This document shows, one piece after another, positions 1 to 64,000 of a DNA stretch of 64,000 bases. The stretch's first letter is position 1, and every line of letters starts with the position of its first letter. The notes beneath the pieces were generated by a model that did no database searches, was not told the DNA's origin, and worked only from the letters and a program-made list of their open reading frames with translations. Source of the DNA: an uncultured Myxococcales bacterium. Its GTDB lineage: Bacteria > Myxococcota_A > UBA9042 > UBA3505. Made by a program: the position numbers and the translations under genes. Location of the stretch: positions 5,039 to 69,038 of the forward strand of contig CAZQPP010000001.1 in the NCBI GenBank assembly GCA_964594295.1, in the 5' to 3' direction.

Positions 1-1159
1 CCGCCTCCGTGTCCAGGTGCACCAGGCCGACAAGCGCGACCGGGTTCGGAAGGAACATCATGTTCCTCTGCCGCGGCAGGTCCTTGCCGTCTTCCTCGAA
101 AGAGCAGTGCAGCGACAGCAGCGCCGCCCCGCCCGACACCGCGACGTCCGGGAGGTGTCGCAGGCTTGCGTTCGGGAAGTCCGCCTTGACGCAGTCCTGG
201 AAGCTCGGCGTGTGGGTCGTCCCGCCCGTCATCACGACGTACTGGATCTCCTCCGCGCTCACGGAGGACTCCTCGAGGATATCGTCCCACAGCCTCTTGG
301 CGATCTTGTGCGTCGCCTGCACGAGCTCGTCGTAGCGTTTCCCGTCAAGGCGGAAGCGGAGGGCCTTGTCGGAGCCCGGCGTGAAGACTCTCGGGATCGT
401 GAACCAGGTCTCCGGGTCACGGCAGAGACCGCGCTTGGCCTGGTCGACCACCTCGAGGAGCTGAGCGAGGGAGGTCGGGTGCTTCACGTCGGCCAGCGTG
501 ATCCTGTTCTCCTCCAGCACGCGCAGGGCGGTCTGGAGGACCGTGAAGTCCATCGCGTTGCCCGCCATCAGGCCCTGCTCGCCGCCCTCGGCGAGGATGC
601 GCACCCCCTTTGAGGTGTTCCGGGCGACGGCGAAGCCAGAGCCGGAGTATCCCGCGGAGACCAGAGCTATGGTCGCTGTCTCTCGCCCCCCGATGTGGCG
701 CTCGCGGAAGAACTCGGCAGCCGCGGCGGCCTCGGAGCAGAGGGCGCACCTCTTGCCGGAGGAGGCCATCGCGTTGCGGAAGGCGCCGATGACGTGGCCG
801 TCGGCCCACATGGGGTAGGCGAGCATGACGCCGTCGGTCTCCCGGCTGCCGTACTGCTCGGCGCCCTCGATCGCCTCGGCGAGGAGGTTCGCGACGAGAT
901 CCCAGGTCTCCCACTTCTGCGCGCCGAGAGCTATCGCGAGGCCCCGCTCGAGCTGCTGGCAGAGGGAAGGGAAGAAGCGGCTGGCGTAGAGGTCCGCCGC
1001 CCGCGTCGGCAGCGAGATGGGGTAGTAGCGCTTCATCACCCGGAAGGTCTCCGGGACGTTCACGACGGTGCGCTCGCCGTCCGGGTACACGTAGGCAACG
1101 CGGGGGGAGCGGGAGCCGATGTCGATACCCAGGCGGATCGGCGTGTTCTCGTCCATCAT
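1..1159 (-). CDS. Hsp70-superfamily (actin-like fold) ATPase, second paralog. Partial: the C-terminus lies beyond the window start.
   Basis: Hand translation of the minus strand from ATG at 1159-1157 gives MMDENTPIRLGIDIGSRSPRVAYVYPDGERTVVNV... It carries Hsp70 nucleotide-binding-domain-like motifs: GIDIGS (phosphate-1), LVSAGYSGSGFAV (phosphate-2-like) and VVMTGGTTHTPSFQD (adenosine-motif-like). It is absent from the ORF track because there is no in-window stop. The start codon overlaps the stop of the upstream Hsp70 gene (ATGA at 1156-1159). The plus-strand ORF 17..613 in the track is its antisense shadow. Confidence 0.6.
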   Translation of the reverse strand, partial: MMDENTPIRLGIDIGSRSPRVAYVYPDGERTVVNVPETFRVMKRYYPISLPTRAADLYASRFFPSLCQQLERGLAIALGAQKWETWDLVANLLAEAIEGAEQYGSRETDGVMLAYPMWADGHVIGAFRNAMASSGKRCALCSEAAAAAEFFRERHIGGRETATIALVSAGYSGSGFAVARNTSKGVRILAEGGEQGLMAGNAMDFTVLQTALRVLEENRITLADVKHPTSLAQLLEVVDQAKRGLCRDPETWFTIPRVFTPGSDKALRFRLDGKRYDELVQATHKIAKRLWDDILEESSVSAEEIQYVVMTGGTTHTPSFQDCVKADFPNASLRHLPDVAVSGGAALLSLHCSFEEDGKDLPRQRNMMFLPNPVALVGLVHLDTEA

Positions 1160-3324
1160 GCTCCTCCCGTTCCGCGGACGATGAGAGCTTCGTCGTCCAG
1201 CATCTCTCCGCCGTGCTGCTGCTTGAACTCCTGGAAGGCCTTGTGCACGAGGTCCATCAGCCCCATGTGAGTGACCTCGACCTGCGGGTCGCCACGAGCC
1301 ACCTCATCGCGAAGCTGCTCGGCGGCCCTCCGGATCGCCGGCCCCAGCTGGCGGTCCTCCTGGGCTATGGTGTGCTCTGCGAGCCAGAGCGCAGACGCGA
1401 CCCCGCAGCCCGTGAGCATGGTCGAGTGGAGCGCCTGCATCACCTGCTTGGCCCCTTCCCGGTCCTCCCCGAGGGTCAGGTCCTGGGCGTGCCGGATGTG
1501 GTCGTTGAGCGTCTTGCGGGCGCCGGCATCCAGGAAGCTGTCGTATTCTTGCATGAAGCCCCGCGCGTGAGGGATGAACTCCGCGACCTGCCTGACCGGA
1601 TCGTCCTTTCTCCCGGCGGCGTCGGGCGGCTCGAGGCGCCAGGTGGGAGAAGCGCCGCTGCTCGACGTGGGGTAGTTCAACGATATGAGCAGCGTCCGGT
1701 CCCGGTCGTAGGTGAAGCAGACCTCCACGGGATCCCCGGCCTTCACGTCGGGTGGGATCTGGTCGATGGTGAGCATGGAGATCAGCGTGTTGTGAGAGGC
1801 CTTGGGCTGGTCTCCCTCGTAGATCAGGATCTGCATCCTGTCCTCGCGGGGGACCTGGAAGCGCTCCGAGCTCGTGACCGGGTACATCGTGCCTTCGCCC
1901 AGGATGGCCTGGTAGGCGTCCGTGTCGCTCCCTTTCCGGTAGGCGACGCCGAGGGAGCGGGGGATCGCGGCCGAGATCTCCTTGACCCCCGCAACATTGG
2001 CATCCATGTCGGATCTGGCGTTCAAGAGCTGCGCCCGGCAGTCCGGGTTCTGGCACTCTGCAGCTTCGAGAGGGTTTCGTGTCTCGCAGGCTTCGCACAC
2101 CAGGGCGTCGAGGCCCTGTGCGTACAGGGCGGCTCCCTTGGCCACCGCCTGCATCGGGTTGTAGGCGAGGCGCACGCGCCGCACTCCGTCGGTCTCGAAG
2201 ATGGACTGGAGGAGGATGCGCACGCGGTCTACCGCGCTGCTGCCCCCCACCATCAACACCTCGGTCAGGTTCTCGGGCTGCATGCCCTGCCTCGTCAGGA
2301 ACTCGGAGAGGATGCTGTGGATGCGAGCCTCTATGGGCTTCATGATCTTCTCGAAGTCACCCTGGGTCAGGACGAGCTCATCATCCTCCTCCTCGCACTT
2401 CTCCTGGAACCACCCACCGTCCCGGGTACGGACCGAGGGGATGTCCACGTAGACCTCGGCGGTCCCCGAGGAGAGGTTGTGCTTGGCTGCCCGGGCGCTC
2501 TCGCGCAGTCTCTGCAGGAGGTTGTGGTCGTCCGGCCCTACCTGCCCGCCTCGCTCCCGGATCCAGTCGACGACGTGGTCGAGGATGCGTTGATCGATCT
2601 CGTCTCCACCGAGGAAGTTGTCCCCGGTGTAGCCGAGGATCATCATGTCGCCTCCCGCGCGCTGCACGAGGGAGATGTCCAGGGTGCCCCCGCCGAAGTC
2701 GAAGACCAGGACCCGGGACTGCTCCTCCTTGGTGCCGGCGCCCTCCGACAGGGCCGCGGCGGTCGGCTCGTCGAAGACCGCGAGGACCTTCAGGCCGGCC
2801 AGCGCGCCCGCCTGCCGGGTTGCCTTCCGCTGGTGCTCGTGGAAGTAGGCGGGCACGGTGATCACGGCGTGAGTGACGGGCGCGCCCAGCCGGGCTTCGG
2901 CATCCTCCTTCAGCCTCCTCAAGACATGGGCCGAGATCTCCTCGGGAGCGGGCAGCGACTCGCCGAGCCTCACCACGACGCCGTGCCCGCCCGTCGGGTC
3001 CTCCTCGACACGGTAGCCTACCCGCTCCCGCGCGACCTGCACCTTCGGATCATTGAAGGAGAGCCCGACGAAGCGCTTGATCGAACGCACGGTGTTCCGT
3101 GGGTTGCGCTTCGCGTTGTTCTCGGCCTCCCGGCCGATCTGGACGGTCCTGTACGAGGCGCTGTCGACCCCCTTGGGCAGGGCGACGACCGACGGCGTGC
3201 TCTCCTCGTTGTCCGAGTTCGGCAGCACCCGCGCCTGCCCGGTCTCGTCGACGTGAGCTATCAGCGAGTTCGTCGTCCCGAGGTCGATGCCAACGCGCAG
3301 CGCGTTCGGAGTCGACTCAGCCAT
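1156..3324 (-). CDS. Hsp70-family chaperone paralog (DnaK-like NBD, Cys4 zinc-ribbon insert, SBD-like beta region and helical lid)
   Basis: ORF-track 722 aa. Canonical Hsp70 motifs are present: VGIDLGTTNSLIAHV, AVITVPAYFHEHQRKATRQAGALAGLKVLAVFDEPTAAAL and LVFDFGGGTLDISLV. The insert CEACETRNPLEAAECQNPDCRAQ (C-x2-C-x11-C-x4-C) follows the NBD. There is no EEVD tail. Confidence 0.85.
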   Translation of the reverse strand: MAESTPNALRVGIDLGTTNSLIAHVDETGQARVLPNSDNEESTPSVVALPKGVDSASYRTVQIGREAENNAKRNPRNTVRSIKRFVGLSFNDPKVQVARERVGYRVEEDPTGGHGVVVRLGESLPAPEEISAHVLRRLKEDAEARLGAPVTHAVITVPAYFHEHQRKATRQAGALAGLKVLAVFDEPTAAALSEGAGTKEEQSRVLVFDFGGGTLDISLVQRAGGDMMILGYTGDNFLGGDEIDQRILDHVVDWIRERGGQVGPDDHNLLQRLRESARAAKHNLSSGTAEVYVDIPSVRTRDGGWFQEKCEEEDDELVLTQGDFEKIMKPIEARIHSILSEFLTRQGMQPENLTEVLMVGGSSAVDRVRILLQSIFETDGVRRVRLAYNPMQAVAKGAALYAQGLDALVCEACETRNPLEAAECQNPDCRAQLLNARSDMDANVAGVKEISAAIPRSLGVAYRKGSDTDAYQAILGEGTMYPVTSSERFQVPREDRMQILIYEGDQPKASHNTLISMLTIDQIPPDVKAGDPVEVCFTYDRDRTLLISLNYPTSSSGASPTWRLEPPDAAGRKDDPVRQVAEFIPHARGFMQEYDSFLDAGARKTLNDHIRHAQDLTLGEDREGAKQVMQALHSTMLTGCGVASALWLAEHTIAQEDRQLGPAIRRAAEQLRDEVARGDPQVEVTHMGLMDLVHKAFQEFKQQHGGEMLDDEALIVRGTGGA

Positions 3325-3751
3325 TGTCCTGTTCCTCCTGCTTGTCCTTCTCCACGACGACGCGGGCCACTCGAAGCACCTTCCACTCCTTCTCTCCGAG
3401 GAGCTTCATCTCGTAGCCCCGGCGCAGGACCTCGAGGATGGTCCCTGGTGCCTCGCCCGACTCCCGCACCTCGTCGATCTTGTGGAAGCGAAGGTCCACC
3501 TGCCCGCCCGGGCACCCGAAGGGGCGCACACCGTGGGAGATGAAGGCCCGGTTCGCTCTCTCGATGGCCTTCGTCACGTTCTTGTGCTCGTCGCCGGTCG
3601 CTCTCCGCTGCCACTCCTCGAGCCAGTCGACGACCTCGATCACGGCGCCGACGAGGCTCTCGTGCTCCGCGAGCGCGCTCTTGATCAGGTCCTCGGGCGA
3701 CGGCCTCGCCATCACGCCGCGCATCTCCCTTGGGTTCAGCCTAGTCACCAT
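3317..3751 (-). CDS. GrpE-like nucleotide-exchange factor (short form), putative
   Basis: ORF-track 144 aa. The C-terminal segment RFHKIDEVRESGEAPGTILEVLRRGYEMKLLGEKEWKVLRVARVVV parallels the GrpE C-terminal signature FDPxxHQA...APGxVL..QKGYxL.GR.IR.AMVxV. It overlaps the Hsp70 start by 8 bp. The real start may be the internal Met (MRGVMARP...). Confidence 0.5.
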   Translation of the reverse strand: MVTRLNPREMRGVMARPSPEDLIKSALAEHESLVGAVIEVVDWLEEWQRRATGDEHKNVTKAIERANRAFISHGVRPFGCPGGQVDLRFHKIDEVRESGEAPGTILEVLRRGYEMKLLGEKEWKVLRVARVVVEKDKQEEQDNG

Positions 3752-4151
3752 TGTGCCTCCTATCCCCGAAAACCTCGGCGGGTGCGGGCAGCCGCGGAGC
3801 CCGGTCGGTCCACTCCTCTGCCGGGAGCGGCGGCGGCTCCTTCGCGAAGGCCTCTATGAGCTCGCGTGGCAGCCTCGCCCTCCAGCCGTCCACCTCCTGC
3901 ACGGAGGGCGCCTCTCGCGACAGCGCGCCGCAGAAGACCTCCAAGACGAGCCTCTGAGGCACCGATCGCAGAGCCCGCCACGCGCCGTGGACCGCCGGGT
4001 CGTTTCGGTCCGATCGGGTCATCTTGAAGCTGGCGTCGAGCACCTCGGTGTTCGAGCTGCTCGGGCCGACGCCGAGCCGCGCGAGGGCGACGAAAGGGTT
4101 GGGACCGTCCCACGGCAGCAGCGGATCGGCGAAGAGCTTCTCGTCGGCCAT
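3741..4151 (-). CDS. Small protein, possible degenerate J-domain-like co-chaperone (HPD replaced by NDP)
   Basis: ORF-track 136 aa. The segment LARLGVGPSSSNTEVLDASFKMTRSDRNDPAVHGAWRALRSVPQR has the spacing of a J-domain (YxxLGV..A..EIKKAYRKLA.KYHPDKN....AYEVLSD..R) but lacks the His-Pro-Asp triad. Its start shares one base with the CHAT gene stop (TGATG at 4149-4153). Confidence 0.35.
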   Translation of the reverse strand: MADEKLFADPLLPWDGPNPFVALARLGVGPSSSNTEVLDASFKMTRSDRNDPAVHGAWRALRSVPQRLVLEVFCGALSREAPSVQEVDGWRARLPRELIEAFAKEPPPLPAEEWTDRAPRLPAPAEVFGDRRHNGD

Positions 4152-7100
4152 CAGCCCTCCTTCACCGGAACCGGGACCAGGGTGGGACGCGCCTGGGTCC
4201 GCCGGCCTTGCATGAGGTCGCGCAGCCGCGACAGGTCGCTGCGCAGCTCCTGAACGGTTTTGTCATCGGGATTCAGATCCGGGTTGCGCTCCAGGAAGGA
4301 GTCCCCAACCTGGATCCCCTCGCCGCAAAGAAGCCTTGCCTCCTGGTGCTTCGACTCCTCCTTCAGCTCGATGCTGCGGATCGCAGAGATCTTCAAGAAG
4401 TTGCAGACGATGTGCGGCGTCTCGAGGGCGCGCACGGCGCTGCGGAGGAGGTCGTAGGCCTGCACGTGGCTCTTGTACGCGTTGGTTATGAAGATGGCGA
4501 CATCGGCCCGCAGCTTGGCCCACGCCCTCGTGACCACGGTGCTCCCCAGCGTCGCCGGGTGCCGGACCGACTCCAAAGCGCCCGCCAGGCGGCACGCGCG
4601 AACCAGCCTGCCCTCCAACGCCTCTCCATCCTTGTCGCCGGCGCCACCCTGCTTCTCCGCGTCGTACTCGCGAGTCGCCCCGATGGCCTTGTCGGCCCAC
4701 TCGCACAAAAGCCCCTCCACGTCACCGCCGCAGCTCACCCGCCTGCCCGCCAGTCGATAGCGGAGGGCCTCGAGGTAGGCGTCGAGGTCCTTGAGCTCTC
4801 GCAACGCCCTCTTTGCCGTCGAGAGCCGGGGTGTGCTGCGAGAGAGCTCTCGCCTGAGCTCCTCGAAGATCCGGCGGCCCGCCAGCATGGCTACGTGCGC
4901 GGAGAGCACGCGGCCCCGCTCTTCGTCCCGAAGGTTCGCGTGGAAAGGAAAGCGCTCGCCAAAGTCAGGTGCGTCGAGGAGCTCGTTGGCTCCTTCGCCC
5001 ACCTCCCCTTCCTCGAGCCGATCGGGGTCCGGCAGCAAGGACTTCGGGTCCTCTCCCCCCGTGCTCCCGAGGAGCGAGCCGAGCTCCGAGAATGAGAAGA
5101 CCAGGTCGTGGAAGGTCTCTACCGTCATGCGCTGGGCGAAGCGCACGTACTCGGCCTTCGACATCACGAGGAGCTCGGTGTAGACGCCGCTGAGCTCCTC
5201 GGCGACGGCGCCCAGGTAGCCGAGCCGGCGCGCAAGCTGGAAGCCCATGGCCGTCCCCCCGGGCACGGACTCGAGCGCGCTCGAGCTGCTCACGCCGAGC
5301 ATCTCCTGCTCGTCCAGGGCCCGCAAGCGGCGAACGAGCTCCAGGTCTCCCGTCCGGCTCTCGTGCTCCGCGAGGCAGTCGCCGAGGAGACCGGCCAGTC
5401 GGTCCTTGACCACCTCGACCAGCTCCCCGAGGTCGGCGGGGCGCGGCAAGCCGTAGACGTCGAAGCGCTGCCCGACCCAGGCGCGGACGCCGGACCTGCA
5501 ACCCCTCAGGGCGCCCAGGAGAGCGATGCACCGGTGGTAGAGGTCCTCGAAGAGCCCAGGATCGTCCGTGAGCGAGGCAGCGTGCAGGCAGATCAAGTAG
5601 GCTCCGCGAAGCCCCTCGAGCTGGACGAGGGGGCGCGTCGACTCCAGCGACGGGGCGACGCCGGCCCAGGCCTCTTCGACGGCCTCGCTGACCCTCCCTC
5701 CAGCCGCCAGCACCGCCACGCGGTCGGCGGGGGCGAGGCCCTCGAGGAGGGCGTCCGGCACGCACGTGGCGCCTTCCGCGACAGCCTCGAAGAGCGCTCG
5801 CAGCGCAGCGTTTGCGGCGGGTGGGTTCGTCGCCGGCAGGAAGGTGGCGTCTACCTCGAGCCGTGGCTTCGGCTTGCTCAGCCGGCGCAGAGAGCCTTGC
5901 TGCAGGCGCTTGGTGCGCGGAGAGTCGTGAGAAGGCGTCAGCTTCAGGATCTCCCCGGCGCTCATGCCGGGGTGGGCACCGGCCGCGGAGAGCACGAGGT
6001 AGTCGTGAGGAGCGTCGAGGGAGCGGCCGAGCTGGATCGGCGCCACCTCGTTGAGCATCACGGAGGCGAGCTCCGGCGGCAGGGAGGCGAGATCTGTCGC
6101 CTCCGAGTCGCTCGCCGGAGGTGCGGAGGCGAGGTAGGACTCCAGCCCGGCCAGGTCGTCGGGGATGTCTTGCCCGGCGCCGTCGGAGCTCCGCTCACCC
6201 GAGAGCCAGCGCAGCAGCTCCGCGCGCGCCCCGGGGAGCAGCAGCTCGGCGGACGGCCGGGAGGCTCCGCTCAGGCGCTCCAGGACCCGCGAGCGCAGGC
6301 TCTCGGTGAGGGCGGCCAGGCTCGCCTGGAGCCGATCGCGCTCCTCGTCGCTCAGCTTCGCCGCAGGCTCCGCCGACAAGAGAAGGTCCTCAGCGATGCG
6401 CAGGGCTCGCACGACCTCGGCCAGGTCCTCCGGCCCCTCCGCGTTGTCGATCTCTCTGCCTCGCTCCGCCAGCCACCCGCTCAGCTCTACGGCGTAGATC
6501 TCCCCGGCCAGGTCCGGCAGCGCCCCTCCGGGTTGCCCCGGCCCGAGCGAGCCGGCACGGACGAGCTTGGAGCACGCCTCGGGGAGCCTCGGCAGGGTAC
6601 CCGAGGACACGGCCGCGAGGTCTCCGAGAGCATCGACGCCCAGGGACACCGACTCGCTCAGGCGCCCGTGAAGCTCGCGCAGCAGCTCAACCTTGCGCCG
6701 TCCTCCGCGCGGATCGACGGCCACCGCCCCGGCGGTCCCGGGCAGGTCCGGGATGCGCTTGCTCCAGGCATCAAGCAGAGCGCTCCAGTTTCGCGCCGGC
6801 CGCGCGGCTTGGAGCTTGATGTCATCCTCGAGCTCGCCCAGGCTGGCCCGCAGCGCAGAGACACGGTCTGTCTCCTCAACGAGCTTCTTGGCACGCGCGG
6901 CGATGGGCGCCGACGGGCTGGACACGTAGCCCTTGAGGATCTGTAGAGCGCGCTTGGTGTTCCCCTCGTTCGCGAGCTGAATCGCCCTGTCGAAGACCTG
7001 CACGTCGCCTACGTCGAGGAGGGGAGGCAGGCTGGACGGGACGTACATGACGGGCAGGAACCACTCCGGCTCGCCGGCGAGGAAGAGCTCTTTGAGCGCG

Positions 7101-8053
7101 AGCCAGAAGGCGATCTCGGCGTGCCGGGCTCTTGGTCCCGATGGGTCGAGGAGGGCACGGTAGAAGTGCCGGAAGAAGGTCTGGAGCGTCTCGCGCTGCA
7201 TCCGGTCCACGAGCCCCACGACCCTGGCGCCCGGCAGGCGCCGGGCGATCTCGAAGGCGAGCGGGCTCGAGTGACACACCCCCAGCACTACGAGGCGCAC
7301 GTCCTTCAGAGCGGCCAGCCGCTCCGCGAGGACATGGTGCTGCACCGTGTTCGCGTGATCCTCCAGCCCGTGCAGCGACACCACATCGGGAGCGCGATAG
7401 CCGTGGGCCAGCACGTTGACGACGTGCCAGGTCGGGTCCTTGCCCGCCAGGGCCTCGAGCTGGGAGAGGGTGTCCTCTCCCTCGACGACCTTGTTGCAGG
7501 CTCCGGAGCCACCCAGGGCGCGGTGGGCGGCGCCGATCTCCTCCACTATGGGCTTGCAGTCGAAGCGTTCCAGCGGGGGGTCGCACGCGAGGGTCAGGGT
7601 CTTGAGAGGGCTCTTCTCCAGCTCGAGCACGGGTGCCGGCTCGCCGTGGACACCGCGCAGCAGCACACCGCCGGTCGAGACGAGCGGACGCTTCCGCTCG
7701 TCGATGGCGGCCTCCCACGCCACCTGCTCCAGATCCCGCCAGGCATCCTCCGCGGATCGGGGCGGGCGCAGCACGAAGGGGACCACGCCGTCCCCCTTCG
7801 GACGCCCTGCGATCGCGCAGGTCGAGGCGTGGATCCGGGCGCCGAGGCGGTGGAGGCGCTTCTGCTCGGTGGCCTTCAGGTCGCCGCACCACGCCAGCTC
7901 GGCCACGCTCGCGCTCTCCTCGCGGAGCTCATCGAGGTCGGCCTCGAGCAGCACCTCGAGCCCACGAACATCTCCCTCGTGGACCTCGTATACCGCCCAG
8001 CCGGGCCGGACTCGGCGAAGGACCAGCTCGACCGGCGACCCGAGCGCCTTCAT
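4151..8053 (-). CDS. CHAT-domain (caspase-like Cys protease) protein with a long C-terminal helical/TPR-like region
   Basis: ORF-track 1300 aa. The N-terminal ~330 aa carries the CHAT His/Cys dyad contexts HVVNVLAHGY and RLVVLGVCHSS. The rest is helical repeats. ATGA overlap with the upstream TPR gene at 8050-8053. Confidence 0.8.
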   Translation of the reverse strand: MKALGSPVELVLRRVRPGWAVYEVHEGDVRGLEVLLEADLDELREESASVAELAWCGDLKATEQKRLHRLGARIHASTCAIAGRPKGDGVVPFVLRPPRSAEDAWRDLEQVAWEAAIDERKRPLVSTGGVLLRGVHGEPAPVLELEKSPLKTLTLACDPPLERFDCKPIVEEIGAAHRALGGSGACNKVVEGEDTLSQLEALAGKDPTWHVVNVLAHGYRAPDVVSLHGLEDHANTVQHHVLAERLAALKDVRLVVLGVCHSSPLAFEIARRLPGARVVGLVDRMQRETLQTFFRHFYRALLDPSGPRARHAEIAFWLALKELFLAGEPEWFLPVMYVPSSLPPLLDVGDVQVFDRAIQLANEGNTKRALQILKGYVSSPSAPIAARAKKLVEETDRVSALRASLGELEDDIKLQAARPARNWSALLDAWSKRIPDLPGTAGAVAVDPRGGRRKVELLRELHGRLSESVSLGVDALGDLAAVSSGTLPRLPEACSKLVRAGSLGPGQPGGALPDLAGEIYAVELSGWLAERGREIDNAEGPEDLAEVVRALRIAEDLLLSAEPAAKLSDEERDRLQASLAALTESLRSRVLERLSGASRPSAELLLPGARAELLRWLSGERSSDGAGQDIPDDLAGLESYLASAPPASDSEATDLASLPPELASVMLNEVAPIQLGRSLDAPHDYLVLSAAGAHPGMSAGEILKLTPSHDSPRTKRLQQGSLRRLSKPKPRLEVDATFLPATNPPAANAALRALFEAVAEGATCVPDALLEGLAPADRVAVLAAGGRVSEAVEEAWAGVAPSLESTRPLVQLEGLRGAYLICLHAASLTDDPGLFEDLYHRCIALLGALRGCRSGVRAWVGQRFDVYGLPRPADLGELVEVVKDRLAGLLGDCLAEHESRTGDLELVRRLRALDEQEMLGVSSSSALESVPGGTAMGFQLARRLGYLGAVAEELSGVYTELLVMSKAEYVRFAQRMTVETFHDLVFSFSELGSLLGSTGGEDPKSLLPDPDRLEEGEVGEGANELLDAPDFGERFPFHANLRDEERGRVLSAHVAMLAGRRIFEELRRELSRSTPRLSTAKRALRELKDLDAYLEALRYRLAGRRVSCGGDVEGLLCEWADKAIGATREYDAEKQGGAGDKDGEALEGRLVRACRLAGALESVRHPATLGSTVVTRAWAKLRADVAIFITNAYKSHVQAYDLLRSAVRALETPHIVCNFLKISAIRSIELKEESKHQEARLLCGEGIQVGDSFLERNPDLNPDDKTVQELRSDLSRLRDLMQGRRTQARPTLVPVPVKEG

Positions 8054-10998
8054 TCGCTACCTCCCGGGCTGCCGTCCGCCCAAGCGATGTCCGAGCGCAC
8101 TCCGGCGATCAGAGGATGAGTGGGCGACCTGCGCGCGGCGATCTTCACGAGCTTCCTTGAGGTCATAAGGTGATCCTCGCCCTCGTCCACGCCATCTGAC
8201 ACCGCCCTCGCCAGGCACTGCGCGAGCACGAGGCACAGCGTGGAGTCCCGACGGGGGCTGAGAGCATACACGGTCTTCAGCAGCTCGGCAGCCTGGGCAT
8301 ACCTGCCCTTGAGCCTCAGGCGCAGCCCTTTGGCGAGCAGCTTGGAGACGGGGTCGTCGGCCTTCCACAGGGGCTTGTGGAGCTCCAGCTCGGCGTTCGC
8401 TATGCACAGCTCCGGCTCGTTCGGGTGGCGCGACACCGAGGTGGCCAGCGATCGGCGGAGCGCCTCGTAGGCCTCGAGGCCCACGGCGCCCGCATCGTGT
8501 CTCGGCCCTGCCGTCGCCGCCAGAGCGACAGCCACGGCGGCGCGCTGAACGAGCACCCGGGGATGGGTGGCGTGCTCTCCGAGCCCATCCAAGAGCGCGG
8601 CCGCCTCCTCGAACCGGCGCCCAGCCACCAGCTCACGGGCTCGTTCCAGCGCGCCGGTCGCCGCCGCCGGCGCCTCGGGGAGCCCCGGGGGCGGTGAGCT
8701 GCGGATCTCCACGACCTCCGAGAGGGGCACACCCCAGCCTACCACCTGAAGGGCTCGCTCGAGGTTCTTCACCTCCTCGTCGTCGCGCGCGCTGCGCTTG
8801 ATGCTCTTCACCGCCTCCCTCGCACGGTCCAGGAGCCTGTCCGCTTCCGCGGTGAGGCCGGCGTCCCTCGCCTCTTGGGCACACATGAGGAGGCTGAAGG
8901 TCCAGCTCGCCCCGGCCTGGGTGTCGTGCGGCTGCGCCCGCCACGCCGCCTGGTACTGGTCGGCCGCGTCCTGGTGACGACCGCTGTTGCCCAGCCGATA
9001 GCCGTAGCGCGCGAGGCTCCGGTGGTAGGTCGCCTCGAGACCGGGGATGCCGGTGTCGAGCGCCGTCTTCAGGAGACGCGTGGCCAGGGAGTCCGCGGCG
9101 AGAGAGTCGCGCTGCGCGAGCTGCTCGTCCTTCCCGATCAACAGCCTCGACAGGCGCTCCCGGGTCTCGGACTCCACGCCGAGGGCCACGGACTCACCGA
9201 TGGCCGCGCGCAGCATCTCGCTCACCTGCTCCACCTCGACGTCGGCGCTCAGGGAGGCCTTCAGGGCAGAGACTCCCACGTCCGAGCACAGGCGCGCGGC
9301 ATCCTGACGCAGGGCCTCCGCTGGGTCCGGCAAGCCGGCGAAGCCGAGGTTGAGGCGCTCGATCTCCGCTCGGTCCGCATCCGCTGGAGGCATGTACCGC
9401 ACGAACACGGCGAGGGCCGCGCGCCGGGCCGCCTCCCAGTTTCCGGCCGCGCGGTGGGCGTTGGCCAGGCTCAGCTCCGAGAACCAGCGGCGAAGGTCGG
9501 TGTCCTCCGCCACGCCCTCGTCGGGCAGGTCGATCCCGAACCTCCTGACGAGGGCGCGAAGGCGCTCGTCGGGCGGAGGCCTCCTCTCCTCCGAGGCGCT
9601 GTTCACGAAGTAGCTCCGGAGCTCCTCGAGCCCGGCGACTCTCTCGGCGAACAGAGGCCCGAAGCCGACGCGCGTTTTCCCCGCACCCGAAGACACCTGC
9701 GCCGCCTCGGCGTCCCAGACGGCCCGGGCGGCCATCAGCTCGCGGATCAGCTCGACGTGCAGCTCCGAGAGGGCCGCCGCCGCCTCCTCGTCCCCCCGGC
9801 CTTTGGCGTCGGCGATGGCGTTTGAGATCACTCGCTCAGCGTGCTGCTCGGCTCCCTGCCGGGTACCGTCGACGAAGCCGTCGTAGGGCTCGTCGCTCCC
9901 GTAGACCTTGAGCCGCTCCAGCACGAAGGCGCCCACCCAGCGGGGGTTTGCGAGGAACACCGACACGTGGGCGATGAAGTCCCGCCAGGCGTCGGCGTCA
10001 ACGGTGGGCAGCGAGCGGTGGGCCCGGATGAGCGCGAGGACGGCCAGGGTCCGTATGATGGTGGGGTTCCACGCGTCGGCGGCCTCCGCCTCGGCCAGCG
10101 CCTCGTATGCGCGGTCGTGGTCACCGCGGCGACCATACCAGGCGGCGACCTCCAGGTGATGCGCGTCGCGCGAGGGCGCGCTCGTCCCTATCCCCACCAG
10201 CCCGCCGACCAGGTTCCTGATCGAGGAGCAGTCGGCGTCTGCCGGATCGAGCACCGCGACGGCGTCCTCGAAGCGGCCGAGCAGGGAGAGCTCGCCGGCC
10301 AGCCTGTGCTGTAGCCACCGGCGGATGGGGGCACGATGACGCGCGCCCTCGAGCGCCGCGGCCAGGGCTGATGCCCGCTCGGCGCGGGTCGGGCGCGTCA
10401 TGGCCAGGAGCGCCCGATCCAGCCCCTCTCCGCTCTCCGAGAGGTGCCCGGCCGCGCGGCGTGCGGTGGAGATGTCTCCCTGCTTGAGAGCGCTCAGCGA
10501 GATCGCGCGCCACAGGTGGTCGACCTTCGGACGCGAAGGTGTGCCGATTCCAGGTTGCCGACCTTGCGTAGCAGGGCTTCCGTCCGGCGAGGCCGCGTCG
10601 TCTCGGGACGGCCCAGCCGATCCCGGCAAAGAGCCCTGGACAGGCTCCTGGCGACGGCGCGCAGCCTCGAGACCTTCGAGCGTCGTGGCTGCCTCGGACA
10701 AGCGGCCTTCCGCCACACACTCCTCACAGTGAGCGATCCGCGCCTGGTCCAGGGCAGGGCCGGCGGCTTTGGCCCCCGCGTCGCTCAGGTCCTCCCACGC
10801 CTCCAGGGCCTTCGCGTGCTGACCGGCCCTCCACAGCGCGAGGCCGGTCGCGTAGGCGGTCGCGTCCGAGCGCTCGTCAGATGCCAGGCCGGAGAGACAC
10901 TCGATCACGGCCAGCAGCTGTCCACCTTCGGCGCGAGCCGCGTCCTCGAGCAGCTCCACGATCTCGGGGTCTGTCGGCCAGGTGTGCGCGGCGCTCAT
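8050..10998 (-). CDS. TPR-repeat protein (~982 aa)
   Basis: The ORF track extends to 11403, but the first 135 residues are Arg/Gly/Pro-rich frame shadow overlapping the upstream gene. ATG at 10998-10996 (MSAAHTWPTDPEIVELLED...) overlaps the upstream stop TGA 10995-10997. The body is rich in TPR-like A/L/Y/W helical repeats (e.g. AYATGLALWRAGQHAKALEAWEDL). Confidence 0.7.
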   Translation of the reverse strand: MSAAHTWPTDPEIVELLEDAARAEGGQLLAVIECLSGLASDERSDATAYATGLALWRAGQHAKALEAWEDLSDAGAKAAGPALDQARIAHCEECVAEGRLSEAATTLEGLEAARRRQEPVQGSLPGSAGPSRDDAASPDGSPATQGRQPGIGTPSRPKVDHLWRAISLSALKQGDISTARRAAGHLSESGEGLDRALLAMTRPTRAERASALAAALEGARHRAPIRRWLQHRLAGELSLLGRFEDAVAVLDPADADCSSIRNLVGGLVGIGTSAPSRDAHHLEVAAWYGRRGDHDRAYEALAEAEAADAWNPTIIRTLAVLALIRAHRSLPTVDADAWRDFIAHVSVFLANPRWVGAFVLERLKVYGSDEPYDGFVDGTRQGAEQHAERVISNAIADAKGRGDEEAAAALSELHVELIRELMAARAVWDAEAAQVSSGAGKTRVGFGPLFAERVAGLEELRSYFVNSASEERRPPPDERLRALVRRFGIDLPDEGVAEDTDLRRWFSELSLANAHRAAGNWEAARRAALAVFVRYMPPADADRAEIERLNLGFAGLPDPAEALRQDAARLCSDVGVSALKASLSADVEVEQVSEMLRAAIGESVALGVESETRERLSRLLIGKDEQLAQRDSLAADSLATRLLKTALDTGIPGLEATYHRSLARYGYRLGNSGRHQDAADQYQAAWRAQPHDTQAGASWTFSLLMCAQEARDAGLTAEADRLLDRAREAVKSIKRSARDDEEVKNLERALQVVGWGVPLSEVVEIRSSPPPGLPEAPAAATGALERARELVAGRRFEEAAALLDGLGEHATHPRVLVQRAAVAVALAATAGPRHDAGAVGLEAYEALRRSLATSVSRHPNEPELCIANAELELHKPLWKADDPVSKLLAKGLRLRLKGRYAQAAELLKTVYALSPRRDSTLCLVLAQCLARAVSDGVDEGEDHLMTSRKLVKIAARRSPTHPLIAGVRSDIAWADGSPGGSE

Positions 10999-13400
10999 CG
11001 GAACAACAGCCTCGTCTGCCACATCCACGTCTCGCCTCCGCTGAGGCGGAGGGTCTTCGTCCCGTCGCCAAGGTCGAGGGACGCCGCGTCCGCGCCCGCG
11101 ATCCGGGAACCCGGTTGCTCGGAGGGCCGGGCGCCGGGGTCGAGCGTCACCCCCGCCGCTACCCCATCTCTCCACAATGGCGGTGCCGTGTCCCGGGCGG
11201 TGACCAGCAGCGAGATCAGCCACGCGCTGGTTTGCTCCGGGTGCTCCTCGCGGAGGGCCTGGCCGTCGGGGAAGGATGTCCAGCGGCCCTGCTCGATTCG
11301 GAGGCCCTTCCGCGGGTGACCCAGCGCTCCGAATCCGTCGACCTCCCGGACCACCCCGTCGCGGTCCAGAGCGGCCACGAGCAACAGGGCGTGGCACCTG
11401 CACGTGGGGCGAACGAGCACCTTGACCATCCGTCCCCGCTCGACGCTGGCGCCCGGAGCGACGCCCTCGAAGCCGTCACCCGAACCTACGGCGAGGGCGA
11501 CGTCGACCGCCGCGCCTGTCGTCTCCACGTCCCCGACGCCATCGCCGGGATCGATCCGGCTCCCCCTCAGCAGGTCCAAGGCCGCCGGCGCCGAGGGGCG
11601 CTTGGTCGGCTTCTTCGCTCCGAGCCTCTGGAGCAGAGGGCCGAGCGGCGGAGGCAAGCCCGCTCCGGGGCCACGGGCAGTCTCGGTTGGTCCCCTGGCG
11701 GGCATCTTCGGGACCTTGCCGGTCGCCAGGAAGTGCATCGCCGCGGCCAGGCTGTAGACGTCGGCCGCCGTGCTCCGGCGGCGTTTGGACGTGAGCTCGG
11801 GGGCGGCGAAGCGGCAATGCGGCAAGGCCCGGGCCGTCGTGCCGGCCTGCGCCAGGGCGAGGCCGAGATCGGCGAAGGACGCCCGCCCGTCCTCCGAGAC
11901 GAAGACATCACCGGGGGAGAGAGAGCCCCACGTGAGCTCCCCGTCGTGGAGCCTGGCGAGACCCTCGAGCAGATCCTCCAGCCACCGCAGGACCTCGGCA
12001 CATGAGGCCCGGCCGGCGCGCTCTAGCGCGCAGCCTCCGGAGACGTCGTCGAGGAGCACGAAGAGACCTCCCAGGCCGTCTTCGCCAGGCAAGGCGTGCA
12101 CCAGCTCCGGAATGCTCGACACTCCCAGGTCGGTGTTTGCTCGAACACGCGCATCCAAGGCCTCCGGGTCGAGGGCGCTCCGGTCGAGGAGGCGGACCAC
12201 GACCCTTCGGCGGCGCAGGTTCGCGTCGACCACGCGCCAGGCGCGGACATCGGGGTCGTCGCGGAGGGTGGCGCCCACCTCGAAGTGTGCTCCGAGCGAC
12301 TGCGCCACCTCGTGGGGCACTGCCAGGTCTGCGCAATCGGGCCCCAGCTCGCATATCCCGATGCTCCGCCTCCAATCACGGAGCCAGTCCTCGAAGGAGC
12401 GCGCCTCGTTCCCCCCGGCGGCGTCGCCGGGCCGGGTGCCGTGCTCGTCGTGCTTCGACACGTGGTCACGAACCTCCACGTAGTCGAGGGGCTTGCCGGC
12501 ATTCCAGAAGAGGAGAGACCTCTCGCCGCCTCCGCTGTCTCGGCCGTCATCCACCCTGAGCAGCAGGCCGACAGGCAGGGCCTTGGTCGCGGAAGGGTCC
12601 AAGATGTACACGCGACCGGGGCGCAGCCCGGCGGTCTCCGGCCAACGCAGCTGTGTCGCCGCCTTGGCGGCGAGGCTCTCGCTGCCGACCAGCAGTCGGA
12701 TGCGCCCCTCGAGGCGATCGTCGTGCTTGCCGAACCTGATCTCGTCCACCACGAAGGGGCGGTACGCTCTAAGCCAGCGGAGAGACTGGAGCGTGGCCTT
12801 GAGCGCGGCGGCGAAGCCCTCGACGTAGAGACGCCGGGGTTCTCCTCTCAGCGGCGGGTCGTGACTCCACGTGTTCCGGAGCTGCACCAGCAGGTCGAGC
12901 TGGTCGTGTCCTGATACGCTGCGCCCCTCCTCGTTGAGCACCGCGTCGTGGAACATCCACCGCGGCGCCTCGGGGACGAAGGCATCGGGCCTGGCCTGGA
13001 GCGACGTGGCGAGGTTCCGCAGCAGGCCCAGCAGCTTGCCGAGGAGCGGTTTCCGCAGGTCGACCCAGCTCGCCTCGACCTCCTCCGAGGGTGCTCCTCG
13101 CAAGTAGTCCGGGAGGAGCGTGACCAGCAAGGTTCGCAGCAGGACCTCCACGGCCCCCACGAGTGACTCTGCCTGTGCCTCGGGAGCTCCGTTCCCGGTG
13201 ACAATGACGTCCCGGACCGCGACCGCCAGGGGCATTGGCAGGGCAGCGACAAGTGCCTTGTCTCGTCCTGGATCCCAAGCTGGCATCGTCTTCGGCAGCC
13301 CCAAGAATAGCGCATGGGTGTTGGCGTGCGGACTATATCGGCCGAGGCGGATCGGCACCAGCGGCGCCACTTGCCGGAGCCGGGTGCCGGCCCTGACCAC
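10995..13400 (-). CDS. HEPN-like (RNxxxH) N-terminal domain fused to a degenerate Ser/Thr kinase-like (pseudokinase) domain plus a C-terminal region of unknown fold
   Basis: ORF-track 801 aa from GTG 13400. The likelier start is ATG 13286 (MPAWDPG...), which has a TATAGT -10-like hexamer upstream. The N-terminal ~250 aa is paralogous to the N-terminus of the 36147 protein (shared LLPDYLRGAP and LVQLRNTWSHD versus LIELRNEDAHG, i.e. an R-x4-H motif). The kinase region has DLG and APE-like motifs, but the HRDLKPxN box reads WGSLSPGDV, so the catalytic Asp and Lys are lost. Confidence 0.7.
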   Translation of the reverse strand: MVRAGTRLRQVAPLVPIRLGRYSPHANTHALFLGLPKTMPAWDPGRDKALVAALPMPLAVAVRDVIVTGNGAPEAQAESLVGAVEVLLRTLLVTLLPDYLRGAPSEEVEASWVDLRKPLLGKLLGLLRNLATSLQARPDAFVPEAPRWMFHDAVLNEEGRSVSGHDQLDLLVQLRNTWSHDPPLRGEPRRLYVEGFAAALKATLQSLRWLRAYRPFVVDEIRFGKHDDRLEGRIRLLVGSESLAAKAATQLRWPETAGLRPGRVYILDPSATKALPVGLLLRVDDGRDSGGGERSLLFWNAGKPLDYVEVRDHVSKHDEHGTRPGDAAGGNEARSFEDWLRDWRRSIGICELGPDCADLAVPHEVAQSLGAHFEVGATLRDDPDVRAWRVVDANLRRRRVVVRLLDRSALDPEALDARVRANTDLGVSSIPELVHALPGEDGLGGLFVLLDDVSGGCALERAGRASCAEVLRWLEDLLEGLARLHDGELTWGSLSPGDVFVSEDGRASFADLGLALAQAGTTARALPHCRFAAPELTSKRRRSTAADVYSLAAAMHFLATGKVPKMPARGPTETARGPGAGLPPPLGPLLQRLGAKKPTKRPSAPAALDLLRGSRIDPGDGVGDVETTGAAVDVALAVGSGDGFEGVAPGASVERGRMVKVLVRPTCRCHALLLVAALDRDGVVREVDGFGALGHPRKGLRIEQGRWTSFPDGQALREEHPEQTSAWLISLLVTARDTAPPLWRDGVAAGVTLDPGARPSEQPGSRIAGADAASLDLGDGTKTLRLSGGETWMWQTRLLFR
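13332..13337 (-). promoter_or_regulatory. -10-like hexamer TATAGT (minus strand) upstream of the probable ATG 13286 start of the seven-gene operon
   Basis: The minus-strand sequence cggccgaTATAGTccgcacgcc lies ~46 nt upstream of ATG 13286. There is no convincing -35. Confidence 0.25.
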
Positions 13401-13539
13401 TGACTCCGTGGCACCCCGCGGATGCTCCGCCGGGAAGGGCTCGATCTGTCCGAGAGACGATCAGACCGCCTTGCCGGTGTGGATCTGACCGGGACCTCGA
13501 GCGAAGGCTGCCGGTAGGCTCAGCCATTCGCACGGCCGA

Positions 13540-13556
13540 TGGACAGCAACTGTCCA
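13540..13556. promoter_or_regulatory. Perfect 7-bp inverted repeat TGGACAG-caa-CTGTCCA upstream of the operon, candidate regulator binding site
   Basis: Read directly at 13540-13556, in the 300-bp gap between the SGNH hydrolase gene end (13703) and the operon start. Confidence 0.25.
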
Positions 13557-13702
13557 CGAGCGCTCACAGCTTCCCGGGCGGCGCTCGCTCCCCGATCTCG
13601 AGCTCCTCGATCGCCAGGGCCGGCGTCAGCGCCAGGATGTCGTCGTCGTCGGTGCCGATGCCGGTGTCGAGGATGACTCGGTTCTTCTGCGAGAGACCGG
13701 CA

Positions 13703-15019
13703 TCAGGGTGCCTCGAGCGACAGCCCGGAGTCCTTCAAGAGCGCTGCGAGCAGCACCTCTGCGAGCCTCTCGTAGCCGCGCCGGGTGAAGTGCACGTGGT
13801 CCGGCGCCGCCATCGGCGGCTTCGCCTTCACCCACGACGGCATGGACATCGGGCCCCCTTGAAAGGCGACCAGATCGAAGAAGCCGCAGCCGGCTTCGGC
13901 GCTGACCTCGCGCTGGACCGCGATGATATCCTGGGTGCGCTGCCGGGGTAGCCAGGTGCCCTTCTTGCCCTTGATCGGCCTGTCGGAGGGGCCGATCAGC
14001 AGGCACGAGGCCTCCGGCACGACCTGGCGGATTCGGGCTACCACGAGGCGCAGGTCCTTCTCGTACCTTGGGATCGGCACGTTCTTGTCACCGGACTCGT
14101 TGGTGCCGTAGGCGAGGACCACGAGGTCGGGGCGGCGCCATGCGAGCTGCGCGCGGTAGAGGCGATCGTTCCAGAGCAGGTGGTATCGCGCTCTCGAACC
14201 GCGAATGCCGAGGGTGTCGACGACGACGCCAGGCTCGTCTCTCTCGAGGACCAGGCCGAAGAGGCGGATGAGCCCGTCCCCGAGGGGGCGCACCTCGAAG
14301 CTGTGTTCGCCGTCGTCCACGTCCATGAACATGAAGCCCGGCTTCACCTCGTCGGCCCTGGTGTTCAAGCGGTACACAGGATTCCCGTCGATGCTCACGT
14401 CGAGCTGCCCGCCGGGCGGGCCGCGCAGGTAGAGGAGCGCGTAGCGGCTCACCTTCCGGCCGACGGGGCTCTTTTTCGGCGTCACCACTCGGCCGAAGTC
14501 CTCCTTCGAGCTCGACTCCACCGTAACGCCCGCCATGCCGAAGTAGCCCACGGTCTTGCTCGACGCCCCCACTTGAAAGCTGCGCCAACCGCCGGAGCTG
14601 CTGACTTCGACATCGAGGTGCCGGTAGTACTGCCAGGGCTTGACCGGCATCACGAAGCCGTGACCCGCGTCGCCGAAACGTTGCTGAAGCTTGCGCCGGA
14701 TGTGGCCGGTGAACCAATCCGTCGAGGTGTGTGAGGCACCGAAGAAGAGGAGGCGAGCCTTTCCCGCTCCGGCGGATGCGCGCCAGAGAGCGCGGTGGAG
14801 GTTGTGCAGGGCTCGGCCGGAGGGGTCCTTGATGGGGATCTCGACGCCGAGGACCGGCTGCTCGGCGGCGGAGGCCTTTCGCGAGGGCCCGGCGGCCGCG
14901 GCGTGCGTTGACGGTGTGAGGACGAGGAAGAGGAGCAACGAGGTCACGACGGCGGTCGCCGTTCTCCCCGACGCCGCGGTCCACGGTCTGCTCCGGTTCA
15001 ACGATACGTCGCGTAACAT
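13703..15019 (-). CDS. Secreted SGNH/GDSL-family hydrolase
   Basis: ORF-track 438 aa. N-terminal signal-peptide-like stretch (AVVTSLLLFLVLTPSTHAAAAG). SGNH blocks FFGASHTS (I), AYGTNESG (III) and DHVHF (V). Confidence 0.75.
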   Translation of the reverse strand: MLRDVSLNRSRPWTAASGRTATAVVTSLLLFLVLTPSTHAAAAGPSRKASAAEQPVLGVEIPIKDPSGRALHNLHRALWRASAGAGKARLLFFGASHTSTDWFTGHIRRKLQQRFGDAGHGFVMPVKPWQYYRHLDVEVSSSGGWRSFQVGASSKTVGYFGMAGVTVESSSKEDFGRVVTPKKSPVGRKVSRYALLYLRGPPGGQLDVSIDGNPVYRLNTRADEVKPGFMFMDVDDGEHSFEVRPLGDGLIRLFGLVLERDEPGVVVDTLGIRGSRARYHLLWNDRLYRAQLAWRRPDLVVLAYGTNESGDKNVPIPRYEKDLRLVVARIRQVVPEASCLLIGPSDRPIKGKKGTWLPRQRTQDIIAVQREVSAEAGCGFFDLVAFQGGPMSMPSWVKAKPPMAAPDHVHFTRRGYERLAEVLLAALLKDSGLSLEAP

Positions 15020-15021
15020 CG

Positions 15022-16269
15022 TTGTACTCTACCAGCTCGGATCGGCTTGTCACCAGCCGGACGCGTCGCTGCGGCCTACGCGGTTGCGGCCGGCGCTGCC
15101 ATGACCTATCCCTTCTCGACGACATCAAGAACAAGGATCCCCAGACCAGCGACGCGTCGAAGCTACCCGAAGGGGTGGAGGGCTTCTATCGGGCCCTCTG
15201 GCAGCGCCTCGGGCGCCAGCGCCTGGCCACACGAAAGAGCCCGACGGAGGCTCTCGCCGCCGACGTGTCGCTGCAGATCCTCGGCCTTCTGGCCGCCGCA
15301 CAGGAGCCCCTGGGCTCACAGGACCTGCTCCAGCTGCTCGGCCCGACCATTCCCGATCACCTCCCCGAGCTCCCCGACCAGGACCCGGGAGAGGTGCTTC
15401 TGCGGCTGGTCATCCGCAAGGAGCGCCTCGGCCGCCTCCTCATCGGCGCCGAGCGCCTCAGCCTCTTCCACGACACGCTCCGGCGTTTCATTCTCGACAA
15501 CACGAAGCGGGCGGGCGACGATCTGCCGCACGCCGAGGCGACGGAGTACCACGCCCGCCTGGCCGAGTGGTGTCGCCAGCGAGCCAACCCGGGCTACTCC
15601 GAACGCCACCTCACCCACCACCTCCTGTGCTCCCGTCGTTACGAGGAGCTGGTAGCTCTCTTCGCCGACGCCAGCGACTCCGGGCGCTTCCGCCGCGTGC
15701 TCGCGCGCAACGACGGGGGCGCCCAGCTCGTCCGGGAGCTCCGGCACGCGACCCTGGCCGCGCGAGAGCTCAACCGCCTCGACGAGCTCTTCAGGCTCTC
15801 GATGTTGACCCTGGCGGTGGACGGTCTGAGGCAGTCGGCCGTCATGCCGGGGGCGGCGAGGCTCCTGCTCGAGCTGGGCGACCACCGCGGCGTCGAGATG
15901 ATGTTCGAGGCCTGCCGGGATCCGTCGCAAGGTTGGAAGATCGCATCCGCCGCCTATGTCGACGCCGTCTCGCGCGCAGGCGGTGACGCAGAAGCGGCGT
16001 GGATGGAGCAGCTCCGGCGGCTCGTACGGTCCCTGTCCGGCCTCTCCAGGATCGAGGAGTGTGCCGCCCTCGTCGCCGAGCTCCTCGGGAGCGGTGTCAC
16101 CGATGTCGAGCCCGTGCTGGACAAGCTCACGGGGCTCGGCGCAGAGCAGCGAGCGGAGGTGGCGTGCCGCCGGAGGATGATCGACCAGGCACGCGAGAGG
16201 GGGATGGAGGAGGTCCTGAAGCTCCTCGAAGGAGCTCTCGCGACCTACATCGAGAGCGTGCGTTCCTGA
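15022..16269 (+). pseudogene. Probable 5'-truncated remnant of a STAND/NACHT NTPase: only the post-P-loop helical/winged-helix region is present, with no Walker A/B and no WD40
   Basis: The ORF-track 415 aa starts at TTG only 2 bp from the divergent SGNH start, so the N-terminus is unreliable. PEGVEGFYRALWQRL...LSLFHDTLRRFIL...YHARLAEWC...HLTHHLL is collinear with the region just after the NACHT domain of the 32043 protein (PRGLEGYYGRFFERRF...VEPFHKSVVDWLT...GRRRLAEAC...ALAHGVRHQL). Confidence 0.4.
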
Positions 16270-16312
16270 ACGCGAGCCCGGGCAGTCCGGGCGCCGCCCC
16301 GGGCCGGGCCTC

Positions 16313-18181
16313 TCAGATCCTCTGCTTCGTCAACGCACGCTCGAGCAGCGCACCTATCTCGGACGCGAAACGATCCACGGGCACCTCGGCAATCGACTCG
16401 GGGTAGAACTCGCGAACGTGCTCCGTGTCCGGACCGAGCCCCACGCCGACGAGCTCGACGTCGCACGCGGCGTTGCGGAGCTCGGCGATGGCCTGCTCGA
16501 GGTCGTGCTCGTCGGAGTGTCTTCCTTCGGGGTAGCCGTCGCTGACCGAGATCAGGAGCCTGTCGGTGCAGGGGTAGTCGAGCAGCAGGGCGGCCGCCCT
16601 CCGGAGACAGGGGCCGTCGTCGTTGTAGGCGGGCTCGTTGTGGCCGTCGGGGCGCTCTCCGGCGACCTCGAGCGGCATCTCGCCGATGGCCCTTCGCGCT
16701 GAGGCGGTGAGGCCGTCACCGAAGTTGGCGAAGGGGATGATCTCATCTTGAAAGCCGATGACCGCGAACGGGATGCCGAGCTGGCTGAGGCACTCGACGA
16801 GGAGCACGCTTCCCTGCAGCGCTGCGGTGGCCTTGTCGCCACGCATCGAACCGCTCAGGTCGACGAGCAGCATGACCGCGGCGTCGCGTCGCTCGGGGAT
16901 CGAGGAGCGCATCCACAGGTCGTCGTAGCGACGCGGGTCTGCGTGGAAAGCCATCAGCAGCCGCAGGTCCACGCGCTGCCCGGTCGGGTAGCCGCCGACC
17001 GTTCGAAGGCGCTTGCGCGGCCGCAGCACCTCCTCGATGTGTCCGGCCAGGCGGTCGATCTGGCTGGCCACGGCTGCCCGCGCTCTCTCGTAGGAGGAGT
17101 CGTCGCTCCAACGCACCTGCAGCGGCTCAGACGATCCGGTGGGCCCGACGGGGCTTTGGCCCGCTTCGTCGGGTGAGCCGAGAAGCGGCGAGCGACCGTG
17201 CCCCGGCTGCCCCGGTGCTCCGCCCTGCTCGGCGACTGGAGAGGAGGTTCGGGAGCGCATGAGCACGTCGAGCAGCTCGTTCGCCACAGCCTCCACGGAG
17301 GGCCTGGGTGTGTGCTTGGCGCGCTCGGCGGTCGTGGCCTCCCCTACGATGCGCGCGGCTGCGCGGGCGTCGCTCCGGCGCACGGAATCTCGGGCCCGTT
17401 GCGCTCGCTCGGGATCTCCGGCGAGGTGCTGCGCCACGCGCTCGCGATCGGCCTGCAGCAGGCGCCGGGCCACCGGCAGCACCTCGTCGACGGCGACGCG
17501 CAGGGCCTCGGCCGCGGAGAGCCGCACGGCCTGCTCGACGCGCGGAGGTATCCAGCGGCTGGCCGCGGCCGTCAGCCAGGGCCAGACCTCCTCGCGGTAA
17601 CGCGTGCCGAGCTCCGTCCCCATGGCCGTGGGGTCGAGGCTGACGGGCGGAAGGGTGTTGGCATAACGAATGCGCGCTTCCCGGGTCTCGGACAGGGCCT
17701 CGATGACCGCGGGCGGGCTCGCCGCCGGGTCCGGATTCGGTCGCCAGCCGGTCCTGCCCTCGGCCGCACACTCCCCGCAGAAGCGAATGAAGTCGGGAAG
17801 CACGGCGTTGGCGTCGGGGTGCCCGTATACTTCTGCGGCGCTTCTCAGCCACGCGGCCGCTCCGGGATATCGACGGCGAATCCAGGTCTCCACGCGGGGG
17901 TCTTCGATGCTGTTGAGCGCCAGCGCCAGGGCCGCGGGCGAGTCGAAGTCGACCTCGAAGATGGTGTAGCGGGAGGTGAAGAAGTGGCCCACCTCGTGGG
18001 CGACGATGCCGGCGCAGAGGTCGGGGCCGTGCGCCGAGAGGTCGTCGCGGGCGACCATGAGCACGCGGCGCACGGGATCCCAGGCCCAGGTCTGTGGGTG
18101 GAGCTCGAGGCCGATGCCGGCGTCATGGCACAGCCCCGAAGCGAGCGCCGAGAGCGCCTCGAGCTTGGCCTCGAGGCTCAA
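16313..18181 (-). CDS. vWA-domain protein with an N-terminal HExxH metallopeptidase-like domain (DUF2201-like architecture)
   Basis: ORF-track 622 aa. HExxH in IVAHEVGHFF near the N-terminus. MIDAS motif in VMLLVDLSGSM near the C-terminus. 4-bp overlap with the upstream AAA+ gene. Confidence 0.8.
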   Translation of the reverse strand: MSLEAKLEALSALASGLCHDAGIGLELHPQTWAWDPVRRVLMVARDDLSAHGPDLCAGIVAHEVGHFFTSRYTIFEVDFDSPAALALALNSIEDPRVETWIRRRYPGAAAWLRSAAEVYGHPDANAVLPDFIRFCGECAAEGRTGWRPNPDPAASPPAVIEALSETREARIRYANTLPPVSLDPTAMGTELGTRYREEVWPWLTAAASRWIPPRVEQAVRLSAAEALRVAVDEVLPVARRLLQADRERVAQHLAGDPERAQRARDSVRRSDARAAARIVGEATTAERAKHTPRPSVEAVANELLDVLMRSRTSSPVAEQGGAPGQPGHGRSPLLGSPDEAGQSPVGPTGSSEPLQVRWSDDSSYERARAAVASQIDRLAGHIEEVLRPRKRLRTVGGYPTGQRVDLRLLMAFHADPRRYDDLWMRSSIPERRDAAVMLLVDLSGSMRGDKATAALQGSVLLVECLSQLGIPFAVIGFQDEIIPFANFGDGLTASARRAIGEMPLEVAGERPDGHNEPAYNDDGPCLRRAAALLLDYPCTDRLLISVSDGYPEGRHSDEHDLEQAIAELRNAACDVELVGVGLGPDTEHVREFYPESIAEVPVDRFASEIGALLERALTKQRI

Positions 18182-21150
18182 CGATCGCCGCCCTGGTCCC
18201 CGGAGTCCGGACCGCCGTCGCTGTCGCCGTCACCGCCGCTGCTCTCACCGGGCGCTCCGATGGACCACGTATTCGGCCCGATGCCGGCGGCGTCGAGGAG
18301 CCGCACCACCACGTTCCGATCCGCGGAGGTCGCCACCCGGCCCACGTAGTAGCGCAGCAGGGCGCGCCGGAAGGCGAGGATCTTCTGCGTTCCGTCCTCC
18401 CCGGCCAGGACGCTGCCGAGGAAGTCCATCACGCTCAGGAGCCCGCGCCGGGTGAAGACGTAACGTTCCTTGCGCCGCGCACCCAGCCGCGCCGTACCGT
18501 CCTCGCTGCGCACCGCCGCCTCGAGCCCCGCGTGGAAGCGGGCCAGCGCGGTGAGCAGCTCGGCGATGTGGTCTATCTCGGCCAGCGAGCCCAGGGCAGG
18601 CACGGTCGCGCTGCCGCCGGTGTATGCTCTCCCTCGCAGGGTGACCGGCGGCTGAGCGCCGTACACCAGGTACCTCAGCATCGCGAGATACCCGCGCTCA
18701 CCCGGAGGCGACACATAACGATAGCCGCGCCATCGATCCCGGTAGGCCGGGCTGAGCGTCGAGCGACCGGCGTACTCCGCGGGGTTCATCGTGGCGAAGA
18801 TCCGGAAGCTCGGGTGGACGGGCGTCTTCGAGCCTCCGATCACCTCGTTGCAGTGCTCGGTGACGACAAGGTAGGGGTCGCGCTCGAGGACCGAGTTCAG
18901 GCGCTCCAGGATCTGAGGCTCGGCCAGGTTGACCTCGTCGAGGATCACCCACCATCCATGGCGCATGGCCTGCACGACCAGCCCGTCGTGCCACCTCCAC
19001 GGGTGGCTGTGCATGCGCTCGTTGGCCATGATCTGCTGAACCTCGAGGGCGCTCAGGGCTCTGCTCTCCTCATCCGCGCGGGTCAGGATCAGCTTGGTCT
19101 CCGGCTCGAGCAGGTCGGAGGACTCCCTGAGATCATCGGGCCGGAAAGGCAGCTCCAAGGCGAGATCCTGCGGGACGAAGCGACCTATCAGCTCGCCGGT
19201 GTCGGTCTGGCCGTTGAGGTTCAGCCTCGCCACCGGCTGGTTCAACAACGAGGCCAGGTAGAGCACGCTGCTCGTCTTCGAGGTGCTGGTCTCGCCCTCG
19301 AGCAGGCAAGGCTCGCGCAGGAGCGCGCAGGTCGCGACGTGCGCCAGGGTCGCCGCCGTGTGCTCGTCGAGGCAGTAGTGCGCGAAGGCGCCGGGATCCG
19401 GCGCGCTCTCGTGGCGGGGGCCTGACAGCCGGCGCAGCGTCACGTCGCCCACCCGCAGCGACTCCGCCTCCACGTGCACGAAGGGGGTCGGCTCCCCCGG
19501 GTCCGAGTCGACCTCGCGCAGCCAGCTGTCCACGTCGAAGTCACCCGTGTTGTCGCCTTCCTCCTCGCTCCGGATCGCGGAGTCGTCCTGGCGCGGAAGG
19601 AACAACCAGATGTCGTTGTCGGAGTCCGGCCACGCCTTCTCCACGGGAATGTCGACACCGACGTGCTCGAGGACCAGCGCCTTGATCTCGCTTATCAGGT
19701 ACGACGGTGCGCCGCCGTAGCGGATCTCCCGATCGCGGGAGCCGGTTCGCTGCGAGACCGAGCCGAAGCCGTAGGAACGCAGCTCCTCACACAGCTCGGG
19801 CCAGTCCTCCGAGGAGTGCTTGTGAATTGACAGGTCGAACCTCGACGCCCGCGCGCGGAGCCTCTCCCGCAGCGAGCCGTCGTCGATCCCCTCGGTGGGG
19901 ATCTGCACCACGATCCGCTGTGGGCTGGAGTCGTCGCCCAGCTTCACCGTCTCCAGCGAGAAGCCCTCGGCGCCGATCTCCTCCATCGCCCGTCGCACGA
20001 CGGCCTCGAGTGGGCCGGCCACGGTGGGCTCGTCCGAGCTGCCGCTCCAGATGATCGAGAAGCCGCGAAGCTCGCCGGACAGCGGCGCGGTTTGCACGGA
20101 GGCGAAGCCCATGCCCTCGAGCTCCTCGACGAGCCCCGTGAGCTCGTCGGGCTTGTCGGTCTCGACAGTCACGGCGAAACGCTCCGGGTAGGGGCCGGCG
20201 TAGGGGCGTATCCTGCCTCCCTCGAGCGCACCCATGGGCATCAGGATGCGCGCGCTCATGGGGGCGGAGTTGTCCTTGTTCACGACCGGAAAGCGCGTCG
20301 AGTCCACGCCACGGTCGCTGAGGAAGCTCTTGAACAGGCTGCCGAGACGCGACCCGTCCACACCGGCGCTGTCCTCGTCGAGCTCGGCGAAAGGACCGGG
20401 CGAGAGCTCGAAGCGACAGGTCTCCATGGTCGAGGAGTCAAGCTCCCGCACGCTCAGGTTCGTGAAGCCTCCCGATCGCAGCCGGCCGCAGAGGGCCTCG
20501 GCAGCCTCCAGGTCGTCCGAGAGCACCTCGACCTCGAGGTACTCCCCGGGCTTCTTGGCCTCGTGCTCCGGATCCCTCAGGTACAACCAGATGTCGTCGT
20601 CACCGTCAGACCAGGCCTTTCGTTCCTCCAGCTCTATGCCGAGATCGTGAGCCAGCAGCCAGCGGATGGCGTGACGGACGAAGGGCGTGGCGCCGCCGTA
20701 CATGAGCTGGCTCTCCTCCTGGTATTCCAGCTCCGTACCTTCGTAGGTCAGGCCCAGGCTGGCCAGGGTCCTACGAGCCTCGGCGGCGACCTTCTTCGAG
20801 TCGACCTTGAGCGAGACGTCCCATTTCCCGCACGAGGTCGTGTCCCCGAGCCGCAGCTCCGCGTCGGCGCCCTCGAGCCCCGGGAGCGACTTCATCGGCG
20901 GGCTCAGCGGGCGCAGCGCGCGCATCAGCGCGTGCAGATCGGCGGCCCCGATCGAGTTGCTGTGGCAGAGCTCGTAGGTAGTGCTCGTGGCTGATCTGAT
21001 GTCGACCGACCAGCCCTCCTGCGCCTCCAGGACGGCGGCCAGGGGAAGAGTAATCTCTCCGATGTCGCTGACGATACGGATTCTCAAGGTTCGTTCATCC
21101 GGCCTGCGTGATTGAAAGCTACCCGAAGCGCTCAATGCTGCCTCAGACAC
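18178..21150 (-). CDS. AAA+ ATPase (AAA_5/MoxR-McrB-like) with a ~600-aa N-terminal region containing an internally duplicated module
   Basis: ORF-track 990 aa, GTG start. Degenerate Walker A LLEGETSTSKTS. Walker B WWVILDEVN. FATMNP sensor region. The N-terminal half carries two copies of ...GGA(P/T)...(E/V)(R/E)KAW(S/P)D(G/S)D(D/N)DIWL(Y/F)L. Confidence 0.75.
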   Translation of the reverse strand: MSEAALSASGSFQSRRPDERTLRIRIVSDIGEITLPLAAVLEAQEGWSVDIRSATSTTYELCHSNSIGAADLHALMRALRPLSPPMKSLPGLEGADAELRLGDTTSCGKWDVSLKVDSKKVAAEARRTLASLGLTYEGTELEYQEESQLMYGGATPFVRHAIRWLLAHDLGIELEERKAWSDGDDDIWLYLRDPEHEAKKPGEYLEVEVLSDDLEAAEALCGRLRSGGFTNLSVRELDSSTMETCRFELSPGPFAELDEDSAGVDGSRLGSLFKSFLSDRGVDSTRFPVVNKDNSAPMSARILMPMGALEGGRIRPYAGPYPERFAVTVETDKPDELTGLVEELEGMGFASVQTAPLSGELRGFSIIWSGSSDEPTVAGPLEAVVRRAMEEIGAEGFSLETVKLGDDSSPQRIVVQIPTEGIDDGSLRERLRARASRFDLSIHKHSSEDWPELCEELRSYGFGSVSQRTGSRDREIRYGGAPSYLISEIKALVLEHVGVDIPVEKAWPDSDNDIWLFLPRQDDSAIRSEEEGDNTGDFDVDSWLREVDSDPGEPTPFVHVEAESLRVGDVTLRRLSGPRHESAPDPGAFAHYCLDEHTAATLAHVATCALLREPCLLEGETSTSKTSSVLYLASLLNQPVARLNLNGQTDTGELIGRFVPQDLALELPFRPDDLRESSDLLEPETKLILTRADEESRALSALEVQQIMANERMHSHPWRWHDGLVVQAMRHGWWVILDEVNLAEPQILERLNSVLERDPYLVVTEHCNEVIGGSKTPVHPSFRIFATMNPAEYAGRSTLSPAYRDRWRGYRYVSPPGERGYLAMLRYLVYGAQPPVTLRGRAYTGGSATVPALGSLAEIDHIAELLTALARFHAGLEAAVRSEDGTARLGARRKERYVFTRRGLLSVMDFLGSVLAGEDGTQKILAFRRALLRYYVGRVATSADRNVVVRLLDAAGIGPNTWSIGAPGESSGGDGDSDGGPDSGDQGGDR

Positions 21151-21255
21151 GGCGTGACGTGCAAGGTGGCCACGCCGGACCCTGCTGGCAGCTCCTCACA
21201 CGGAGCGCACGTCGGAAGCGCTGCAGGACACCTGAGACCGGCCCAACGAGCCGAA

Positions 21256-23901
21256 TCAGCTCCAGGTGGCGGTGAAGACGACCGGAGAGCCTCCCTCGAA
21301 GAGGGCGTTGAGCACCTGGCCGGTCTCCTCGTCGGTCACCCCGGCCAGGATCGCCCCGGTCTCCTCGTCGACGAAGAGGACCTCGAGGTACACGGCGAGC
21401 CCTTCAAGCTCGGCTCGGGTGAGCTGCTTCTGGTCCCCGGTGAGGTCCTCGGTTCCGGTCACCGTGCTCAGGTAGACACGCCTGCCCAGGTGCTCGCGCG
21501 CGAGGCGCTCGTCCTTGCGGCGTGTGAGCGCGAGCAGGAGCAGGCGCAGGGCCTCGGTGACATCGTCCGCCGAGTAGTCCCAGTCGTCGGTGAGCCCGTA
21601 CTCTCGGGCGACCTCCCTCGGCTCGTCGGCCTGCATGACGATCAGGTTCGACCCCGAGAGCGGCGTGGAGCGATCACGCAACGCCTTGATGCACGCCTTT
21701 TTCACGTCGCTGTCAGTCTCGTCCGCGAGCATCTCCAGCAAGCGCGGCACGAACGCGGCGGAGCCGGAGCGGGCCATGGCGTTCACCGCTGCCCGGCGCA
21801 ACGCCCAGTCCGAGTCTCGAGACAGCTCGATGAGGATCGCCAGCGCCTCGCTCGAGTCGCCGGCTCCCGCGTCGATCAGGGCCTGCACCTTGGCTAGAGC
21901 GATGGGGCCGTCATCGTCGTGTGCGATGCGCGCGAGCAGGGCTTGGAGCTTGGGAGCCGGCATCCCGGCCCGGCCCGCCGCGGCCACGAGGCGCGAGCGG
22001 ATCACCTCGTTTCTCGACAGCACCAGCCAGTCGAGGTGCTCGATCTCGTCGAAGGCGAGGTCCCCGCTCAGCAACGCGGCGACCTCGGCCAGGAGCGGGT
22101 CCGTGGGTGCATCGAGCCGCGTCAACGCGCTCGCGGCCGCTCGCCGCGTTCTCTCGCTGCGGCTCTCCAAGAGGGAGGCGATCATCGGCTCCGCGCGGCT
22201 GCGCAGCTTGTGCGAGGACTCGAGAAGGAGCCCCGCGTAGCCCTCCGCGTCCCGCAGCGCGAAGAGCGTCGCCGCCTCGGAGTCGTCCTTGTCGAGCTCG
22301 AGGCCTCCTGGGTCACCAGCCAAGGCCAACCGGGCGTGGAAGCGACCGAGCTGCGTCAACGGTCCGCCAAGGCACTCGAGGTTCAATGCCACGAGCCTGG
22401 CCTCGCCGAGGTCATCGCAGGCGTCGAGCACCAGGTCCAGCGCCGCGCGGCACGCCGAGCCACCCACCAGCCCCGCGAGAACGCAGGCTCGCTCCCACGG
22501 CTCGAGCGCGTCGGTCATGCCGAAGTACACCTCCTTCTGCCGTATCTGCTTGGCAAGGCGTCCGGGATGCGCACGGTAGAAGCGCAGCTCCCGATCCGGA
22601 TCCCCGCTGTGGTGGAGCCGCGACTCCTCGATGTCGGGATCGTCGGTTGCGCCCAGGACCTCGAGGGCCCTTGGCAGCAGCGCCGTCACGGGGTCGTTGT
22701 GTCGGGCGACGGCGCGCACGTCCGGGTGCCTCGCCGCCCCGGCACCTTCTGCGCGAAGGACGCGCACGCAGCGTGCAACACGGGCCACGTCGTCGTCGTC
22801 GTCTTTGAGCAGCTCGTCGAGCTGCTCCTCGAAGGCGTCGAGCGTCAGGCACGCCATGGCGGCCCCTGTGCGAGCGTACCAGGAGGACGCGGAGAAGGTG
22901 CCTCCCAGCCAGGCCGGAGTGTTCTCGGCGAGCGTTGCCGCCGCCGCCACGGCGAGCACCTCGGTGTCCTCGTCCTCCCACTTCGCGAGGCGAGAGCCCA
23001 GCACCGGCGCCGCCCAGCGCTCGTCGGACCAGCAGAGGCGCAGCAGGATCTGCTGGATGACGTCGTCGTCGTCCGAGTCCAGCACCGCCCCGAGCAGGTC
23101 GGGATCGTGAAGGGAGATGATGATCTCGGCCAGCCTCGCGATGGCGGGTGCGCCGAGACACACCTCCTCGACGATCTTCTCAACGGGGCTCGAGATCTCC
23201 GCGCCCGCTCGCGCCGCTCGGAGCAGCAGCTCCGGGCACCCGCCGAGCACCTCGGGGTCCGACTCCGCGGTGACGAGCTCGAGGATCTCCTCATCGGTGA
23301 GCTTGTCCGCGGCGAGGTTCAAGACGGCGTAGGCGCTGCGGCGGACGTATTCGTCCTGGTGGCGTGCGTGGAGCCGCGCCACCTCGAGGGCTCGCTCGGA
23401 CCCTATCATCGCCAGCGCTTCCATGCTCGCCTTGAGCCTCCTCTCGGTGCCGAAGCCGCCTTCGTATCCACAGGCGGTGGCGACTTCGGCGAGCGGCCTC
23501 TCCAGCTCGTGCAGGCCGCAGTCACCCGCGAAACGAAGCACCTCGTAGCGAGGCTGCTCTCCCTCGATGTGCTGCCGCACAGCTTGAACCAGCGCCGATC
23601 GCTCGACGGGCGCCGCCAGGGCCCTAACCGAGCCGGAGAGGGTGTTCTCCGGGACGCCGGCGGCAGCCAGGACCGGCCGGACCTCCGAGTCGAGGCCTAC
23701 CTTGACCTCGAATACCTCGCACCAGCGCATGACCTGCTCGCGCTGGTAGACCCACAACGATGGGGCGGCTTCGGTGGCCTTCTTCTGCTCCGCCCTCCGG
23801 GAGAACTGCTCCAAGAGCGCCAGCTCCTCCTCGGTGAGCGTCGAGAAGCTACCCGCCTCGAGGGCCTTGGCGACGACCTGCCGTGCGTGGCGTTGTTTCA
23901 T
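21256..23901 (-). CDS. HEAT/PBS-lyase-type repeat protein (~882 aa)
   Basis: The ORF track extends to 25164, but the upstream 420 residues are Arg/Pro/Gly frame shadow over the neighbouring gene. ATG 23901-23899 (MKQRHARQVV...) overlaps the upstream stop TGA 23900-23898. Repeats such as RRAAVNAMARSGSAAFVPRLLEMLADETDSDVKKACIKALRD are HEAT-like. Confidence 0.7.
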   Translation of the reverse strand: MKQRHARQVVAKALEAGSFSTLTEEELALLEQFSRRAEQKKATEAAPSLWVYQREQVMRWCEVFEVKVGLDSEVRPVLAAAGVPENTLSGSVRALAAPVERSALVQAVRQHIEGEQPRYEVLRFAGDCGLHELERPLAEVATACGYEGGFGTERRLKASMEALAMIGSERALEVARLHARHQDEYVRRSAYAVLNLAADKLTDEEILELVTAESDPEVLGGCPELLLRAARAGAEISSPVEKIVEEVCLGAPAIARLAEIIISLHDPDLLGAVLDSDDDDVIQQILLRLCWSDERWAAPVLGSRLAKWEDEDTEVLAVAAAATLAENTPAWLGGTFSASSWYARTGAAMACLTLDAFEEQLDELLKDDDDDVARVARCVRVLRAEGAGAARHPDVRAVARHNDPVTALLPRALEVLGATDDPDIEESRLHHSGDPDRELRFYRAHPGRLAKQIRQKEVYFGMTDALEPWERACVLAGLVGGSACRAALDLVLDACDDLGEARLVALNLECLGGPLTQLGRFHARLALAGDPGGLELDKDDSEAATLFALRDAEGYAGLLLESSHKLRSRAEPMIASLLESRSERTRRAAASALTRLDAPTDPLLAEVAALLSGDLAFDEIEHLDWLVLSRNEVIRSRLVAAAGRAGMPAPKLQALLARIAHDDDGPIALAKVQALIDAGAGDSSEALAILIELSRDSDWALRRAAVNAMARSGSAAFVPRLLEMLADETDSDVKKACIKALRDRSTPLSGSNLIVMQADEPREVAREYGLTDDWDYSADDVTEALRLLLLALTRRKDERLAREHLGRRVYLSTVTGTEDLTGDQKQLTRAELEGLAVYLEVLFVDEETGAILAGVTDEETGQVLNALFEGGSPVVFTATWS

Positions 23902-25349
23902 GGGTAGTCCTCCGTCACAATGGTCAGGGTGTCGGTCGCGCAGGAGTTGAGCGGGCTCTCCACCTGCTCGCCGTCGTCGGCGACGAGGTATACGACGAAG
24001 AGGCGCTTGCCGCTCTGCCGGAGCAGGTTGACCGTGCCCGTGCTGACGGGCGCGTAGCCGTCGGTGAAGAGCACGCCGGCCTCGATGTCGTTGGACTGGA
24101 CCAGGTCCACGATGGGAGGATCGAAGTCGGTGCCCCCGCCCCCGCGAATGCGCCCCGCCGCCATCTCCTCCACGTCGACCTCTCGCACGCTGTCGTCGAA
24201 GGCGCGCACCCGCAGCGGCACGTCCCGGAGCTCGTCTATGAAGGCGGCGACGTACTTGTAGTTGCCGGCCATCGATCCGGAGACGTCTACGTAGAATGCC
24301 AGCGCCCGCTTGACACCGGTGTTGTGCACCTCGAGGTTCCAGTACAGGCGAAAGACGTCGCTCACGCCGGCCGCGAGGTAGGCCAGCCCCATGCGGCTCG
24401 GGTACCACGGGAAGGGCTGGACTCGGGAGCGGCGCTGGAAGGGCTCTCGGATCTTGGACGCGGTCTGCCGCACGACGCGGCGGAGGCGGATGCGCCGGAG
24501 GAACTCCTCGACCTTGGAGGTGCCGATGTCGACGAGGGAGACACAGTACTCGCCGAGCGCGCTCCCCGCGTCCGAGCTCCGCGGCAGGCGACCGCGCACG
24601 TCCTCGAGGACCTTGTCGATTGCCTTTGCCACGAGGGGCGGGGGTGTCCGCGGCATGCCGGGTGGATAGCGCGGGACATCGGGCGCGGAGTGGGGGGTGC
24701 CCCAGCCACCGTGCTCGCCGTCCTCGCCGTCCCCTCCGCCGCCCCCGCCCTGCAGCCTCAAGAGCTGGTAATAAAGGGCCGAGGGGTTCAGGCGGCTCAT
24801 GTCTCCGTCGACGCCCCGATCCCAGATCTGGTGCCACAGCGCGCGCTGCTCCGCCGGGAGCTTGGACGCCTCCGCCGCGCAGTTTGCGAGGTCGATGATC
24901 GTCCCGGCGGACTCCTCCTCGTAGACCTCCTTGCTGAGCTCCCGCATGCGCTCGGGCCAGGCCTCGAAGAGGAGCCGGTTGATGCAGACGTCCAGGGTGA
25001 CGTTCGCCAGCGAGTGGTTCGTGAAGCGCTCGCCGAAGCCGTGGAACATGGAGCGGTGCAGGAGCTCGTGGCGCAGGACCATCTCGATGTTGTCCACGCT
25101 CATGGCGCAGATTGCCGGACCCACGTGGATGGACTCGGCCCCCGTGCCGCGGTGGTGTCTCCACGACGCGCTCTCCTCCTCGGGATCGTACTCGACGAGG
25201 CCCGCGGCCTCCACGAAGGTGGCGCCGAGGCGCATGGCGGCCTGGCGCAGCTTCTGCTCCGCGACCAGGCGCTCCAGCGTCGGGGGCTCGCCGGCAGCCA
25301 CGTCAGCCGAGCTCCAGGGAGCCGAAGTAGCGCAGGATCGTCTCGTCAT
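23898..25349 (-). CDS. vWA-domain protein with an N-terminal HExxH metallopeptidase-like domain (DUF2201-like), partner of the MoxR ATPase
   Basis: ORF-track 483 aa. HELLH in VLRHELLHRSMFHGFGE. MIDAS in LAFYVDVSGSMAG. A poly-Gly/Asp linker lies between the two domains. The ATG at 25349 overlaps the MoxR gene by 47 bp; an alternative GTG at ~25300 would leave a 2-bp spacer. Confidence 0.8.
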   Translation of the reverse strand: MTRRSCATSAPWSSADVAAGEPPTLERLVAEQKLRQAAMRLGATFVEAAGLVEYDPEEESASWRHHRGTGAESIHVGPAICAMSVDNIEMVLRHELLHRSMFHGFGERFTNHSLANVTLDVCINRLLFEAWPERMRELSKEVYEEESAGTIIDLANCAAEASKLPAEQRALWHQIWDRGVDGDMSRLNPSALYYQLLRLQGGGGGGDGEDGEHGGWGTPHSAPDVPRYPPGMPRTPPPLVAKAIDKVLEDVRGRLPRSSDAGSALGEYCVSLVDIGTSKVEEFLRRIRLRRVVRQTASKIREPFQRRSRVQPFPWYPSRMGLAYLAAGVSDVFRLYWNLEVHNTGVKRALAFYVDVSGSMAGNYKYVAAFIDELRDVPLRVRAFDDSVREVDVEEMAAGRIRGGGGTDFDPPIVDLVQSNDIEAGVLFTDGYAPVSTGTVNLLRQSGKRLFVVYLVADDGEQVESPLNSCATDTLTIVTEDYP

Positions 25350-26736
25350 CTGCGGGCACGTCGCCCTCCCAGAGATCGATCAGCCATGCCTTCAACGCGT
25401 TCACGGCCGGCCGCTTGTCGGCGAGCAGGGTGCCGTCGGAGACCATGCCCTGGTAGCGCTTGATGTTCCGCAGCGCCCTGTCGTGGGTCTTGTCCTTGGG
25501 GCACTGGCTCACCACCTTGGCCAGCTTGGGAGCGGCGAAGTTGATGGCCTTGTGGAGCGTGCCCACGAGGTGGCCGTCTACCTGGCGCAGCGCGTCCCCC
25601 GTGTAGCCCAGCTCGTCGAGGAGGCGCCGGAGGTCCACGAGCTTCTCACGCTCCCCCTTTGCCGAGGCTCCCCTCAGGAGCTGGCCGACGACCTTCTCCA
25701 CCTCGTCGACGGCCAGCTCTTTTCGCATCGAGCCCCAGTGCCTCCGGACATATGCGACGCGCTCCTCGAAGGTCGTCAGCCCGCCCAGCTCGACGCGCAG
25801 CTTCTCGCTCGCCGCGAGCTCGCCCGTTCTCAGGAGCTTGGCGGCCGAGCGGTGCAGCCCGTCGAGCAGGGCGGGCTTGATCTGGAGCTTCGTAGCGATC
25901 CCGTATCTCAACGCCGGCACGGCGCCCCGCGAGAGCGCGTCGGCGCTCCCCTCGACCCGGTACCAGGCGGCGACGGCCATGATGAGCTCGGGCAGGTTGC
26001 GGGCATAGGTCCGCGGGCTCAGGTAGGGCCCGTTCTGCTCCTGCAGCACCCGCAACAGGCCCGGCACGAGGTGAGCCACGTAGCGCACCACGGCCTCCCG
26101 CGCGCCCTCCTCGACGAGCGCGGCGTGGGCCTGCTGGATCTCCACGAAGGCCCGCGCGATGCTGGCGTCCTCCACCCCGCTGTCGCCGCCGAGGGCGAGC
26201 TCGGCCATGGCCTGCACGTCGGCGCTGCTCACCCCTTCTTGCATCTCCGGCACGGGCATCACGGCGTAGAAACGATCGAGGAGCGCCTCGTCCAGCTGGA
26301 AGGCCGCCGCGTAGGACTCCGGGTTCGCGGTGGCCACCAGGGTCCGGTAGGAGAGCGGCAGGCCGAAGCAGGTGTGCTCCTCCAAGATCTCCAGCCACAG
26401 GTTCTGGCTCTCCTTGCCGGCGCGTGTGATCTCGTCGACCACGATGGTGTCCTTGTCCCAGATGCTGCGCTGGTGGTGCACGAAGGCCAGCCGACCGGCG
26501 CGGATAGCCTCGGGATCGGGGATGCCGGCGATGGAGACCAGGTCGTCCTTCGTCGCGTCGTAGAATACGAAGCCCTGCTGGCCGTATCCCCGGGAGAGCT
26601 CGCGCGCCAGCCGCGTCTTCCCCGTGCCGTGGCGGCCGATGAGCATGAAGCTCTTGTTCATGGCCATCAGGCCGACGATCACGGGCTCGATCTCGCGGTA
26701 GCCGTGGTTGATGCGATCCAGCAAACCGATTGACAT
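25303..26736 (-). CDS. MoxR-family AAA+ ATPase
   Basis: ORF-track 477 aa. Walker A MLIGRHGTGKTRLA. Walker B TIVVDEITRA. TLVATANP sensor-1 region. Confidence 0.85.
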   Translation of the reverse strand: MSIGLLDRINHGYREIEPVIVGLMAMNKSFMLIGRHGTGKTRLARELSRGYGQQGFVFYDATKDDLVSIAGIPDPEAIRAGRLAFVHHQRSIWDKDTIVVDEITRAGKESQNLWLEILEEHTCFGLPLSYRTLVATANPESYAAAFQLDEALLDRFYAVMPVPEMQEGVSSADVQAMAELALGGDSGVEDASIARAFVEIQQAHAALVEEGAREAVVRYVAHLVPGLLRVLQEQNGPYLSPRTYARNLPELIMAVAAWYRVEGSADALSRGAVPALRYGIATKLQIKPALLDGLHRSAAKLLRTGELAASEKLRVELGGLTTFEERVAYVRRHWGSMRKELAVDEVEKVVGQLLRGASAKGEREKLVDLRRLLDELGYTGDALRQVDGHLVGTLHKAINFAAPKLAKVVSQCPKDKTHDRALRNIKRYQGMVSDGTLLADKRPAVNALKAWLIDLWEGDVPADDETILRYFGSLELG

Positions 26737-26805
26737 GCCCTGCGTCCCTCGTTGCGACCCGGCGAGTCTGCCGCGCGAAGGGAGCGAAGTCCAACCGGGC
26801 CGCTG

Positions 26806-29800
26806 CTAGATCTGCTCCGGGGCCTGCTCGTCGAGGGGCGCCGCGACCGACTGAAGCTCGCGTGCCAGATCTGCGGCCGACGCGAAGCGCTGCTCGGGCT
26901 CCTTGGCAAGGCACTTGCGGATCAGCTTGTCGAGCTCCGCGGGCACCTCCGCCCGCTCGCGGCGCGGGCTCGGGACTGGATCCCTGGCGTGCGCCATCCC
27001 GGAGGCGAGCGCCGTCTCCTTGCGGAAGGGAGCGCTCCCCGTCAGGAGCTCGAAGAGCACGACGCCGAGGGAGTAGATGTCCGAGCGCGCTGTGGGCTCC
27101 TTCCCTTCGAACTGCTCGGGGCTCATGTACTCCGGAGTGCCGACTGCCATGCCGGTCATGGTCAGGGTGATGCTCTCCCTCGATCGGGCTATGCCGAAGT
27201 CGGTCAGCTTGACCCGGCCGCCTTCGAAGAGGAGGAGGTTCGCCGGCTTGATGTCGCGGTGGAGGATCTCCGCCGCGTGGACCGCCGACAGGGCGTCGCA
27301 GACCTGGCCCCCGATGTCGAGCACCTGCTCTACGTCAAGGGGCAGGGGAAGCTCGCTGGCGTCGAGGGCGACCCGATCGCCGCCGGCGGGCCAGCCGGTG
27401 GCCCGCTCCATGACGATGTAGAGGTCGACCAGGGTGTCTCCCGAGCCGAGCACGCGGGTGATGCTCGGGTGATCGAGGTCCCTGGCGTTGCTCGTTTCGA
27501 GGAGGAAGCGCTCGACCATCGAGTGGTCACCGAGGTAGCGGTAGGGCAGGAGCTTGAGGGCCAGCGCCGCCGCGTCCCCACCTGCCTCCTCGTCCTTCAC
27601 CTCGTAGATGTCGGCCATGCCGCCGCTGCGGAGGTGAGCCAGCACGCGGTAGCGCTTGTCGATCAGGACTCCCGGCTCGAGGCGCTCTCGTGCAGAGGCG
27701 CCGTCGACACGCAGCAGCCTGGCCTTGCGGCGGCGCAGCTCGGGACGGCGAAGCTCCGTCGCGAGCTCGGCGCGCCCTTCCTCGAGCTTGAAGCTGTGGG
27801 ACACGGGCTTGTCGTCGTCATCATCGATGACCGGCGATCCCGCGATCCCGCGGTACTCCATGCGGCGGGAGCTCACCTTCCGAAGCACGAAGAGGTGTGC
27901 CTTGTGACAGTCCGGGCAGTCGCGGTGCACGTAGAAGGGGTGGAGGTCCAAGACCTCCCCCTTTGCCGGGCTGACGCAGTAGACGTGCTGCGCGCTCAGC
28001 TCGAGGTCCGACTGGACCACGGAGTGCTCGGCGGTGCCGTGGAAGCCCATGAGGAGCCGGCAGCTGTGTTTCCGCAGCCCGTGCTCAGCGCTGGCGTGGT
28101 CCACCGCGACGAGGGGGTAGTCCTTGAGGAAGGCGACGCTCTGCAGGAGGCGCAGGACCGCGGTCTTGAAGTCCTTCAGCTCGGCTGGGGTTGGCGGTGT
28201 GCCTTCGCGACGTTTCAGCAGGTCGTTTCGCTGCTCGACCAGGGCGTCGATTGACTTCAAGAGGTGTCGTGATCTCTCGCCGTACAGCTCGGAGAGGAAG
28301 GCCTCCCCGTGACCGGCCGTGGTCTTGAGGGCGTCGCGCAGCAGCCCCGTCCAGTCGCCCAGGCTCGGTGGTTTCTTGAGTCGCTCCAGGAGTGGGCCTG
28401 CCGTGGCGGAGGAGACGGCGATGGCATCGCTGAAGGCCAGCACGGCCAGGTGCCGCACCGTGCAGCTCAGCAGGTCCGCGAGCTGGCTCAAGCGAGCGCC
28501 GCTCCGAGCCCCTTCGCGAAGGCCGTAGCACGCCCGGGCGACGGGGTGCGGGAAGCGGTGCTCTACGGCGTTGAGCAGCAGGGCCGAGGGGATCTCGGCG
28601 CTGGAAGGAGGCGACGCGGCGGCTGGTGCCGGAGTCGCCGCGGTCGTCGCCGGCATCATGCGCTTCATGAGTTCGGCCGTCGCCGGGGCCGAGGTCACCG
28701 AGAAGATCACGACGAGCGAGGCGTCTCGCCGCGCCGCGATCTCCATGACCGCGTCGAACATCACCCCGGCCGCCTCGCGGGGGTGGATTCCGCCGGCTCG
28801 GGCCGCGAGCAGCGGCAGCGCCACGCTGGTCCAGCCGCGCTCCGTCGCTTCCTCGAGGCATCGCCGCACGACCTCGCGGAGGATCTCGGTGTCGGGCGGC
28901 CTGCCGGTGAGATCGTCGATCACCCCGGCGTGGATGACGTGCCGGGCCGGTAAGCGCCCTGCCGCGGTTACGCTGACGCCGCCGTGCTCCAGCGGACCGC
29001 TACACGAGGCCTCCCGGTCGATCTCCGCGCCACCGCGGCGCTGGATGGCGCCGTGTACGCTGCGGGACGGGGCCTCGCGGACCCGAAGGCTGCGGCTGCG
29101 GGAGACCGCGATCGCGTCGACGGACAGGGAGCAGATGTCCGCGGTGGTGAGCTTGACGAGGCACTCCCCGAGGGCGACCTCGGCGTCGGACTCGATGTCT
29201 CGCGGGTCGGGGCGTGGTGGGCCGTCGTGAGCGCCGGGAGGTGCGGCCTCCGCAGACGAGGGCGCCTGTTCACGCTCCCAGCGCTCTCGGGCTTCCGGCC
29301 CGATTTCCGGCAGCCCCGGTCCGGGAGCGCCGAAGACGCCCTTGGGCTCCCAGCGGTGGTCGATGTGGAGAGGGTGGATCGCGTGTCCGGCCTGGGCCTG
29401 CTCGATCTGGCGCCGGTAGTCTGCCGCCATCGGACCGACGACCTCCCGGAATGCCCATGCAGTCAGGCAGGCGCGGTTCTGGATGAAGGTGAGGCGGTCC
29501 TCGAAGGGCCAGCCGAAGACGACGTCAAAGCCGGCGCGTTGCGCGTCGGCCAGGGTCTCCAAGCTCTCGACCGGCACGGTGGGAACCGCCAGGAGACGGA
29601 GATCGATCGAGCCACCCTCGCTCGCGACCGTGCTTCGGCCCAGGTCGGCAAGAGGCTCGGATAGGTCGATGGCGCGTTGCACACTCTTGCCCAGTGGCTC
29701 TTTGGAGCTGCCTGCGTCGGGAGATCCGAAGGTCCCCGCGATGCCGATCTTGGGTTCCTTGGCGATTGCTTCGAGTGGGTCCAGCGACAGGATGCGTTGG

Positions 29801-31824
29801 TCGATCGCGGGAGAAGCCCTTGCAACGAGCCAGTCCAGGACCGGGTTCAGATCATGTGGATGAATAGGACGCTTTCCGTCGACGGTGAGCTCGGGACGCC
29901 AAAGCAGATCCTTCAGCGGCGACTCCGTTACAGCCCCGTGGGCCAGCTCCTCGAGAGAGCAGGAGCCTTCGTCTGTCACTGGCTCTATGAACACGTCTCG
30001 AGCACGTCGCCAATCGCGTTGGATTGAGGTCGCCTCCTTGCATGAGCGCAAGAGCGTATCTGCGGCAATCACGGTGGCCTTTCCGGTGGTCCGCAGCTTC
30101 GCCAGACACCCCCTGCACTCCTCTGTCAGGGCGCTGAGCACCTGTGGTTTGGCGGAAGCGATCAGCACAGGAACAGCCTCTTCAGCGAGCTGCACGAGGC
30201 GCTCCATAGCAGTGGCCTTGGCAGCTTCAAGACCCAGCGTGCGAAAGAAGAAGAGGCCGCCGGCGGAGGATGCCAGCTTCTCTTCGAGGTCTGTTGTCAG
30301 CTTCCATGGCTCGTTCATGAGGGTGGGCCGAGCCATGACGACAGAGGCCTCGTCCGCCCAGGATGACATGCGTGTCAAGAGAGCAAGAATCGACTCACGC
30401 CAGTCGAGAGGGTGAAGCTCACAGTCGCGCCAGAGCCGCTCGAAGAAATCGTCCCGGCGGATCTCGTCCACAAATGCGGACGTCGACCTTGCGATAGGCC
30501 GCTGTGTTGCAACGAGCCGGTCCCTGACTGTGGCCACGATTGGCCGTAGCTCGGGAGCGCGATGCGACAGGGCGGACACGCTGGCTCGAATAGCGTCGCG
30601 GTCAACCGCCGCCAGAGCTACCCGCTCCAATTCTCCTTCATGGTCCCGCAACATGCTCAGAATTCGCTCTGCGAGCCTCCCCGAGCTGCCGCGGGGCGCC
30701 ACTTCCGCACCTGTCCACGCACTGCCGAGCATCTCGAGTGTGCGCGCGGCGACCTCGTCCGCGCAAAGGCTCACAAAACGCTCTCGTTGCCGCACCCGTA
30801 TTGCCGAGACCCCCGCCGTCTCGTATCGCCTGGGTGACAGACCTGGGGCTGGCACTGCGATGTGGGGCAACTGGTTTGACTTCCAAGCGGCAAACCTCCC
30901 GGCGAGGGGGTCGATGCTGGATGCCAGGGCGATCTCCGCCGCTGCCCGGAGGTTTTGCGTGGTCGTTGCAGCGTGACCTCCGAGCAGGCAAACGCTCTCG
31001 AATGGGGCGTTGCTTGCCTTGTCTTCCCCGGGCCTCCCGTGGGGATCGAAAACGAGCGGCATCGACGGCCGGCCGCCGGCGCCCGCGGTGTGCGGGATGG
31101 CCATGAAGGCGTCGATCTCCTTCAAGGCGGCGTAGGCGTTCGAGTTGAGGTGGCCGTGGTCGGAGATCTCCCTGAACGCCGAGGGCAGGAGGAGAAGGGC
31201 CTCGAGCCGGGGGGGCTTTCCGGAGAGTCGCTGCCACAGCGACCGGACCAGGTATGCCGCCGGCAGCAGGATGGCGCCACCCGTCTCGCCGCACAAGGAG
31301 GCAGCGAAGAGCAAGCGATACGGCGCCGTCGAGTCACGTGAAGCCGCCGCAGTTGAGAGGCGGTCGTACTCGGCGCGCAGTACCTCGCGGAAGCCGCTGT
31401 TTTCGGCAAGATGACAGTAGAAGCGCAGGCGGCTCAGGAGTCGCGAGCCGCCTGCGCCCTTTTGTAGCTGCCTCGAAGTGGACAACAACTCCGAGTAGGA
31501 GGGACCGAGCCAGGACCCCAACCGAGCGTCGTCGGCGCGACGCTCCAGCTTCTCGTAGTTGTCTGCCTGCCGGGCAAGGTCGCGCCCTGTCATCCCAACG
31601 GTCTGCACCGGCTCGGCCAGCGGCTCCGCGGGCTCCCAGAAGTCGGCGCACACGAACCCGACCCGAGCGCGGATGTCCTCCCAACGCGTTGACTCTTGGA
31701 GGCGGCGAGCGACCGTGTCGACGATCCGCGTCCCGGCCCCGCCGAGGCCGATGAAGATGGTCGGCCTCGCGGCCAATGCCGGCCCTAACCGGTGACCACG
31801 GCCCCGGAGGGCGTGGTCTCGCAA
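26806..31824 (-). CDS. Giant multidomain protein: N-terminal tubulin/FtsZ-like GTPase-like domain (tentative), macro (ADP-ribose-binding) domain, degenerate HEPN-like helical domain, and C-terminal active Ser/Thr protein kinase
   Basis: ORF-track 1672 aa. The N-terminus PTIFIGLGGAGTRIVD is GxGGxG T1-loop-like, and CGETGGA is T4-like. The macro segment reads VDAIAVSRS...SVHGAIQRRGG...AGRLPARHVIHAGV...SVALPLLAARAGGIHP. The segment LLKSIDALVEQRNDLLKRREG...FLKDYPLV is paralogous to the HEPN-like N-termini of the 10995 and 36147 proteins, but His is replaced by Lys. The kinase carries HRDIKPANLL, DFG and GTPEYMSPE. Confidence 0.8.
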   Translation of the reverse strand: MRDHALRGRGHRLGPALAARPTIFIGLGGAGTRIVDTVARRLQESTRWEDIRARVGFVCADFWEPAEPLAEPVQTVGMTGRDLARQADNYEKLERRADDARLGSWLGPSYSELLSTSRQLQKGAGGSRLLSRLRFYCHLAENSGFREVLRAEYDRLSTAAASRDSTAPYRLLFAASLCGETGGAILLPAAYLVRSLWQRLSGKPPRLEALLLLPSAFREISDHGHLNSNAYAALKEIDAFMAIPHTAGAGGRPSMPLVFDPHGRPGEDKASNAPFESVCLLGGHAATTTQNLRAAAEIALASSIDPLAGRFAAWKSNQLPHIAVPAPGLSPRRYETAGVSAIRVRQRERFVSLCADEVAARTLEMLGSAWTGAEVAPRGSSGRLAERILSMLRDHEGELERVALAAVDRDAIRASVSALSHRAPELRPIVATVRDRLVATQRPIARSTSAFVDEIRRDDFFERLWRDCELHPLDWRESILALLTRMSSWADEASVVMARPTLMNEPWKLTTDLEEKLASSAGGLFFFRTLGLEAAKATAMERLVQLAEEAVPVLIASAKPQVLSALTEECRGCLAKLRTTGKATVIAADTLLRSCKEATSIQRDWRRARDVFIEPVTDEGSCSLEELAHGAVTESPLKDLLWRPELTVDGKRPIHPHDLNPVLDWLVARASPAIDQRILSLDPLEAIAKEPKIGIAGTFGSPDAGSSKEPLGKSVQRAIDLSEPLADLGRSTVASEGGSIDLRLLAVPTVPVESLETLADAQRAGFDVVFGWPFEDRLTFIQNRACLTAWAFREVVGPMAADYRRQIEQAQAGHAIHPLHIDHRWEPKGVFGAPGPGLPEIGPEARERWEREQAPSSAEAAPPGAHDGPPRPDPRDIESDAEVALGECLVKLTTADICSLSVDAIAVSRSRSLRVREAPSRSVHGAIQRRGGAEIDREASCSGPLEHGGVSVTAAGRLPARHVIHAGVIDDLTGRPPDTEILREVVRRCLEEATERGWTSVALPLLAARAGGIHPREAAGVMFDAVMEIAARRDASLVVIFSVTSAPATAELMKRMMPATTAATPAPAAASPPSSAEIPSALLLNAVEHRFPHPVARACYGLREGARSGARLSQLADLLSCTVRHLAVLAFSDAIAVSSATAGPLLERLKKPPSLGDWTGLLRDALKTTAGHGEAFLSELYGERSRHLLKSIDALVEQRNDLLKRREGTPPTPAELKDFKTAVLRLLQSVAFLKDYPLVAVDHASAEHGLRKHSCRLLMGFHGTAEHSVVQSDLELSAQHVYCVSPAKGEVLDLHPFYVHRDCPDCHKAHLFVLRKVSSRRMEYRGIAGSPVIDDDDDKPVSHSFKLEEGRAELATELRRPELRRRKARLLRVDGASARERLEPGVLIDKRYRVLAHLRSGGMADIYEVKDEEAGGDAAALALKLLPYRYLGDHSMVERFLLETSNARDLDHPSITRVLGSGDTLVDLYIVMERATGWPAGGDRVALDASELPLPLDVEQVLDIGGQVCDALSAVHAAEILHRDIKPANLLLFEGGRVKLTDFGIARSRESITLTMTGMAVGTPEYMSPEQFEGKEPTARSDIYSLGVVLFELLTGSAPFRKETALASGMAHARDPVPSPRRERAEVPAELDKLIRKCLAKEPEQRFASAADLARELQSVAAPLDEQAPEQI

Positions 31825-31898
31825 GACGTTCCAGAGCTCATCAGGGGAGCGAGCCTACCAGCGGCTCCAAGAGCGCGACAAGCTACCGTGCGCGGCGT

Positions 31899-31926
31899 GG
31901 GCTCCCGAGCCCGGGGGCTCGAGCCC
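31899..31926. promoter_or_regulatory. Composite GC-rich palindromic element GGGCTCCCGAGCCCGGGGGCTCGAGCCC in the divergent intergenic region, candidate operator
   Basis: Read directly: GAGCCC-gg-GGGCTC (31907-31920) overlapping the perfect 12-bp palindrome GGGCTCGAGCCC (31915-31926). It lies between the divergent starts of the giant VMAP-like gene (31824) and the TIR-NACHT gene (32043). Confidence 0.3.
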
Positions 31927-31942
31927 GATGGCGGGTGTGCGC

Positions 31943-31971
31943 TTGACGCCTCCACGCCGCAACGCTCAGAT
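31943..31971 (+). promoter_or_regulatory. Weak sigma70-like promoter candidate for the TIR-NACHT-WD40 gene: TTGACG, 17 nt, TCAGAT
   Basis: -35 TTGACG at 31943-31948. 17-nt spacer. -10 TCAGAT at 31966-31971, a 3/6 match. ~70 nt upstream of ATG 32043. Confidence 0.2.
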
Positions 31972-32042
31972 GGACCCACCGGCACCTCCCGTGCCGGTTC
32001 GCCGGACCACGCGGAGCCGATGGACGGGTCACAAGGAGGGAC

Positions 32043-35000
32043 ATGAGCGAGCTGGCCGAGCGGTCGCTGTCGATCTTCTTGAGCTACGGGCACGACGAGA
32101 GAGCCGCCGACGCGCTGGAGATCAAGGCCGACCTCGAGGCTCGCGGGCACACGGTGTGGTTCGACCTCGAGAGGCTTCGGGCCGGCCGTGACTGGGCGGG
32201 GTACATCGAGGAGGGGCTCGACGCCTGCGACCTCGTGGTGCTGCTGATGACGCCGCACTCCGTCAGGCGGCGCGAGCGCTCGGAGCCCCACTCCACGGAC
32301 GGCTTCTGCCTGAACGAGCTCGCCAGGGCCCTCGAGCGAAACAAGACGGTCATCCCGGTGATGCTGGCCTGGGTCGACCGGGGGCCGCCGCTCGCCATCA
32401 GCCGCGTCCAGTACCTCGACCTCACCGACTGCGTGCCCATCGACCGGGAAGACGAGCGTTATCGTCGCCGCTTCGCCCGCCTCGTCGACGCCGTCGAGCA
32501 CGGCAACCTCGACATGGGAGGGGCGCAGGCCCGCCTGCAGCGCTACCTGCGGCCGCTGGACTTCAGCCAGGACATGGCCCCGCACATCGCCGGCTTCCGC
32601 GGCCGCAGGTGGGTAGATGCCCTCGTCGACGAGTGGCTCGACGAGCGCCCGGACTCCCAGCTCCTCTGGATCGCGGGTGGGCCGGGCCTCGGCAAGACGG
32701 CCCTGGCCACGCACCTCCAGCGCCGCCACGACGCCGCGGCCTGCCACTTCTGTGTCTTCGGCCACGAGGACAAGGCGAACGCGCGCCGAGCGGTGCTCTC
32801 CATCGCCTACCAGCTCGCGGCAGCCTTCCCGGAGTACTTCGAGAGCCTGAAGGCGGTCCCTCTCGAGGAGGAGCACCTCAAGAACGCGCACACGCTCTTC
32901 GACAACCTGCTGGTGACGCCGCTGCGCCGGATCGAGGCGCCCGATGGGGGGGGGCTGGTGATCCTCGACGCCCTCGACGAGGCCGCATCGGGGGCCCGCA
33001 ACGAGCTTGCAGAGCTCGTGGCATCCGGGTGGCGCCGCCTGCCGTCCTGGCTTCGCCTCATCGTGACGAGCAGGCCCGAGCCGGAGCTGCTGCGGCGCAT
33101 GGGAGGCCTCCGGCGGCCGGTGGAGCTCGTCGGGGAGGATCCGCGCAACCTCGAGGACCTGCGCGAGCTTGTCGTGGCGAACCTTGAGGAGTCGGGCTTG
33201 GACGCGCCTCCCGAGACGGTGGCCCGCATCGTCGAGCACAGCGGCGGCATGTTCCTCTACGCGGTGCAGGTCTTGGAGGAGATCCGCGATGGCGAGATCT
33301 CCGTGCACGAGCCGGAGTCCTTTCCCCGTGGGCTCGAAGGGTACTACGGGCGCTTCTTCGAGCGCCGATTCGCGGATGCGCGAGGATACGACGAGGAGAG
33401 CCGCCCGCTCCTCGAGGCGGTGGTCGCGAGGAGAGCGCCGCTTCCCCTCGGCCTGCTCGCCGAAACCCTCGATGTGCCGCTCTTCGAGCTGTCACGCAGG
33501 CTGCGACAATGCGGCTCGCTCTTCCCGCCGCGGCGGAGCGGTGAGGAGGAGCGGGACTGGACGGTGGAGCCCTTCCACAAGTCGGTTGTGGACTGGCTGA
33601 CCAGCAGCGACGAGCACGGCTACCACCGCGCCGGCGACTTCGCGGTCGACGTCGAGGCGGGCCGGCGTCGGCTCGCAGAGGCGTGCGAGGGGTGGGGGCG
33701 TTTGGAGGGTGCGGCGCGGTGCTACGCCCTGGCGCACGGTGTGCGGCACCAGCTCGAAGCAGGTCGTCTCGAGCAGGCCGCGGAGGCGCTTTGTGACTTC
33801 GGCTGTCACCACCACCGGGTCGAGGCCGGCGGAGCGGACGCGGTGACCGAGACCGTCGGCGACTTCATTCGCACAGAAGAGGCGGCGGCGAAGGCCCGTT
33901 GGGTTGGGCCCCACTGGGACTTGCTCCAAGAGTGGCAGGCCTTCTACAGGGAGCGCTCCCACAGGGCACGCCGGCACGAGAGGCCGGAGCTGGGACTGCT
34001 GCAGGCGGCCTACGCACACGCAGAGCGGAGCCACGTCAGCCGAAGCGCGGAGGGCTGGCTTGCGAAGTGGGGCCCGAGCGCCTCCTGGCTTCGCGCCGTT
34101 CGCAGGCCCCCCGAGGCGCGCGCCAGTGCCTGCCTGATGACGCTCCCGGTTGACGCCGCCTCCGTCGCGCTGGACTCGGCGGGCAAGCGGGCGCTCTCGG
34201 GGGGCTTCGACGGGGTCGTGAAGCTATGGGACCTGGAGACGGGCGCGTGCCTGCTCGCTCTCGAGGGACACACGGAACAGGTGATCGCCGTCGCCTTTCG
34301 GGGAGAGGGCGAAGTGGCGTTGTCGGTGAGCCTGGACGGCACTATCGGGCTCTGGAACCTCGCCTCGGGCACCTGCCTGCAAACCGTCGCCTGGGAGGCG
34401 CGCAGTGCGATCGCTGCCACGACCGACACGGAGGGCGGGCTGGTCTTCTCGGCACATCAGGAGCGGGACGAGCCCGGAAGCTGCGAGACGACCTTGAAGC
34501 TCTGGGAGCTGGAGACCGGCGCCTGCCTGCACACGATGGAGGGGCACGCGGATGCTGTGGATGCCCTCGCGGCGATCCCTCCGCGCGGCCGAGCCGTCTC
34601 GGGTGGCTGGGACGGGAAGCTCAAGCTCTGGGACCTTGAGAGCGGCAACTGCCTCCGCGTCTTGGAGAGCTATGCCCACATGGTGACGTCGGTCGCGGTC
34701 GATCCTTCGGGCCGGTGGGCCGTCTCCGGCAACGATTCCGGAGGATTGGAGCTCTGGGACCTGGAGACGGGAGCTTGTTCGGGCATCTTGGAGAAGCACG
34801 ACTTCTTCGTGGCTGCCGTCGCGTTCGCGCGCACCGGCCAGCGGGTGTTCTCGGTTGACTACCATGGGACGATCAAGGCGTGGGATCTCGAGACCGGCGA
34901 ATGCCTCCGCACCATCGACGGCGACGGGCAATGGTTCCACGGAGGCAGCGGTGTGCCCGTCGCCGCCCTGGACCCGGAAAACCGGCGGGCCGTTACGGGG

Positions 35001-36086
35001 ATCGGCGGAAGGACTCTGAAGGTCTGGGACCTCGAGACGGCCGCACACGCGCCGAGCAGAACGGAGCACGCGGAAGCGGTGTACGCACTTGCTGTCGACG
35101 CCGAGCGAGGGAGGGCTGTCAGCGGGAGCGCCGACCACTCGCTGAAGCTCTGGGATCTCGAGAGCGGTGACTGCTTGAGCACCCTTCGTGGCGTCTACGG
35201 AGCCGGGATCCTGCGGACGCCTTTGGCGTTCGACGCAGCGAGGGGGCGTGTTGTCACCGAGGACGGCCCTCTTGACGGTACGCTTGGGCTCTGGAGCACC
35301 CGGTCAGGCACGCTTCTGCGCACCCTTGAGGAGCACACGGGCCCTGCCAACGACATCGTCTTGCTCGACGAAGGCAAGCGGGCGCTCTCGGCGGGCGGCG
35401 AGACCCTGGAGGTCTGGGATCTTCGGAGCGGTGAGCGCCTGCGCACCCTCGTCGGGCACAGGGCCAGGGTCACCGTCGTCGAGCCGTGGAAGGAGGGCCG
35501 TCGAGCGATCTCGGGAAGCGAGGACGACTCGCTCCGGGTCTGGGACGTGGAGATCGGCGAGTGCCTGCGCACCCTCGAGGGGCACACCGCCTCGGTGACC
35601 GCCCTCGCGTTGTGCCGGCAGGACCGGTGCGCCCTCTCCGGGAGCAGCGACGGCACGCTCAGGCTGTGGGAGCTGGAGACGGGTGACTGCCTGCACGTCC
35701 TCGAAGGGCACACGAGCGGCGTGAACGCCCTGGCCGCCGACCCCACCGGCCGCGTCGCCCTCACGGCCCGCCGCCACGGGGCCATGAGGCAGTGGGACCA
35801 GCGCGCGGGCGCTTGCCTCCGCCTCCTCGAGGGGCACGAGGACTGGGTCAAAGCGGTCGCCCTGGCCCCGGGGGCAGGGCGCGCGGTCTCGGGGAGCACG
35901 GACAACACCTTGAAGGTCTGGGACCTTCACACGGGCGAGTGCCTCGCCACCTGGGTCGCAGAAGGTGCAGTGTTGTGCTGCGCGTGGCCTCCTGGCCGCA
36001 TCGTCGCCGGAACGGGCGCCGGCGAGGTCCTGATCCTCCGGCTCACCGATGCCGGCCCGTGGCGTCCGCGGCCACGAGGCGCGTGA
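32043..36086 (+). CDS. TIR-NACHT(STAND)-WD40 protein
   Basis: ORF-track 1347 aa. AGGAGG lies 3 nt before the ATG. TIR-like N-terminus (SIFLSYGHDE...VVLLMTPHS). NACHT Walker A LWIAGGPGLGKTAL and Walker B GGLVILDALDEA. At least 14 WD40 repeats (GH...WD motifs) follow to the C-terminus. Confidence 0.9.
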   Translation: MSELAERSLSIFLSYGHDERAADALEIKADLEARGHTVWFDLERLRAGRDWAGYIEEGLDACDLVVLLMTPHSVRRRERSEPHSTDGFCLNELARALERNKTVIPVMLAWVDRGPPLAISRVQYLDLTDCVPIDREDERYRRRFARLVDAVEHGNLDMGGAQARLQRYLRPLDFSQDMAPHIAGFRGRRWVDALVDEWLDERPDSQLLWIAGGPGLGKTALATHLQRRHDAAACHFCVFGHEDKANARRAVLSIAYQLAAAFPEYFESLKAVPLEEEHLKNAHTLFDNLLVTPLRRIEAPDGGGLVILDALDEAASGARNELAELVASGWRRLPSWLRLIVTSRPEPELLRRMGGLRRPVELVGEDPRNLEDLRELVVANLEESGLDAPPETVARIVEHSGGMFLYAVQVLEEIRDGEISVHEPESFPRGLEGYYGRFFERRFADARGYDEESRPLLEAVVARRAPLPLGLLAETLDVPLFELSRRLRQCGSLFPPRRSGEEERDWTVEPFHKSVVDWLTSSDEHGYHRAGDFAVDVEAGRRRLAEACEGWGRLEGAARCYALAHGVRHQLEAGRLEQAAEALCDFGCHHHRVEAGGADAVTETVGDFIRTEEAAAKARWVGPHWDLLQEWQAFYRERSHRARRHERPELGLLQAAYAHAERSHVSRSAEGWLAKWGPSASWLRAVRRPPEARASACLMTLPVDAASVALDSAGKRALSGGFDGVVKLWDLETGACLLALEGHTEQVIAVAFRGEGEVALSVSLDGTIGLWNLASGTCLQTVAWEARSAIAATTDTEGGLVFSAHQERDEPGSCETTLKLWELETGACLHTMEGHADAVDALAAIPPRGRAVSGGWDGKLKLWDLESGNCLRVLESYAHMVTSVAVDPSGRWAVSGNDSGGLELWDLETGACSGILEKHDFFVAAVAFARTGQRVFSVDYHGTIKAWDLETGECLRTIDGDGQWFHGGSGVPVAALDPENRRAVTGIGGRTLKVWDLETAAHAPSRTEHAEAVYALAVDAERGRAVSGSADHSLKLWDLESGDCLSTLRGVYGAGILRTPLAFDAARGRVVTEDGPLDGTLGLWSTRSGTLLRTLEEHTGPANDIVLLDEGKRALSAGGETLEVWDLRSGERLRTLVGHRARVTVVEPWKEGRRAISGSEDDSLRVWDVEIGECLRTLEGHTASVTALALCRQDRCALSGSSDGTLRLWELETGDCLHVLEGHTSGVNALAADPTGRVALTARRHGAMRQWDQRAGACLRLLEGHEDWVKAVALAPGAGRAVSGSTDNTLKVWDLHTGECLATWVAEGAVLCCAWPPGRIVAGTGAGEVLILRLTDAGPWRPRPRGA
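33900..36086 (+). repeat. Duplicated ~2-kb module (helical linker plus WD40 array), copy 1; paralogous to 38040-39911
   Basis: Protein segments WQAFYRERSHRARRHERPELGLLQAAYAHAERS...ACLMTL and ...ECLATWVAEGAVLCCAW...GEVLILRLT are mirrored in the second protein (WRSFFQVNAHKMRIHERPEIGLLQAAYAHAEQS...ACLMTL, ...ECLATWVAEHAVLCCAW...GEVLILELT). The nucleotide sequences are visibly similar, e.g. ctgctgcaggcggcctacgc. Confidence 0.6.
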
Positions 36087-36146
36087 GCGCCGGCGACTTC
36101 GGCTGCGCTCTCCCGCGGTAGTCCCCCTTCGAGGGCCTGTGCCATA

Positions 36147-39100
36147 ATGCCGCAGGTGAGGATGCACAGCACCATCACGGACCTGGCAATCACGCGGCGG
36201 ATGCCGGAGCCGATCGCCTGGGCCTGGCACAACGTGCGCGCGGCGCGCGGCGGGCATCCGCACGAGCACTCGGCGCAGCTCATCGGGGCCCTGGACGTCA
36301 CGCTCCGGACGCTGGTGTCGCTGCTCTTGCCGGACTACCTGCGCGGCGCGCCTGATCCGCGCATCGAGGACGAGCTGTCCTGCCTGGGCAGGCCCTCCCT
36401 TGGCGCCTACCGCGACCTGATCCGCTCTCTGCTCTCATCCCTGCGACAGCGACGGGAGCCCGGCCCCTTCTTCCCCGAGGCCTGCGAGTGGTACTTCGAC
36501 GCCAAGGGCAAGCCCACACGCAGCGCTCGGGCCCTCTCCAGCCTCATCGAGCTGCGCAACGAGGACGCGCACGGTCGCGCGCGAACGGCGGCCCAGATGG
36601 CGCCCTTCGCGGACGAGGTCGAGGGGCTCATGGAAGACCTCCTCGCAGGCGCGAGGTGGCTGCGGGGCTACCGGATATTCCGCGTCCTCGACCCCAGGCT
36701 CGTGAGCCGAGCGCGTTTCGGGGGCCGCCTGCAGTTCCTCTACGGCTCAACGCCTCTCGGGCAGACGGAGAGAGCGTCGTGGGCGGCGCATCTCCTGCCC
36801 GACACCGTCTACGTTGCGTCCCCCGATGGAGAGCGGCTGCTCGAGGTCTCCCCCTTCTTCAGCACCCTCAACGACCCGAGCGTCAACGACAGGCGGCTCT
36901 TCCTCTTCGTGGCAGCGCCGAGAGGCAAGTGGCTGACGCTGCGGCACGACCAGAGCGGAGCGACGCAGGAGAAGCTCCTCCCCGCGATCGACGAGAAGGA
37001 GATGCCCTTCTCCACCTGGCTCGAGCGCCGCGAGGAGCTCGAGCCGGCATTGGCCAACTCCACGCCGGCGCCCTTTGCTGCCCTGGACTGGGCCGGCGTC
37101 GGGGATCTGCTCGGCGAGCGCTACCGTCTGCTCGAGCCCTTGGGGCGCGGTGGCATGGCCACGGTCTACCGGGTGGAGGACACCTACTTCGACGAGGAGC
37201 GGGCGCTGAAGGTGCTCACCGAAGAGGCCTCCTCCGACGAGCGCCTGTGCGCGCGCTTCCGGGCCGAGGCCAAGCTCATGCGCCACCTCGGCGAGCATCC
37301 CTACGTCCTCGGTGTCGACGACGTCTCGCCTCTGCCCGACGGGCGCTGGTGCATAGCGATGCCCGTCGTCGAAGGCGGCACGCTCCAAGACCAGCTCCAA
37401 GCAGGGCCCGTCGCACCCGAGCGTGTCGCGAGGTGGGCCCGCCAGGCCCTCGAGGCCCTTGACCACCTCCACGAGAACCACGTCTGGCATCGCGACATCA
37501 AGCCCTCGAACATCCTGCTCGACAACTTGGACGACACCATCCGCCTCGCGGACTTCGGGATCGCCCGCGAGGCGGGCTCCACGCTGCGCCTCACGCGAGC
37601 AACGGAGCGAATCGGGACGCAGGCCTACATGGCGCCCGAGCTCCTCGTCGAAGGTGGGGAGCCGGGGCCGGCGACGGACCGCTTCAGCCTGGCCGTCACC
37701 CTGCACGAGCTTGTGACCGGTGCGCTGCCGAAGGGTACGCCCGGAGAGGGGATCGGGGGCGAGCTGGGTTCGTTGATCCGTGCGTTGGGGCACGAGGAGC
37801 CGGCACGCCGGCTCGCTGCCGCGATCGGCGAGCAGTCTCCGCTCCCCCGAATCGAGCCCCCAAAGCGCCGCTCTGACTCAGATCACGCGTCGAAGCAGCT
37901 CGGATTGGAGATGGCCGTCGAGACGCTGACCGACTTCGGGCATCACTACGGTCGCCTGAAGGACGGTGGAGAAGACCCGGTAGCCGAGGTCTTCGCGGCT
38001 TTCGAGCGAGCCAGGGCAGCTGTCTCGGAGCTGGGCTGGGACGGGCCGCAGCTGGATGAGCTCGAGGAATGGCGGAGCTTCTTCCAGGTGAATGCGCACA
38101 AGATGCGAATTCACGAGCGACCCGAGATCGGCCTGCTGCAGGCGGCCTACGCCCACGCGGAGCAGAGCCCTCTCAGCCATGCCGCCCTGCACTGGCTGCG
38201 CAAGCACGGGCCGGATGCGCTGTGGCTCCGTGCGATCCGCCGGCCGCGCGAGGAGAAGCGCGGCGCGTGCCTGATGACCCTGGGGCGGCACACCGGCCGG
38301 GTGCAGGCAGTGGCCCTGGACCCCGAGGGTTGTCACGCGATCTCGCAGGGCGCGGACAAGGCAATCAGGCTCTGGGACCTGCAGACGGGCGCCTGCCTGC
38401 GTAGCCTCAAGAAGCACACCGCCAAGGTGGAGTCCGTCGCGCTGGGCCCCGGAGGGCGGCGTCTGCTCTGCGGCAACCGTGACAACACGCTCAAGGTGTG
38501 GAACCTGCAGACCGGCAAGCGTATCTGTACCCTGAGGGGCCACGGCGCAACCGTGAGGGCCGTTGCGTTGGACCGCGACGGCCGGCGGGCGGTCTCGGGG
38601 GGCGAGGACGAGAAGCTCAAGGTGTGGGACCTGGAGACGGGCAAGTGCCTGCTCACCTTCGAGGCGCAAGCTCGCTTCGTGCGGGCGGTCGCGCTGAGCT
38701 ACGAGGCCGGTCGCGCGGTCTCGGTGAGCGACGACGGGAAGCTCGACGTGTGGGACCTGGAGACGGGCTCACGCGCGCGTGCCCACTGGGTGCACGTCGG
38801 CTACATGCGCCCCGTCGCCTTGGACTGCGCGGGCCGTCGTGTGCTCACGGCGGGCAGGGACGGTGTGCTCGACCTCGTTGAGATCGAGACCGGGGACATC
38901 CTGCGCAGCATCGAGATCGGCGACGCGGAGCCGGACTCCGTGGCGCTGGACTCGCAGGGCCGGCGCGCGGTCCTGGGGCACGATGACGGCACGCTGAATC
39001 TGTGGGACCTCGAGACGGCAGCGCAGCCGCGCTCTTCGGAGGGGCACCTCGAGGAGGTGACCTCCGTCGTGCTGGATCCCGAGCGCCGGCGAGCCGTCTC

Positions 39101-39911
39101 CGGGAGCTCTGATGAGACGCTGATGGTCTGGGACCTGGAGACAGGAGGGCGCCTCGACACGCTCGCTGGACACACCAAGGGAGTAACGGCTCTCGCCATC
39201 GAGCCCAAGGGCACGTGCCTGGTATCGGGGAGCGATGACGGGACGCTCAAGGTGTGGGACCTGGAAGCCGGTCAGCGTGTGCGTACCCTCGAGCGTCACA
39301 CGGGCGCCGTGAAGAGCGTTGTCGTGGACCCCGAGGGCCGGCAAGTGGTTTCGGGGAGCAGCGACAACACGCTGAGGGTCTGGGACCTGGGGACGGGAGA
39401 GCTGCTTCGCACCCTGCGGGAGCACGCCGCTCCGGTGACAGGCCTCTCCCTGGACCTCGAGAGGCGCCATGTGCTCTCCGGGAGCATGGACGAGACCATC
39501 GTCCTGTGGGACCTGGCGACATGCGCGAACCTGCGCAGGCTGCGCGGCCACGCGGGTGGAGTGACGGCTCTTGCGTTGCACCCGCTGCGCCGGCAAGCCG
39601 TCTCCGGGGGGCGCGACGCCGCGTTGAGGTTGTGGGACCTTGAGGCAGGCGAGTGTGTACGGACCTTCGGGGGACACACGGGATACGTGTCGTCCGTGGC
39701 TCTGGACGCGCCCGGCGACCGACTCCTCTCGGGAAGCTACGACGGGACTCTGAGGGTATGGAACCTGCAAACCGGCGAATGCCTCGCCACCTGGGTCGCC
39801 GAGCACGCGGTGCTCTGTTGCGCCTGGAATGGCGGCCCCATCGTCGCCGGCACCGCCGCTGGCGAGGTCCTCATTCTCGAGCTCACCCCGCCCGGGCCCT
39901 GGTCACCTTGA
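36147..39911 (+). CDS. HEPN-like (RNEDAH) N-terminal domain, active Ser/Thr kinase, then a WD40 beta-propeller
   Basis: ORF-track 1254 aa. LIELRNEDAHG carries the R-x4-H motif. Kinase motifs LGRGGMATVYRV, HRDIKPSNILL, DFGIA and MAPELL. The linker plus WD40 part is paralogous to the C-terminal half of the TIR-NACHT-WD40 protein. Confidence 0.85.
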   Translation: MPQVRMHSTITDLAITRRMPEPIAWAWHNVRAARGGHPHEHSAQLIGALDVTLRTLVSLLLPDYLRGAPDPRIEDELSCLGRPSLGAYRDLIRSLLSSLRQRREPGPFFPEACEWYFDAKGKPTRSARALSSLIELRNEDAHGRARTAAQMAPFADEVEGLMEDLLAGARWLRGYRIFRVLDPRLVSRARFGGRLQFLYGSTPLGQTERASWAAHLLPDTVYVASPDGERLLEVSPFFSTLNDPSVNDRRLFLFVAAPRGKWLTLRHDQSGATQEKLLPAIDEKEMPFSTWLERREELEPALANSTPAPFAALDWAGVGDLLGERYRLLEPLGRGGMATVYRVEDTYFDEERALKVLTEEASSDERLCARFRAEAKLMRHLGEHPYVLGVDDVSPLPDGRWCIAMPVVEGGTLQDQLQAGPVAPERVARWARQALEALDHLHENHVWHRDIKPSNILLDNLDDTIRLADFGIAREAGSTLRLTRATERIGTQAYMAPELLVEGGEPGPATDRFSLAVTLHELVTGALPKGTPGEGIGGELGSLIRALGHEEPARRLAAAIGEQSPLPRIEPPKRRSDSDHASKQLGLEMAVETLTDFGHHYGRLKDGGEDPVAEVFAAFERARAAVSELGWDGPQLDELEEWRSFFQVNAHKMRIHERPEIGLLQAAYAHAEQSPLSHAALHWLRKHGPDALWLRAIRRPREEKRGACLMTLGRHTGRVQAVALDPEGCHAISQGADKAIRLWDLQTGACLRSLKKHTAKVESVALGPGGRRLLCGNRDNTLKVWNLQTGKRICTLRGHGATVRAVALDRDGRRAVSGGEDEKLKVWDLETGKCLLTFEAQARFVRAVALSYEAGRAVSVSDDGKLDVWDLETGSRARAHWVHVGYMRPVALDCAGRRVLTAGRDGVLDLVEIETGDILRSIEIGDAEPDSVALDSQGRRAVLGHDDGTLNLWDLETAAQPRSSEGHLEEVTSVVLDPERRRAVSGSSDETLMVWDLETGGRLDTLAGHTKGVTALAIEPKGTCLVSGSDDGTLKVWDLEAGQRVRTLERHTGAVKSVVVDPEGRQVVSGSSDNTLRVWDLGTGELLRTLREHAAPVTGLSLDLERRHVLSGSMDETIVLWDLATCANLRRLRGHAGGVTALALHPLRRQAVSGGRDAALRLWDLEAGECVRTFGGHTGYVSSVALDAPGDRLLSGSYDGTLRVWNLQTGECLATWVAEHAVLCCAWNGGPIVAGTAAGEVLILELTPPGPWSP
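38040..39911 (+). repeat. Duplicated linker plus WD40 module, copy 2
   Basis: See copy 1 (33900-36086). Confidence 0.6.
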
Positions 39912-39984
39912 GCGTCATGCACACCCGAGTGGCCCACGAGCGCCGCTGAACCCTGAGGCCACCTCCCGCTGACAACCGACCGCC

Positions 39985-40668
39985 ATGTCGCCCCGCCAGA
40001 AGTTCCCCCGCATCTACCACGTCCCCTGGAGCGCCGCCGTCGCCGCGGACGACCGGCGGCACAAGGACCTCTCCTTCTTCGAGGGAGAGGAGGTCGTGGT
40101 CACCGAGAAGCTCGACGGCGAGAACACCACGATCTACCCCGACGGCGCCTGCCACGCGCGCTCCTTGAGCAGCGGACCCCACCCGTCGCGAACGTGGGTG
40201 AGACGCTTCGCTGCGGAGATCGGGCACCATATCCCCGAGGGCTGGCGGGTCTGCGGCGAGAACATGTTCGCCGAGCACAGCATCCGCTACGAGGAGCTGC
40301 CCTCCTACTTCCTCGCCTTCTCGGTCGTTGACGAGGATGACACGGTCCTCGGGTGGGAGGACATGGAGGCCGTCTTGCGGGGTCTCGCCGAGGCCTCCGG
40401 TCGCGAGGTGCCGCACACGCCGGTCCTGTACCGGGGGGTGTTCGACGAAGAGGCGATAGCCGCGTTGTGGACCGGGCGCTCGGCATTCGGTCCGGTGGGT
40501 GAGGGCTACGTCATCCGGCTCGCCCGCGCCTTCCCGGTCTCTCAGATCACCGGTGGGGCAATGGCGAAGCACGTGCGGCGCGGCCACGTTCAGCCCGACA
40601 CCTCGCACTGGATGAGCGCTCCCGTGCGTCCGAACGGTCTCAGGGAGGATGTCGATGGACAGACGTGA
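39985..40668 (+). CDS. ATP-dependent RNA-ligase-like nucleotidyltransferase (small Rnl-type)
   Basis: ORF-track 227 aa. Motif I TEKLDGENT (KxDG, the adenylylated Lys). Motif IV-like GEGYVIRLA. Motif V-like AKHVRRGH. Confidence 0.6.
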   Translation: MSPRQKFPRIYHVPWSAAVAADDRRHKDLSFFEGEEVVVTEKLDGENTTIYPDGACHARSLSSGPHPSRTWVRRFAAEIGHHIPEGWRVCGENMFAEHSIRYEELPSYFLAFSVVDEDDTVLGWEDMEAVLRGLAEASGREVPHTPVLYRGVFDEEAIAALWTGRSAFGPVGEGYVIRLARAFPVSQITGGAMAKHVRRGHVQPDTSHWMSAPVRPNGLREDVDGQT

Positions 40669-40954
40669 CTTCAGCGCCGTCATCGGGCAGCTCCGCGCCA
40701 CGGGGAGGGCGCAGATGCGATTCGAGGGCGGCTCGATGCGCCCGCTGCTCGAGTCGGGGCGGGTATACACCTTCGAGTTTGCCGAGCGCTACGAGGTAGG
40801 GGACATGGTCTTCTGCCGCGTGGACGGCAGGTACATCGACGCCCACCTGGTGCGCGAGGTAGACGCCGAGAAGGGATACTTGATCGGCAACAACCTGGGA
40901 GGGAAGCCGGACGGGTGGACCTGGGAGGTCTTCGGGCGGATCGTGGACGCTTGA
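40649..40954 (+). CDS. Small protein with a LexA/S24-peptidase-like signature (tentative)
   Basis: ORF-track 101 aa, overlapping the RNA ligase gene by 20 bp. EGGSMRPLL resembles the GxSMxP Ser-nucleophile motif of S24/S26 peptidases. A downstream Lys (AEKGYLIGNN) could be the general base. Confidence 0.35.
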   Translation: MSMDRRDFSAVIGQLRATGRAQMRFEGGSMRPLLESGRVYTFEFAERYEVGDMVFCRVDGRYIDAHLVREVDAEKGYLIGNNLGGKPDGWTWEVFGRIVDA

Positions 40955-42189
40955 GCCTCCGTGCGCGCCCCCCGCGGCTGGTGCGGCCGGGAGGTAGTGG
41001 TACGGTAGCGCCGAATCCCGCGGAGGACGAAGTGGGCGGAAAGTGGGCTATCTCGGAGCTTTCGGTCGGCCAGGAGGTCGAGGCGACCTTCTGGGCGAAC
41101 CCGGTCAAGGAGTCGCGTCACCGCTACCGGGCTACCCATCTCGACGGGAAGCGTGCCCCGAAGGTGGTGCTCTCGAGCGATCGGCGCATCGCGCCCGGCG
41201 TGCCGTGCATCGTGCGGATCACCACGATCGCGAAGACGGCGCGGCCGGATCGCGGGCACATCGAGGTGGAGCTGGTTCACGCCCTCGACCTCCCCCTCGA
41301 AGGGGTCTACGTCGACCCCGTCGTGAAGACCAAGCTGCAGGTCTTGCTCGAGAGCGGGCTGAACATCCTGCTCGACGGGCCGCAGGGCTGCGGAAAGACG
41401 GTCATCGCGCGCGCGATCGCAGACACCCTCGGCATGAGGTTCGTCTTCTTCAACTGCAGCTCGGTCATCGAGCCGACGGACTTCCTCGCGACCATCCAGG
41501 TCCGAGCCTCGGAGGGGGGGCACCCGGTCACGGACTTCGTGAAGACCGATGTCCTGCGTGCGCTGGAGGAGGCCTCCGAGAACGACGGCGAGCGCTACCT
41601 GGTGTTCTTCGACGAGCTCAACCGCTGCCGGGAGAGCGCCCGCAATGCCCTGATGCCCGCCCTCGACGCTACCCGGAGAGTGTTCAACCCCATCGCCAAC
41701 GACTTCCTGGCGATCCCGCAGAACGTGCAGTTCATCGCCGCGGTCAACAGCGGGCGAGAGTTCAGCGGCACCTTCGGCGTGGATCCTGCACAGCTCGACC
41801 GCTTCGCACCCATCGCCATGGACTACCCGCCGCCGGCGGAGGAGCGGAAGCTGCTCGCCAAGCGTCACCCCGAGCTGAGCAGGCCTACTATCGAGTTTGC
41901 CGTCGAGGTCGCCCACGAGATCCGCTCCGCCCCTGACCTCGACCAGGGCCTGAGCGTGCGGGCCACCGACGAGGCGTGCCTCTACCTGAAGCACCCCCTC
42001 ATCGCGAGCAGGAGGGAGAGCATGATGGCCGAGGTGCTCAAGTCCTCCTACTGCGGCCGTTTCTTCGGGCGCTGGAACGACAGCTCCTCGGACGCCGGCG
42101 TGGTCTGGGTGATCATCGAGCGCAAGCTCGAGGAGCGCGCTCGGGCGAAGCACAGGCGCAGCGCGAAGGCGAAGGCCCGCCGCTCTTAG
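40915..42189 (+). CDS. MoxR-like AAA+ ATPase (AAA_5 type)
   Basis: ORF-track 424 aa; the N-terminal ~45 aa may be an over-extension. Walker A LLDGPQGCGKTV. Walker B YLVFFDELNR. Sensor FIAAVN. Lys-rich tail. Confidence 0.8.
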   Translation: MDLGGLRADRGRLSLRARPPRLVRPGGSGTVAPNPAEDEVGGKWAISELSVGQEVEATFWANPVKESRHRYRATHLDGKRAPKVVLSSDRRIAPGVPCIVRITTIAKTARPDRGHIEVELVHALDLPLEGVYVDPVVKTKLQVLLESGLNILLDGPQGCGKTVIARAIADTLGMRFVFFNCSSVIEPTDFLATIQVRASEGGHPVTDFVKTDVLRALEEASENDGERYLVFFDELNRCRESARNALMPALDATRRVFNPIANDFLAIPQNVQFIAAVNSGREFSGTFGVDPAQLDRFAPIAMDYPPPAEERKLLAKRHPELSRPTIEFAVEVAHEIRSAPDLDQGLSVRATDEACLYLKHPLIASRRESMMAEVLKSSYCGRFFGRWNDSSSDAGVVWVIIERKLEERARAKHRRSAKAKARRS

Positions 42190-42879
42190 TAGCGCCCCCT
42201 CGAATTGAGGAGGCGGGCGCAGAGGCCTCGCAACAGGCCCCTGCGCCCGCCATCGAGCTCGCGCGGCAGCGGCATGAGCCCCCGCGTCCGAGCGGCGCGA
42301 TGAACTGCGCTGTGCGGGCGTGGGGTTTCGCTGACGTTGCGAGCCCGAATCGGGGAGAGAGACCCGCCTCCCGGTGGGAGCGGCGTGGTGTGCACGTCCC
42401 GTCACCGCGACCGGGCCGTGGGCCCGGTGAGCCGGTGTCGCTGCCTTGGGGAGACCCCTTGGCTGCGTACGGGAGTGAACGAGAGGGCGGAATCGACGTC
42501 GCGGTCAAGGAGGCGGCGGATGCCGGCCAAAGGTGCTTCGTTGGCGGGGCAGGCGTCTCGCGAGCGAGAAGCCATTTCCGCGGGCGCTTCGCTTGTCGCG
42601 AAACGCATGGTTGGTGGTGTGAATGGCACCGGCGCCGCACCTCGACCGCTCCCACCTGAGAGGTCGCCGCGTTGGTGCGGCCCTTCGGCGCTCCTGGTCT
42701 TGACGCCGCGGCCGGGGGCTCGGCCGTGGCGGCGCCAGGACGCCCACGGCTCCCGCCGTTCGCCCTAGGGCCCGGGGGCGGGAGACGCCGCGCTCCGGCA
42801 TCACGCCGGAACACTCCTTTTCGTCGTCGGCAGAAGCCGTCCGCCCGTCCGCGAGGCGCGGTACACGCCGCTGCCGCGT

Positions 42880-42905
42880 GGTGTTTCGCGAGCGAAACAC
42901 CTTTT
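42880..42905 (+). terminator. Terminator-like hairpin: 10-bp perfect stem GGTGTTTCGC/GCGAAACACC followed by TTTT
   Basis: Read directly: ggtgtttcgc-ga-gcgaaacacc then tttt. It lies ~700 bp downstream of the MoxR-like gene, inside a 900-bp non-coding gap. Confidence 0.35.
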
Positions 42906-43080
42906 AGGGCGGGGTCTGCTTCCCCGATTCTTGAGATTCGAGCTTGGAAAGAGCGAGGGCTCCGGCAGCCGTCGGCCTCGAAGACCGCGACCCGACGGCC
43001 GGGCGCCGTGGAGATTCAAGACGCACGACCCCCGCGAAGCTGACACCCCACGCTGCGGCGCGCATGGTCCCGTGGCGCCG

Positions 43081-46000
43081 CTACCTCCCCAGCGAAGCCC
43101 CCACGAGGCGGACGACGCAGCGCCCGAAGGCCGAGACCGCTGAGCTCATGTCGTCGTCGAGGATCTCCACGTGGTGCGGGAAGGTCACGTGGTCGAGGCG
43201 GCGAAGCGCGACCTGCACGCACAAGAAGCCGTGACGGCGGGTGAGCTGGGCGACGAGGTTTCGGAGCGCCTCCACCGTGCACTCGGTGGGAGAGCCGTCG
43301 CTCACCATGATCAGCAGGCGCCGGCTCCGCTTGGAGCTCATGGCCCTCTTCGCCGCCGCGAAGAGGGCCCCCGCGTCGTTGTTGCCGCCGCCGACCTCGA
43401 GTGAGGCCGCCGCGCAGCGTCGCCCGCCTCCAGCCTCGAAGAGGGTCTGGTCGTCGAAGCCGTAGAAGCGGGTATCGATCCCGGGGAGCCCGCGAGTGGC
43501 CGCCGACAGCAACGTGGCGAAGAGCTTCGCCCTCTCGTGGTTCTCGTTGATTGCCATCGAGCCCGAGCAGTCCACGAGCGTGCCGATGTGCAGGTCGTTT
43601 CTCAGCACGCGCTCGGAGGCGCAGAGCATCCTTGGGTCGGAGCGGAGCAGGGCGGCGCGGATGCGCCCGCGGTCGACGCTTCGGCCCTGCACACGCCCGC
43701 CTTCCCGGGTGTATCCGATGCCCATGCGCACGAAGAAGCGACGCATGCGCCTCGCGAGAGGCGCCACGACGCGCTCGTGCTCCGCGTAGAGCCTGGGGTC
43801 GAAGGGCACGACGACCCTCTCGACAAGCTCGGCGAAGTCGGTGTCTTCGCCCAGGTTGATCCCACGCACCACGAGAGACGAGTCCGGCCCGTCCTGCTCG
43901 CTCCGGGAGACCACGGCCACGCCGCCGGCGGGGCGCAGCAGCTCGTCGGCGGCCTCTTGCAGATCCTCCTGCGTCATGCCCTCGCTGGCGGCGTTGAGCT
44001 CGGTCACCTCCACCCTCTCGATCGCGCCGGGACCAAGAGGAGCGAGCAGCGCGGTCTCGTCGCCGAAGATCGCCTTGAGCTCCCGTGCCACTCCGAGGAG
44101 CTGCTCCATCGACGAGCCCCGGAAGCTGCGCCCGAACAGAGTGAGCGCCTGCGCGACGCGCTCGTCCCCGTGGCGGTTGCCGAGCCCCATGCGCAGCGCG
44201 GTCACGAACCTCGCGAAGCTGTTCTCCGATCCCTCCAGCGAGCGCAACACCGAGCCCGAGCGGAGGCGGACGCTGTCTGGCGCCCTGCCGACCTCCAGCG
44301 CAGTGGCGGTGAGCACCTCGAAGCAACGCCATCCCAGGCTGGCGGTGAGGCTCCTCGCATCCACCTCGCGCCGCGAGTGGCGGAATGCGTAGGCCGCGAG
44401 CACCTTGAGGGCGTTCCCGTGCTCCTCGTCGCGGGCCCTCATGTTGCGCTCGAGGTGCTCGTCGGCCACCAGGTTCAGCAGGTCCCCGAGGCCTTCGTCG
44501 AGAGCCTTCGCCCAAACCTCCGCGCTGCGCGGCCCTCCGTGGTAGACGTGGTGGCCGAGCTCGTGGAGGACGAGCGCGCGCACCACCGTTTCGCCGTTGG
44601 GCTCGACGCGGAGCAGGGGCAGTGGGTTGACCTGGATGCAGCGCGATCCCATCCGCGCGTAACCCAGCTCGCCGCCGGCCAGCATCTCGATCTCCATCTG
44701 CGCCCCCGTGAGCAAGCGGGCGTTGCGCTCGGCCTCGAGCCACACGCGGGCCAGCTCCCGGAGCCGAGGGTGCGGCGCTCGAGGGGCCCGCCGCAACGCG
44801 GAGAGCGCCGCTCCCTGCGCGCTCTCGGAGGGGGTGGTGCCGGCGATCGCGGCCAGGAGCTCGGTCCTGACGTCGGCCTCTTCGGGCGAGCCGACCAGCG
44901 CGTCGACGAGCTCGCAGGTGATCTCGTCTCGGCCGGCAGCGAGGACGGCAGCGGTCACGCGCCTGAGAGCCTCCGGCTCGGCCAGGCGGACAATCCCCTC
45001 CCACAAGGAGTCCCAGCCGACCGGGCTTCTGCCCAGGCCGGCGTATGGCAGCAGCACCGGCAAGCCCTCGGCTCGCCCCTTCGAGAGCAGGGCCGCGGCC
45101 GCTTCGACCCGCAGCTCCTCGAGCCGCTCAGTGCCGGTGTGCAGGAAGGCTGCGAGGGCGTCGAGCACGATGTCGGGGCGCCAGCTCACCCTGTCGACGA
45201 GCCACGCGACCGCCCGGCCCCAGGCGCTGTGGTGAGGCGAGACCGCGAGCGCGCACGCCAACCTCTCGGCGGAGGCGCCCAGGTCTTTCAGGCGGCGCCA
45301 GTCCTCGGCGAGGAACCAGGACGTCTCGCTCGGCGCGACCGCGGCCCGCAAGGCGTGCTCCAGGGCCCCGCTGTCGCCGCGCGCCATCAGGGCGAGGGCT
45401 ACGCAAAAGCGCACCTCGGGGAGCCCCGACGTGTGGGCGGCCAGCGCCCGGCAACGATCCAGGGCGGCTCCATCCGGCCAGTCGGGGATGGTGAGCGCGA
45501 TCTCCCGGACGCAGGGCAGAGCGGGCACGCTCTCCAGAGCCGCCGCGACGCTGGCCGCTCCAGGCTCGCCCAGGGCGAGCAGAGAGCGCGCCGCCGCCGT
45601 GGCGACGTCGGCGAAGGCGCTGCGGCAGAGCTTCTCCAGGCGCTTCGCGCTCCGGCTCGTCCTCGCCTCCTCGAGCAGGCTCAGGTCCGACGTGCCGGTC
45701 ACCACCTTGGTGACGGAGGCTTTGCCGAGGCCGTGCGAAGAGACCCACCGCGACAGAGCCACGCGGACGTCCATCGACATCTCGCCGATGAGGCGGAGCA
45801 CGTTGTTCCTGCGGGCGTCGATGGCCTCCACCTCCACCCGGCCGCGGTGGAAGTCGACCAACATCTCGCTTGCGTGGACCCTGAGCGCCTCGCACCTCTG
45901 CTCCATGTTGAGGCCGCGGCTGGGAGGGAGAAGCTCGGCCAGCTCGGATCTACCCTCGTCCAGGTCTCCAAGGGTGAGCACGTCGAAGAGCAGCTCGATG

Positions 46001-48309
46001 GTGCCCGCAGGCGCCAGCTCTGCGAGGTCTCGGTGCTCGCGCCAGCGCCGGTGGCGAACGGTGGCGGAGCAGCCCCGCCAGACGATGGCGCAGAGCCTGT
46101 CGGACTCCAGCCCCAGCGCCCACTTCAGCATCCCGAGGATTCCCCCCTCCCATGAATCGGCTGCCAGCGCGAACAACGAGAGGTTCGCGGACCACCGGTG
46201 CAGCAGGGCGTTCGCGAAAAGAGAGGGCTGCGGAAGCCCGGCCGCGGCTTCCACGACGCAGCGTTCCAGCGTCGCGTCGAAGCTCTCACCGTCGATCTCG
46301 TATCGGCTGAAGAGACGATCGACCTCGTCAGGAGGGTCGTCAGCGAGGATCAAGGCCTTGCAGATCCGGACGTCGCCGACAGGAGCACCCGAGCGTGCGT
46401 CGAGGGCCGCGGTGAGGCCTCGGGAGGGCCTCTCGGGGAGCATCTCCACCACGAAGCCAAGGTCGTGCTCCGGGCAGGCGGCGATCCTGTCGTGCTCTCC
46501 TTGCTTCAGCTCGTGGGGCGGCTGCCCGCGTGCCGGCCGCGGGGAGGTCTCCTTCCGTGGCACCGCCAGCTTCGCCCAGTCGGCGACGACCGGGTCCGGG
46601 TGCCCGAGGAGCTCGCTCATCAGGGCGTGGGCGACGGGAAAAGGGAAGCCGGGCGCGACAGGCTCCATCGACGCCAGGGCGACGATCTCCTCCTTCGAGA
46701 GCCTCTTGAGAGCAGAGAGCCAGCTGGGCTTCCGGTATCGCCGGCCGAGCCAGCCGAGGAGGGCCGGTGCGAGGGAGCTGTGCTCGCGCCCCGGGGCTCC
46801 GAGGACAACCGGCAGGACTTCCCGGAGGGCAAAGCCCTCTCCTTCGAGCCAGGAGCCGACAGCCTCGCTGAGCGCCGCCGCTCGCCTCTCGGAGAATCGG
46901 CCCTCTGTGGAGGCGTGGGCGAGGAGAGCCTTCACGAGGCCCATGCGCTCGCCGGCGGGGCGGAGACGAAGCACCGCGAGCTCCTCGAGACGGTCTAACG
47001 GGAGCGCCGCGGCCAGGACCGTCACGTGAGCCGCCGTCGTCGTCCGCGGCTCCTCGAGCAGCGCCCGGATGATCTCGCTGAAGGCCGCCTCTCCCGGGCC
47101 CCGCTGGGGCAGGGAGCAGAGCGCGTCGAGCCCTGTCGGGCCCGCGTGCAGCGACTCGACAACGCGTTGCTTCCCCCAGGTCCTCAGCAGGCGAACGAGG
47201 CAGGAGCCCGAGAGCAAGCGGGAGATCCCGGCGGCGACCGGCAGGTCGAGGCAGCCGTCCTCCCTGTCCGCGATGCCGCAGCCGATCACCGCGGGGAGAT
47301 CCTGCCATCGCTCGGGTCTGCGCAGATCGACCCCGGCAAGAGTCGCAGCGGCCGCCTTTCGGTCGCCGACGGGGATGCCGGGATGAGCGAGGAGCCCGGG
47401 CAGGATCACGCTGGAGAGCGCGAGGGCGTCGGTGGGCCAGCGGGGCTTGCCGAGGAGCACGGAGGCCACGCTCAGGGCAACGCTCCAAGGGGCGAAGCGA
47501 ACGGCTCGCCTGCTCTCGAGGTCCTCACGCAGGGCCGCGAAGAAACGGCGCGTCAGCGGCGAGTCCATCGCGCCGGCGCCGTCGGGGCCGGGGGGGCAGA
47601 AGAGCCCTACGATCCGGTCGAGGTCGTCCTCCTGAGCGCGTGCCGCCTCGACGGAGCGCTCGATCCCGGCGGGGGTGTCCTCCCCCGAGGGCGCCGCGGT
47701 GGCGCGCCCGCGAAGAGGCGCGAGGAAGTCGGCCAGCCGGACCGACTCGAGCACCTCGACTATGAGGCGCCCCGCGACCTCGCGGTCGAGCTCCCCGGCT
47801 TCGACGCCCTCGAGGAGCAGGCGAACGCTCGCCGGCGAGAGCGGGCCCCACTGGTTGAGGCGCCGCTCCGCCAGGTCGGCGCTCTCGGGGTCAGCGAGGG
47901 CGTGCGCCGCGAGAGAGCTCATCGCCTTGGTAGCTTGCCGCTGCTCCACGGAGAGGACGGCGAGGCGCGCTACCGGGCGTGGGTGAAAGAGGGCATGGCA
48001 CAAGCGCCCCGGCTCCTCGCTGGAGGAGCGCATGAGCGAGTATGCGGCGCTCTCCACAACCGCGTCCTCCCTGTCGTCGAGGGCCCGGACGATCCAGCGG
48101 AATGCGTCCGTCCCCCTGGCGCCGGCAAGGACCTTCACCGCGGCGGCGCGCACCGCCGCGTTCGGATGCTCCAGCGCCGGCTCCAGCACGCCCCAGAACG
48201 GGAGGCGTTGCCTCGGGCCAAGGCGTCCGGCCTCCCGCAGGAGCTCCTCGAGATCGGGATGATCGAGGTTCCCGCCGGCGAGGAGGCCGAAGAGCAGGGT
48301 GTCTCGCAT
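43081..48309 (-). CDS. Large HEAT-repeat protein with a C-terminal HExxH metallopeptidase-like domain and vWA domain (extended DUF2201-like architecture)
   Basis: ORF-track 1742 aa, ATG start. N-terminal HEAT-like repeats (NAAVRAAAVKVLAG...). HExxH in RALVLHELGHHVYH. MIDAS in GTLVDCSGSMA near the C-terminus. Confidence 0.8.
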   Translation of the reverse strand: MRDTLLFGLLAGGNLDHPDLEELLREAGRLGPRQRLPFWGVLEPALEHPNAAVRAAAVKVLAGARGTDAFRWIVRALDDREDAVVESAAYSLMRSSSEEPGRLCHALFHPRPVARLAVLSVEQRQATKAMSSLAAHALADPESADLAERRLNQWGPLSPASVRLLLEGVEAGELDREVAGRLIVEVLESVRLADFLAPLRGRATAAPSGEDTPAGIERSVEAARAQEDDLDRIVGLFCPPGPDGAGAMDSPLTRRFFAALREDLESRRAVRFAPWSVALSVASVLLGKPRWPTDALALSSVILPGLLAHPGIPVGDRKAAAATLAGVDLRRPERWQDLPAVIGCGIADREDGCLDLPVAAGISRLLSGSCLVRLLRTWGKQRVVESLHAGPTGLDALCSLPQRGPGEAAFSEIIRALLEEPRTTTAAHVTVLAAALPLDRLEELAVLRLRPAGERMGLVKALLAHASTEGRFSERRAAALSEAVGSWLEGEGFALREVLPVVLGAPGREHSSLAPALLGWLGRRYRKPSWLSALKRLSKEEIVALASMEPVAPGFPFPVAHALMSELLGHPDPVVADWAKLAVPRKETSPRPARGQPPHELKQGEHDRIAACPEHDLGFVVEMLPERPSRGLTAALDARSGAPVGDVRICKALILADDPPDEVDRLFSRYEIDGESFDATLERCVVEAAAGLPQPSLFANALLHRWSANLSLFALAADSWEGGILGMLKWALGLESDRLCAIVWRGCSATVRHRRWREHRDLAELAPAGTIELLFDVLTLGDLDEGRSELAELLPPSRGLNMEQRCEALRVHASEMLVDFHRGRVEVEAIDARRNNVLRLIGEMSMDVRVALSRWVSSHGLGKASVTKVVTGTSDLSLLEEARTSRSAKRLEKLCRSAFADVATAAARSLLALGEPGAASVAAALESVPALPCVREIALTIPDWPDGAALDRCRALAAHTSGLPEVRFCVALALMARGDSGALEHALRAAVAPSETSWFLAEDWRRLKDLGASAERLACALAVSPHHSAWGRAVAWLVDRVSWRPDIVLDALAAFLHTGTERLEELRVEAAAALLSKGRAEGLPVLLPYAGLGRSPVGWDSLWEGIVRLAEPEALRRVTAAVLAAGRDEITCELVDALVGSPEEADVRTELLAAIAGTTPSESAQGAALSALRRAPRAPHPRLRELARVWLEAERNARLLTGAQMEIEMLAGGELGYARMGSRCIQVNPLPLLRVEPNGETVVRALVLHELGHHVYHGGPRSAEVWAKALDEGLGDLLNLVADEHLERNMRARDEEHGNALKVLAAYAFRHSRREVDARSLTASLGWRCFEVLTATALEVGRAPDSVRLRSGSVLRSLEGSENSFARFVTALRMGLGNRHGDERVAQALTLFGRSFRGSSMEQLLGVARELKAIFGDETALLAPLGPGAIERVEVTELNAASEGMTQEDLQEAADELLRPAGGVAVVSRSEQDGPDSSLVVRGINLGEDTDFAELVERVVVPFDPRLYAEHERVVAPLARRMRRFFVRMGIGYTREGGRVQGRSVDRGRIRAALLRSDPRMLCASERVLRNDLHIGTLVDCSGSMAINENHERAKLFATLLSAATRGLPGIDTRFYGFDDQTLFEAGGGRRCAAASLEVGGGNNDAGALFAAAKRAMSSKRSRRLLIMVSDGSPTECTVEALRNLVAQLTRRHGFLCVQVALRRLDHVTFPHHVEILDDDMSSAVSAFGRCVVRLVGASLGR

Positions 48310-48341
48310 CTGGTGCCCGCACAGGCAGGACGTGAGCGCCT

Positions 48342-50870
48342 GTGGCTAGCAGCCGCGCCGGCCGGTCGCAAGCTGCGACCTCGTCGACGGCGCTGCCGTC
48401 TGGGAGCGGAGAGGCGCAGCCCACGACACAGCTCCGGCAGCTGGACACAAAGTGTCCAAGGCGGGGTGTAGGTTCCTCTCCCAGAGCCGCCGAGGAGACC
48501 CAATTGCACGACTTCGTACACCTGCACGTGCGCTCCCATTGCTCCTACATGGCCAGCAGCGTCAGGGTGCGTGAGCTGGTTCCAAGGGTGGCCGAGCTCG
48601 GCATGCCCGCGGTCGCGCTGACGGACTGCGAATATTTGGCGGGTGCGATCGATCTCTACACTCGCGCTCGGCGAGCAGGCATCCGCCCCATCCTCGGATT
48701 CGCCGCCACCATGGCCTCGTGTGCCGCCGGCGAGGTCGACGGCGATGCTCGCCACGAGATGCTGCTGCTGGCCGCCGGCATCGAGGGCTACCGCAACCTC
48801 TGCCGGCTGGTTCGCGCGGCCGGCGACGCCCGTGCAGCGACGGGGCGGTCCGGGCTCGAGCTTGCAAGCCTGGCGGAGCACTCGGCCGGCCTGGTGCTGC
48901 TGACCGGAGGCCTCCGCGGAGGGCTGGCGCGGCTCCTGATGCGCGGCGAGCGCGACGCCGCCCGGGAGCGGCTATGCCTGCTCCGCGATGCCCTGGGGCC
49001 GGAACGAGTCTTCGTCGAGCTGCGCGGCAACGAGACCCATGAGGAGCGGGAGGCGAACCGCGGTCTCGTCGAGCTCGCGCGGGCGGAGGGTGCGCCGATC
49101 GTCGCCACGGCGGATGTGCGCCACCTGCGCCCGGAGGACAGGGAGGCCTACGAGGTCTTGAGAGCCATCGGCAGGGGAGGGCGGGTGAGCGAGGAGGCGA
49201 GCCCGGAGCAAGAGCCGGCGCGGCTTCACCTGGCCTCGCCCGACGAGATGGCCGCGCGCTTCGGCGAGCTCCCGGAGGCCTTGTCGGCCACGCTGCGCGT
49301 CGCCGAGATCTGCGATGTCGAGATCGACGCGGGCACCGTGCGCATGCCGAAGCTGGAGCGTGGGCTCGGGCAATCCGCCGCGGCCCTCCTCGCCGAGAAG
49401 GTGGCCGCCGGGCTGCGGAGGCGCCTCGGAGACGCCGGTGAGGACACCGGGGTTAAAGGTGTCTCGATCTACGAGGAGCGGGTGCGCCGCGAGCTCACCG
49501 TCATCGAGGAGGTCGGCTTCACGGATTACTTCCTCGTCGTCGCCGACTACGTGCGGTGGGCGAGGGAGGCCGGGGTGCCGGTCGGGCCGGGCCGCGGCTC
49601 CGTCGGTGGGAGCGTGGTCGCCTGGGCGCTTCGAATCACCGAGATCGACCCGATCCGCCACGGGCTGCTCTTCGAGCGCTTCATGAACGCCGAGCGGGCC
49701 AACGCGCCGGTCATCTCCGTGGACCTCTGCCCGGTGCGCAGGCTGGAGGTGGCCGACTACATTTCGAGGAGGCACGGCATCGAGAAGGTCGCCTGGGTCG
49801 GCGAGCACGAGGAGATCCTCGGCGGGGCGCTCGTGGGCGACGTCGCCGACGCCCTCGGGATGAGCGGCGCGCGGATCGAGCGGATCCGCGACCTCGTTCC
49901 GAGCCACCGGTGGTCCTCCGTGCGGTACGCATCGGAGCACGATGAGGAGCTGCGCGACCTTGTGAGCCGGGACGCCGCCTATGCGCGCCTGCTCGCTCTG
50001 GCCGACCAGCTCTGGGGCCTCTACCGCGGCCCCACGGCCCACCCACCGAACCTGGTCATCTCCGACGAGCCCCTCGCGGGCATCGTGCCCGCAACCCGCG
50101 ATGTCCGGGGCCTCCTGACAACGCAGTACGGCAGATACGATGTCGAGGACCTTGGCTTCTTCCCCCTCGAGCTGCTCGGGCTCGAAGTGCTCACGGTCCT
50201 CGACCACGCCGAGAAGCTCGTGCGTCAGGGCCCGGTGCCGCGTTTCTGCCTCGAGTCCATCCCCTTGGACGGCGAGGAGGCCTTCGAGCTCATCTCATCG
50301 GGCGACACAGGCGACATCTTCCAGGTCGGGTCTGCCGGCTTCCGTGAGCTGCTCGCGTGGCTCCAACCGAGCTGCTTCGAAGACCTCTGCGCGGCGGTCG
50401 CCCTGTATCGGCCCGGGGGCCTCGGCTCGGGGATGCTCGCGGACTTCGGCAAGCGCAAGCGCGGCGAGGCAGAGGTGCTCTACCCCCATCCCATCCTCGA
50501 GGGGTGCTTGAAGGAGACCTACGGGGTCATGGTCTACCAGGAGCAGGTCATGCGGGCCGTCGTCGAGGTCGCGGGCTTCACGATGGACGGGGCCGACCTG
50601 CTCAGGCGAGCGCTCGGCACGAAGAAGGCTGACGACGTGGAGAAGATGAGGTGCCTCTTCCTGGAGGGCGCCGCGGAGCGCGGCCTCGGAGCAGGCGAGG
50701 CTGGCGAGATCTTCTCGGCGCTCGAGCACTACGCCGGGTACGGCTTCAACAAGGCCCACTCGGTAGCCTACTGCCTGCTCACCTACCGCTGCGCCTACCT
50801 GAAGGCTCACTTCCCGGATCTCTACTCGGAGGCCGTGGAGCGGTGCGCCAGCGGGCCGTCCTCGGGCTGA
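48342..50870 (+). CDS. DnaE-like DNA polymerase III alpha fragment: PHP domain plus polymerase core, lacking the C-terminal third (beta-clamp-binding, OB, tail). Possible gene remnant.
   Basis: ORF-track 842 aa. The likely true start is TTG 48504, preceded by GAGGAG with a 6-nt spacer. PHP motif FVHLHVRSHCSY. Conserved palm/fingers motif NKAHSVAYCLLTYRCAYLKAHFP lies close to the stop. An unrelated minus-strand gene begins 78 bp downstream. Confidence 0.6.
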   Translation: MASSRAGRSQAATSSTALPSGSGEAQPTTQLRQLDTKCPRRGVGSSPRAAEETQLHDFVHLHVRSHCSYMASSVRVRELVPRVAELGMPAVALTDCEYLAGAIDLYTRARRAGIRPILGFAATMASCAAGEVDGDARHEMLLLAAGIEGYRNLCRLVRAAGDARAATGRSGLELASLAEHSAGLVLLTGGLRGGLARLLMRGERDAARERLCLLRDALGPERVFVELRGNETHEEREANRGLVELARAEGAPIVATADVRHLRPEDREAYEVLRAIGRGGRVSEEASPEQEPARLHLASPDEMAARFGELPEALSATLRVAEICDVEIDAGTVRMPKLERGLGQSAAALLAEKVAAGLRRRLGDAGEDTGVKGVSIYEERVRRELTVIEEVGFTDYFLVVADYVRWAREAGVPVGPGRGSVGGSVVAWALRITEIDPIRHGLLFERFMNAERANAPVISVDLCPVRRLEVADYISRRHGIEKVAWVGEHEEILGGALVGDVADALGMSGARIERIRDLVPSHRWSSVRYASEHDEELRDLVSRDAAYARLLALADQLWGLYRGPTAHPPNLVISDEPLAGIVPATRDVRGLLTTQYGRYDVEDLGFFPLELLGLEVLTVLDHAEKLVRQGPVPRFCLESIPLDGEEAFELISSGDTGDIFQVGSAGFRELLAWLQPSCFEDLCAAVALYRPGGLGSGMLADFGKRKRGEAEVLYPHPILEGCLKETYGVMVYQEQVMRAVVEVAGFTMDGADLLRRALGTKKADDVEKMRCLFLEGAAERGLGAGEAGEIFSALEHYAGYGFNKAHSVAYCLLTYRCAYLKAHFPDLYSEAVERCASGPSSG

Positions 50871-50947
50871 GCATGTAACCGCCCTTCGTGGCTTCGTCCC
50901 GGTTAGGTTGTCGGGGCCTGCGTGAGGAAATCCGCTTGCGCCGCACG

Positions 50948-51358
50948 TCAGTGGAGATCTTCGCCGGCCCGTCTCGCGGCATCGCGCACGACCTGGCGCA
51001 CGCGCTCACGCGTCAGGTTGATCGCGGCGCCGACGTCGGCGAGGGTCTGCCGACCGTGCTCGGCTATGTCCAGAGCGCAGGTGAAGGGGATCTCCCAGGG
51101 CGGGCGGTCTGGGAAGTTGAGCTTGATGGCACGGCTGCCGGGCTTGACGTCCAGGTAGAGGTGGTATCGACAGCCTACGAAGGGGCAAGGTCGCGGGCCG
51201 TCGCGACAATCCTCGCGACTGCGCGGGCGGTGGTGCTCCATCCAGTCCACGAGCTCCTTGCCGGCGGCCACCTCCTCGGGAGAGAGCCTCGGCGACGAGA
51301 TCGTGCGGGGCCTGGCCACGGCGCCGCGTCTTCCTTCGCGCTCCCGTGTCTTGGGCAT
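50948..51358 (-). CDS. Sigma-70 region-4-like HTH DNA-binding protein (putative regulator)
   Basis: ORF-track 136 aa. The C-terminal segment [26 protein letters not shown] matches the region 4.2 HTH pattern (TLEEIG..LGVTRERIRQIE..AL.KL). Divergent from the ATPase gene at 51506. Confidence 0.55.
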
Positions 51359-51505
51359 GACATGGTCCTCCGCATTCGGCTGCGGCGCTCGATAGTAATA
51401 GCCTTCGCCCGAGGGTGGTGGAAAGTTGTCAAGTTTTCTCGAATCGGCTCAACGTGATTCGGCGACAAGGGCTCGACCGGAGCAAGCTCAGAGACGAGGA
51501 AGCAC

Positions 51506-53998
51506 ATGTCGGAGCAGATCGCGACTCTCGCCCTTCAGGGGACGCCGTACACCGCGTTGGCCGGCTTCGCCGTGCGGAAGATCCTCTCGGCGGAGATCTT
51601 CTCCCACCAGGTGGGCTTGGGAGCGGGTTACCCGACGGCGCCCCTGGTCGCGGCGGTCTGTCGAGATCGTTGGACGGACCTCGGAGGTACGCTCTGCTGC
51701 TTGCCGGAACCCGTCGAGGGCCTGCTCGTGCTCGGGGCCGGCGCCGAGTGGGCTCCGTCGTCTCGCGAGCAGGCCTTTTGCGCCTTCCTCGCCGTCGGGC
51801 GGGGTGGCTGCACAGAGGAAGCGCGGAGCCACGCCGCTCGACAGGTGAAGAGCTTGTGGCTGCTCGTGTCGACCACCCTGGACTACCTTCAGCTCGAGAT
51901 GATCGACTCCGTGCAGGCGCTCCGCAACGTCTACGGAGCGGCGGACGCCGGCCGCACCGTGGAGATCCGGCGCCGACTCGAGCGCGTCACCATCGAGCAG
52001 GGCATCCTCGAGCGCAGACCGCTGGGCTTCTCCGGTACGGGCGACGCGCGCGAGCGGGTGCATGAACGAGGTGATGCCCCCGGGTTGGAGCACCTCTTCC
52101 CGTGGGTACCGAGCGACGACCCCTGGGGTCGCCTGGTCGACGCCCTCGAGCGCTCGGCGCCCGCTGCCCTGCTGGTGCACTTCCAGGGTTTGGAGCGCGC
52201 CCCCGAGCGCTGCATGGACCAGGCCCGCGGGGCGGTGTCGCGAGCCTACGACCTCCAGCACGACCCGCGGTGGGGGAAGACGGGAGCGCCCTCCGGCCTC
52301 GATCGCCAGGTGGCGGATCTCTACGACGCGGCGGTTGACCGGCTGGCCCGGATGAACGGCAACGTCCTGGCCATGCGCGTGTTCAGCGCGGGCGACATCG
52401 CCGAGACGCCGGGCCTGCAGGCCGTGGCGGTCCGCGCCATCGACGACGCCTCGGTCGATCCCGACCGGAAGCGGCGCCTGCCCCTGTTCCACGGTGGCGC
52501 CCGCACGGGGGTCGTGGGGTCGGAGGAGGTGCTCGTGCCATTCGCAGAGCCCGATCTCGACATCCTGTTCAGCCCGGAGGAGGCGGGTGGGGTCCTGCGG
52601 ACACCCGCCCCGCCGGCACACGACCTGGGCACGATGCGGGTGCTGCGCTCGCGGACGGCAGCCTGCACGGGCAAATCCGGCGATGACTGCGTCCTCGGAG
52701 TCAACGCCCACCGCGGTATCCGCCAGGAGATCGCGGTGGAGAGCCCCATGCGCTTCCGGCACACCTACGTCGTCGGCCAGACCGGGACCGGGAAATCCAC
52801 TCTGCTGCTGCACATGGTCCTCCACGACATACGGCGTGGACGAGGCGTTGCCGTTCTCGACCCCCACGGCACCCTCATCGAGGACATCCTGAAGCACACG
52901 CCCAAGGAACGCGCGGAGGATGTCGTCATCGTGGACCCGACCGACATCGAGCGGCCGGTCGGCTTCAACGTGCTCCGCATCACGGCCCACGACCCGACTC
53001 GCTACAGGCACGAGCGGGACATCCTCATCGACGATCTCTACTCCTACATCCACCTCACCTACGATCTGATGAAGGTGGGCGGGCCGCGCTTCGAAGACCA
53101 CTTCCGCTCGATGTTGCGTCTTCTCATGGGAGACGAGGCCCCCTCCCCGCCGCTCGTCCCCAACCTGATGATGCTGCGCCCGGCATACAGGAGCCAGGAG
53201 CTTCGTGACCGTCTGCGCAAACGGCTCACGCAGGACGACGCTGTGCTCCAGAGCTTCTTCGAAGAGGCGGAGGGTGTAACCTCGAGCGACGAAAGGCTCG
53301 TCAACCTGGCGCCCTACGTCACCAGCAAGTTCAACCGCTTCCTCGCCGACGCGGCGCTCAGGAACATGACCTGCCAGGACGGCATCCTCGACTTCGGCGA
53401 GATCATAGAGAGCAAGCGCATCTTGCTCTTCAACCTCGGAAAGGGCCGATTTGGAGAGCAGGCCGCAGGGCTCCTCGCTGCTCAGCTGGTCTCCCGGCTG
53501 CGTCTAGCGGCCATGGGACGCAAGATCGACCATCACACCCCTCCCTTCTTCCTCTACGCCGACGAGTTCCAGATGTTCGCCGGCGAGCGCTTCGACGAGC
53601 TCCTCGCGGAGGCTCGCAAGTTCCGCCTCGGCCTCGTCCTCGCGCACCAGTTCGCCGGCCAGCTCCCCGAGAAGACGCTCCACGCCATCTTGGGCAACGT
53701 CGGCACCGTAGTCGCTCTCCGTACCGGTGCCCGCGACGCGGAGATGCTCGCCCCCCTCTTCACCCCCAGCTTCCTCGCGCGAGACCTGTCGAGCCTCCCG
53801 AACTTCGTCGCATACGCCCGCAGCGCCGGCCAGCTCGGCACCGAGCCCTTCAGCCTCGAGCTGGCCCCGCCGCCCGCCAAGGGCGATCCCAAGCTCGCCG
53901 AGGCCGTACGCCAGCTCTCCCGGCTGAAGCACGGCCGGGACCGCTGTATCGTAGAAGCCGAGATCAACGCGACCTACCGCGCGTTCCTCTCGGGATGA
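51506..53998 (+). CDS. FtsK/HerA/TraG-superfamily P-loop ATPase (AAA_10/DUF87-like) with a ~400-aa N-terminal region of unknown function
   Basis: ORF-track 830 aa. AGGAAG lies 3 nt before the ATG. Walker A HTYVVGQTGTGKST. Walker B PFFLYADEFQ. The C-terminal region resembles the TraD/TraG-type coupling-protein tail. Confidence 0.75.
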   Translation: MSEQIATLALQGTPYTALAGFAVRKILSAEIFSHQVGLGAGYPTAPLVAAVCRDRWTDLGGTLCCLPEPVEGLLVLGAGAEWAPSSREQAFCAFLAVGRGGCTEEARSHAARQVKSLWLLVSTTLDYLQLEMIDSVQALRNVYGAADAGRTVEIRRRLERVTIEQGILERRPLGFSGTGDARERVHERGDAPGLEHLFPWVPSDDPWGRLVDALERSAPAALLVHFQGLERAPERCMDQARGAVSRAYDLQHDPRWGKTGAPSGLDRQVADLYDAAVDRLARMNGNVLAMRVFSAGDIAETPGLQAVAVRAIDDASVDPDRKRRLPLFHGGARTGVVGSEEVLVPFAEPDLDILFSPEEAGGVLRTPAPPAHDLGTMRVLRSRTAACTGKSGDDCVLGVNAHRGIRQEIAVESPMRFRHTYVVGQTGTGKSTLLLHMVLHDIRRGRGVAVLDPHGTLIEDILKHTPKERAEDVVIVDPTDIERPVGFNVLRITAHDPTRYRHERDILIDDLYSYIHLTYDLMKVGGPRFEDHFRSMLRLLMGDEAPSPPLVPNLMMLRPAYRSQELRDRLRKRLTQDDAVLQSFFEEAEGVTSSDERLVNLAPYVTSKFNRFLADAALRNMTCQDGILDFGEIIESKRILLFNLGKGRFGEQAAGLLAAQLVSRLRLAAMGRKIDHHTPPFFLYADEFQMFAGERFDELLAEARKFRLGLVLAHQFAGQLPEKTLHAILGNVGTVVALRTGARDAEMLAPLFTPSFLARDLSSLPNFVAYARSAGQLGTEPFSLELAPPPAKGDPKLAEAVRQLSRLKHGRDRCIVEAEINATYRAFLSG

Positions 53999-54076
53999 GG
54001 CGGAGAAGGACGCGCGCGGGAGACGCACAGCTGCTACACAGCACAACAGGATCGGCCACCGGCAAGGAGGTTTGAT

Positions 54077-54418
54077 ATGTGGCTCTTCACCGACTTCGGC
54101 TTCTTCAGCGTGGTCCAGAAGCCCGACACGAGCTGCCTGACCGTCAGGTCCAGGGTCGGGGACGATCTCGACCGGCTGCGGGAGCGCTACCTCCCCGAGC
54201 TCTCCGATACCGTGGTGGGCGGGGGAACCGACTACCCCTTCCGTGCCACGGTGTCCCACGCGGACTTCGCCGCCGGGCTATCGAGGATCGCGTCCGCCCT
54301 CGACTACTCCAACTTCAAGTACCGGGTCGAGGGCACCCTGGGTCGCGAGCGTTCGTCGGTGTACGGGCGAGTGTGGCAGGATCTCCTCGCGCTTGAGACG
54401 CCTGATGAGCGGGAGTGA
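54077..54418 (+). CDS. Hypothetical small protein
   Basis: ORF-track 113 aa. Strong RBS AAGGAGG 7 nt before the ATG. No recognisable motif. Confidence 0.5.
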   Translation: MWLFTDFGFFSVVQKPDTSCLTVRSRVGDDLDRLRERYLPELSDTVVGGGTDYPFRATVSHADFAAGLSRIASALDYSNFKYRVEGTLGRERSSVYGRVWQDLLALETPDERE

Positions 54419-54542
54419 CGCCTCCGGCCTCGCGCCAAGGTGGGCGGCATGTCCGGAGAACGCCCGGCGTGGCATCTTCCGGCCGTAGCACCTGACGCCC
54501 TCGTCGCGGTGCCCCGAACAACCGACACACAGGGAGGCTGGA

Positions 54543-56288
54543 TTGCGGGCCGACAATGACTGCGCCGTGTTGGAGCTCCGGGTCGTGGGCTCCCTCGCGG
54601 GTACGTTCCGCGTGAAGCGCTACCAGCGCGGGTACCGCTGGGGCGAAGAGGAGGTGACGCGCCTGCTCGACGACATCTGGTGCAGCCGTGGGCAGCCCTA
54701 CTGCCTTCAACCCGTCGTGGTCAAGGCCGCCGGCCCCGATGAGTGGGAGCTGGTCGACGGCCAGCAACGCCTGACGACCCTGCTGCTGATCCTGCTGTAC
54801 ATGAAGCGAGCGGAGCTGAAGCGGATCGAGCCGAAGTACAGGATCCGCTACGACACCCGCCCCGAGCTCGCCAGGTACTTCGAGACCTTCGATCCCGACC
54901 TGGCCAAGACGAACATCGACCTGTACCACCTTCACCAGGCCTACTCGTGTATCGCCGGGTGGTTCGAGTCGCCGGACCGCGAGAACGGGGATCCTCAGCT
55001 GGCCGCCGACGACATCTACGGCTGCCTCAGCCGGACGGTGCGCGTGATCTGGTATCGCGTGCCGGAGGCGACCAGAGCCACGACGCTGTTCCGCCGGCTG
55101 AACGTGGGCAAGATCTCCTTGACCAACGCCGAGCTCGTCAAGGCGTTGCTGCTCTCGCGCAGCCGCTCGGAGGTGTCCGGATCGAGCCGCGCCGAGGAGC
55201 GGGCCGCGCAGTGGGACGCCATCGAGCGGGACCTGCAGGACGAAGACCTGTGGGCCTTTGTCAGCGACGGTCACGAGGCCGGCCGGGAGGCGACGCGTAT
55301 CTCCCTGCTGCTCGACACCCTCGCGGGCGGGCTCCGTGGGCGCAAGCGCCCCCGCGTCCACACCTTCGACGTGCTCCGCACCAGGATCGAGGCCGACGCC
55401 GAGGCATTCTGGACCAGCGTGGTAGACCTGTACGCCCGCATCCTCGGGTGGTTCGCCGACCGCAGCGTCTACCACAAGGTGGGTTACCTGGTCGCCACGG
55501 GCGTTGCGTTCGCCGACCTGGTCGGGCTGGCCGAGGGCAAACGCCGAAGCGAATTCGAGGGCGCGCTCGACGCGGCCATTCGTGACCGCCTGAGGTTGAC
55601 CGCCTCACGGGTACACGATCTGAGGTACGGGACGAGCGGGCACGAGGAGAAGCTGCACCGGCTCCTGCTGCTCATGAACGTCGAGAGCGTGCGACGGATG
55701 GAGAACACCTCCGAGCGGTATCCGTTCAGGCTGCACCGTGAGGGCACCGGGCGCGACAAGCCGCGCTGGTCGCTGGAGCACATCCACGCGCAGCACGCGG
55801 AGCAACTGAACAAGGAGGTCGAGAGGCGGAGCTGGCTGCAGGAGCACAAGCGCTCGTTGCAGGATCTGCCGGACTCAGCGGGCGCCGAGAATCGGAGCCT
55901 CCGCCGCCGCATCGACGTGGCGCTCGGCAAGGTTGACGGCGACACCTTCGACAAGCTGTCTGGCGATGTGGCCGCGCACTTCTCGCGCGACTCCGGCGCC
56001 GAGATGCACGCGATCGGCAACTTGGCCCTGCTGGAGAGTGGACAGAACACGGCGCTCTCCAACTCGGTCTTCGAGGTGAAGCGCCGCAAGATCCTCGAGC
56101 TTGACCGTGCCGGTGAGTACATCCCGATTTGCACGCGCCGCGTGTTCTTGAAGTACTACGCGGGTGCCGACGCGCAGCAGGTGCACTTCTGGAGCCGCCG
56201 CGACCGCGAGGCCTACCTGGATGCGATGTTGGGCAAGGAGCGCGGTGTGCTCCGCCCGTACCTCATGCCGGAGGCCGAAGGCGCATGA
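54543..56288 (+). CDS. GmrSD-family type IV restriction enzyme-like protein (DUF262 ParB-like N-terminal domain plus DUF1524 HNH-like C-terminal domain)
   Basis: ORF-track 581 aa. TTG start preceded by GGGAGG with a 5-nt spacer. DUF262 signature LVDGQQRLTTL. DUF1524 signature WSLEHIHAQH...GNLALLESGQNTALSN. Confidence 0.85.
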   Translation: MRADNDCAVLELRVVGSLAGTFRVKRYQRGYRWGEEEVTRLLDDIWCSRGQPYCLQPVVVKAAGPDEWELVDGQQRLTTLLLILLYMKRAELKRIEPKYRIRYDTRPELARYFETFDPDLAKTNIDLYHLHQAYSCIAGWFESPDRENGDPQLAADDIYGCLSRTVRVIWYRVPEATRATTLFRRLNVGKISLTNAELVKALLLSRSRSEVSGSSRAEERAAQWDAIERDLQDEDLWAFVSDGHEAGREATRISLLLDTLAGGLRGRKRPRVHTFDVLRTRIEADAEAFWTSVVDLYARILGWFADRSVYHKVGYLVATGVAFADLVGLAEGKRRSEFEGALDAAIRDRLRLTASRVHDLRYGTSGHEEKLHRLLLLMNVESVRRMENTSERYPFRLHREGTGRDKPRWSLEHIHAQHAEQLNKEVERRSWLQEHKRSLQDLPDSAGAENRSLRRRIDVALGKVDGDTFDKLSGDVAAHFSRDSGAEMHAIGNLALLESGQNTALSNSVFEVKRRKILELDRAGEYIPICTRRVFLKYYAGADAQQVHFWSRRDREAYLDAMLGKERGVLRPYLMPEAEGA

Positions 56289-58534
56289 AGTCCCGCCTGA
56301 CATCCTACTCCGCCTTGTTCGATGAACCGGGCGGCGGTCACCCCGCCGTGGAGGCGGTGGAGATCCCGCTGATCCAGCGTGACTACGCCCAGGGGCGGGA
56401 GGGCAAGAAGGTGGAGCGTATCCGCCGCGACTTCCTGACCGTCCTCCTCGAGGCCGTGGACGGAGGGGAGGCCGTCAACCTGGACTTCGTGTACGGCGAC
56501 GTCGAGGCAGGAGTGCTACGTCCCCTGGACGGGCAGCAGCGCCTGACCACGCTCTTCCTCCTGCACTGGTACCTGGCCTGGCGGATCGACCGCCCGCTGT
56601 CGGAGCTCGGCTGGACGCGTTTCACCTACGCCACCCGGGCCACGGCGCGCACCTTCTGCCAGCGCCTGGTCGCCAACAGGCCCCCGGCCGCGACGCCGAA
56701 TGTCTCCGAGTGGATCACGGACCAGCCCTGGTATCTGTATACCTGGGATCACGACCCGACCGTGAAGGCGATGCTGGTGATGCTGGACGCGATCCACGAG
56801 CGCTTCGGCGCGATCGACCACGCCGCCGCCTGGCACCGCCTGGTGGAGGCTTCGCCCGGGTCCGTCACCTTCCACCTGCTGCCGCTGGAGGGCATGGGGC
56901 TCAACGAGGACCTCTATATCAAGATGAACTCGCGCGGGAAGCCGCTGACCGAGTTCGAGAACTTCAAGGCGCGTTTCGAGGAGCTGCTCGAGGGGAGCTG
57001 TGAAGATCGCGTGGAGGAGGTCGCGCGCAAGATAGACACGACCTGGGCGGACGTGTTGTGGCCGTTTGACGGCGGAGACCACGTGGTCGACGACGAGTTC
57101 ATGCGCTACTTCCACTTCGTCACCGACGTGATCACGTGGGAGAACGGAGAGGACCCGACGAGTGACGTCGAGGCGCAGGCGACCAGGCTGTTCGGTCCCG
57201 AGGCCGACGTGCCCGCGGGGAACCTGGACCGCCTTGTCAGGATGTTCGACACCTGGGTCGGCGTGGACGTGAGGGCGGCCTTCGAGGCCCTGTTTCGCGG
57301 CCCCGACCAGGCGGAGAGCGCGAACGGGCCGCACCGCCCGGTGCTGTTCGAGGCGCCCGCGAACCTGTTCGAGGCCTGCTGTCGTGACTACGGACGCGTC
57401 CGTGGCAAGGCACGCGACTTCAGCTTGAGCTCCACCCTGCTGCTCTACGCGGTGCTCGTCCACCGCCTCGAAGGCACCGCCGACTTCCTGCGCCGCCTCC
57501 GCGTGCTCCGAAACCTGCTCGCTTTCGCGGGTAACGAACTGCGGGCCGACACCATGGCCCAGTTCGTCAGGGACGCGCGCGAGCTCGTCGTCACGGGATC
57601 TCTCGACGACCTGCCGGCCTTCACCCGCGCTCGAGTCGCCGAGGAGCGGGCGAAGCGGGATCTGGTCGGAACCCACCCGAACCTCGAGCCGACCCTGCAC
57701 CGCCTGGAGGACCACCCGCTGCTACAGGGCACGCTCGTCGTTTTCGAGCTCGACCCGGCCAGCCTGAAGCGGCGTGCCGACGCGTTCTTGCGTCTGTACG
57801 ACGGTCGATCTCGTTATCCAGAGGTCACCGGGGCGTTGCTGGCCTGCGGCGACTACTCCAGGCGCCAGCGCAACGAGCGCTACTTCCAGCTGGGCTCACC
57901 CAAGAACGACGGTCCCTGGCGGTTGCTGTTCACCGCCGACCCGCGGGACAAGCAGGCGCGAGCGCGCCGGGCGCTCGGTGCTCTGCTGGACGCCGTCGCC
58001 GCCCCCGACATCGGCGGAGCGTTGACCACGGTGCAACGGAGCTTCGTCGACGAATGCGAGCGCGCGGCCCGCTTCGACTGGCGCTACTACCTCGTCCGCT
58101 ATCCCGCGATGCGCACCGGCGACAACGGCGTCTACGTCGGCTGGGAGGGCAGGCTGCGCTACCAGATCTGTATGCTCCGCGGCGTGAGCGTGGCTGGCTA
58201 CTACCGTGACGCCTACCTGTGGGCGCTGCTCGAAGAGAGCGACGCTTCGGGGGCGGTCGAGGACACGTGGTTCACCGGGTACGAGCACCTGGAGCGCTGG
58301 ATTACGCTGAAGCGAAGCCGCGCCGGGATTCGGTGCGTGGACGAGGGCCTTCGGCTCGACCCGCCTCGTCGGGTCCGCCACCGGCGGGCTTGGGACGAGG
58401 TCTGCACCAGGCACGGTGTGGTCGACGGTCTGCTGCCCGTCCCCCAGACCGCGGGCGATCCGCCCGTCGACACGGTCGATCGCGTGTCGCTGGGAGCGGC
58501 ATTGCTCCGAGACCTCGTCCGGGCCGGGTGCTGA
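56285..58534 (+). CDS. DUF262 (ParB-like NTPase/nuclease) domain protein, second subunit of the GmrSD-like pair
   Basis: ATG 56285 (MKSRLTSYSALFDE...) overlaps the upstream stop (ATGA). The ORF track shows an over-extended 801-aa version starting at 56129. DUF262 signature PLDGQQRLTTLFLLH. ~749 aa. Confidence 0.8.
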   Translation: MKSRLTSYSALFDEPGGGHPAVEAVEIPLIQRDYAQGREGKKVERIRRDFLTVLLEAVDGGEAVNLDFVYGDVEAGVLRPLDGQQRLTTLFLLHWYLAWRIDRPLSELGWTRFTYATRATARTFCQRLVANRPPAATPNVSEWITDQPWYLYTWDHDPTVKAMLVMLDAIHERFGAIDHAAAWHRLVEASPGSVTFHLLPLEGMGLNEDLYIKMNSRGKPLTEFENFKARFEELLEGSCEDRVEEVARKIDTTWADVLWPFDGGDHVVDDEFMRYFHFVTDVITWENGEDPTSDVEAQATRLFGPEADVPAGNLDRLVRMFDTWVGVDVRAAFEALFRGPDQAESANGPHRPVLFEAPANLFEACCRDYGRVRGKARDFSLSSTLLLYAVLVHRLEGTADFLRRLRVLRNLLAFAGNELRADTMAQFVRDARELVVTGSLDDLPAFTRARVAEERAKRDLVGTHPNLEPTLHRLEDHPLLQGTLVVFELDPASLKRRADAFLRLYDGRSRYPEVTGALLACGDYSRRQRNERYFQLGSPKNDGPWRLLFTADPRDKQARARRALGALLDAVAAPDIGGALTTVQRSFVDECERAARFDWRYYLVRYPAMRTGDNGVYVGWEGRLRYQICMLRGVSVAGYYRDAYLWALLEESDASGAVEDTWFTGYEHLERWITLKRSRAGIRCVDEGLRLDPPRRVRHRRAWDEVCTRHGVVDGLLPVPQTAGDPPVDTVDRVSLGAALLRDLVRAGC

Positions 58535-58544
58535 CGGCCCGGCG

Positions 58545-59477
58545 TCACTTGAGGTCGCAGAGCTCCACCTCCTCCAGCCGAAACGGCGGTGGAGAAGGGG
58601 TGCGGGCAACGAGCACGGCGGCAAGCGCGGGAAGCTCCCTGCCGTGCCAGGGGCGCGTTCGACTCGTCGTCCACAGCCGCGCCCCGGCCTCGAAGACCAC
58701 GCGCAGATCGCAGGGCTCGGTCTCCGCGCCGCCCCCGAAGCGCAGGAGCATGCCGTCCTTTCCCTCGACGAGGTCGACTCCGCACATCGCTCGGCGCGAG
58801 GTGGCCTCTCCCGGCTCGTCCGTTGTCACACCCAGCAGGGGGATCCTGGCGAAAGGGGCGCGGATCGCATAGACGCTCCCGCCCTCTCCGACCTCGAAGC
58901 CAACCGGGTAGTCGTCGCCGCGGACCTCTCGTGTCCTCGCTGCGTGCTCTCCGGTCCACCGGAGAACAAAGCCCCCGCGCCAGGGGTCGAGGGCGAGCTT
59001 CCACGGTGGGCCTCCTGAGGCGAGGCTCTCGTAGAAACGCCTGAACATGCGCACGATTATCAGCAGGAAGACCTCGCCCTGCCTGAGCGTGTAGGGCACG
59101 TCGACCTCCGGCACGGGCCGGCGCTGCTCGGGGTCCAGGAAGAGCACGCGGTTGGGCCGCTCCTCCTTCGGGAGGGTGAAGAGGCTGCGCTGTGCCTCGA
59201 GGTCAAAGCCGGGGATGGGCGGCCGGCCGTCTCGGAGAGCCCCCTCCCAGTGTCCCTGCTCCATCTCGGCGATCGCGTACTTCAGCGGCCTTGGCGGCTC
59301 CGAGAACTCGGCGCGCACGTCCTCGATCGCCTTGTCCGACAGGTTGGGAAAGTGCACGCAGAGGGGGCGGATGGCTCGGAGCAGGAGCTCGTGCTCGCGA
59401 AGGCTCACGACCTCTTCGCGCAGCAACATCTCGAGGTAGGGGTCGATGGGGTGCATGGTGGCTGCGAAGGTTAGCAC
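58545..59477 (-). CDS. Hypothetical protein
   Basis: ORF-track 310 aa, GTG start; the internal ATG at 59456 is an alternative. No recognisable motif. Protein-like composition. Confidence 0.45.
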   Translation of the reverse strand: MLTFAATMHPIDPYLEMLLREEVVSLREHELLLRAIRPLCVHFPNLSDKAIEDVRAEFSEPPRPLKYAIAEMEQGHWEGALRDGRPPIPGFDLEAQRSLFTLPKEERPNRVLFLDPEQRRPVPEVDVPYTLRQGEVFLLIIVRMFRRFYESLASGGPPWKLALDPWRGGFVLRWTGEHAARTREVRGDDYPVGFEVGEGGSVYAIRAPFARIPLLGVTTDEPGEATSRRAMCGVDLVEGKDGMLLRFGGGAETEPCDLRVVFEAGARLWTTSRTRPWHGRELPALAAVLVARTPSPPPFRLEEVELCDLK

Positions 59478-59605
59478 GCCGTGCGGCTGAGGGTGCGGGC
59501 GAGGGCAGCGGTGAAGGCTCCGCTCTCCGGGAGCGTGTTAGGGTGCGAGGAGGCCCAAAGCCGCCACCAAGCCGGCGCGCGACTGTCGATTCTCTCCGGA
59601 GGCCC

Positions 59606-60340
59606 ATGAGAGCACAGCTTCTTTCCGACGCCCACCTGGAGTTCCACAGCGACGGAGGCCGCCGCTTCATCGTGAGCCTCGATCCCCGCGATGTGGACGT
59701 CTTGGTGCTGGCCGGGGATATCTGCGCCGGCGACCGGGCCGGCGCGACCCTCGCGGCCCTGTGCGCCCGCTTCCCCGAGGTCGTCTACGTCTACGGGAAC
59801 CACGAGCTCTACGGGAGCGACTTCGACAGCCTTCGGGGTGCGCTCGCCCACGCCGCCCGGGGCAACCCGAATCTCCACGTCCTCGACTGCGGCGTGGCGG
59901 AGATAGGCGGGGTGCGTTTCGTGGGCACTCCTCTGTGGTTCCCCTTCCAGGAGGACAACCACAAGTACCAGGCCGCCCTGAATGACTTCCGGCTGATCGC
60001 CGACTTCAGCTCGCGGGTCTACGAAGAGCACGAGCGCGCCACGCGTTTCCTCAGCGCAAACCTGCGCGAGGGTGATGTCGTGGTCACCCATCACCTCCCC
60101 AGCAGGAAGAGCGTGCCGCCGTGCTACGTGGATGACCCCCTGACCCGCTTCTTCGTCGCGCCGATGGACGAGCTGATCCGCCGCGCTCGACCTCGGCTGT
60201 GGCTTCACGGGCACACGCACGACAGCGCCGACTACCACCTTGGGTCGACGCGGGTGGTCGCCAACCCCACCGGGTACCACCCCTTCGCGCTCAACGAGAG
60301 CTACGAGGAGAAGCTGGTGATCGAGCTGGCCGCGCCTTGA
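59606..60340 (+). CDS. Calcineurin-like metallophosphoesterase
   Basis: ATG 59606 (MRAQLLSDAHLE...) with GGAGG upstream. The ORF-track entry 59192..60340 is over-extended. Motifs LSDAHL, AGDICAGD, YGNHE, VVTHHLP, LHGHTH. Confidence 0.8.
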   Translation: MRAQLLSDAHLEFHSDGGRRFIVSLDPRDVDVLVLAGDICAGDRAGATLAALCARFPEVVYVYGNHELYGSDFDSLRGALAHAARGNPNLHVLDCGVAEIGGVRFVGTPLWFPFQEDNHKYQAALNDFRLIADFSSRVYEEHERATRFLSANLREGDVVVTHHLPSRKSVPPCYVDDPLTRFFVAPMDELIRRARPRLWLHGHTHDSADYHLGSTRVVANPTGYHPFALNESYEEKLVIELAAP

Positions 60341-60365
60341 GCCTCTTCGAGGTGTTGGCATCGCC

Positions 60366-61286
60366 TCAGACCGGGTATGCCGCCAGGTGCACGAGCTCCT
60401 CGTCGGCCACGAGCGCCGAGCAGGTCATGCCGGCGGCTTCCATCCTCAGGTCCGTGCCGACACCGGGAGGGCGGTGACAGGACGGCGCGGCGCTCGCGAG
60501 GGCTGCGAGGAGCCTGGTGGGGTCGGGCAGCGCTTCGGGTCGCGCCGGAGAGTCCGAATCGGCGATGCTCGCGTCGAGTGCGTAGGAGCGGACGAGCTGC
60601 TCGTGGTGAGCTCGGTAGCACTCCTCCGACCCAAGCAGGTCGATGCCGAGGAGCTTGCCGTCGAGGAAAGCGGCGACGCCGGTCTGGCCTTCGCGCGGGG
60701 GCAGCGCGTGCACGTGCGCGTCAACCTCGCCGGTCGTGGCGTCGAGCACGTCGGACATGCAGGCGGTGCGTGACGTGACGCGGGTTACCGTCGACAGCTC
60801 GTCGACCTCGTGCCAAACGCTGCTCTGGCAAGCGTCGTAGGAGCCTCGCCGCCGCAGGCTCTCCAGCACCCGCACCTGCTTGTTGCGCCGCATGGTCGAG
60901 CTGAGGCCTCGCCTCTTGCTCCGGAACCTGCCGCTCCGCCGGGACCAACGGCCGGCCTCCACGCAGGAGACCGGGATGGACAGCTTGCTGCCCGGCGAGA
61001 CGAGGATAGTCGTGTTCACGATCCGGTTCTGCTTGGCGCCGATGAGCTCGGAGCCGTCGAGGAGCAGCAGGTGGCGCTGGCCCTCGTGCTTGACGAAGAG
61101 GGTCTGGACCCGACCGGCCTCGCTCACCTCGTCCACCACCGTGTCGCCTCGCTCGATGGCGTCGGCGAGGGCCGACACCTCCGGGCCGCTTGGAGGTCCG
61201 AACAAGGGCACGAGCAACAGGCTACCGTGCCCGACAGGCTCACCGGCCACTACCTCGAGAAGGGATTCAGGAAACAGAACGCTCAT
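60366..61286 (-). CDS. Hypothetical protein
   Basis: ATG 61286-61284 (MSVLFPESLL...) preceded by GGAGGTG. The ORF track is extended to 61358. No recognisable motif. Contains LLLLDGSELIGAKQNRIVNTTILV. Confidence 0.5.
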   Translation of the reverse strand: MSVLFPESLLEVVAGEPVGHGSLLLVPLFGPPSGPEVSALADAIERGDTVVDEVSEAGRVQTLFVKHEGQRHLLLLDGSELIGAKQNRIVNTTILVSPGSKLSIPVSCVEAGRWSRRSGRFRSKRRGLSSTMRRNKQVRVLESLRRRGSYDACQSSVWHEVDELSTVTRVTSRTACMSDVLDATTGEVDAHVHALPPREGQTGVAAFLDGKLLGIDLLGSEECYRAHHEQLVRSYALDASIADSDSPARPEALPDPTRLLAALASAAPSCHRPPGVGTDLRMEAAGMTCSALVADEELVHLAAYPV

Positions 61287-61476
61287 GGACACCTCCGAAT
61301 ACACGGCAGACGAAGCTCGGCTGCGCTTCTGACATCGGAGCCATGCCGGCAGGCCCACGTGTCCGCGGCCGGGGGGCGGCGCGCGAGCCTGTGGTGGCGT
61401 GTCCGTGGACCGTTGTTTGGGCCCGTAGTATCGTGCCTTCCAGCCGGATTGGGCCGGGTCGAACAGGGAGCACGAA

Positions 61477-62790
61477 ATGGGAATCGACTGGAACAGGCTG
61501 CGCTATCGCGGTGACCTGGCGGACGTCAGGACGCTCTTCGAGACCTACCGCGTCGAAGACTACCTCGACACGGTCGAGGAGAACCGGCGTCAGGTAGACC
61601 TGAGGCTCCGCGAGCAGCTGCTCAGCTCCGGAATTCGCCTGACGGAGAGGCTGTCGCCTCGAATCTACCGTCTCTACGGGGAGGTCTGCAGCGCCATCGA
61701 CATCGACTTCGAGGCCGAGGTCTTCTGCCTCCCCGACACGGACATCAACGCCTTCGCGATGCTCGATCTCAAGGAGAGCGGAGAGTTCTTCCTCATCGGC
61801 ATGACGGCCGGAGCCCTCGAGAAGCTCGACGACGCCGAGATCAAGGCCGTGCTCGGGCACGAGATCGGGCACTTCCTGTTCGGGAACAACCGCCTGAACG
61901 GGCTGATCTGTACCGACGACGAAAACCCCGCGGCCACCGTCCTACCCGCCTTCGGCGAGAGCCTCTTCTTGAGGTGGCGCAAGAAGGCCGAGATCAGCGC
62001 CGACAGGGTGGGCCTCGTCGCAAACCGCGACTTCGAGGCCGCCGCGCGAGGCCTGCTCAAGGCCACGTTCGGATTGAGCGAGCGAAACCTGAACCTCGAC
62101 ATCGAGGCCCTGCTCGCCCAGATCGACGAGGTCAAGGACAACCCCGAGCTGATCCAGGCGACCTTCGCGAGCCACCCGATCCTGCCGATCCGCCTGAAGT
62201 CCCTCGAGCTCTTCTCGAGGTCTCAGAAGGCGCGCGCCGCCAGCCTCAAGGTTCGGGGCAGGCCCTTGTCCGACAAGAGGCTCGAGGACTCGGTCGACGA
62301 GCTCATCAAGCTGACTCGCAGGCACCCATTCGATCCTGTCGCGAAGGCCGTCATGGAGGTCGTGGCCTGCGGGGGCGCGCTTGTCCTCGGCGCGGACGGT
62401 GACGTGCACGACGAGGAGGTCAAGGTCCTCATTCAGATCCTCCACAGGTGGTTTACCGACGAGCCCGAAGACGTGATCACCGTGGACAAGGCGGAGATCG
62501 AGAAGAGGCTCCCGGCGGCCATCGAGGTGGTCAACGAGGAGGGGGGCCACGAGGACAAGGGCTTCATCCTGTCGCGGCTCGCCGACGTGGCGATGGCTGA
62601 CGGCGCGCTCGTGGACGTGGAGGGAACGGTCATCCTCGACATCGGGGAAGCCTTGGAGCTCTCCTCGAAGAGGACCTACGGCGTCATGGTCGGGGCGGCA
62701 CAGTCGGTGGGCTTCAGGACGGACGTGCGCCTGAGCCGCATGGCTCAGCAGGTGCGCGAAGAGCTGCGTGTAGGGTTCGGGTTGTCCTGA
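61477..62790 (+). CDS. M48-family (HtpX/Ste24-like) zinc metallopeptidase with a C-terminal TerB-like domain
   Basis: ORF-track 437 aa. GGGAG lies 6 nt before the ATG. HExxH in AVLGHEIGHFLFGNN. Downstream EISADRVGL. C-terminal ~150 aa (DEEVKVLIQILHRWF...LSRLADVAMADGAL) is TerB-like. Confidence 0.8.
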   Translation: MGIDWNRLRYRGDLADVRTLFETYRVEDYLDTVEENRRQVDLRLREQLLSSGIRLTERLSPRIYRLYGEVCSAIDIDFEAEVFCLPDTDINAFAMLDLKESGEFFLIGMTAGALEKLDDAEIKAVLGHEIGHFLFGNNRLNGLICTDDENPAATVLPAFGESLFLRWRKKAEISADRVGLVANRDFEAAARGLLKATFGLSERNLNLDIEALLAQIDEVKDNPELIQATFASHPILPIRLKSLELFSRSQKARAASLKVRGRPLSDKRLEDSVDELIKLTRRHPFDPVAKAVMEVVACGGALVLGADGDVHDEEVKVLIQILHRWFTDEPEDVITVDKAEIEKRLPAAIEVVNEEGGHEDKGFILSRLADVAMADGALVDVEGTVILDIGEALELSSKRTYGVMVGAAQSVGFRTDVRLSRMAQQVREELRVGFGLS

Positions 62791-62820
62791 CCCGGGCCCG
62801 CCTCCCGGCGCGGCTGCTCC

Positions 62821-63360
62821 CTACTTCGGCTTGTCCTGCTTGAGGATCACGAACTCGACGCGGCGGTTGCGCTGGTGATCCTCTTTGGTCTCGGCGCCCT
62901 TCACGAGCGGTCTCGAGAAGCCGAAGCCCTTCGAGCTCAGGCGTGACCTGCTGATGCCGTTCTTGACCAGGTAGCGCAGGACGGCCCGCGCGCGCCCCGC
63001 CGAGAGCTTGAGGCTGTCGGCGGCCTTGCCCCGCTCGTCGGTGTGGCCCTCGATGCGGACCTTCAAGATCTGGGGGTTCTCCTCCAAGACCTTCTTCGCC
63101 TCGTCGAGCAGGGGGAAGCTCTCGGGCTTGATCCTGGTCTCGTTGAAGTAGAAGAGGACCTCCAGGAGGTTCACGGTCAGCGGCTTGGCCTCGGGCTTCG
63201 CCACCTGGTCGAAGGTGATCTCGACGTTCGCGCCTGTCGCCGCCGCGAGCGCGTTTCGAGTAGGCGAGAGGGGCTGGGGAACGAGCTGCTGGGCCTGCGC
63301 GAGCTCCGACCACAAGACACGCGTTGCCGCCAGAAGCGGGGCAAAACCCGCCCAATTCAA
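62821..63360 (-). CDS. OmpA-like (peptidoglycan-binding) domain protein with a probable signal peptide
   Basis: The ORF-track 356 aa is over-extended. The plausible start is TTG ~63360 (LNWAGFAPLLAATRVLWSELAQA, signal-like). The C-terminal OmpA_C signature is IEGHTDERGKAADSLKLSAGRARAVLRYLVKNGISRSRL...NRRVEFVI. The start codon is uncertain. Confidence 0.6.
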   Translation of the reverse strand: MNWAGFAPLLAATRVLWSELAQAQQLVPQPLSPTRNALAAATGANVEITFDQVAKPEAKPLTVNLLEVLFYFNETRIKPESFPLLDEAKKVLEENPQILKVRIEGHTDERGKAADSLKLSAGRARAVLRYLVKNGISRSRLSSKGFGFSRPLVKGAETKEDHQRNRRVEFVILKQDKPK

Positions 63361-63582
63361 ACGGTTTTTCAGTTCAATCCCCTTCCCGATCAGTAGAGAG
63401 AGCCTCTTTTGGCCTAGCCCATTGCCGGAACCGTGAACCCAAGGTGAAGGTTGCCGGATAGCAAGAGATGCACTCCCTGACAGCGACGAGCCCCGCACGC
63501 GCGCGCGTGGCCCAGCCCTCGGGCCCTCGGACCCTCGCCGTGGCTCGAAGTCCGCACCCGGGCCTCGCAGGAGCCGCCCAAC

Positions 63583-63804
63583 GTGGTCTGCCCCGAGCCG
63601 GCCTGGCGCCTGGGCCGGCCCTCCTGTACTGAGGCCGGCATGTGGAACCAGCGCTACGACACCGAAGAGTACGTGTACGGCACCGAGCCAAACGGCTTCC
63701 TGGCCGAGGCCTGCGCGCAGATCCCGGCCGGGCCGGTGGTCTGCCTCGGCGCCGGCGAGGGCCGCAACGCCGTCTTCCTGGCCGAACGAGGCGCCCGTGC
63801 CTGA
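63583..63804 (+). pseudogene. N-terminal fragment of a class I SAM-dependent methyltransferase (ends right after motif I)
   Basis: ORF-track 73 aa. MWNQRYDTEEYVYGTEPNGFLAE...VVCLGAGEGRNAVFLAERGA matches a Gly-rich SAM-binding motif I, then terminates. The downstream frame switches into gshA. Confidence 0.4.
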
Positions 63805-64000
63805 CAGCGCAAGACCGCCCCTGTCCCGTGACGACCTCGCGGCCTGGTTCGCTGCCGGCGGCAAGCCCGCGGAGCGGTGGCGCATCGGCACCGAGCACGA
63901 GAAGTTCCCCTTCCACCTCGATGACCTGCGCCCCCTCGCCTACGACGGCGAGCCGGGAATTCGCACCCTGCTCGAGGAGCTGGCCGGCCGTTACGGATGG
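63797..64000 (+). CDS. gshA: Glutamate-cysteine ligase, GCS2/plant-type family. Partial: the 3' end lies beyond the window.
   Basis: Hand translation from GTG ~63797: VPDSARPPLSRDDLAAWFAAGGKPAERWRIGTEHEKFPFHLDDLRPLAYDGEPGIRTLLEELAGRYGW. RxGTEHEKF is the GCS2 N-terminal signature. Not in the ORF track because it runs off the window. Confidence 0.6.
   Translation, partial: MPDSARPPLSRDDLAAWFAAGGKPAERWRIGTEHEKFPFHLDDLRPLAYDGEPGIRTLLEELAGRYGW

Follow-up and report, generated by a model that had tools for sequence, protein, structure and literature searches.

Two adjacent genes in the window, the whole stretch of 64,000 nucleotides that was analyzed, share one sensor module, comprising a helical linker, a WD40 array and an atypical last blade (the cap), which in gene A follows a TIR domain and a NACHT-type NTPase and in gene B follows a HEPN-like head and a Ser/Thr kinase (Table 1). 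The two sensor tails are old, diverged copies, with silent sites close to saturation. We consider it probable, with moderate confidence, that A and B are old paralogs in the sensor module only, that B represents this module joined to a head-plus-kinase unit, and that both proteins are conflict or immune sensors. A first-pass annotation of this DNA had put forward module duplication or shuffling with a swapped head, and this appears to hold more strongly than first proposed, given the rarity of the linker, the sister relationship of A and B, the position of the boundary at a domain junction and the independent head-plus-kinase module. Its view that the duplication was recent does not stand.

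Both open reading frames lie on the plus strand at exactly the positions annotated in the first pass, which had also recognized their different N-terminal heads (TIR plus NACHT in A, HEPN-like plus kinase in B). Pfam finds TIR_2 and NPHP3_N/NACHT in A and Pkinase in B, and the head of B is tentatively HEPN. Gene A has a tripartite layout of effector (TIR, aa 11–134), NOD (aa 195–570) and linker plus WD40 (aa 571–1347), with Pfam scores of 76 bits (TIR_2), 83 bits (NPHP3_N) and 249 bits (WD40). The TIR fold is recognizable by profile (TIR_2 76–79 bits against a cutoff of 28), and a Glu is present within FCLNEL (aa 88–93), which we take, from known TIRs, to be the candidate catalytic Glu of the NAD+ pocket. 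The NACHT region scores 83–86 bits with NPHP3_N (cutoff 24.8) and 25.9 bits with NACHT, just under the cutoff of 26.7, and contains a Walker A motif (GGPGLGKT, aa 212) and a Walker B motif (LVILDALDE, aa 305) in which DALDE agrees with the NACHT-clade signature D[GAS]hDE (10.1101/2022.07.19.500537). The exact protein is present in the public protein collection as P0002, which clusters with no other protein at 90% identity; the best relatives reach 49–51%.

Gene B scores 142 bits with Pkinase (cutoff 31.7) and 296 bits with WD40. Its kinase is of the Hanks type and active-looking by its motifs, which include the Gly loop (GRGGMA, 333), HRD (HRDIKPSN, 448), DFG (469) and APE (496). The NOD module of A (aa 195–570) is absent from B, as is any P-loop NTPase domain by Pfam. 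The RNEDAH motif of the head agrees with the conserved Rx4-6H motif of the HEPN superfamily (PMC3710099), and the heads of P0151 and P0152 carry RNEEAH and RNRHAH. The HEPN fold, a four-helix up-and-down bundle, is tentative: there was no curated HEPN family match for this head in Pfam even at E ≤ 10, in NCBIfam or in PADLOC, and no structure in the PDB matched the model of the head significantly in a Foldseek search. Catalytic motifs are unbroken in the TIR and NACHT of A and in the kinase and RNxxAH motif of B, the TIR Glu being a candidate position. The public collection holds B from Met6 (P0001), and the 3' end of the gene agrees between two independent assemblies (L006 and L007), which rules out an assembly chimera at that end; their 99.99–100% identity to the window supports the assembly and is uninformative on divergence.

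Table 1. Positions in the window of genes A and B, their domains and the related upstream gene.
Feature	Positions	Strand	Basis
Upstream gene: Tubulin_2 - Macro - head - kinase, divergently transcribed	26806-31824	-	Pfam Tubulin_2, Macro, Pkinase
C-terminal part of upstream gene (aa about 1086-1650), homologous to B head + kinase	26875..28569	-	BLASTP
Gene A, 1347 aa: TIR - NACHT (NPHP3_N type) - helical NOD extension - linker - 15 WD40 blades	32043..36086	+	ORF, Pfam
TIR domain of A, aa 11-134	32073..32444	+	Pfam TIR_2 E 6e-22; PADLOC TIR models
NOD module of A, aa 195-570: NACHT NTPase (NPHP3_N/NACHT match aa 195-344) + post-NACHT helical region	32625..33752	+	Pfam NPHP3_N, NACHT, AAA_16
Linker of A, aa 571-700, start of module common to B	33753..34142	+	51% identity to B linker
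WD40 array of A, 15 blades, aa 693-1334	34119..36044	+	Repeat parsing, blade matrices, collinear path
Cap blade + tail of A, aa 1296-1342, ECLATWVAEGAVLCCAW...GEVLILRL	35928..36068	+	79-82% aa, 74-77% nt identity to B cap
Gene B, 1254 aa (1249 aa from ATG 36162): HEPN-like head - Ser/Thr kinase - linker - 13 WD40 blades	36147..39911	+	ORF, Pfam
Head of B, aa about 14-254: helical HEPN-like domain (tentative; RNEDAH aa 137-142), then small beta domain	36186..36908	+	
Ser/Thr kinase domain of B, aa 326-560 (Pfam match aa 326-528)	37122..37826	+	Pkinase E 2.5e-41; PADLOC kinase models
Linker of B, aa 582-711	37890..38279	+	Linker profile; AF2 model
WD40 array of B, 13 blades, aa 707-1246 (cap blade 39768-39884 included)	38265..39884	+	

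The homology of the two C-terminal halves noted in the first pass is far beyond chance, with a BLASTP E value of 1e-124 (42% identity over 646 aa) and a second HSP that reaches both C-termini. It runs from A571/B582 to both ends, with nothing common upstream, and takes in the 130-aa linker (51% identical between A and B), the WD40 array and the cap. The starts annotated originally, 33900 in A and 38040 in B, fall within the homologous region, and the true starts lie about 150 nt further upstream, at 33753 and 37890. The protein motifs quoted at that stage are real: HERPE[LI]GLLQAAYAHAE agrees at 16 of 17 positions and ACLMT occurs in both proteins. In the AF2 model of B (pLDDT 88.6) the linker consists of six helices (B 577–686) and its end forms beta strands at WLRA (693–696) and CLMTL (708–713); by homology to this model the linker of A is predicted to be helical as well.

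A word-indexed protein search with the linker alignment gave no match, and the family emerged from an exhaustive HMMER search with the linker profile, which recovered 151 clusters at E ≤ 1e-3 among 1.84 billion proteins (linker match within the family set, E 2e-39); a PDB sequence search with the same profile gave no meaningful match, and neither NCBIfam nor PADLOC had a model that matched the linker. WD40 repeats occur within 80 aa after the linker in 114 of the 150 members listed, a Walker A motif lies upstream in 57 of the 81 listed members that have more than 350 aa there, and the regions before the linker are DUF4062 or TIR, plus NACHT/NPHP3_N. From these matches the linker appears to sit almost always behind a NACHT-type STAND NTPase and before WD40 repeats. 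Among the 150 representatives listed a kinase precedes the linker in B only, and in one further member (P0104) a kinase comes after the WD40 repeats; the architecture of B (HEPN-like head, kinase, STAND-type linker and WD40), a single case in this set, appears to be new. A cap similar to that of A and B was detected in about 16 of the 150 proteins. In the linker tree A and B are sisters, with 51% mutual identity versus 46% or less to any other member, a small margin in a neighbor-joining tree of 130 columns with long branches.

The relatives of A (218 at E ≤ 1e-10) have the same head with WD40, TPR or HEAT tails. The linker belongs to the sensor, not to the NOD: aa 186–570 of A are kept in all 120 of the closest TIR-NACHT relatives listed, whatever their tail, and the linker is found in just four of these. 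The boundary of the A–B homology coincides with the NOD-to-sensor junction. A B-like neighbor was not found beside the closest relatives of A.

The near-identity that had been claimed at the nucleotide level was not found. Codon-aligned identity between the two tails is 59–74% (linker 60.7%, cap 73.8%, WD body 59.3%), the best collinear stretches that blastn aligns have 65.7% (565 nt) and 68.6% (293 nt) identity, and the longest exact common string is 20 nt, with a maximum of 16 in codon-shuffled controls. dS is about 0.9–1.5 and third-position identity is 49–58% (linker core 54%, cap 55%, WD body 49%) against 39% expected from composition, which is not the combination of high nucleotide identity and low synonymous divergence of a recent segmental or tandem duplication. 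The dN/dS values along the blades that the first-pass annotation had suggested were computed and are not interpretable, as dS is near saturation. The conserved motifs agree no better at third positions than the rest does, and we reject a recent gene conversion that keeps them alike. The likeness of the linker core and cap points instead to purifying selection, because silent sites there are nearly saturated.

Blades compared between A and B average 38% identity in amino acids and 55% in nucleotides, and blades within each gene average 37–39% and 54–56% (37% of amino acids within A and 39% within B, with a maximum of 57% in each). The result that the first pass had named as counting against it, identity no higher than for unrelated WD40 genes of the genome, is thus obtained for the propeller body, which lies at the within-gene repeat background. 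Three blades in all exceed this background: the first has 53% aa identity, the 'ETAA' connector blade 52% and the last 82% (the cap is 79–82% identical at the protein level). A weak trace of collinearity persists in the order of the blades (z = 2.7, p = 0.008), and along this path blades 2 and 8 of A have no counterpart in B. Repeat arrays with high internal conservation, such as the WD40, ANK and TPR arrays of fungal NLRs, diversify by unequal recombination; the very high within-gene repeat identity that marks such arrays was found in neither A nor B. With internal repeats only 37–39% identical and no identical tract longer than 20 nt, the suggestion that the tails are a substrate for homologous recombination and repeat diversification is not borne out. 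Scans of genome contigs (with full B and with the linker alignment) and of metagenome contigs (with the linker alignment) returned no relative or syntenic locus, and the exact sequences of A and B had no match in the contig collection. Because no orthologous locus was found in another lineage, the duplication cannot be dated nor its direction proven.

The head and kinase of B recur in the upstream gene, with 27% identity over 599 aa (BLASTP E 1e-27) for the two together and 23% over 247 aa (E 5e-7) for the head alone, and the head motif of that copy, QRNDLLKR, is without the His. A B-type head plus kinase also occurs in one metagenome contig (L002), and the two together form an independent module. 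The neighborhood further contains several MoxR-vWA pairs, one Hsp70-like and one tubulin-like gene, an RNA ligase and GmrSD genes, gene types that match the conflict systems of PMC7159879.

We now put forward a mechanism for the origin and function of the pair. The mobile unit would be the helical linker with a putative double WD40 propeller, which may be of the Apaf-1-like kind (7 and 8 blades behind a helical domain), and the atypical closing blade, the sole paralogous part of A and B. In this lineage, we propose, a copy of this sensor was fused at the usual NOD-to-sensor junction to a pre-existing HEPN-like plus Hanks-type kinase module, the module that recurs in the neighboring tubulin-Macro-kinase gene. 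Purifying selection on the protein would have kept the linker core and cap, and the ligand-facing blades would have drifted to the general WD40 background, leaving A and B two blades apart and probably recognizing different ligands. Both would act as cytoplasmic conflict or immune sensors within a defense-type island. Specifically, in A, as in other bacterial NLR-related proteins, ligand binding to the propellers would lead to oligomerization of the NACHT domain and then to TIR NADase activity. In B, which is without a NOD, ligand on the propellers would alter the association or activity of the kinase, and this would act on the HEPN-like head, possibly an RNase.

A different reading, which we consider unlikely, is that A and B form a physical pair through their linker and cap surfaces, in which the NOD-less B is recruited or regulated by oligomerized A. 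Paired sensor/helper NLRs would be one parallel and a guard/decoy arrangement another, and a single trigger would lead to both NAD+ depletion and kinase/HEPN activity. In keeping with this, the genes are on the same strand and 60 nt apart with no terminator-like site between them (a promoter and terminator scan gave 0 sites and is uninformative in 70% GC DNA), it is the linker core and cap that are most conserved and not the propeller faces, and B has no oligomerization NTPase of its own. However, family members without a B-like partner have kept the same linker and cap, and an intramolecular structural role, for example in propeller closure, would be simpler, the end of the linker being predicted to form strands in the model.

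Kinase-WD40 proteins are also ordinary signaling proteins in high-GC bacteria, and B could be one of these, a PkwA-type kinase with no immune role whose likeness to A is generic to WD40, which we hold to be very unlikely. The A–B blade identity does equal background, the nearest propellers of known structure are 2ymu and the WD40 domain of PkwA (35% identity), and kinase-propeller fusions are common in developmentally complex high-GC bacteria (PMC7159879). Against this, the non-WD40, family-specific linker (51%) and the atypical cap (about 80% aa) are specific features common to the two proteins and refute the absence of any specific A–B relationship; moreover, blade order is collinear, the genomic context is a conflict island, and no other kinase precedes the linker among the 150 family representatives listed. 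Finally, a recent tandem duplication followed by head replacement, with copies that still recombine, has next to no probability, for although A and B are close neighbors on one strand, each other's nearest relatives in the linker and nearly identical in short protein motifs, it is refuted by the nucleotide comparisons (identity, dS, the 20-nt longest tract and the third positions of the motifs, with no sign of recent gene conversion), the blade body lying at repeat background and blade numbers being 15 versus 13.

The essence of the reading that we prefer, old paralogy in the sensor module only, is that the swappable unit of a bacterial NLR sensor would start at the helical linker behind the NOD and not at the first WD40 repeat, and that an NLR sensor unit can apparently be transferred onto a completely different signaling head. 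The pair would form a natural experiment in which one sensor scaffold serves a NOD-dependent output in A and a NOD-independent output in B, both outputs being predicted. It also illustrates how short conserved protein motifs in a GC-rich genome, old and held by selection, mimicked a recent duplication.

Among known systems, bNACHT proteins (Kibby et al., bioRxiv 10.1101/2022.07.19.500537) and TIR-NACHT-repeat proteins (PMC13581612) have the same layout of effector, NACHT and repeat sensor as A, which differs in that its WD40 tail has a specific linker, present in 4 of the 120 nearest heads listed. Most strong members of the linker family are DUF4062-NACHT-WD40 proteins, which correspond in bacteria to the NWD1/NWD2/TEP1 architecture (bioRxiv 10.64898/2026.05.01.722283) and in which DUF4062 (a TIR-like NADase) and NACHT precede the same linker and WD40 sensor as in A and B. 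In A a classical TIR_2 domain takes the place of DUF4062, and B contains neither of the two. Compared with the PkwA-type kinase-WD40 proteins of actinobacteria, which were not found among the 150 linker-family representatives listed, B has in addition the HEPN-like head and the STAND-family linker, and differs also by its 13 blades, which include the special cap.

RNase L and Ire1 join a kinase to a KEN-type HEPN RNase, and RNase L also has a repeat sensor (PMC3710099); they resemble B in combining a protein kinase fold, a HEPN-type Rx4H domain and a repeat sensor. The order is reversed, however (HEPN-like, kinase and repeats in B versus ankyrin, kinase and KEN), and the tentatively HEPN head of B is not a KEN domain by sequence, so that the resemblance would be one of logic and not of membership. 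It is quite unlikely, in our view, that B is an RNase L/Ire1-like sensor-kinase-HEPN RNase with an NLR-derived WD40 graft that acts together with A; if it were, related triggers would set off both NAD+ depletion (A) and RNA cleavage (B), and the RNA ligase of the neighborhood would be the reset or repair arm.

The closest parallel to the sharing itself is provided by Avs7, Dsr1 and a HEPN protein, where one sensor is common to STAND and non-STAND defense proteins (PMC13581612). The A/B sensor, as linker profile and cap, likewise occurs both behind a STAND NTPase, in A, and in a protein without one, B, and the pair exemplifies how STAND and non-STAND conflict proteins share a sensor. It differs from the Avs7/Dsr1 case in that the sensor combines a helical linker with a putative WD40 double propeller, where that of Avs7 is a bent alpha-repeat, and in that the two carriers are adjacent, the non-STAND carrier having a kinase and a HEPN-like head.

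The adjacent genes A, encoding a TIR-NACHT-WD40 protein, and B, encoding a putatively HEPN-like head followed by a kinase and WD40 repeats, are, judging from their sequences, probably an old, diverged duplication of one sensor module, with the head swapped at the junction between that module and the NOD (the NACHT NTPase and post-NACHT helices of A). The first-pass annotation had located both genes correctly, as plus-strand open reading frames were found at exactly its positions, 60 nt apart, in a window of about 69% G+C throughout. The catalytic motifs of A (Walker A, GGPGLGKT; Walker B, LVILDALDE, which includes D[GAS]hDE, the NACHT Walker B signature; 10.1101/2022.07.19.500537) and of the B kinase (GRGGMA, HRDIKPSN, DFG, and APE) are apparently intact, the first 325 residues of B have no Pfam match, and both proteins are singletons at 90% identity. 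The public B protein begins at the second ATG (36162; MHSTIT...), five codons past the first in-frame ATG (36147). We propose that A is a bacterial NLR-type sensor in which the propellers would gate NACHT oligomerization and TIR NADase activity, and that in B a diverged version of that sensor would gate the kinase and the HEPN-like head without a NOD. These steps are drawn from what is known of the family, bacterial NACHT proteins of the layout of A acting in phage defense (10.1101/2022.07.19.500537), and a non-immune role for B is conceivable.

Table. Genes A and B, their domains, and other genes of the window
Feature	Position	Strand	Description
Hsp70-like ATPase	1156-3324	-	
ORF	4151-8053	-	1300 aa, high GC3, zero Pfam matches
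ORF	8050-11403	-	1117 aa, high GC3, zero Pfam matches
ORF	10995-13400	-	801 aa; partial sub-threshold kinase match (30.9 bits, cutoff 31.7)
CobT_C/vWA-type gene	16313-18181	-	
MoxR AAA_5	18178-21150	-	adjoins the CobT_C/vWA-type gene
MoxR AAA_5	25303-26736	-	
Tubulin_2-Macro-head-kinase gene	26806-31824	-	1672 aa; Tubulin_2 (aa 23-361), Macro (aa 921-1022), degenerate B-type head, complete Ser/Thr kinase
Gene A	32043-36086	+	1347 aa; Pfam: TIR_2 aa 11-134, NPHP3_N/NACHT-type STAND NTPase aa 195-344, WD40 from ~aa 700
Gene B	36147-39911	+	1254 aa; Pfam: protein kinase aa 326-528, WD40 from ~aa 710
RNA ligase (PF09414)	39985-40668	+	directly after B
ORF	block 39985-42189, between RNA ligase and MoxR	+	101 aa, overlaps both neighbors
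MoxR-type AAA ATPase	40915-42189	+	
HEAT-repeat protein	43081-48309	-	1742 aa, convergent
Short DnaE-like protein	48342-50870	+	842 aa; PHP, pol III alpha, and finger domains
HerA/TrwB-like ATPase	51506-53998	+	
GmrSD-type genes	54543-58534	+	two in tandem, ~160 nt overlap as listed
M48 peptidase-TerB fusion	61477-62790	+	

The C-terminal parts of A and B are clearly homologous: BLASTP aligns them from A576 and B587 onward (42% identical across 646 aa, E 1e-124), with a second alignment extending to both C-termini. The homology as a whole sets in at position 33753 for A and 37890 for B, about 150 nt upstream of the segment starts originally assigned. The shared module consists of a 130-aa non-WD40 linker (51% identical, with 16 of 17 positions matching in the core HERPE[LI]GLLQAAYAHAE, and terminating in ACLMT), a WD40 array, and an atypical last blade, the cap (ECLATWVAE.AVLCCAW...GEVLIL.L, 79-82% identical). 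A word-indexed protein search with the linker found no relatives; exhaustive HMMER searching across 1.84 billion representative proteins gave 151 clusters with E ≤ 1e-3, of which 25 had E ≤ 1e-10, and the list is headed by B (from Met6) and A themselves. Among the 150 listed linker proteins, 114 have WD40 repeats no more than 80 aa behind the linker, about 16 have a detectable A/B-type cap at their end, 7 share the TIR-NACHT head of A, and B alone has a kinase before the linker (protein P0104 has one behind its WD40 array); a Walker A motif lies upstream in 57 of the 81 listed members having more than 350 aa there. In strong matches Pfam places DUF4062 together with NACHT, NPHP3_N, or AAA_16 before the linker, DUF4062 being reported as a TIR-like NADase and DUF4062-NACHT-alpha-WD40 being the layout of human NWD1, NWD2, and TEP1 (10.64898/2026.05.01.722283). 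A neighbor-joining tree built from 40 linkers pairs A with B as long-branched sisters, and neither linker is more than 46% identical to that of any other member.

The AF2 model of the B module (pLDDT 88.6, pTM 0.84) comprises six helices (B 577-686) and then 52 strands, forming 13 blades, and a short helix at the 'ETAA' motif divides these strands into a leading set of 25 and a trailing set of 27. Since the conserved end of the linker (WLRA, CLMTL) is modeled as strands, it may, together with the cap blade, help to close or dock the propellers, which would account for the joint conservation of the two. A physical partnership of A and B, mediated by the conserved linker and cap, is an unsupported possibility; both elements are kept family-wide in proteins that have no partner, which favors an intramolecular role. 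The linker and cap are also specific common features of A and B, and these refute the view of B as a PkwA-type kinase with only generic WD40 likeness to A, insofar as it denies a specific relationship.

The first 700 residues of A have 218 relatives at E ≤ 1e-10 (best identity 49-51%), in MAGs labeled Deltaproteobacteria, Planctomycetes, Acidobacteria, Riflebacteria, and Methanocella; they carry WD40, TPR, HEAT, or kinase-plus-TPR tails. TIR, NACHT, and the post-NACHT helices (aa 361-570) are common to all 120 listed relatives, 18 of which have WD40 repeats and only 4 the linker, which places the linker with this particular WD40 sensor and not with the NOD. The A/B homology sets in at the junction at which such proteins ordinarily swap sensors. 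Some close TIR-NACHT relatives (P0157, P0158, and P0160; 48-50% identical to the head of A) carry kinase plus TPR behind the NOD, so kinases have joined this NLR family repeatedly and at different positions. The nearest relatives of A with an assignable contig position lack a B-like neighbor, and scans of genome and metagenome contigs gave no further relatives.

B itself is thus a mosaic in which a head-plus-kinase module is joined to the STAND-type sensor module, and head and kinase recur together in two other places. One is the tubulin-like gene upstream, divergent from A, whose last 600 aa are collinear with the first 560 aa of B (B aa 14-559; 27% over 599 aa, E 1e-27; head alone, 23% over 247 aa, E 5e-7). 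The other is database contig L002, where a B-type head and a kinase behind it (38% and 44% identical) line up in order with B aa 10-558, and neither linker nor WD40 follows. Two database sequences are related to this rare head, and on contig L001 it precedes an unrelated tail. On L002 (605-2231) the head homolog is in frame 2 and the kinase homolog in frame 3, as separate genes or as one gene split by a frameshift or assembly error, and the called head protein has an Arg/Ser/Pro-rich end. The B head is a plausible candidate for a HEPN-like domain; the upstream copy reads RNDLLK and lacks the His.

The duplication had been described as recent, with nucleotide near-identity and a potential for recombination between the repeats, and these parts of the earlier reading fail, whereas the C-terminal homology, the module duplication, and the head swap stand. 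The best collinear blastn pieces are just 65.7% and 68.6% identical, and codon-aligned identity is 60.7% in the linker, 73.8% in the cap, and 59.3% in the WD body. With the arrays split into 15 (A) and 13 (B) blades and compared all against all, mean identity is 38% aa and 55% nt between A and B and 37-39% aa and 54-56% nt within either gene, so that, by the refutation test which the first-pass annotation itself had set, the two propeller bodies resemble each other no more closely than WD40 repeats do generally; the blades above background are the first, at 53% aa, the one with 'ETAA' (A7/B6), at 52%, and the cap, at 82%. The interior blade order retains a collinear signal (permutation test, z = 2.7, p = 0.008), A blades 2 and 8 being unmatched, and with identity at background level this means that the arrays descend from one ancestral array and have diverged nearly to background. 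The linker, cap, and WD body have NG86 dS estimates of 1.5, 0.89, and 0.98, respectively, and third-position identity is 49-58%, where composition alone predicts 39%. This identity is not raised in the strongly conserved motifs relative to elsewhere, so it is selection on the protein, rather than recency or recent gene conversion, that maintains them. A recent duplication with copies still able to recombine is refuted by these data, the longest exact string common to both genes being 20 nt (at 33996/38133 and 35940/39780; maximum 16 nt in codon-shuffled controls).

The window as a whole is a conflict-type gene island, in which the DnaE-like, HerA/TrwB-like, GmrSD, and M48-TerB genes are typical defense-island content, and the RNA ligase lies beside a putative HEPN RNase, which suggests that the two pair RNA damage with repair. 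Contigs L006 (JGI metagenome contig Ga0118720_1009286, 99.99% identical over the block downstream of B) and L007, from independent assemblies, match the 3' end of B and the downstream genes at 99.99-100%, which confirms the assembly yet gives no information on divergence. Swapping heads where the NOD meets the sensor is an already known evolutionary habit of such systems; what is new is the unique architecture of B and the sharing of modules across three genes. Avs7, Dsr1, and a HEPN protein are a demonstrated case of one sensor common to STAND and non-STAND defense proteins (PMC13581612), and A and B likewise carry one sensor type in a STAND and a non-STAND protein. NTP-dependent conflict systems with components such as those of the island have been described (PMC7159879), and its MoxR, vWA, Hsp70-like, and tubulin-like genes are similar to the MoxR-vWA and tubulin/HSP70 conflict systems (Kaur et al., 2020).

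Follow-up and report, generated by a model that had tools for sequence, protein, structure and literature searches.

A minimal RNA ligase gene beside a small S24/S26-fold gene and a MoxR-vWA gene pair in an uncultured Myxococcales bacterium

RNA ligases of the Rnl5 type (NgrRnl of Naegleria gruberi and DraRnl of Deinococcus radiodurans), T4 Rnl2, and TbREL1 have in common an adenylyltransferase fold, motifs I, III, IIIa, IV, and V, and the Pfam domain RNA_ligase (PF09414), to which Rnl5 adds an N-terminal domain and Rnl2 a C-terminal domain. In heal-and-seal systems, including T4 Pnkp with Rnl1, Pnkp/Hen1, and the RlaP-associated ligase operons, RNA ligases are joined by enzymes that heal RNA ends. 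The C-terminal domains of UmuD', LexA, and lambda cI share a beta-rich fold and a GxSM nucleophile motif; the general base is a lysine in S24 and S26A proteins and a histidine in the S26B signal peptidases SEC11A/C. CbbQ-CbbO, NorQ-NorD, and CoxD-CoxE each pair an AAA_5-type ATPase with a vWA partner whose MIDAS site is intact, the two genes being tightly linked. A MoxR ATPase paired with a metallopeptidase-vWA protein has been described in jumbo phages (PMC7824862), as have ternary conflict systems composed of MoxR, vWA, and beta-propeller proteins (bpMoxR; PMC7159879).

Relatives of the ligases, of the S24/S26 proteins, and of the MoxR-vWA pairs lie side by side in the window analysed here, a stretch of 64,000 nucleotides from an uncultured Myxococcales bacterium (Table 1). 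Genes encoding an RNA ligase, a small S24/S26-fold protein, and a MoxR-class ATPase follow one another on the plus strand, and a gene encoding a giant HEAT-HExxH-vWA protein converges on that of the ATPase. On the plus strand, 73 nt separate the stop of an upstream kinase-WD40 gene from the ligase start, the ligase and small genes overlap by 14 nt, and 77 nt lie between the small gene and the ATPase gene. An earlier note on this DNA had proposed that these genes constitute an RNA-repair or counter-defence module under the control of the MoxR/vWA pair. The reading we favour, with a probability of about 0.7, is that they are separate units, merely adjacent on one strand in a region rich in conflict-type genes, namely the ligase with its coupled small gene and an unrelated ATPase-giant pair.

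Table 1. Positions and main characteristics of the features discussed (window coordinates)
Feature	Coordinates	Strand	Description
RNA ligase gene	39985..40668	+	227 aa; stand-alone ATP-dependent ligase, nucleotidyltransferase domain only; predicted AMP acceptor Lys42
Small gene	40655..40954	+	99 aa; stand-alone, predicted S24/S26 fold; conserved Ser27 (GGSM) and His64; alternative ATG 40649
AAA+ ATPase gene	41032..42189	+	385 aa; MoxR-class; AAA_5, Walker A GPQGCGKT, Walker B FFDELN; conserved N-terminal domain of ~105 aa
G+C-rich hairpin (inverted repeat I4)	42212..42251	+	17-nt arms, 94% complementary, 6-nt loop; 23 nt past the ATPase stop
Giant gene	43081..48309	-	1742 aa; N-terminal HEAT repeats, C-terminal HExxH (zincin-like) module and vWA/MIDAS; convergent to the ATPase gene

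The ligase that the earlier note had recognised by its KxDG and EGYVIR motifs is present and intact. It matches RNA_ligase over residues 35-187 (PF09414; E=1.6e-29, 103.7 bits against a cut-off of 27), is matched by phrog_34045 and phrog_24030 ('RNA ligase'), and carries the motifs TEKLDGEN (Lys42), CGEN (Glu92), EGYVIR (Glu173), and AKHVR (Lys195). All 30 aligned homologues retain K42, D44, G45, E46, and N47 of motif I unchanged, and the same holds, again in 30/30, for E92, F109/F112, E173, R178, K195, and R198 of motifs III, IIIa, IV, and V. As a PDB sequence search with the ligase alone returned no matches and one with the family profile returned marginal matches only (best E=0.048), a structure model and a fold search were used instead. 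The AF2 model is a single domain (pLDDT 91.9), and in a Foldseek comparison with the PDB ranks 1 to 13 were taken by the NgrRnl catalytic domain. TbREL1, T4 Rnl2, and archaeal Rnl3 came next, and the E-values of DNA ligases (ASFV, LigD, and Chlorella virus) were weaker than those of the RNA ligases. For NgrRnl, the best fold match, the E-value was 3.6e-7 at ~21% identity over 183 columns, and profile alignment placed Lys42, Glu92, and Glu173 of the window ligase on K170, E227, and E312. The PF09414 match and the Foldseek ranking thus group the protein with the Rnl enzymes, in agreement with the earlier note, and from sequence and model together it is predicted to be an RNA ligase and not a DNA ligase or capping enzyme.

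Unlike Rnl5 and Rnl2, the window ligase consists of the catalytic domain and short family-specific extensions (N-terminal KYPRTxHLPWS..., C-terminal HVQTDxHWM...). An appended nucleic-acid-binding domain, whether the N-terminal one of Rnl5 or the C-terminal one of Rnl2, was looked for in the 227 residues and is absent; there was no match to T4_Rnl2_C in Pfam, and NCBIfam DRB0094 scored 12.9 bits, far under its cut-off of 151. Judged by its sequence, the gene is intact and an unexceptional representative of a large group of minimal RNA ligases, a subfamily for which our literature search found no biochemical study. By analogy with characterised Rnl enzymes, the protein would act as a minimal 5'-phosphate/3'-hydroxyl RNA ligase, in which Lys42 is adenylylated by ATP, the AMP is passed to a 5'-phosphate RNA end, and attack by the 3'-OH seals the break.

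The ligase family occurs in both cells and phages and is abundant in viral contigs. A genome scan recovered at least 588 loci, 80 of which were examined, and the loci examined altogether numbered 166 (86 cellular and 80 viral). Genes found recurrently beside the ligase relatives encode enzymes that heal RNA ends (kinase-HD, kinase fusion, 2H/EEP, and RlaP). At 25 Firmicutes loci, a gene encoding an AAA_33 kinase and HD domain overlaps the ligase start, while at ~49 loci, mostly from Streptomyces and other actinobacteria, ligase and AAA_33 kinase domain are encoded in one 574-aa ORF, adjoined in 39 cases by a gene for a 964-aa MJ1316-EEP-2H-poly(A)-polymerase-like protein. Both other Myxococcota ligase loci (L049 and L075) have HD and AAA_33 directly downstream, RlaP was found in locus L004, and PNK-HAD in the phage locus L179. 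The RNA-repair setting envisaged by the earlier note therefore exists among relatives of the ligase, which sit in operons of the heal-and-seal type, but it does not extend to the window, where the ligase has no kinase, phosphoesterase, RlaP, or methyltransferase gene beside it. Genes for WD40 proteins precede it and the S24-like and AAA+ genes follow, the S24-like gene filling the slot across the 3' end of the ligase gene. Given that no healing gene is near, the window ligase would either use healing enzymes from elsewhere or seal ready 3'-OH/5'-P ends. Neither MoxR nor S24 proteins were among the recurrent partners of the family across the 166 loci.

The small ORF in that slot was first listed at 40649-40954 (+), a 101-aa frame that carries GGSMRPLL. 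That it is coding and overlaps the ligase gene holds, but its start is most likely the second ATG, at 40655, which gives 99 aa; this is the start chosen by public gene callers (P0241), it has GGGAGG 6 nt upstream, and the resulting gene runs over the ligase stop codon (40666-40668). The codon-position GC of the ORF (0.63/0.44/0.89) has the signature of the flanking genes, and the frame with high GC3 changes precisely where the ORF begins and ends, which marks it as coding. Because a word-index search found the small protein itself alone, an exhaustive HMMER search was needed, and this recovered 173 homologues at E<1e-3. That the ORF is a chance product of a genome with 70% G+C was considered and is ruled out by the codon-position GC, these homologues, and a confident fold.

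In the family alignment, Ser27 is invariant and His64 nearly so, and the residue next to His64 is K, R, or L, being Leu in the window protein. The lysine general base of S24 and S26A is not present in the small protein, the base position being His64. Peptidase_S24 (PF00717) is matched by 34 of 40 family members (best E=8.3e-11), the window protein alone scoring 15.6 bits against a cut-off of 23.3. Searched against PDB sequences, the family profile had SEC11A as its best match (E=8e-4) and placed the Ser and His of the small protein onto SGSMEP and vHRV of SEC11A, the latter containing the general-base histidine. The AF2 model (pLDDT 92.7) has one 11-residue helix (residues 6-16) before a beta domain, and its top Foldseek matches are all S24/S26 proteins (UmuD', LexA C-domain, lambda cI C-domain, and SipA), at TM scores of 0.56-0.66 and E-values of 6e-3 and weaker. 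The S24-like character first read from the GGSM motif is thereby upheld, and family profile and model together identify a predicted genuine S24/S26 fold with a Sec11-like (S26B) Ser/His pair. In comparison with described S24/S26 proteins, it is a stand-alone protein of 99 aa with His, not Lys, and without the features of LexA and cI (no HTH match, no DNA-binding domain, and no cleavage-site region); no membrane anchor was seen on reading the sequence. Its probable role is that of a small serine peptidase or of a binding module resembling UmuD'.

Relatives of the small protein in viral contigs numbered 215, many of the contigs being 200-540 kb long, and the family (~100 aa) appears from its sequences to come mostly from large phage genomes. 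The ligase and the S24-like gene might accordingly be a two-gene cassette from the phage accessory pool, independent of the ATPase, in which the ligase is under the control, or is the target, of the small peptidase-like protein, or in which both counter immune effectors, RNA-cleaving and protein-based. Consistent with this, the Shine-Dalgarno sequence of the small gene lies inside the ligase gene, both families are abundant in viral contigs, and the two genes are found on the same strand, 0.7-4.5 kb apart, in L179, L183, L193, L195/L196, and L281. Furthermore, other small partners fill this 3' slot elsewhere, a PIN gene in Abditibacteriota (L088/L333/L334) and an HD-kinase in L049 and L075. 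However, the small gene was missing near the ligase at 86 of 86 cellular and 79 of 80 viral loci, so that the conservation in homologous ligase loci on which the earlier note had staked the cluster was not found, a result that counts against the cluster by a test set beforehand. The co-occurrences in 5 of the 80 viral loci fall within the range of random placement (up to 13.5 if there is one ligase per contig), gene order and spacing are unlike the window in every phage case, and no partner is kept across the small-protein family in phage loci, the large clusters representing one group of related phages. We consider such a cassette unlikely, and the small gene is no regular partner of the ligase family. 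Whatever their functional relation, the 14-nt overlap suggests that the two genes are expressed together, and the small gene would be translationally coupled to the ligase.

The AAA+ gene that follows was first listed as an ORF at 40915-42189. Because the opening 39 codons lack the coding GC3 signature (0.64) and the public protein P0121, 100% identical to the ATPase, has 385 aa, the start was placed at GTG 41032, which has GGAGGA 4 nt upstream. The MoxR-type assignment of the earlier note thus stands, with Walker motifs and an AAA_5 match (E=1.7e-14, 54.5 bits; cut-off 22), but the gene is shorter than the ORF that note had used and does not overlap the small gene. Its best PDB sequence matches include midasin and NorQ, whereas the N-terminal ~105 aa had no match in Pfam. 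Homologues of ~375 aa, those from Minicystis and Kofleriaceae among the named ones, are 62-71% identical across phyla.

The giant protein encoded on the opposite strand matches HEAT_2 (E=3.6e-8) and, in its C-terminal 600 aa, VWA_CoxE (E=2.2e-5). Within the C-terminal module, LHELGHH, DEHLER, and the MIDAS residues DxSxS...GGxNND...SDGxPTEC are unchanged in four distant homologues. Both the window ATPase and the giant align full-length to their homologues and are therefore intact. For the ATPase, 84 homologue loci were examined, comprising 80 metagenomic loci and 4 from a genome/metagenome look-up. A giant homologue was present in 52 of the former and all 4 of the latter; it preceded the AAA gene in 55 of the 84 and was adjacent and co-directional in 48, never convergent. 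The vWA-HExxH protein that the earlier note had named as a potential MoxR partner is thus a true and widely conserved partner of the ATPase. The ATPase keeps the giant as neighbour whatever the context. Clustering, which is noisy owing to shadow ORFs, gave no recurrent third partner of the pair.

As in CbbQ-CbbO, NorQ-NorD, and CoxD-CoxE, an AAA_5-type ATPase is here tightly linked to a vWA partner with an intact MIDAS site, but the partner reaches ~1700 aa with long HEAT-repeat regions and the ATPase has an extra N-terminal domain. The HExxH module preceding the vWA domain is shared with the jumbo-phage pair. Unlike the bpMoxR systems, whose ATPase has conserved linkage to a beta-propeller effector protein, the ATPase falls under the PF20030 cut-off (17.3 bits against 27), homologous AAA loci have no recurrent third partner, and relatives of the window WD40 proteins at AAA loci are generic kinase domains only. 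In a MoxR-vWA pair of this kind, the ATPase ring would remodel a client held at the vWA MIDAS site. The two genes form a tight two-gene operon elsewhere, giant then ATPase, and in the window a rearrangement has probably left them convergent, with the ligase and small gene now in place just upstream of the ATPase gene.

No terminator-like element was found between the ligase, small, and ATPase genes, the only strong hairpin lying past the ATPase gene (Table 1), where it possibly marks the transcript end; it was missed by the consensus terminator scan because it has no T run. With a shared strand, short gaps, and no internal terminator, co-transcription of the three genes is plausible. Promoter and terminator consensus scans were uninformative in this G+C-rich sequence, and the sole tRNA call in the window lies inside a long ORF, far from the ligase cluster.

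This layout speaks for the module proposed by the earlier note, in which ligase, S24-like protein, MoxR ATPase, and vWA giant would act together in RNA repair or counter-defence. In such a module the MoxR/vWA pair would load or regulate the ligase, perhaps with a ribonucleoprotein as its client. Scaffolds of RNA repair with vWA/MIDAS domains exist, e.g., Ro60/TROVE, and a ligase is again found near a MoxR-class ATPase in L049 and L089. Yet these two are the only such cases among the 166 ligase loci, and the ligase and the small gene are both missing from all 84 AAA-homologue loci, while the ATPase is strongly conserved across phyla and retains the giant in any context. In L049 (Myxococcota MAG), 1.7 kb separate the ligase from an AAA homologue (52% identical) and a 1314-aa HExxH-vWA protein, but the units are divergent and are split by two unrelated genes (DUF2490 and DUF2846-like); in L089 (Abditibacterium), the ligase is flanked by a classical MoxR gene and a gene read as DUF58-like. 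Neither a TROVE match nor an Rfam RNA (e.g., Y RNA) was found in the window, and PADLOC gave no defence-system match for the ligase, small protein, or giant and weak P-loop-level matches only for the ATPase. A single module under MoxR/vWA control is very unlikely. Two MoxR cases in 86 cellular ligase loci are somewhat above random placement by a rough estimate for which no statistic was computed. The nearness of ligase and MoxR/vWA genes in the window, L049, and L089 might be no accident, a MoxR-vWA pair in some lineages helping to mend a damaged RNA-protein complex sealed by the ligase, loosely like Ro60 (HEAT-like ring and vWA) in RNA quality control; we regard this as very improbable.

The upstream neighbours, a TIR-NACHT-WD40 gene and the kinase-WD40 gene, encode domains characteristic of defence proteins (TIR, NACHT-like, and PD-T4-6-like kinase). 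Alone or together with the small gene, the ligase could serve these neighbours as an accessory that mends self RNA after an immune response, all five genes forming one transcription unit, as the shared strand and the short distance from the kinase-WD40 stop to the ligase start would allow. Against this, homologues of the TIR-NACHT region or of the kinase-WD40 N-terminal region were absent from all ligase, AAA, and small-gene loci examined, where the matches were to generic kinase domains only, and TIR effectors are not known to cleave RNA in a way that would call for a ligase. Such an accessory role is highly improbable, and separate units placed next to each other remain the reading that best fits the locus comparisons.

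Were the genes a single module, they would represent a novel type of RNA repair system, one under chaperone control. The data point instead to an ordinary minimal RNA ligase that a rearrangement has set next to a chaperone pair unrelated to it. Three families are nevertheless of interest in their own right. The ~100-aa family with its predicted Ser/His pair and S24/S26 fold is widespread in large phages, and the pairing of the ATPase with a 1700-aa HEAT-zincin-vWA protein is strongly conserved in Myxococcota and Planctomycetota; both are worth keeping in view. The ligase family, with its clear lineage-specific healing partners, is a good candidate for biochemical study.

All motifs on which the earlier note had based its three genes were present (TEKLDGENT, EGYVIR, GGSMRPLL, GPQGCGKT, and DELN), and two start sites were corrected. 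Given that the G+C content of the window, about 70%, yields chance long ORFs in every frame, we told real genes from shadow ORFs by codon-position G+C. The ORFs of the ligase (39985-40668), the small S24-like gene (40649-40954), and the ATPase had roughly 0.65/0.45/0.89 G+C at codon positions 1/2/3, the coding signature of this genome, which antisense ORFs did not show, and the high-GC3 frame shifted at ~40650 and reverted at ~41030. Over its first 39 codons (40915-41031), the long ATPase ORF was without this signature, and its product in public gene calls is 385 aa long (P0121); hence, the ATPase starts at GTG 41032, preceded by a GGAGGA box. For the small gene, the public call is 99 aa (P0241), equivalent to ATG 40655, with GGGAGG six bases 5' of it; the gene thus starts inside the ligase gene and overlaps it, through its stop codon, by 14 nt. 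With both starts corrected, a 77-nt gap separates the small gene from the ATPase gene and the two do not overlap.

Features of the window, with positions on its forward strand
Feature	Position	Strand	Length
HSP70-like gene, then two small genes, then two giants	within 1156-11403	-	722 aa (HSP70-like)
CobT_C-type vWA protein after AAA_5, second MoxR-like pair	16313-18181	-	622 aa
AAA_5 protein, second MoxR-like pair	18178-21150	-	990 aa
Gene with no Pfam match, near Tubulin_2-Macro-kinase gene	23898-25349		483 aa
AAA_5 gene adjoining Tubulin_2-Macro-kinase gene	25303-26736		
Tubulin_2 + Macro + Ser/Thr kinase protein	26806-31824	-	1672 aa
TIR + NACHT-like (NPHP3_N) + WD40, first of tandem pair	in 32043-39911	+	1347 aa
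Unknown N-terminal region + Ser/Thr kinase (PD-T4-6-like) + WD40, second of tandem pair	in 32043-39911	+	1254 aa
RNA ligase	39985-40668	+	227 aa
Small S24-like gene	40655-40954	+	99 aa
MoxR-class ATPase	41032-42189	+	385 aa
Strong hairpin	42212-42251		
Hairpin, copy 1	42552-42577		
Hairpin, copy 2	42880-42905		
HEAT-HExxH-vWA giant	43081-48309	-	1742 aa
DnaE-like gene (PHP, pol III alpha, finger domains), divergent from giant	48342-50870	+	842 aa
Two adjacent GmrSD-like (DUF262-type) genes, ORFs overlapping by about 160 nt	54543-58534	+	

Conflict-type genes crowd the window. Two WD40 giants, in which the linkers between enzymatic domain and WD40 repeats appear alike by eye in the translations, stand directly upstream of the ligase; homologues of the TIR-NACHT part of the first or of the N-terminal part of the second were found near the ligase, ATPase, or small gene in none of the other loci examined. 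GmrSD-like genes are typical of type IV restriction, and the DnaE-like protein, at only 842 aa, is shorter than pol III alpha subunits usually are. The giants of 1300 and 1117 aa had no Pfam match, and the locus with the HSP70-like gene may be an HSP70-centred conflict system; a tRNA-Ser called there by ARAGORN (5606-5675) lies inside the 1300-aa ORF and is most likely a false positive. Several of the window genes recall NTP-dependent conflict systems, and the Tubulin_2-Macro-kinase locus resembles those containing tubulin (PMC7159879).

The 227-aa protein matched Pfam RNA_ligase (PF09414) at E=1.6e-29 and had >1800 homologues, mostly of 210-225 aa and about 50% identity, some annotated "RNA ligase family protein" (Bacillus, Aneurinibacillus). 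In a 30-sequence alignment, motifs I (K42-x-D-G-E-N), III (G91-E92), IIIa (F109/F112), IV (E173-G-x-V-x-R178), and V (K195-x-V-R198) were invariant. Searches of solved structures found none close by sequence. The AlphaFold model built from the alignment was confident (pLDDT 91.9), and its top structural matches were 13 entries for the Naegleria gruberi RNA ligase catalytic domain (E about 1e-6); TbREL1, T4 Rnl2, and archaeal Rnl3 came next, and DNA ligases ranked lower. This ranking upholds the Rnl-type assignment; the contrary outcome named beforehand, placement among DNA ligases or capping enzymes, was not seen. Unlike Rnl5 and Rnl2 in the strict sense, the ligase has no appended N- or C-terminal domain. 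It is essentially a bare catalytic domain and one more member of an already known ligase kind.

To define the company of this family, neighbours at 80 genomic loci, 80 viral loci, and six further places were clustered and representatives annotated. A gene encoding an AAA_33 kinase and HD phosphohydrolase overlaps the ligase start in 25 loci (Brevibacillus, Paenibacillus, Saccharibacillus). At about 49 loci, mostly from Streptomyces and other actinobacteria, ligase and AAA_33 kinase share a single 574-aa ORF (within L014-L087; e.g., L076 718-2442, L032 9672-12566), followed in 39 by a 964-aa protein with MJ1316 cyclic-end recognition, EEP phosphatase, 2H phosphoesterase, and poly(A)-polymerase-like nucleotidyltransferase domains; together these are an elaborate, apparently uncharacterised RNA end-repair system. 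The two other loci from Myxococcota, L049 and L075, each have an HD + AAA_33 gene that overlaps the 3' end of the ligase gene, and in L049 an Rnl2-type ligase with a T4_Rnl2_C domain completes a heal-and-seal operon. RlaP is present in L004, and phage locus L179 carries a PNK-HAD gene and an HNH-ligase fusion. End-healing enzymes of these kinds are the classic companions of sealing ligases, and for the family as a whole the idea of an RNA-repair ligase is well founded. None of them, kinase-HD, EEP-2H, RlaP, or PNK-HAD, was found in the window. On Abditibacteriota-type contigs, a PIN-domain (RNase-type) gene overlaps the 3' end of the minimal ligase (L088 7905-9084, L333 8001-9105, L334 865-1969), pairing an RNA cutter with an RNA joiner in a possible toxin/antidote arrangement.

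The ATPase belongs to the AAA_5 (MoxR-class) proteins, and midasin and NorQ are its closest PDB sequence relatives. An additional conserved domain at its N terminus, about 105 aa long, had no Pfam match, and the ATPase scored below the bpMoxR family cut-off. Homologues of about 375 aa and 62-71% identity came from Minicystis, Kofleriaceae, Deltaproteobacteria, and Planctomycetota records and many soil and water metagenomes. Such identity across Myxococcota, Planctomycetota, and metagenomes is unusually high for a conflict system. On Minicystis and Planctomycetota contigs, a ~1700-aa homologue of the giant is encoded just upstream of the ATPase gene. Across 84 ATPase loci (L009-L012, L093-L172), the giant adjoins the ATPase upstream and co-directionally in 48 and lies upstream within 3 kb in six more, while most of the remainder were too short to judge its presence. 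Overall identity among the giants is only about 33%; in the C-terminal 600 residues that they share, LHELGHH is invariant and is accompanied by a DEHLER motif and a vWA domain whose MIDAS residues are complete. The proposal that the vWA-HExxH giant is the partner of the ATPase is thus borne out by its adjacency in these 48 loci. Like CbbQ-CbbO and NorQ-NorD, the two are a MoxR/vWA chaperone-co-chaperone pair. In a jumbo-phage MoxR-vWA pair, the vWA protein has a zincin-like module, as in the giant (PMC7824862). Both window genes are intact and align at full length to their homologues; they face each other across about 890 nt, a convergent orientation found in none of the 84 loci. A rearrangement broke the canonical operon here and the ligase and small gene now occupy the giant's usual place, which is why the arrangement looked unusual. 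Within the 890-nt space, two 77%-identical hairpin copies (GGYGTYTCG-CGAG-CGARAMRCC, then T-rich bases) could be either terminators or a small repeat element.

Whether ligase, small gene, and MoxR/vWA pair are one RNA-repair or counter-defense unit, as the earlier note proposed, was judged from these neighbourhoods. No terminator-like structure was found between ligase, small gene, and ATPase, the first strong hairpin lying after the ATPase, so read-through transcription is plausible. The proposed unit is not supported: neither ligase nor small gene occurred in any of the 84 ATPase loci. A MoxR-class ATPase was nearby in two other ligase loci and in none of the 80 viral ones. L049, from a Myxococcota MAG (55% G+C), encodes an ATPase homologue (52% identity) together with an HExxH-vWA protein of 1314 aa; the two are divergent from the ligase and 1.7 kb away from it, with DUF2490 and DUF2846-like genes between. 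The gene order at 1075-11308 is ATPase homologue and HExxH-vWA on one strand, DUF2490 and DUF2846-like, then minimal ligase, HD + AAA_33, and Rnl2-type ligase on the other strand. In L089 (Abditibacterium, 6789-13017), the ligase is flanked by a classical MoxR (AAA_3-type) gene and by a gene that we read from its sequence as DUF58-like, followed by a large membrane protein; the ligase appears inserted into a MoxR operon. By a rough estimate of ours rather than a computed statistic, two of 86 cellular loci exceed uniform random placement; ATPase subfamilies, orientations, and spacings all differ between the two. We regard this proximity as a weak, unexplained signal and not as support for a module.

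The small protein alone gave a sub-threshold S24 match and no homologues in a word-index search. Exhaustive HMMER searching recovered 173 relatives (30 at E<1e-10), typically of 95-110 aa and 35-50% identity, with the consensus GNSMxP...VGDIVFCKV.G....H.I....YLIGNN.G..NGWT..IYGKV. and, in the alignment, an invariant Ser and nearly invariant His. Pfam Peptidase_S24 matched 34 of 40 members, and the confident AlphaFold model (pLDDT 92.7) resembled UmuD', the LexA C-domain, and the lambda cI C-domain best (TM 0.56-0.66); the S24-like reading was right as to fold. The best PDB sequence match of the family profile was human SEC11A/C, its Ser aligning to SGSMEP and its His to the vHRV histidine, the catalytic residues of SEC11A/C. 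Unlike LexA/UmuD, the family has this Sec11-like His in place of the Lys base, and the small protein lacks a DNA-binding domain and a cleavage-site region. Viral contigs, many of 200-540 kb, hold 215 relatives; this stand-alone ~100-aa S24/S26-fold Ser/His family is common in large phage contigs (P0242-P0391; L173-L252). One member (P0267) is fused to a NADAR domain, and comparison of small-gene loci found no conserved gene partner across the family.

The small-family HMM matched none of the 86 cellular ligase loci and one of the 80 viral ones (L281). From the small gene outward, a member of the ligase family lay within 0.7-4.5 kb on the same strand in five of 80 viral small-gene loci, against 13.5 expected if each of those contigs bore one ligase at a random position, which is not evidence of linkage. 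The slot at the ligase 3' end varies by lineage, being filled by HD-kinase in Myxococcota, PIN in Abditibacteriota, and the S24-like gene in the window. The 14-nt overlap argues for co-expression of ligase and small gene in this organism, to which their pairing is so far peculiar. With a probability of about 0.7, the region is a minimal RNA-repair ligase juxtaposed with a rearranged, otherwise conserved ATPase-giant chaperone pair, the ligase being without its usual healing partner and coupled instead to a Ser/His peptidase-like gene from the phage pool.

What the first reader, a model, noticed from the sequence alone, without database searches (positions are those of the whole stretch)
48342..50870. 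DnaE-like polymerase gene ends abruptly after the palm/fingers motif, immediately before a HerA/GmrSD-type block
Seen: a PHP domain (FVHLHVRSH) plus polymerase core up to ...KAHSVAYCLLTYRCAYLKAHFPDLYSEAV, then a stop. The ~300-400 C-terminal residues expected for a DnaE-family alpha subunit are absent. 78 bp downstream begins an unrelated minus-strand HTH gene, then the HerA-like ATPase and the GmrSD pair (50948-58534). Inference: either a naturally short PHP-polymerase of unknown role, or a gene truncated when the downstream defense block was inserted.
Basis: partly seen in the sequence, partly recalled or inferred. Interest (0 to 1): 0.55.

Follow-up and report, generated by a model that had tools for sequence, protein, structure and literature searches.

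The report
Short, catalytically dead DnaE paralogue
This gene encodes a well-preserved copy of the bacterial replicative DNA polymerase that has lost both catalytic centres and its whole clamp- and DNA-tethering tail, and it ends where at least a dozen other naturally short DnaE-like proteins end, so it looks like a retained pseudo-enzyme rather than a gene cut off by the neighbouring defence genes.

Summary
An ORF at 48342-50870 (+), with a likely true start at TTG 48504 (788 aa), encodes PHP, Pol3 palm/thumb and finger domains. It stops about 375-415 residues short of a normal DnaE. No remnant of the missing part occurs anywhere in the 64 kb.

The "cut by insertion of the defence block" reading is not supported, for four reasons:
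- At least 9 other DnaE-like cluster representatives and 8 metagenome loci stop 4-23 residues after the same "YLKAHYPxEF" helix. The 12 whose DNA I could read end in real stop codons.
- Two of these groups are conserved short families: one at 64-69% identity and 781-791 aa, the other with dN/dS 0.13-0.22.
- The block shows no distinct composition, flanking repeats or tRNA.
- The gene is an old, long-branch sister of a DnaE1 clade. A full-length member of that clade occurs in the same metagenome.

Unlike most short forms, this one is enzymatically dead. The catalytic residues are D401V, D403S, D555E and K553P, and only 2 of 9 PHP metal ligands remain. Yet it shows normal codon-position GC, no frame disruptions and conservative substitutions.

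Best reading: a selection-maintained, non-catalytic short DnaE paralogue in a conflict-system island. Its role is unknown and can only be inferred. Main rival: a slowly decaying relic.

The parts
48504..50870 (+). Short DnaE-like gene (788 aa plus stop). Probable start is TTG 48504.
   Evidence: AlphaFold model has pLDDT 88, pTM 0.83 and TM 0.86-0.92 to Pol III alpha structures.
48310..48503 (.). Divergent intergenic region between the 1742-aa vWA/HEAT gene and the short DnaE gene. It holds the SD GAGGAG at 48493-48498.
   Evidence: The first 54 codons have no homology. No sigma-70 consensus was found.
48519..49022 (+). PHP domain, degenerate. Only 2 of the 9 canonical metal ligands are kept (H8, D204). 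H12R, D19A, H44C, E69A and H203R (E. coli numbering) are lost.
   Evidence: Pfam. Alignment columns. Ligand list from PMC3666897, table 1.
49212..49213 (.). Junction where two other metagenome assemblies (L001, L002) switch to an identical, unrelated 122-nt sequence. It lies in the PHP-palm linker (residue ~237).
   Evidence: The head sequence was not found elsewhere.
49389..50180 (+). Pol3 palm/thumb region (PF07733).
49707..49727 (+). Former catalytic motif PDFDVDF, now PVISVDL (D401V, D403S).
50163..50171 (+). Former KFD motif, now PLE (K553P, D555E).
50190..50684 (+). Finger domain (PF17657, complete).
50736..50837 (+). Last homologous helices (GYGFNKAHSVAYCLLTYRCAYLKAHFPDLYSEAV). C763 replaces the near-invariant T, as in other short forms.
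   Evidence: Model helices 750-769 and 771-782.
50838..50870 (+). Ten non-homologous codons (ERCASGPSSG) and the TGA stop.
50871..50947 (.). 77-nt spacer to the convergent HTH gene. It holds no DnaE remnant, terminator or repeat.
43081..48309 (-). Divergent neighbour: a 1742-aa HEAT / HExxH / vWA-type protein. Its homologues always pair with a MoxR AAA+ protein and never with a DnaE-like gene.
41032..42189 (+). MoxR-type AAA+ ATPase, partner of the giant vWA protein (convergent here).
50948..58534 (.). Downstream block: HTH (50948-51358, -), HerA/mad8-like P-loop protein (51506-53998), a 113-aa ORF, GmrSD (54543-56288) and a GmrSD_N protein (56129-58534).
   Evidence: Composition matches the flanks.

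Best explanation
The gene encodes a naturally short, non-catalytic paralogue of the host lineage's replicative polymerase DnaE1. It arose by an old duplication, or by transfer from a close relative.

**What it keeps.** It keeps the PHP-palm-thumb-finger core as a folded module and ends after the helix that precedes the (HhH)2 / clamp-binding domain.

**What it has lost.** Both active sites are gone:
- Polymerase: D401V, D403S, D555E and K553P.
- PHP: 2 of 9 metal ligands kept.

**What follows (shown).** It cannot make DNA or proofread. Lacking the (HhH)2, internal clamp motif, OB and tau-binding parts, it cannot sit in the replisome.

**Evolution (shown).** It has been kept under selection on the protein for a long time. 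The same truncated architecture has arisen several times from DnaE1 genes. In other lineages that architecture is a conserved family.

**Role (inferred).** It acts as a binding module, not an enzyme. It could bind DNA in the polymerase cleft or bind a protein that recognises Pol III alpha. Possible roles are sensor, decoy or adaptor within the conflict-system island where it lies, perhaps together with the divergently transcribed MoxR/vWA pair. It was not created by insertion of the HerA/GmrSD block.
For: **Architecture and fold**
- Pfam domains and alignment to E. coli alpha (E 1e-151).
- Model pLDDT 88 and TM 0.86-0.92 to 2HNH, 2HPI and 5FKU. The chain ends right after a complete helix.

**Loss of activity**
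- Catalytic and PHP residues are replaced.
- 22 of about 126 columns that are at least 97% invariant in 114 full-length DnaE are changed. Other DnaE average 0.9 changes.

**Selection on the protein**
- GC1/2/3 is 0.74/0.48/0.89, like neighbouring genes.
- There is no stop or frameshift in 788 codons, and only 2 gap events against P0002.
- Mismatches have mean BLOSUM62 -0.35 against -1.29 when permuted. That is the same as between functional DnaE pairs of equal identity.

**Age and origin**
- NJ bootstrap gives 99% for WIN (the protein encoded here) plus the P0002-7 clade, and 100% for that clade without WIN.
- WIN is 52% identical to P0002, while clade members are 70-74% identical to one another.
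- The full-length P0138 (P0002 cluster) lies in the same metagenome as the window's strain.

**Natural end point**
- 9 further representatives among the top 150 end there, as do 8 metagenome loci.
- The stop codons of the 4 representatives looked up and of all 8 loci are real, and the loci of those 4 carry no C-terminal exon nearby.
- Clustering of end points has P about 2e-7.
- P0154, P0290 and P0291 are 781-791 aa at 64-69% identity.
- The low-GC family has dN/dS 0.13-0.22.
- T763 is replaced by M, C or A in 6 of 9 short forms against 9 of 163 long ones (P 1e-5). WIN has C.

**No sign of insertion:**
Against: - No orthologue of this particular lineage was found outside near-identical contigs. 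Conservation of this dead form across species is therefore not shown.
- Most other short forms keep the catalytic triad, so WIN may be a member of the class that is on its way out.
- In two other metagenomes the gene seems interrupted at codon ~237 by foreign sequence. A third assembly breaks 9 nt before the start. This suggests the gene is dispensable or already disrupted in some populations. It also means the PHP part of the window lacks independent support.
- The link to MoxR/vWA is weak for this window. The island holds at least three MoxR/vWA pairs. Homologues of the adjacent vWA giant never have a DnaE neighbour.
- Any binding, sensor or decoy role is inference only.
Confidence: 0.6

Rival explanations
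1. It is a decaying relic. A duplicated dnaE lost its 3' third by deletion or by insertion of the HerA/GmrSD block. It then lost its active sites and is drifting towards loss. The open frame persists only because decay is recent or slow.
For: - All catalytic carboxylates and most PHP ligands are gone.
- The lineage has no cross-species orthologues.
- A possibly disrupted allele exists in two other metagenomes.
- Another short DnaE (L157) carries an in-frame stop.
- The stop lies 77 nt from the end of a defence cassette.
Against: - Replacement pattern, gap count and codon-position GC cannot be told apart from those of functional DnaE at equal divergence.
- The branch is old: it predates the radiation of a clade whose members are only 70-74% identical. 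Even so, 788 codons stay open.
- The end point matches that of conserved short families (P about 2e-7).
- It carries the short-form-specific T763C change.
- There is no remnant, repeat or compositional break.
Confidence: 0.22
2. It is an active but unusual clamp-independent DNA polymerase or PHP nuclease. It would work as the effector of a defence or repair system, as the other short DnaE forms may do.
For: - Most other short forms keep PDxDxD and KFDF.
- They sit next to nucleases, DnaB_C-like ATPases or MoxR/vWA genes.
- The fold is intact here.
Against: - Here D401, D403 and D555 are V, S and E, and K553 is P.
- The PHP site keeps only 2 of 9 ligands.
Confidence: 0.05
3. It is one half of a split replicase. 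The missing (HhH)2-OB-CTD part would be encoded elsewhere in the genome and would join it, non-covalently or through a split intein.
For:
- The rest of the genome could not be searched.
Against: - No intein or Hint domain was found.
- The chain ends about 33 residues after the split-intein site recalled for cyanobacterial DnaE (AEY|CFNKSH).
- No C-terminal part lies in 64 kb or next to four other short forms.
- The active sites are dead.
- A full-length DnaE1 is present in the same metagenome.
Confidence: 0.03
4. It is an assembly artefact. The window would join a PHP-encoding fragment to an unrelated 3' fragment, or the stop would be a sequencing error.
For: - 48496-49212 is not covered by any other contig.
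- Three assemblies break at 48495 or 49213.
Against: - The frame and the colinear homology to DnaE run straight through both break points.
- The 3' end, the stop and the downstream genes are reproduced at 99.95-100% identity in two independent assemblies.
Confidence: 0.05

Closest known systems
DnaE1, the Pol III alpha subunit (E. coli DnaE, PDB 2HNH/5FKU; T. aquaticus 2HPI)
   Same: - PHP, palm, thumb and finger domains are colinear over E. coli residues 6-786.
- The predicted fold has TM 0.86-0.92.
- It is phylogenetically sister to a Myxococcota-type DnaE1 clade.
   Different: - It ends before the (HhH)2/clamp-binding domain, the OB fold and the tau-binding domain.
- The catalytic D401, D403 and D555, and K553, are replaced.
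- The PHP site is reduced to 2 of 9 ligands.
- A survey of about 2000 genomes found PHP-Pol3-(HhH)2 nearly universal and required an intact active site for inclusion (PMC3919608).
Other short DnaE-like proteins found here (P0154/P0290/P0291; the low-GC 'HAVCY[ST]W' family in L186, L155, L146 and others; P0155, P0178, P0189, P0223, P0251, P0262, P0267, P0276)
   Same: - Same architecture and same end point, 4-23 aa after YLKAHYPxEF.
- Erosion of otherwise invariant polymerase residues: 5-15 of 93 columns against a median of 1.
- T763 replaced by M, C or A.
- Stand-alone genes in variable neighbourhoods, often conflict-like.
   Different: - They are not the same lineage. Monophyly of all short forms has 0% bootstrap, and WIN groups with P0002-7.
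- Nearly all keep the catalytic triad. Only P0223 lacks D403.
- WIN is the only one to lack all three catalytic carboxylates.
[quoted passage not shown]
   Same: It is a precedent for a polymerase homologue kept as a non-catalytic subunit (PMC12926913).
   Different: - It belongs to a different polymerase family.
- ImuB keeps a clamp-binding motif and has conserved partners.
- None of the neighbours I scanned is ImuA-, ImuB- or DnaE2-like.
- No dead C-family group is described in the two surveys read.
DnaE2 (ImuC) and C-terminally shortened DnaE3
   Same: They are accessory or shortened C-family polymerases that lack the CTD, and sometimes the OB fold.
   Different: - They retain (HhH)2 and the active site.
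- WIN groups with DnaE1, not DnaE2.
Cyanobacterial split-intein DnaE-N
   Same: It is a DnaE N-terminal product of similar size that ends near the FNKSH motif.
   Different: - As I recall it, the split is at AEY|CFNKSH and is followed by an intein half. WIN ends about 33 residues later with no intein.
- No C-terminal partner lies nearby.

Membership tests
C-family DNA polymerase, DnaE1 type (Pol III alpha) | PHP domain at the N-terminus | tested here: met
   PF02811 E 4.9e-28. Fold match.
C-family DNA polymerase, DnaE1 type (Pol III alpha) | Pol3 core (palm, thumb, fingers) | tested here: met
   PF07733 1.6e-60 and PF17657 4.9e-51. Alignment to 2HNH residues 6-786.
C-family DNA polymerase, DnaE1 type (Pol III alpha) | Catalytic carboxylates D401, D403, D555 (E. 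coli numbering) | tested here: not met
   V, S and E at these positions, and K553 is P.
C-family DNA polymerase, DnaE1 type (Pol III alpha) | (HhH)2 / clamp-binding domain (PF14579), nearly universal in the family | tested here: not met
   No Pfam hit. The chain ends at E. coli residue ~786. No remnant in the window.
C-family DNA polymerase, DnaE1 type (Pol III alpha) | OB fold and tau-binding C-terminal domain | tested here: not met
   Absent.
C-family DNA polymerase, DnaE1 type (Pol III alpha) | Groups with DnaE1 sequences in a tree | tested here: met
   Sister to the P0002-P0007 clade, 99% NJ bootstrap.
Metal-binding (proofreading) PHP domain | Nine metal ligands H H D H E H C D H | tested here: not met
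   2 of 9 kept. The nearest relative P0002 keeps 7 of 9.
Short DnaE class (PHP-Pol3 only; defined here) | Real stop within about 30 aa after the YLKAHYPxEF helix, with no C-terminal part nearby | tested here: met
   Tail of 17 aa. No remnant.
Short DnaE class (PHP-Pol3 only; defined here) | Replacement of near-invariant T763 and A754 by hydrophobic residues | tested here: met
   C763 and V754. Fisher P 1e-5 for T763.
Short DnaE class (PHP-Pol3 only; defined here) | Conserved across species at constant length under purifying selection | tested here: inconclusive
   Shown for P0154/P0290/P0291 and for the low-GC family. For WIN itself only near-identical contigs exist.
Pseudogene | Frameshifts or internal stops | tested here: not met
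   788 open codons and 2 gap events against P0002.
Pseudogene | Loss of codon-position bias and random replacement pattern | tested here: not met
   GC1/2/3 is 0.74/0.48/0.89. Mismatch BLOSUM is -0.35 against -1.29 permuted.
Pseudogene | Loss of residues needed for the ancestral function | tested here: met
DnaE2 / ImuA-ImuB-DnaE2 mutasome | imuA and imuB neighbours; (HhH)2 and OB retained | tested here: not met
   The neighbours scanned with Pfam show no RecA-like or Y-family domains. No (HhH)2 or OB.
Split-intein DnaE-N | N-extein ending at AEY followed by an intein N-fragment | tested here: not met
   No Hint/intein Pfam hit. The sequence continues 33 aa past that site.
MoxR-vWA conflict systems (Kaur et al. 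2020, PMC7159879) | The short DnaE is a conserved component next to homologues of the adjacent vWA/MoxR pair | tested here: not met
   Three homologous vWA-MoxR loci lack any DnaE-like gene. The paper does not mention DnaE or PHP.
MoxR-vWA conflict systems (Kaur et al. 2020, PMC7159879) | Short DnaE genes in general are enriched next to MoxR AAA+ genes | tested here: inconclusive
   3 of 12 short-form loci against 1 of about 190 long-DnaE loci (P 6e-4; P 0.008 without the window). The numbers are small and the partners are unrelated to one another.

The most novel reading that the evidence does not exclude
Short PHP-Pol3-only DnaE paralogues may be an unrecognised, repeatedly evolved class of accessory proteins of conflict or defence systems. 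Some would be active clamp-independent polymerases or nucleases coupled to MoxR-vWA or to DnaB_C/beta-CASP modules. The window's member would be the first catalytically dead C-family polymerase. It would be kept as a decoy or sensor that mimics the host replicase core, so as to detect phage factors that bind Pol III alpha.
Probability: 0.15. Interest if true: 0.85.

Novelty: new variant of a known kind. Interest (0 to 1): 0.58.

Why it matters
C-family polymerases are treated as obligate enzymes with a near-universal PHP-Pol3-(HhH)2 core. The two large surveys I read either required an intact active site or discarded truncated sequences.

This locus is a well-preserved DnaE1 paralogue with both active sites destroyed and no clamp-binding, DNA-tethering or tau-binding parts. 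It led to a set of naturally short DnaE proteins that share the same end point, arose more than once, and are under purifying selection in at least two families.

If the dead form is functional, it would be the C-family counterpart of ImuB-like pseudo-polymerases. It would also point to a non-replicative use of the replicase core in islands of conflict systems. For annotation, such genes should not be called "DNA polymerase III subunit alpha", nor counted as a second replicase.

Tried and rejected
- **Missing 3' part.** tblastn found none in the window, nor next to four other short forms.
- **Flanking repeats, tRNA, terminators, promoters.** Nothing beyond chance.
- **Composition of the defence block against its flanks.** No break.
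- **Genome-contig scan with the protein.** It was swamped by ordinary DnaE through the generic MVYQEQVM pattern.
- **Exact look-up of the 842-aa ORF and of P0002.** Neither is on record.
- **The 122-nt foreign head of L001/L002.** It is absent from the window, the JGI metagenome contigs and IMG/VR. Its nature remains unknown.
- **Giant vWA protein plus short DnaE as a conserved system.** Rejected: three homologous loci have MoxR but no DnaE.
- **Phage or plasmid origin.** Phage DnaE-like genes that I inspected are full length at about 1160 aa. Plasmid hits are annotated as ordinary dnaE. Viral contigs that match the short-form signature all carry tails of 123-514 aa.
- **PADLOC.** No hit for the polymerase.
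- **Split gene or intein.** Rejected.
- **Partners of MoxR in L089 and L157 against the window's vWA-like protein.** No similarity.
- **Literature.** No paper holds DnaE together with MoxR and vWA. The conflict-system papers do not mention DnaE or PHP.
Full report
**1. The observation**

The window is about 69% G+C. A 64-kb map shows it to be packed with conflict-system genes (section 6).

*The ORF.* The ORF at 48342-50870 (+) exists. Its first 54 codons match nothing. A GAGGAG box lies 5 nt before TTG 48504, which gives MHDFVHLH..., the usual DnaE N-terminus. I therefore take the protein, called WIN below, to be 788 aa.

*Domains present and absent.* Pfam finds PHP, DNA_pol3_alpha and a complete DNA_pol3_finger domain. 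It finds no HHH_6 or OB domain.

*Where homology ends.* phmmer against PDB aligns WIN 4-778 with E. coli alpha 6-786 of 1160 (E 1e-151). Homology ends at about nt 50837. Ten unrelated codons and a TGA follow.

*The missing part.* The C-terminal 415-445 residues of three close relatives find nothing else in the window by tblastn.

*Downstream.* The convergent HTH gene ends 77 nt later. It is followed by a HerA/mad8-like P-loop protein and two GmrSD-type proteins.

**2. Independent copies of the locus**

| Contig(s) | Source | Match to window | Identity |
|---|---|---|---|
| L001, L002 | two ENA metagenomes | 49213-57349 and 49213-53496 | 99.95-100% |
| L083 | JGI 3300009374 | 39722-48495 | 99.99% |

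The stop codon and the junction with the defence block are thus real.

L001 and L002 both begin with the same 122 nt, which are foreign to the window. The switch lies at 49212/49213, in the PHP-palm linker. L083 stops 9 nt before the start codon. So 48496-49212 has no independent support, and other populations may carry a rearranged allele.

The reading frame and the colinear homology run through both points, which argues that the window itself is not chimeric. The foreign head was not found in JGI contigs or IMG/VR.

**3. What the protein is**

*Closest relatives.* The best database hits are six full-length DnaE proteins (P0002-P0007, 1161-1188 aa; the one with a source name is from a Myxococcales MAG) at 46-52% identity. 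Ordinary DnaE1 proteins score about 40%. Within that clade, identities are 70-74%.

*Tree position.* NJ with 100 bootstraps puts WIN as sister to the clade (99%), and the clade excludes WIN (100%). WIN is thus a long-branch, old offshoot of this DnaE1 lineage.

*A full-length DnaE1 in the same sample.* P0138 is a full-length member of the P0002 90%-identity cluster. It lies on a contig of 70.5% G+C from JGI 3300009374, the same metagenome that holds L083. The host therefore very probably has its own normal DnaE1, and WIN is an extra copy.

*The enzyme is dead.*

| Site (E. coli numbering, from the 2HNH alignment) | State in WIN |
|---|---|
| D401 | V |
| D403 | S |
| D555 | E |
| K553 | P |
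| Columns at least 97% invariant in 114 full-length DnaE | 22 of about 126 changed (others: mean 0.9, maximum 8) |
| Nine PHP metal ligands (PMC3666897) | 2 kept (H8, D204); P0002 keeps 7 |

*The protein is not drifting.*
- Codon-position G+C is 0.74/0.48/0.89, as in neighbouring genes.
- There are no stops or frameshifts, and only two gap events against P0002.
- The 387 mismatches to P0002 have mean BLOSUM62 -0.35, against -1.29 ± 0.07 when permuted. This is the same range as pairs of working DnaE proteins of equal identity.
- An AlphaFold model built with 27 homologues has pLDDT 88 and pTM 0.83. It ends just after a complete helix (771-782) and matches Pol III alpha structures at TM 0.86-0.92.

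**4. The end point is a natural one**

*Other short forms among the representatives.* An exhaustive phmmer search of 1.84 billion representatives found no closer relative of WIN. Among the best 150, however, nine other proteins of 766-804 aa stop 10-30 aligned residues after the KAHYP motif, as WIN (17) does. If partial proteins ended at random, this clustering would have P about 2e-7.

*Four loci looked up.* All four have real stop codons and unrelated downstream genes: an MBL/beta-CASP nuclease, an HD protein and an LRR protein, plus one contig end. None has a DnaE C-terminal remnant.

*More from a pattern scan.* A degenerate-pattern scan of metagenome contigs gave eight further short genes. 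Seven form one low-GC family (HAVCY[ST]W...YQM) with 57-96% identity and dN/dS 0.13-0.22.

*A conserved GC-rich family.* P0154 has orthologues P0290 and P0291 (781 and 791 aa, 69% and 64% identity, on contigs up to 95 kb). Its nearest full-length relatives are only 53% identical. That is the same pattern as WIN against P0002.

*Several origins.* Monophyly of all short forms has 0% bootstrap. P0155 pairs with full-length P0159 (100%). P0154 and P0276 group with full-length P0141 (99%).

*Shared changes.* All short forms have lost 5-15 of 93 near-invariant residues, against a median of 1 for long forms. Six of nine replace T763 by M, C or A, against 9 of 163 long forms (P 1e-5). WIN has C763.

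The shared end point and the shared adaptive-looking change argue that WIN has long existed in the truncated state.

**5. Was it cut by the defence block?**

Nothing supports that:
- No remnant of the 3' part exists.
- There are no direct repeats, and the one tRNA call lies inside a distant ORF.
- The block (G+C 0.68, GC3 0.86-0.90) is compositionally like its flanks.
- The cut would have had to fall by chance in the same 30-residue window as in the natural short forms.

I cannot exclude it formally, because no orthologous locus without the block was found.

**6. Context and possible role**

*The window as an island.* It carries:
- Hsp70/GrpE-like genes.
- At least three MoxR-type AAA+ / vWA pairs.
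- A tubulin-like-Macro-kinase giant.
- TIR-NACHT-WD40 and kinase-WD40 proteins.
- An RNA ligase.
- The HerA/GmrSD block.
- ARPP-1.
- M48-TerB.

*The adjacent vWA giant.* WIN is transcribed divergently from a 1742-aa HEAT/HExxH/vWA protein whose MoxR partner lies beyond it. Homologues of that giant in Sandaracinus, Kofleriaceae and a 1.4-Mb contig pair with MoxR but never with a DnaE-like gene. WIN is therefore not a fixed part of that system.

*MoxR near other short forms.* Two other short DnaE genes also abut MoxR genes. L089 is divergent, 259 bp away. L157 is co-directional, with 27 nt to bpMoxR and then vWA.

A MoxR HMM finds such a neighbour in 3 of 12 short-form loci against 1 of about 190 long-DnaE loci. 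The numbers are small. The MoxR partners are unrelated to each other. The L157 gene carries an in-frame stop.

*A second recurring neighbourhood.* It combines a DnaB_C-like ATPase, an MBL/beta-CASP nuclease and a phosphoesterase.

*Databases and literature.* PADLOC has no model that matches WIN. No paper in the library links DnaE with MoxR and vWA.

**7. Mechanism**

*Shown.* WIN has the Pol III alpha core fold. It cannot catalyse nucleotidyl transfer or PHP-type hydrolysis in the canonical way. It lacks every element that ties alpha to the clamp, to duplex and single-stranded DNA, and to tau. It has evolved under constraint on the fold.

*Inferred.* It works by binding. The ligand could be DNA in the palm-thumb-finger cleft, or a protein that recognises the alpha core. 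That protein could be the proofreading subunit, which binds the PHP domain in E. coli, or a phage factor aimed at the replicase. WIN could then serve as a sensor, decoy or adaptor in the island. This last step is a hypothesis without direct evidence.

The main rival is a relic on its way to loss. That view is favoured by the complete loss of catalytic residues, by the lack of cross-species orthologues and by the possibly disrupted alleles elsewhere.

**8. Comparison with what is known**

The two surveys of C-family polymerases that I read describe variants lacking the CTD or the OB fold. They find PHP-Pol3-(HhH)2 nearly universal. One required an intact active site for inclusion, and the other discarded truncated sequences before its phylogenetic analysis (PMC3919608; PMC12926913). 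Neither describes a PHP-Pol3-only form or a catalytically dead C-family homologue.

The nearest conceptual precedent is ImuB, a dead Y-family homologue.

I file WIN as a homologue and derivative of DnaE1, not as a Pol III alpha subunit. Three defining features fail when tested: the catalytic triad, the (HhH)2 domain and the OB/CTD region.

**9. Verdict**

- The "naturally short" reading is supported, and the "truncated by insertion" reading is not.
- The gene is best described as a short, doubly inactivated DnaE1 paralogue. It is one member, and an unusual one, of a recurrent class of short DnaE proteins.
- Novelty: a new variant of a known kind.
- Interest is moderate to fairly high, limited by the absence of orthologues and of any direct evidence of function.

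Noticed in passing
window 49212/49213; L001 1-122; L002 1-122: Two independent metagenome assemblies share an identical 122-nt sequence that is foreign to the window. It is joined to the polymerase gene at the PHP-palm linker. On the opposite strand it reads as a plausible ORF start (VKPRRLYLYEYYLFPQFLRFNVFPGWAPHRTAELLRRMKQIGLRGA). This may be a rearranged or insertion-bearing allele.
   Followed up: partly
window 39985-48309: A cluster of RNA ligase (39985-40668), a 99-aa ORF, a MoxR AAA+ gene (41032-42189) and a convergent 1742-aa HEAT / HExxH-zincin-like / vWA protein (43081-48309). The giant-plus-MoxR pair is conserved in Sandaracinus amylolyticus, Kofleriaceae and others, but there the two genes are co-directional. 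An ~890-bp stretch (42190-43080) has no convincing gene.
   Followed up: partly
window 23898-31854: A 1682-aa protein combines a tubulin-like domain (Tubulin_2), a Macro domain and a Ser/Thr kinase. Next to it lie a MoxR-type AAA+ gene (25303-26805) and a DUF2201/vWA-like protein (23898-25379).
   Followed up: no
window 31947-39911: Two tandem giant sensors: TIR-NACHT(NPHP3_N)-WD40 (1379 aa) and kinase-WD40 (1274 aa). These are typical of conflict systems in multicellular bacteria.
   Followed up: no
window 1156-21150: - Hsp70-like (1156-3405) and GrpE-like (3317-3853) genes.
- Two proteins of 1301 and 1141 aa without any Pfam match (4151-11475).
- A weak kinase-like protein.
- A GDSL lipase.
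- A third vWA (CobT_C-type, 16313-18229) plus a 990-aa AAA_5 protein (18178-21150).
- The ARAGORN tRNA-Ser call at 5606-5675 lies inside a long ORF and is probably false.
   Followed up: no
window 58545-62790: An ARPP-1 family protein (60366-61358, E 4e-80) with two upstream ORFs lacking Pfam hits (58545-60361), and a divergent M48 peptidase-TerB fusion (61477-62790). ORF 59471-60361 has an odd codon-position G+C (GC1 0.83, GC3 0.71), so its frame or coordinates may be wrong.
   Followed up: no
L157 7638-13044 (minus strand): In a low-GC metagenome contig a short DnaE gene is followed, after 27 nt, by bpMoxR (E 3e-53) and an overlapping vWA gene, which looks like one operon. The DnaE gene carries a single in-frame stop where a relative (L186) has Gln.
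   Followed up: partly
L146 1983-8475; L152 4932-11428; L090 3340-6947; L093 814-4003: A recurring neighbourhood of short DnaE genes with a DnaB_C-like ATPase, an MBL/RMMBL (beta-CASP-type) nuclease and a calcineurin-like phosphoesterase. It may be a replication or repair module of a mobile element, or a defence system.
   Followed up: partly
L097, L108, L095, L101, L104, L105 (IMG/VR contigs): Viral DnaE-like genes that match the short-form signature have intermediate C-terminal tails (123-133 aa or 262-291 aa after the KAH motif). C-terminal shortening of DnaE therefore comes in several grades in phages.
   Followed up: no
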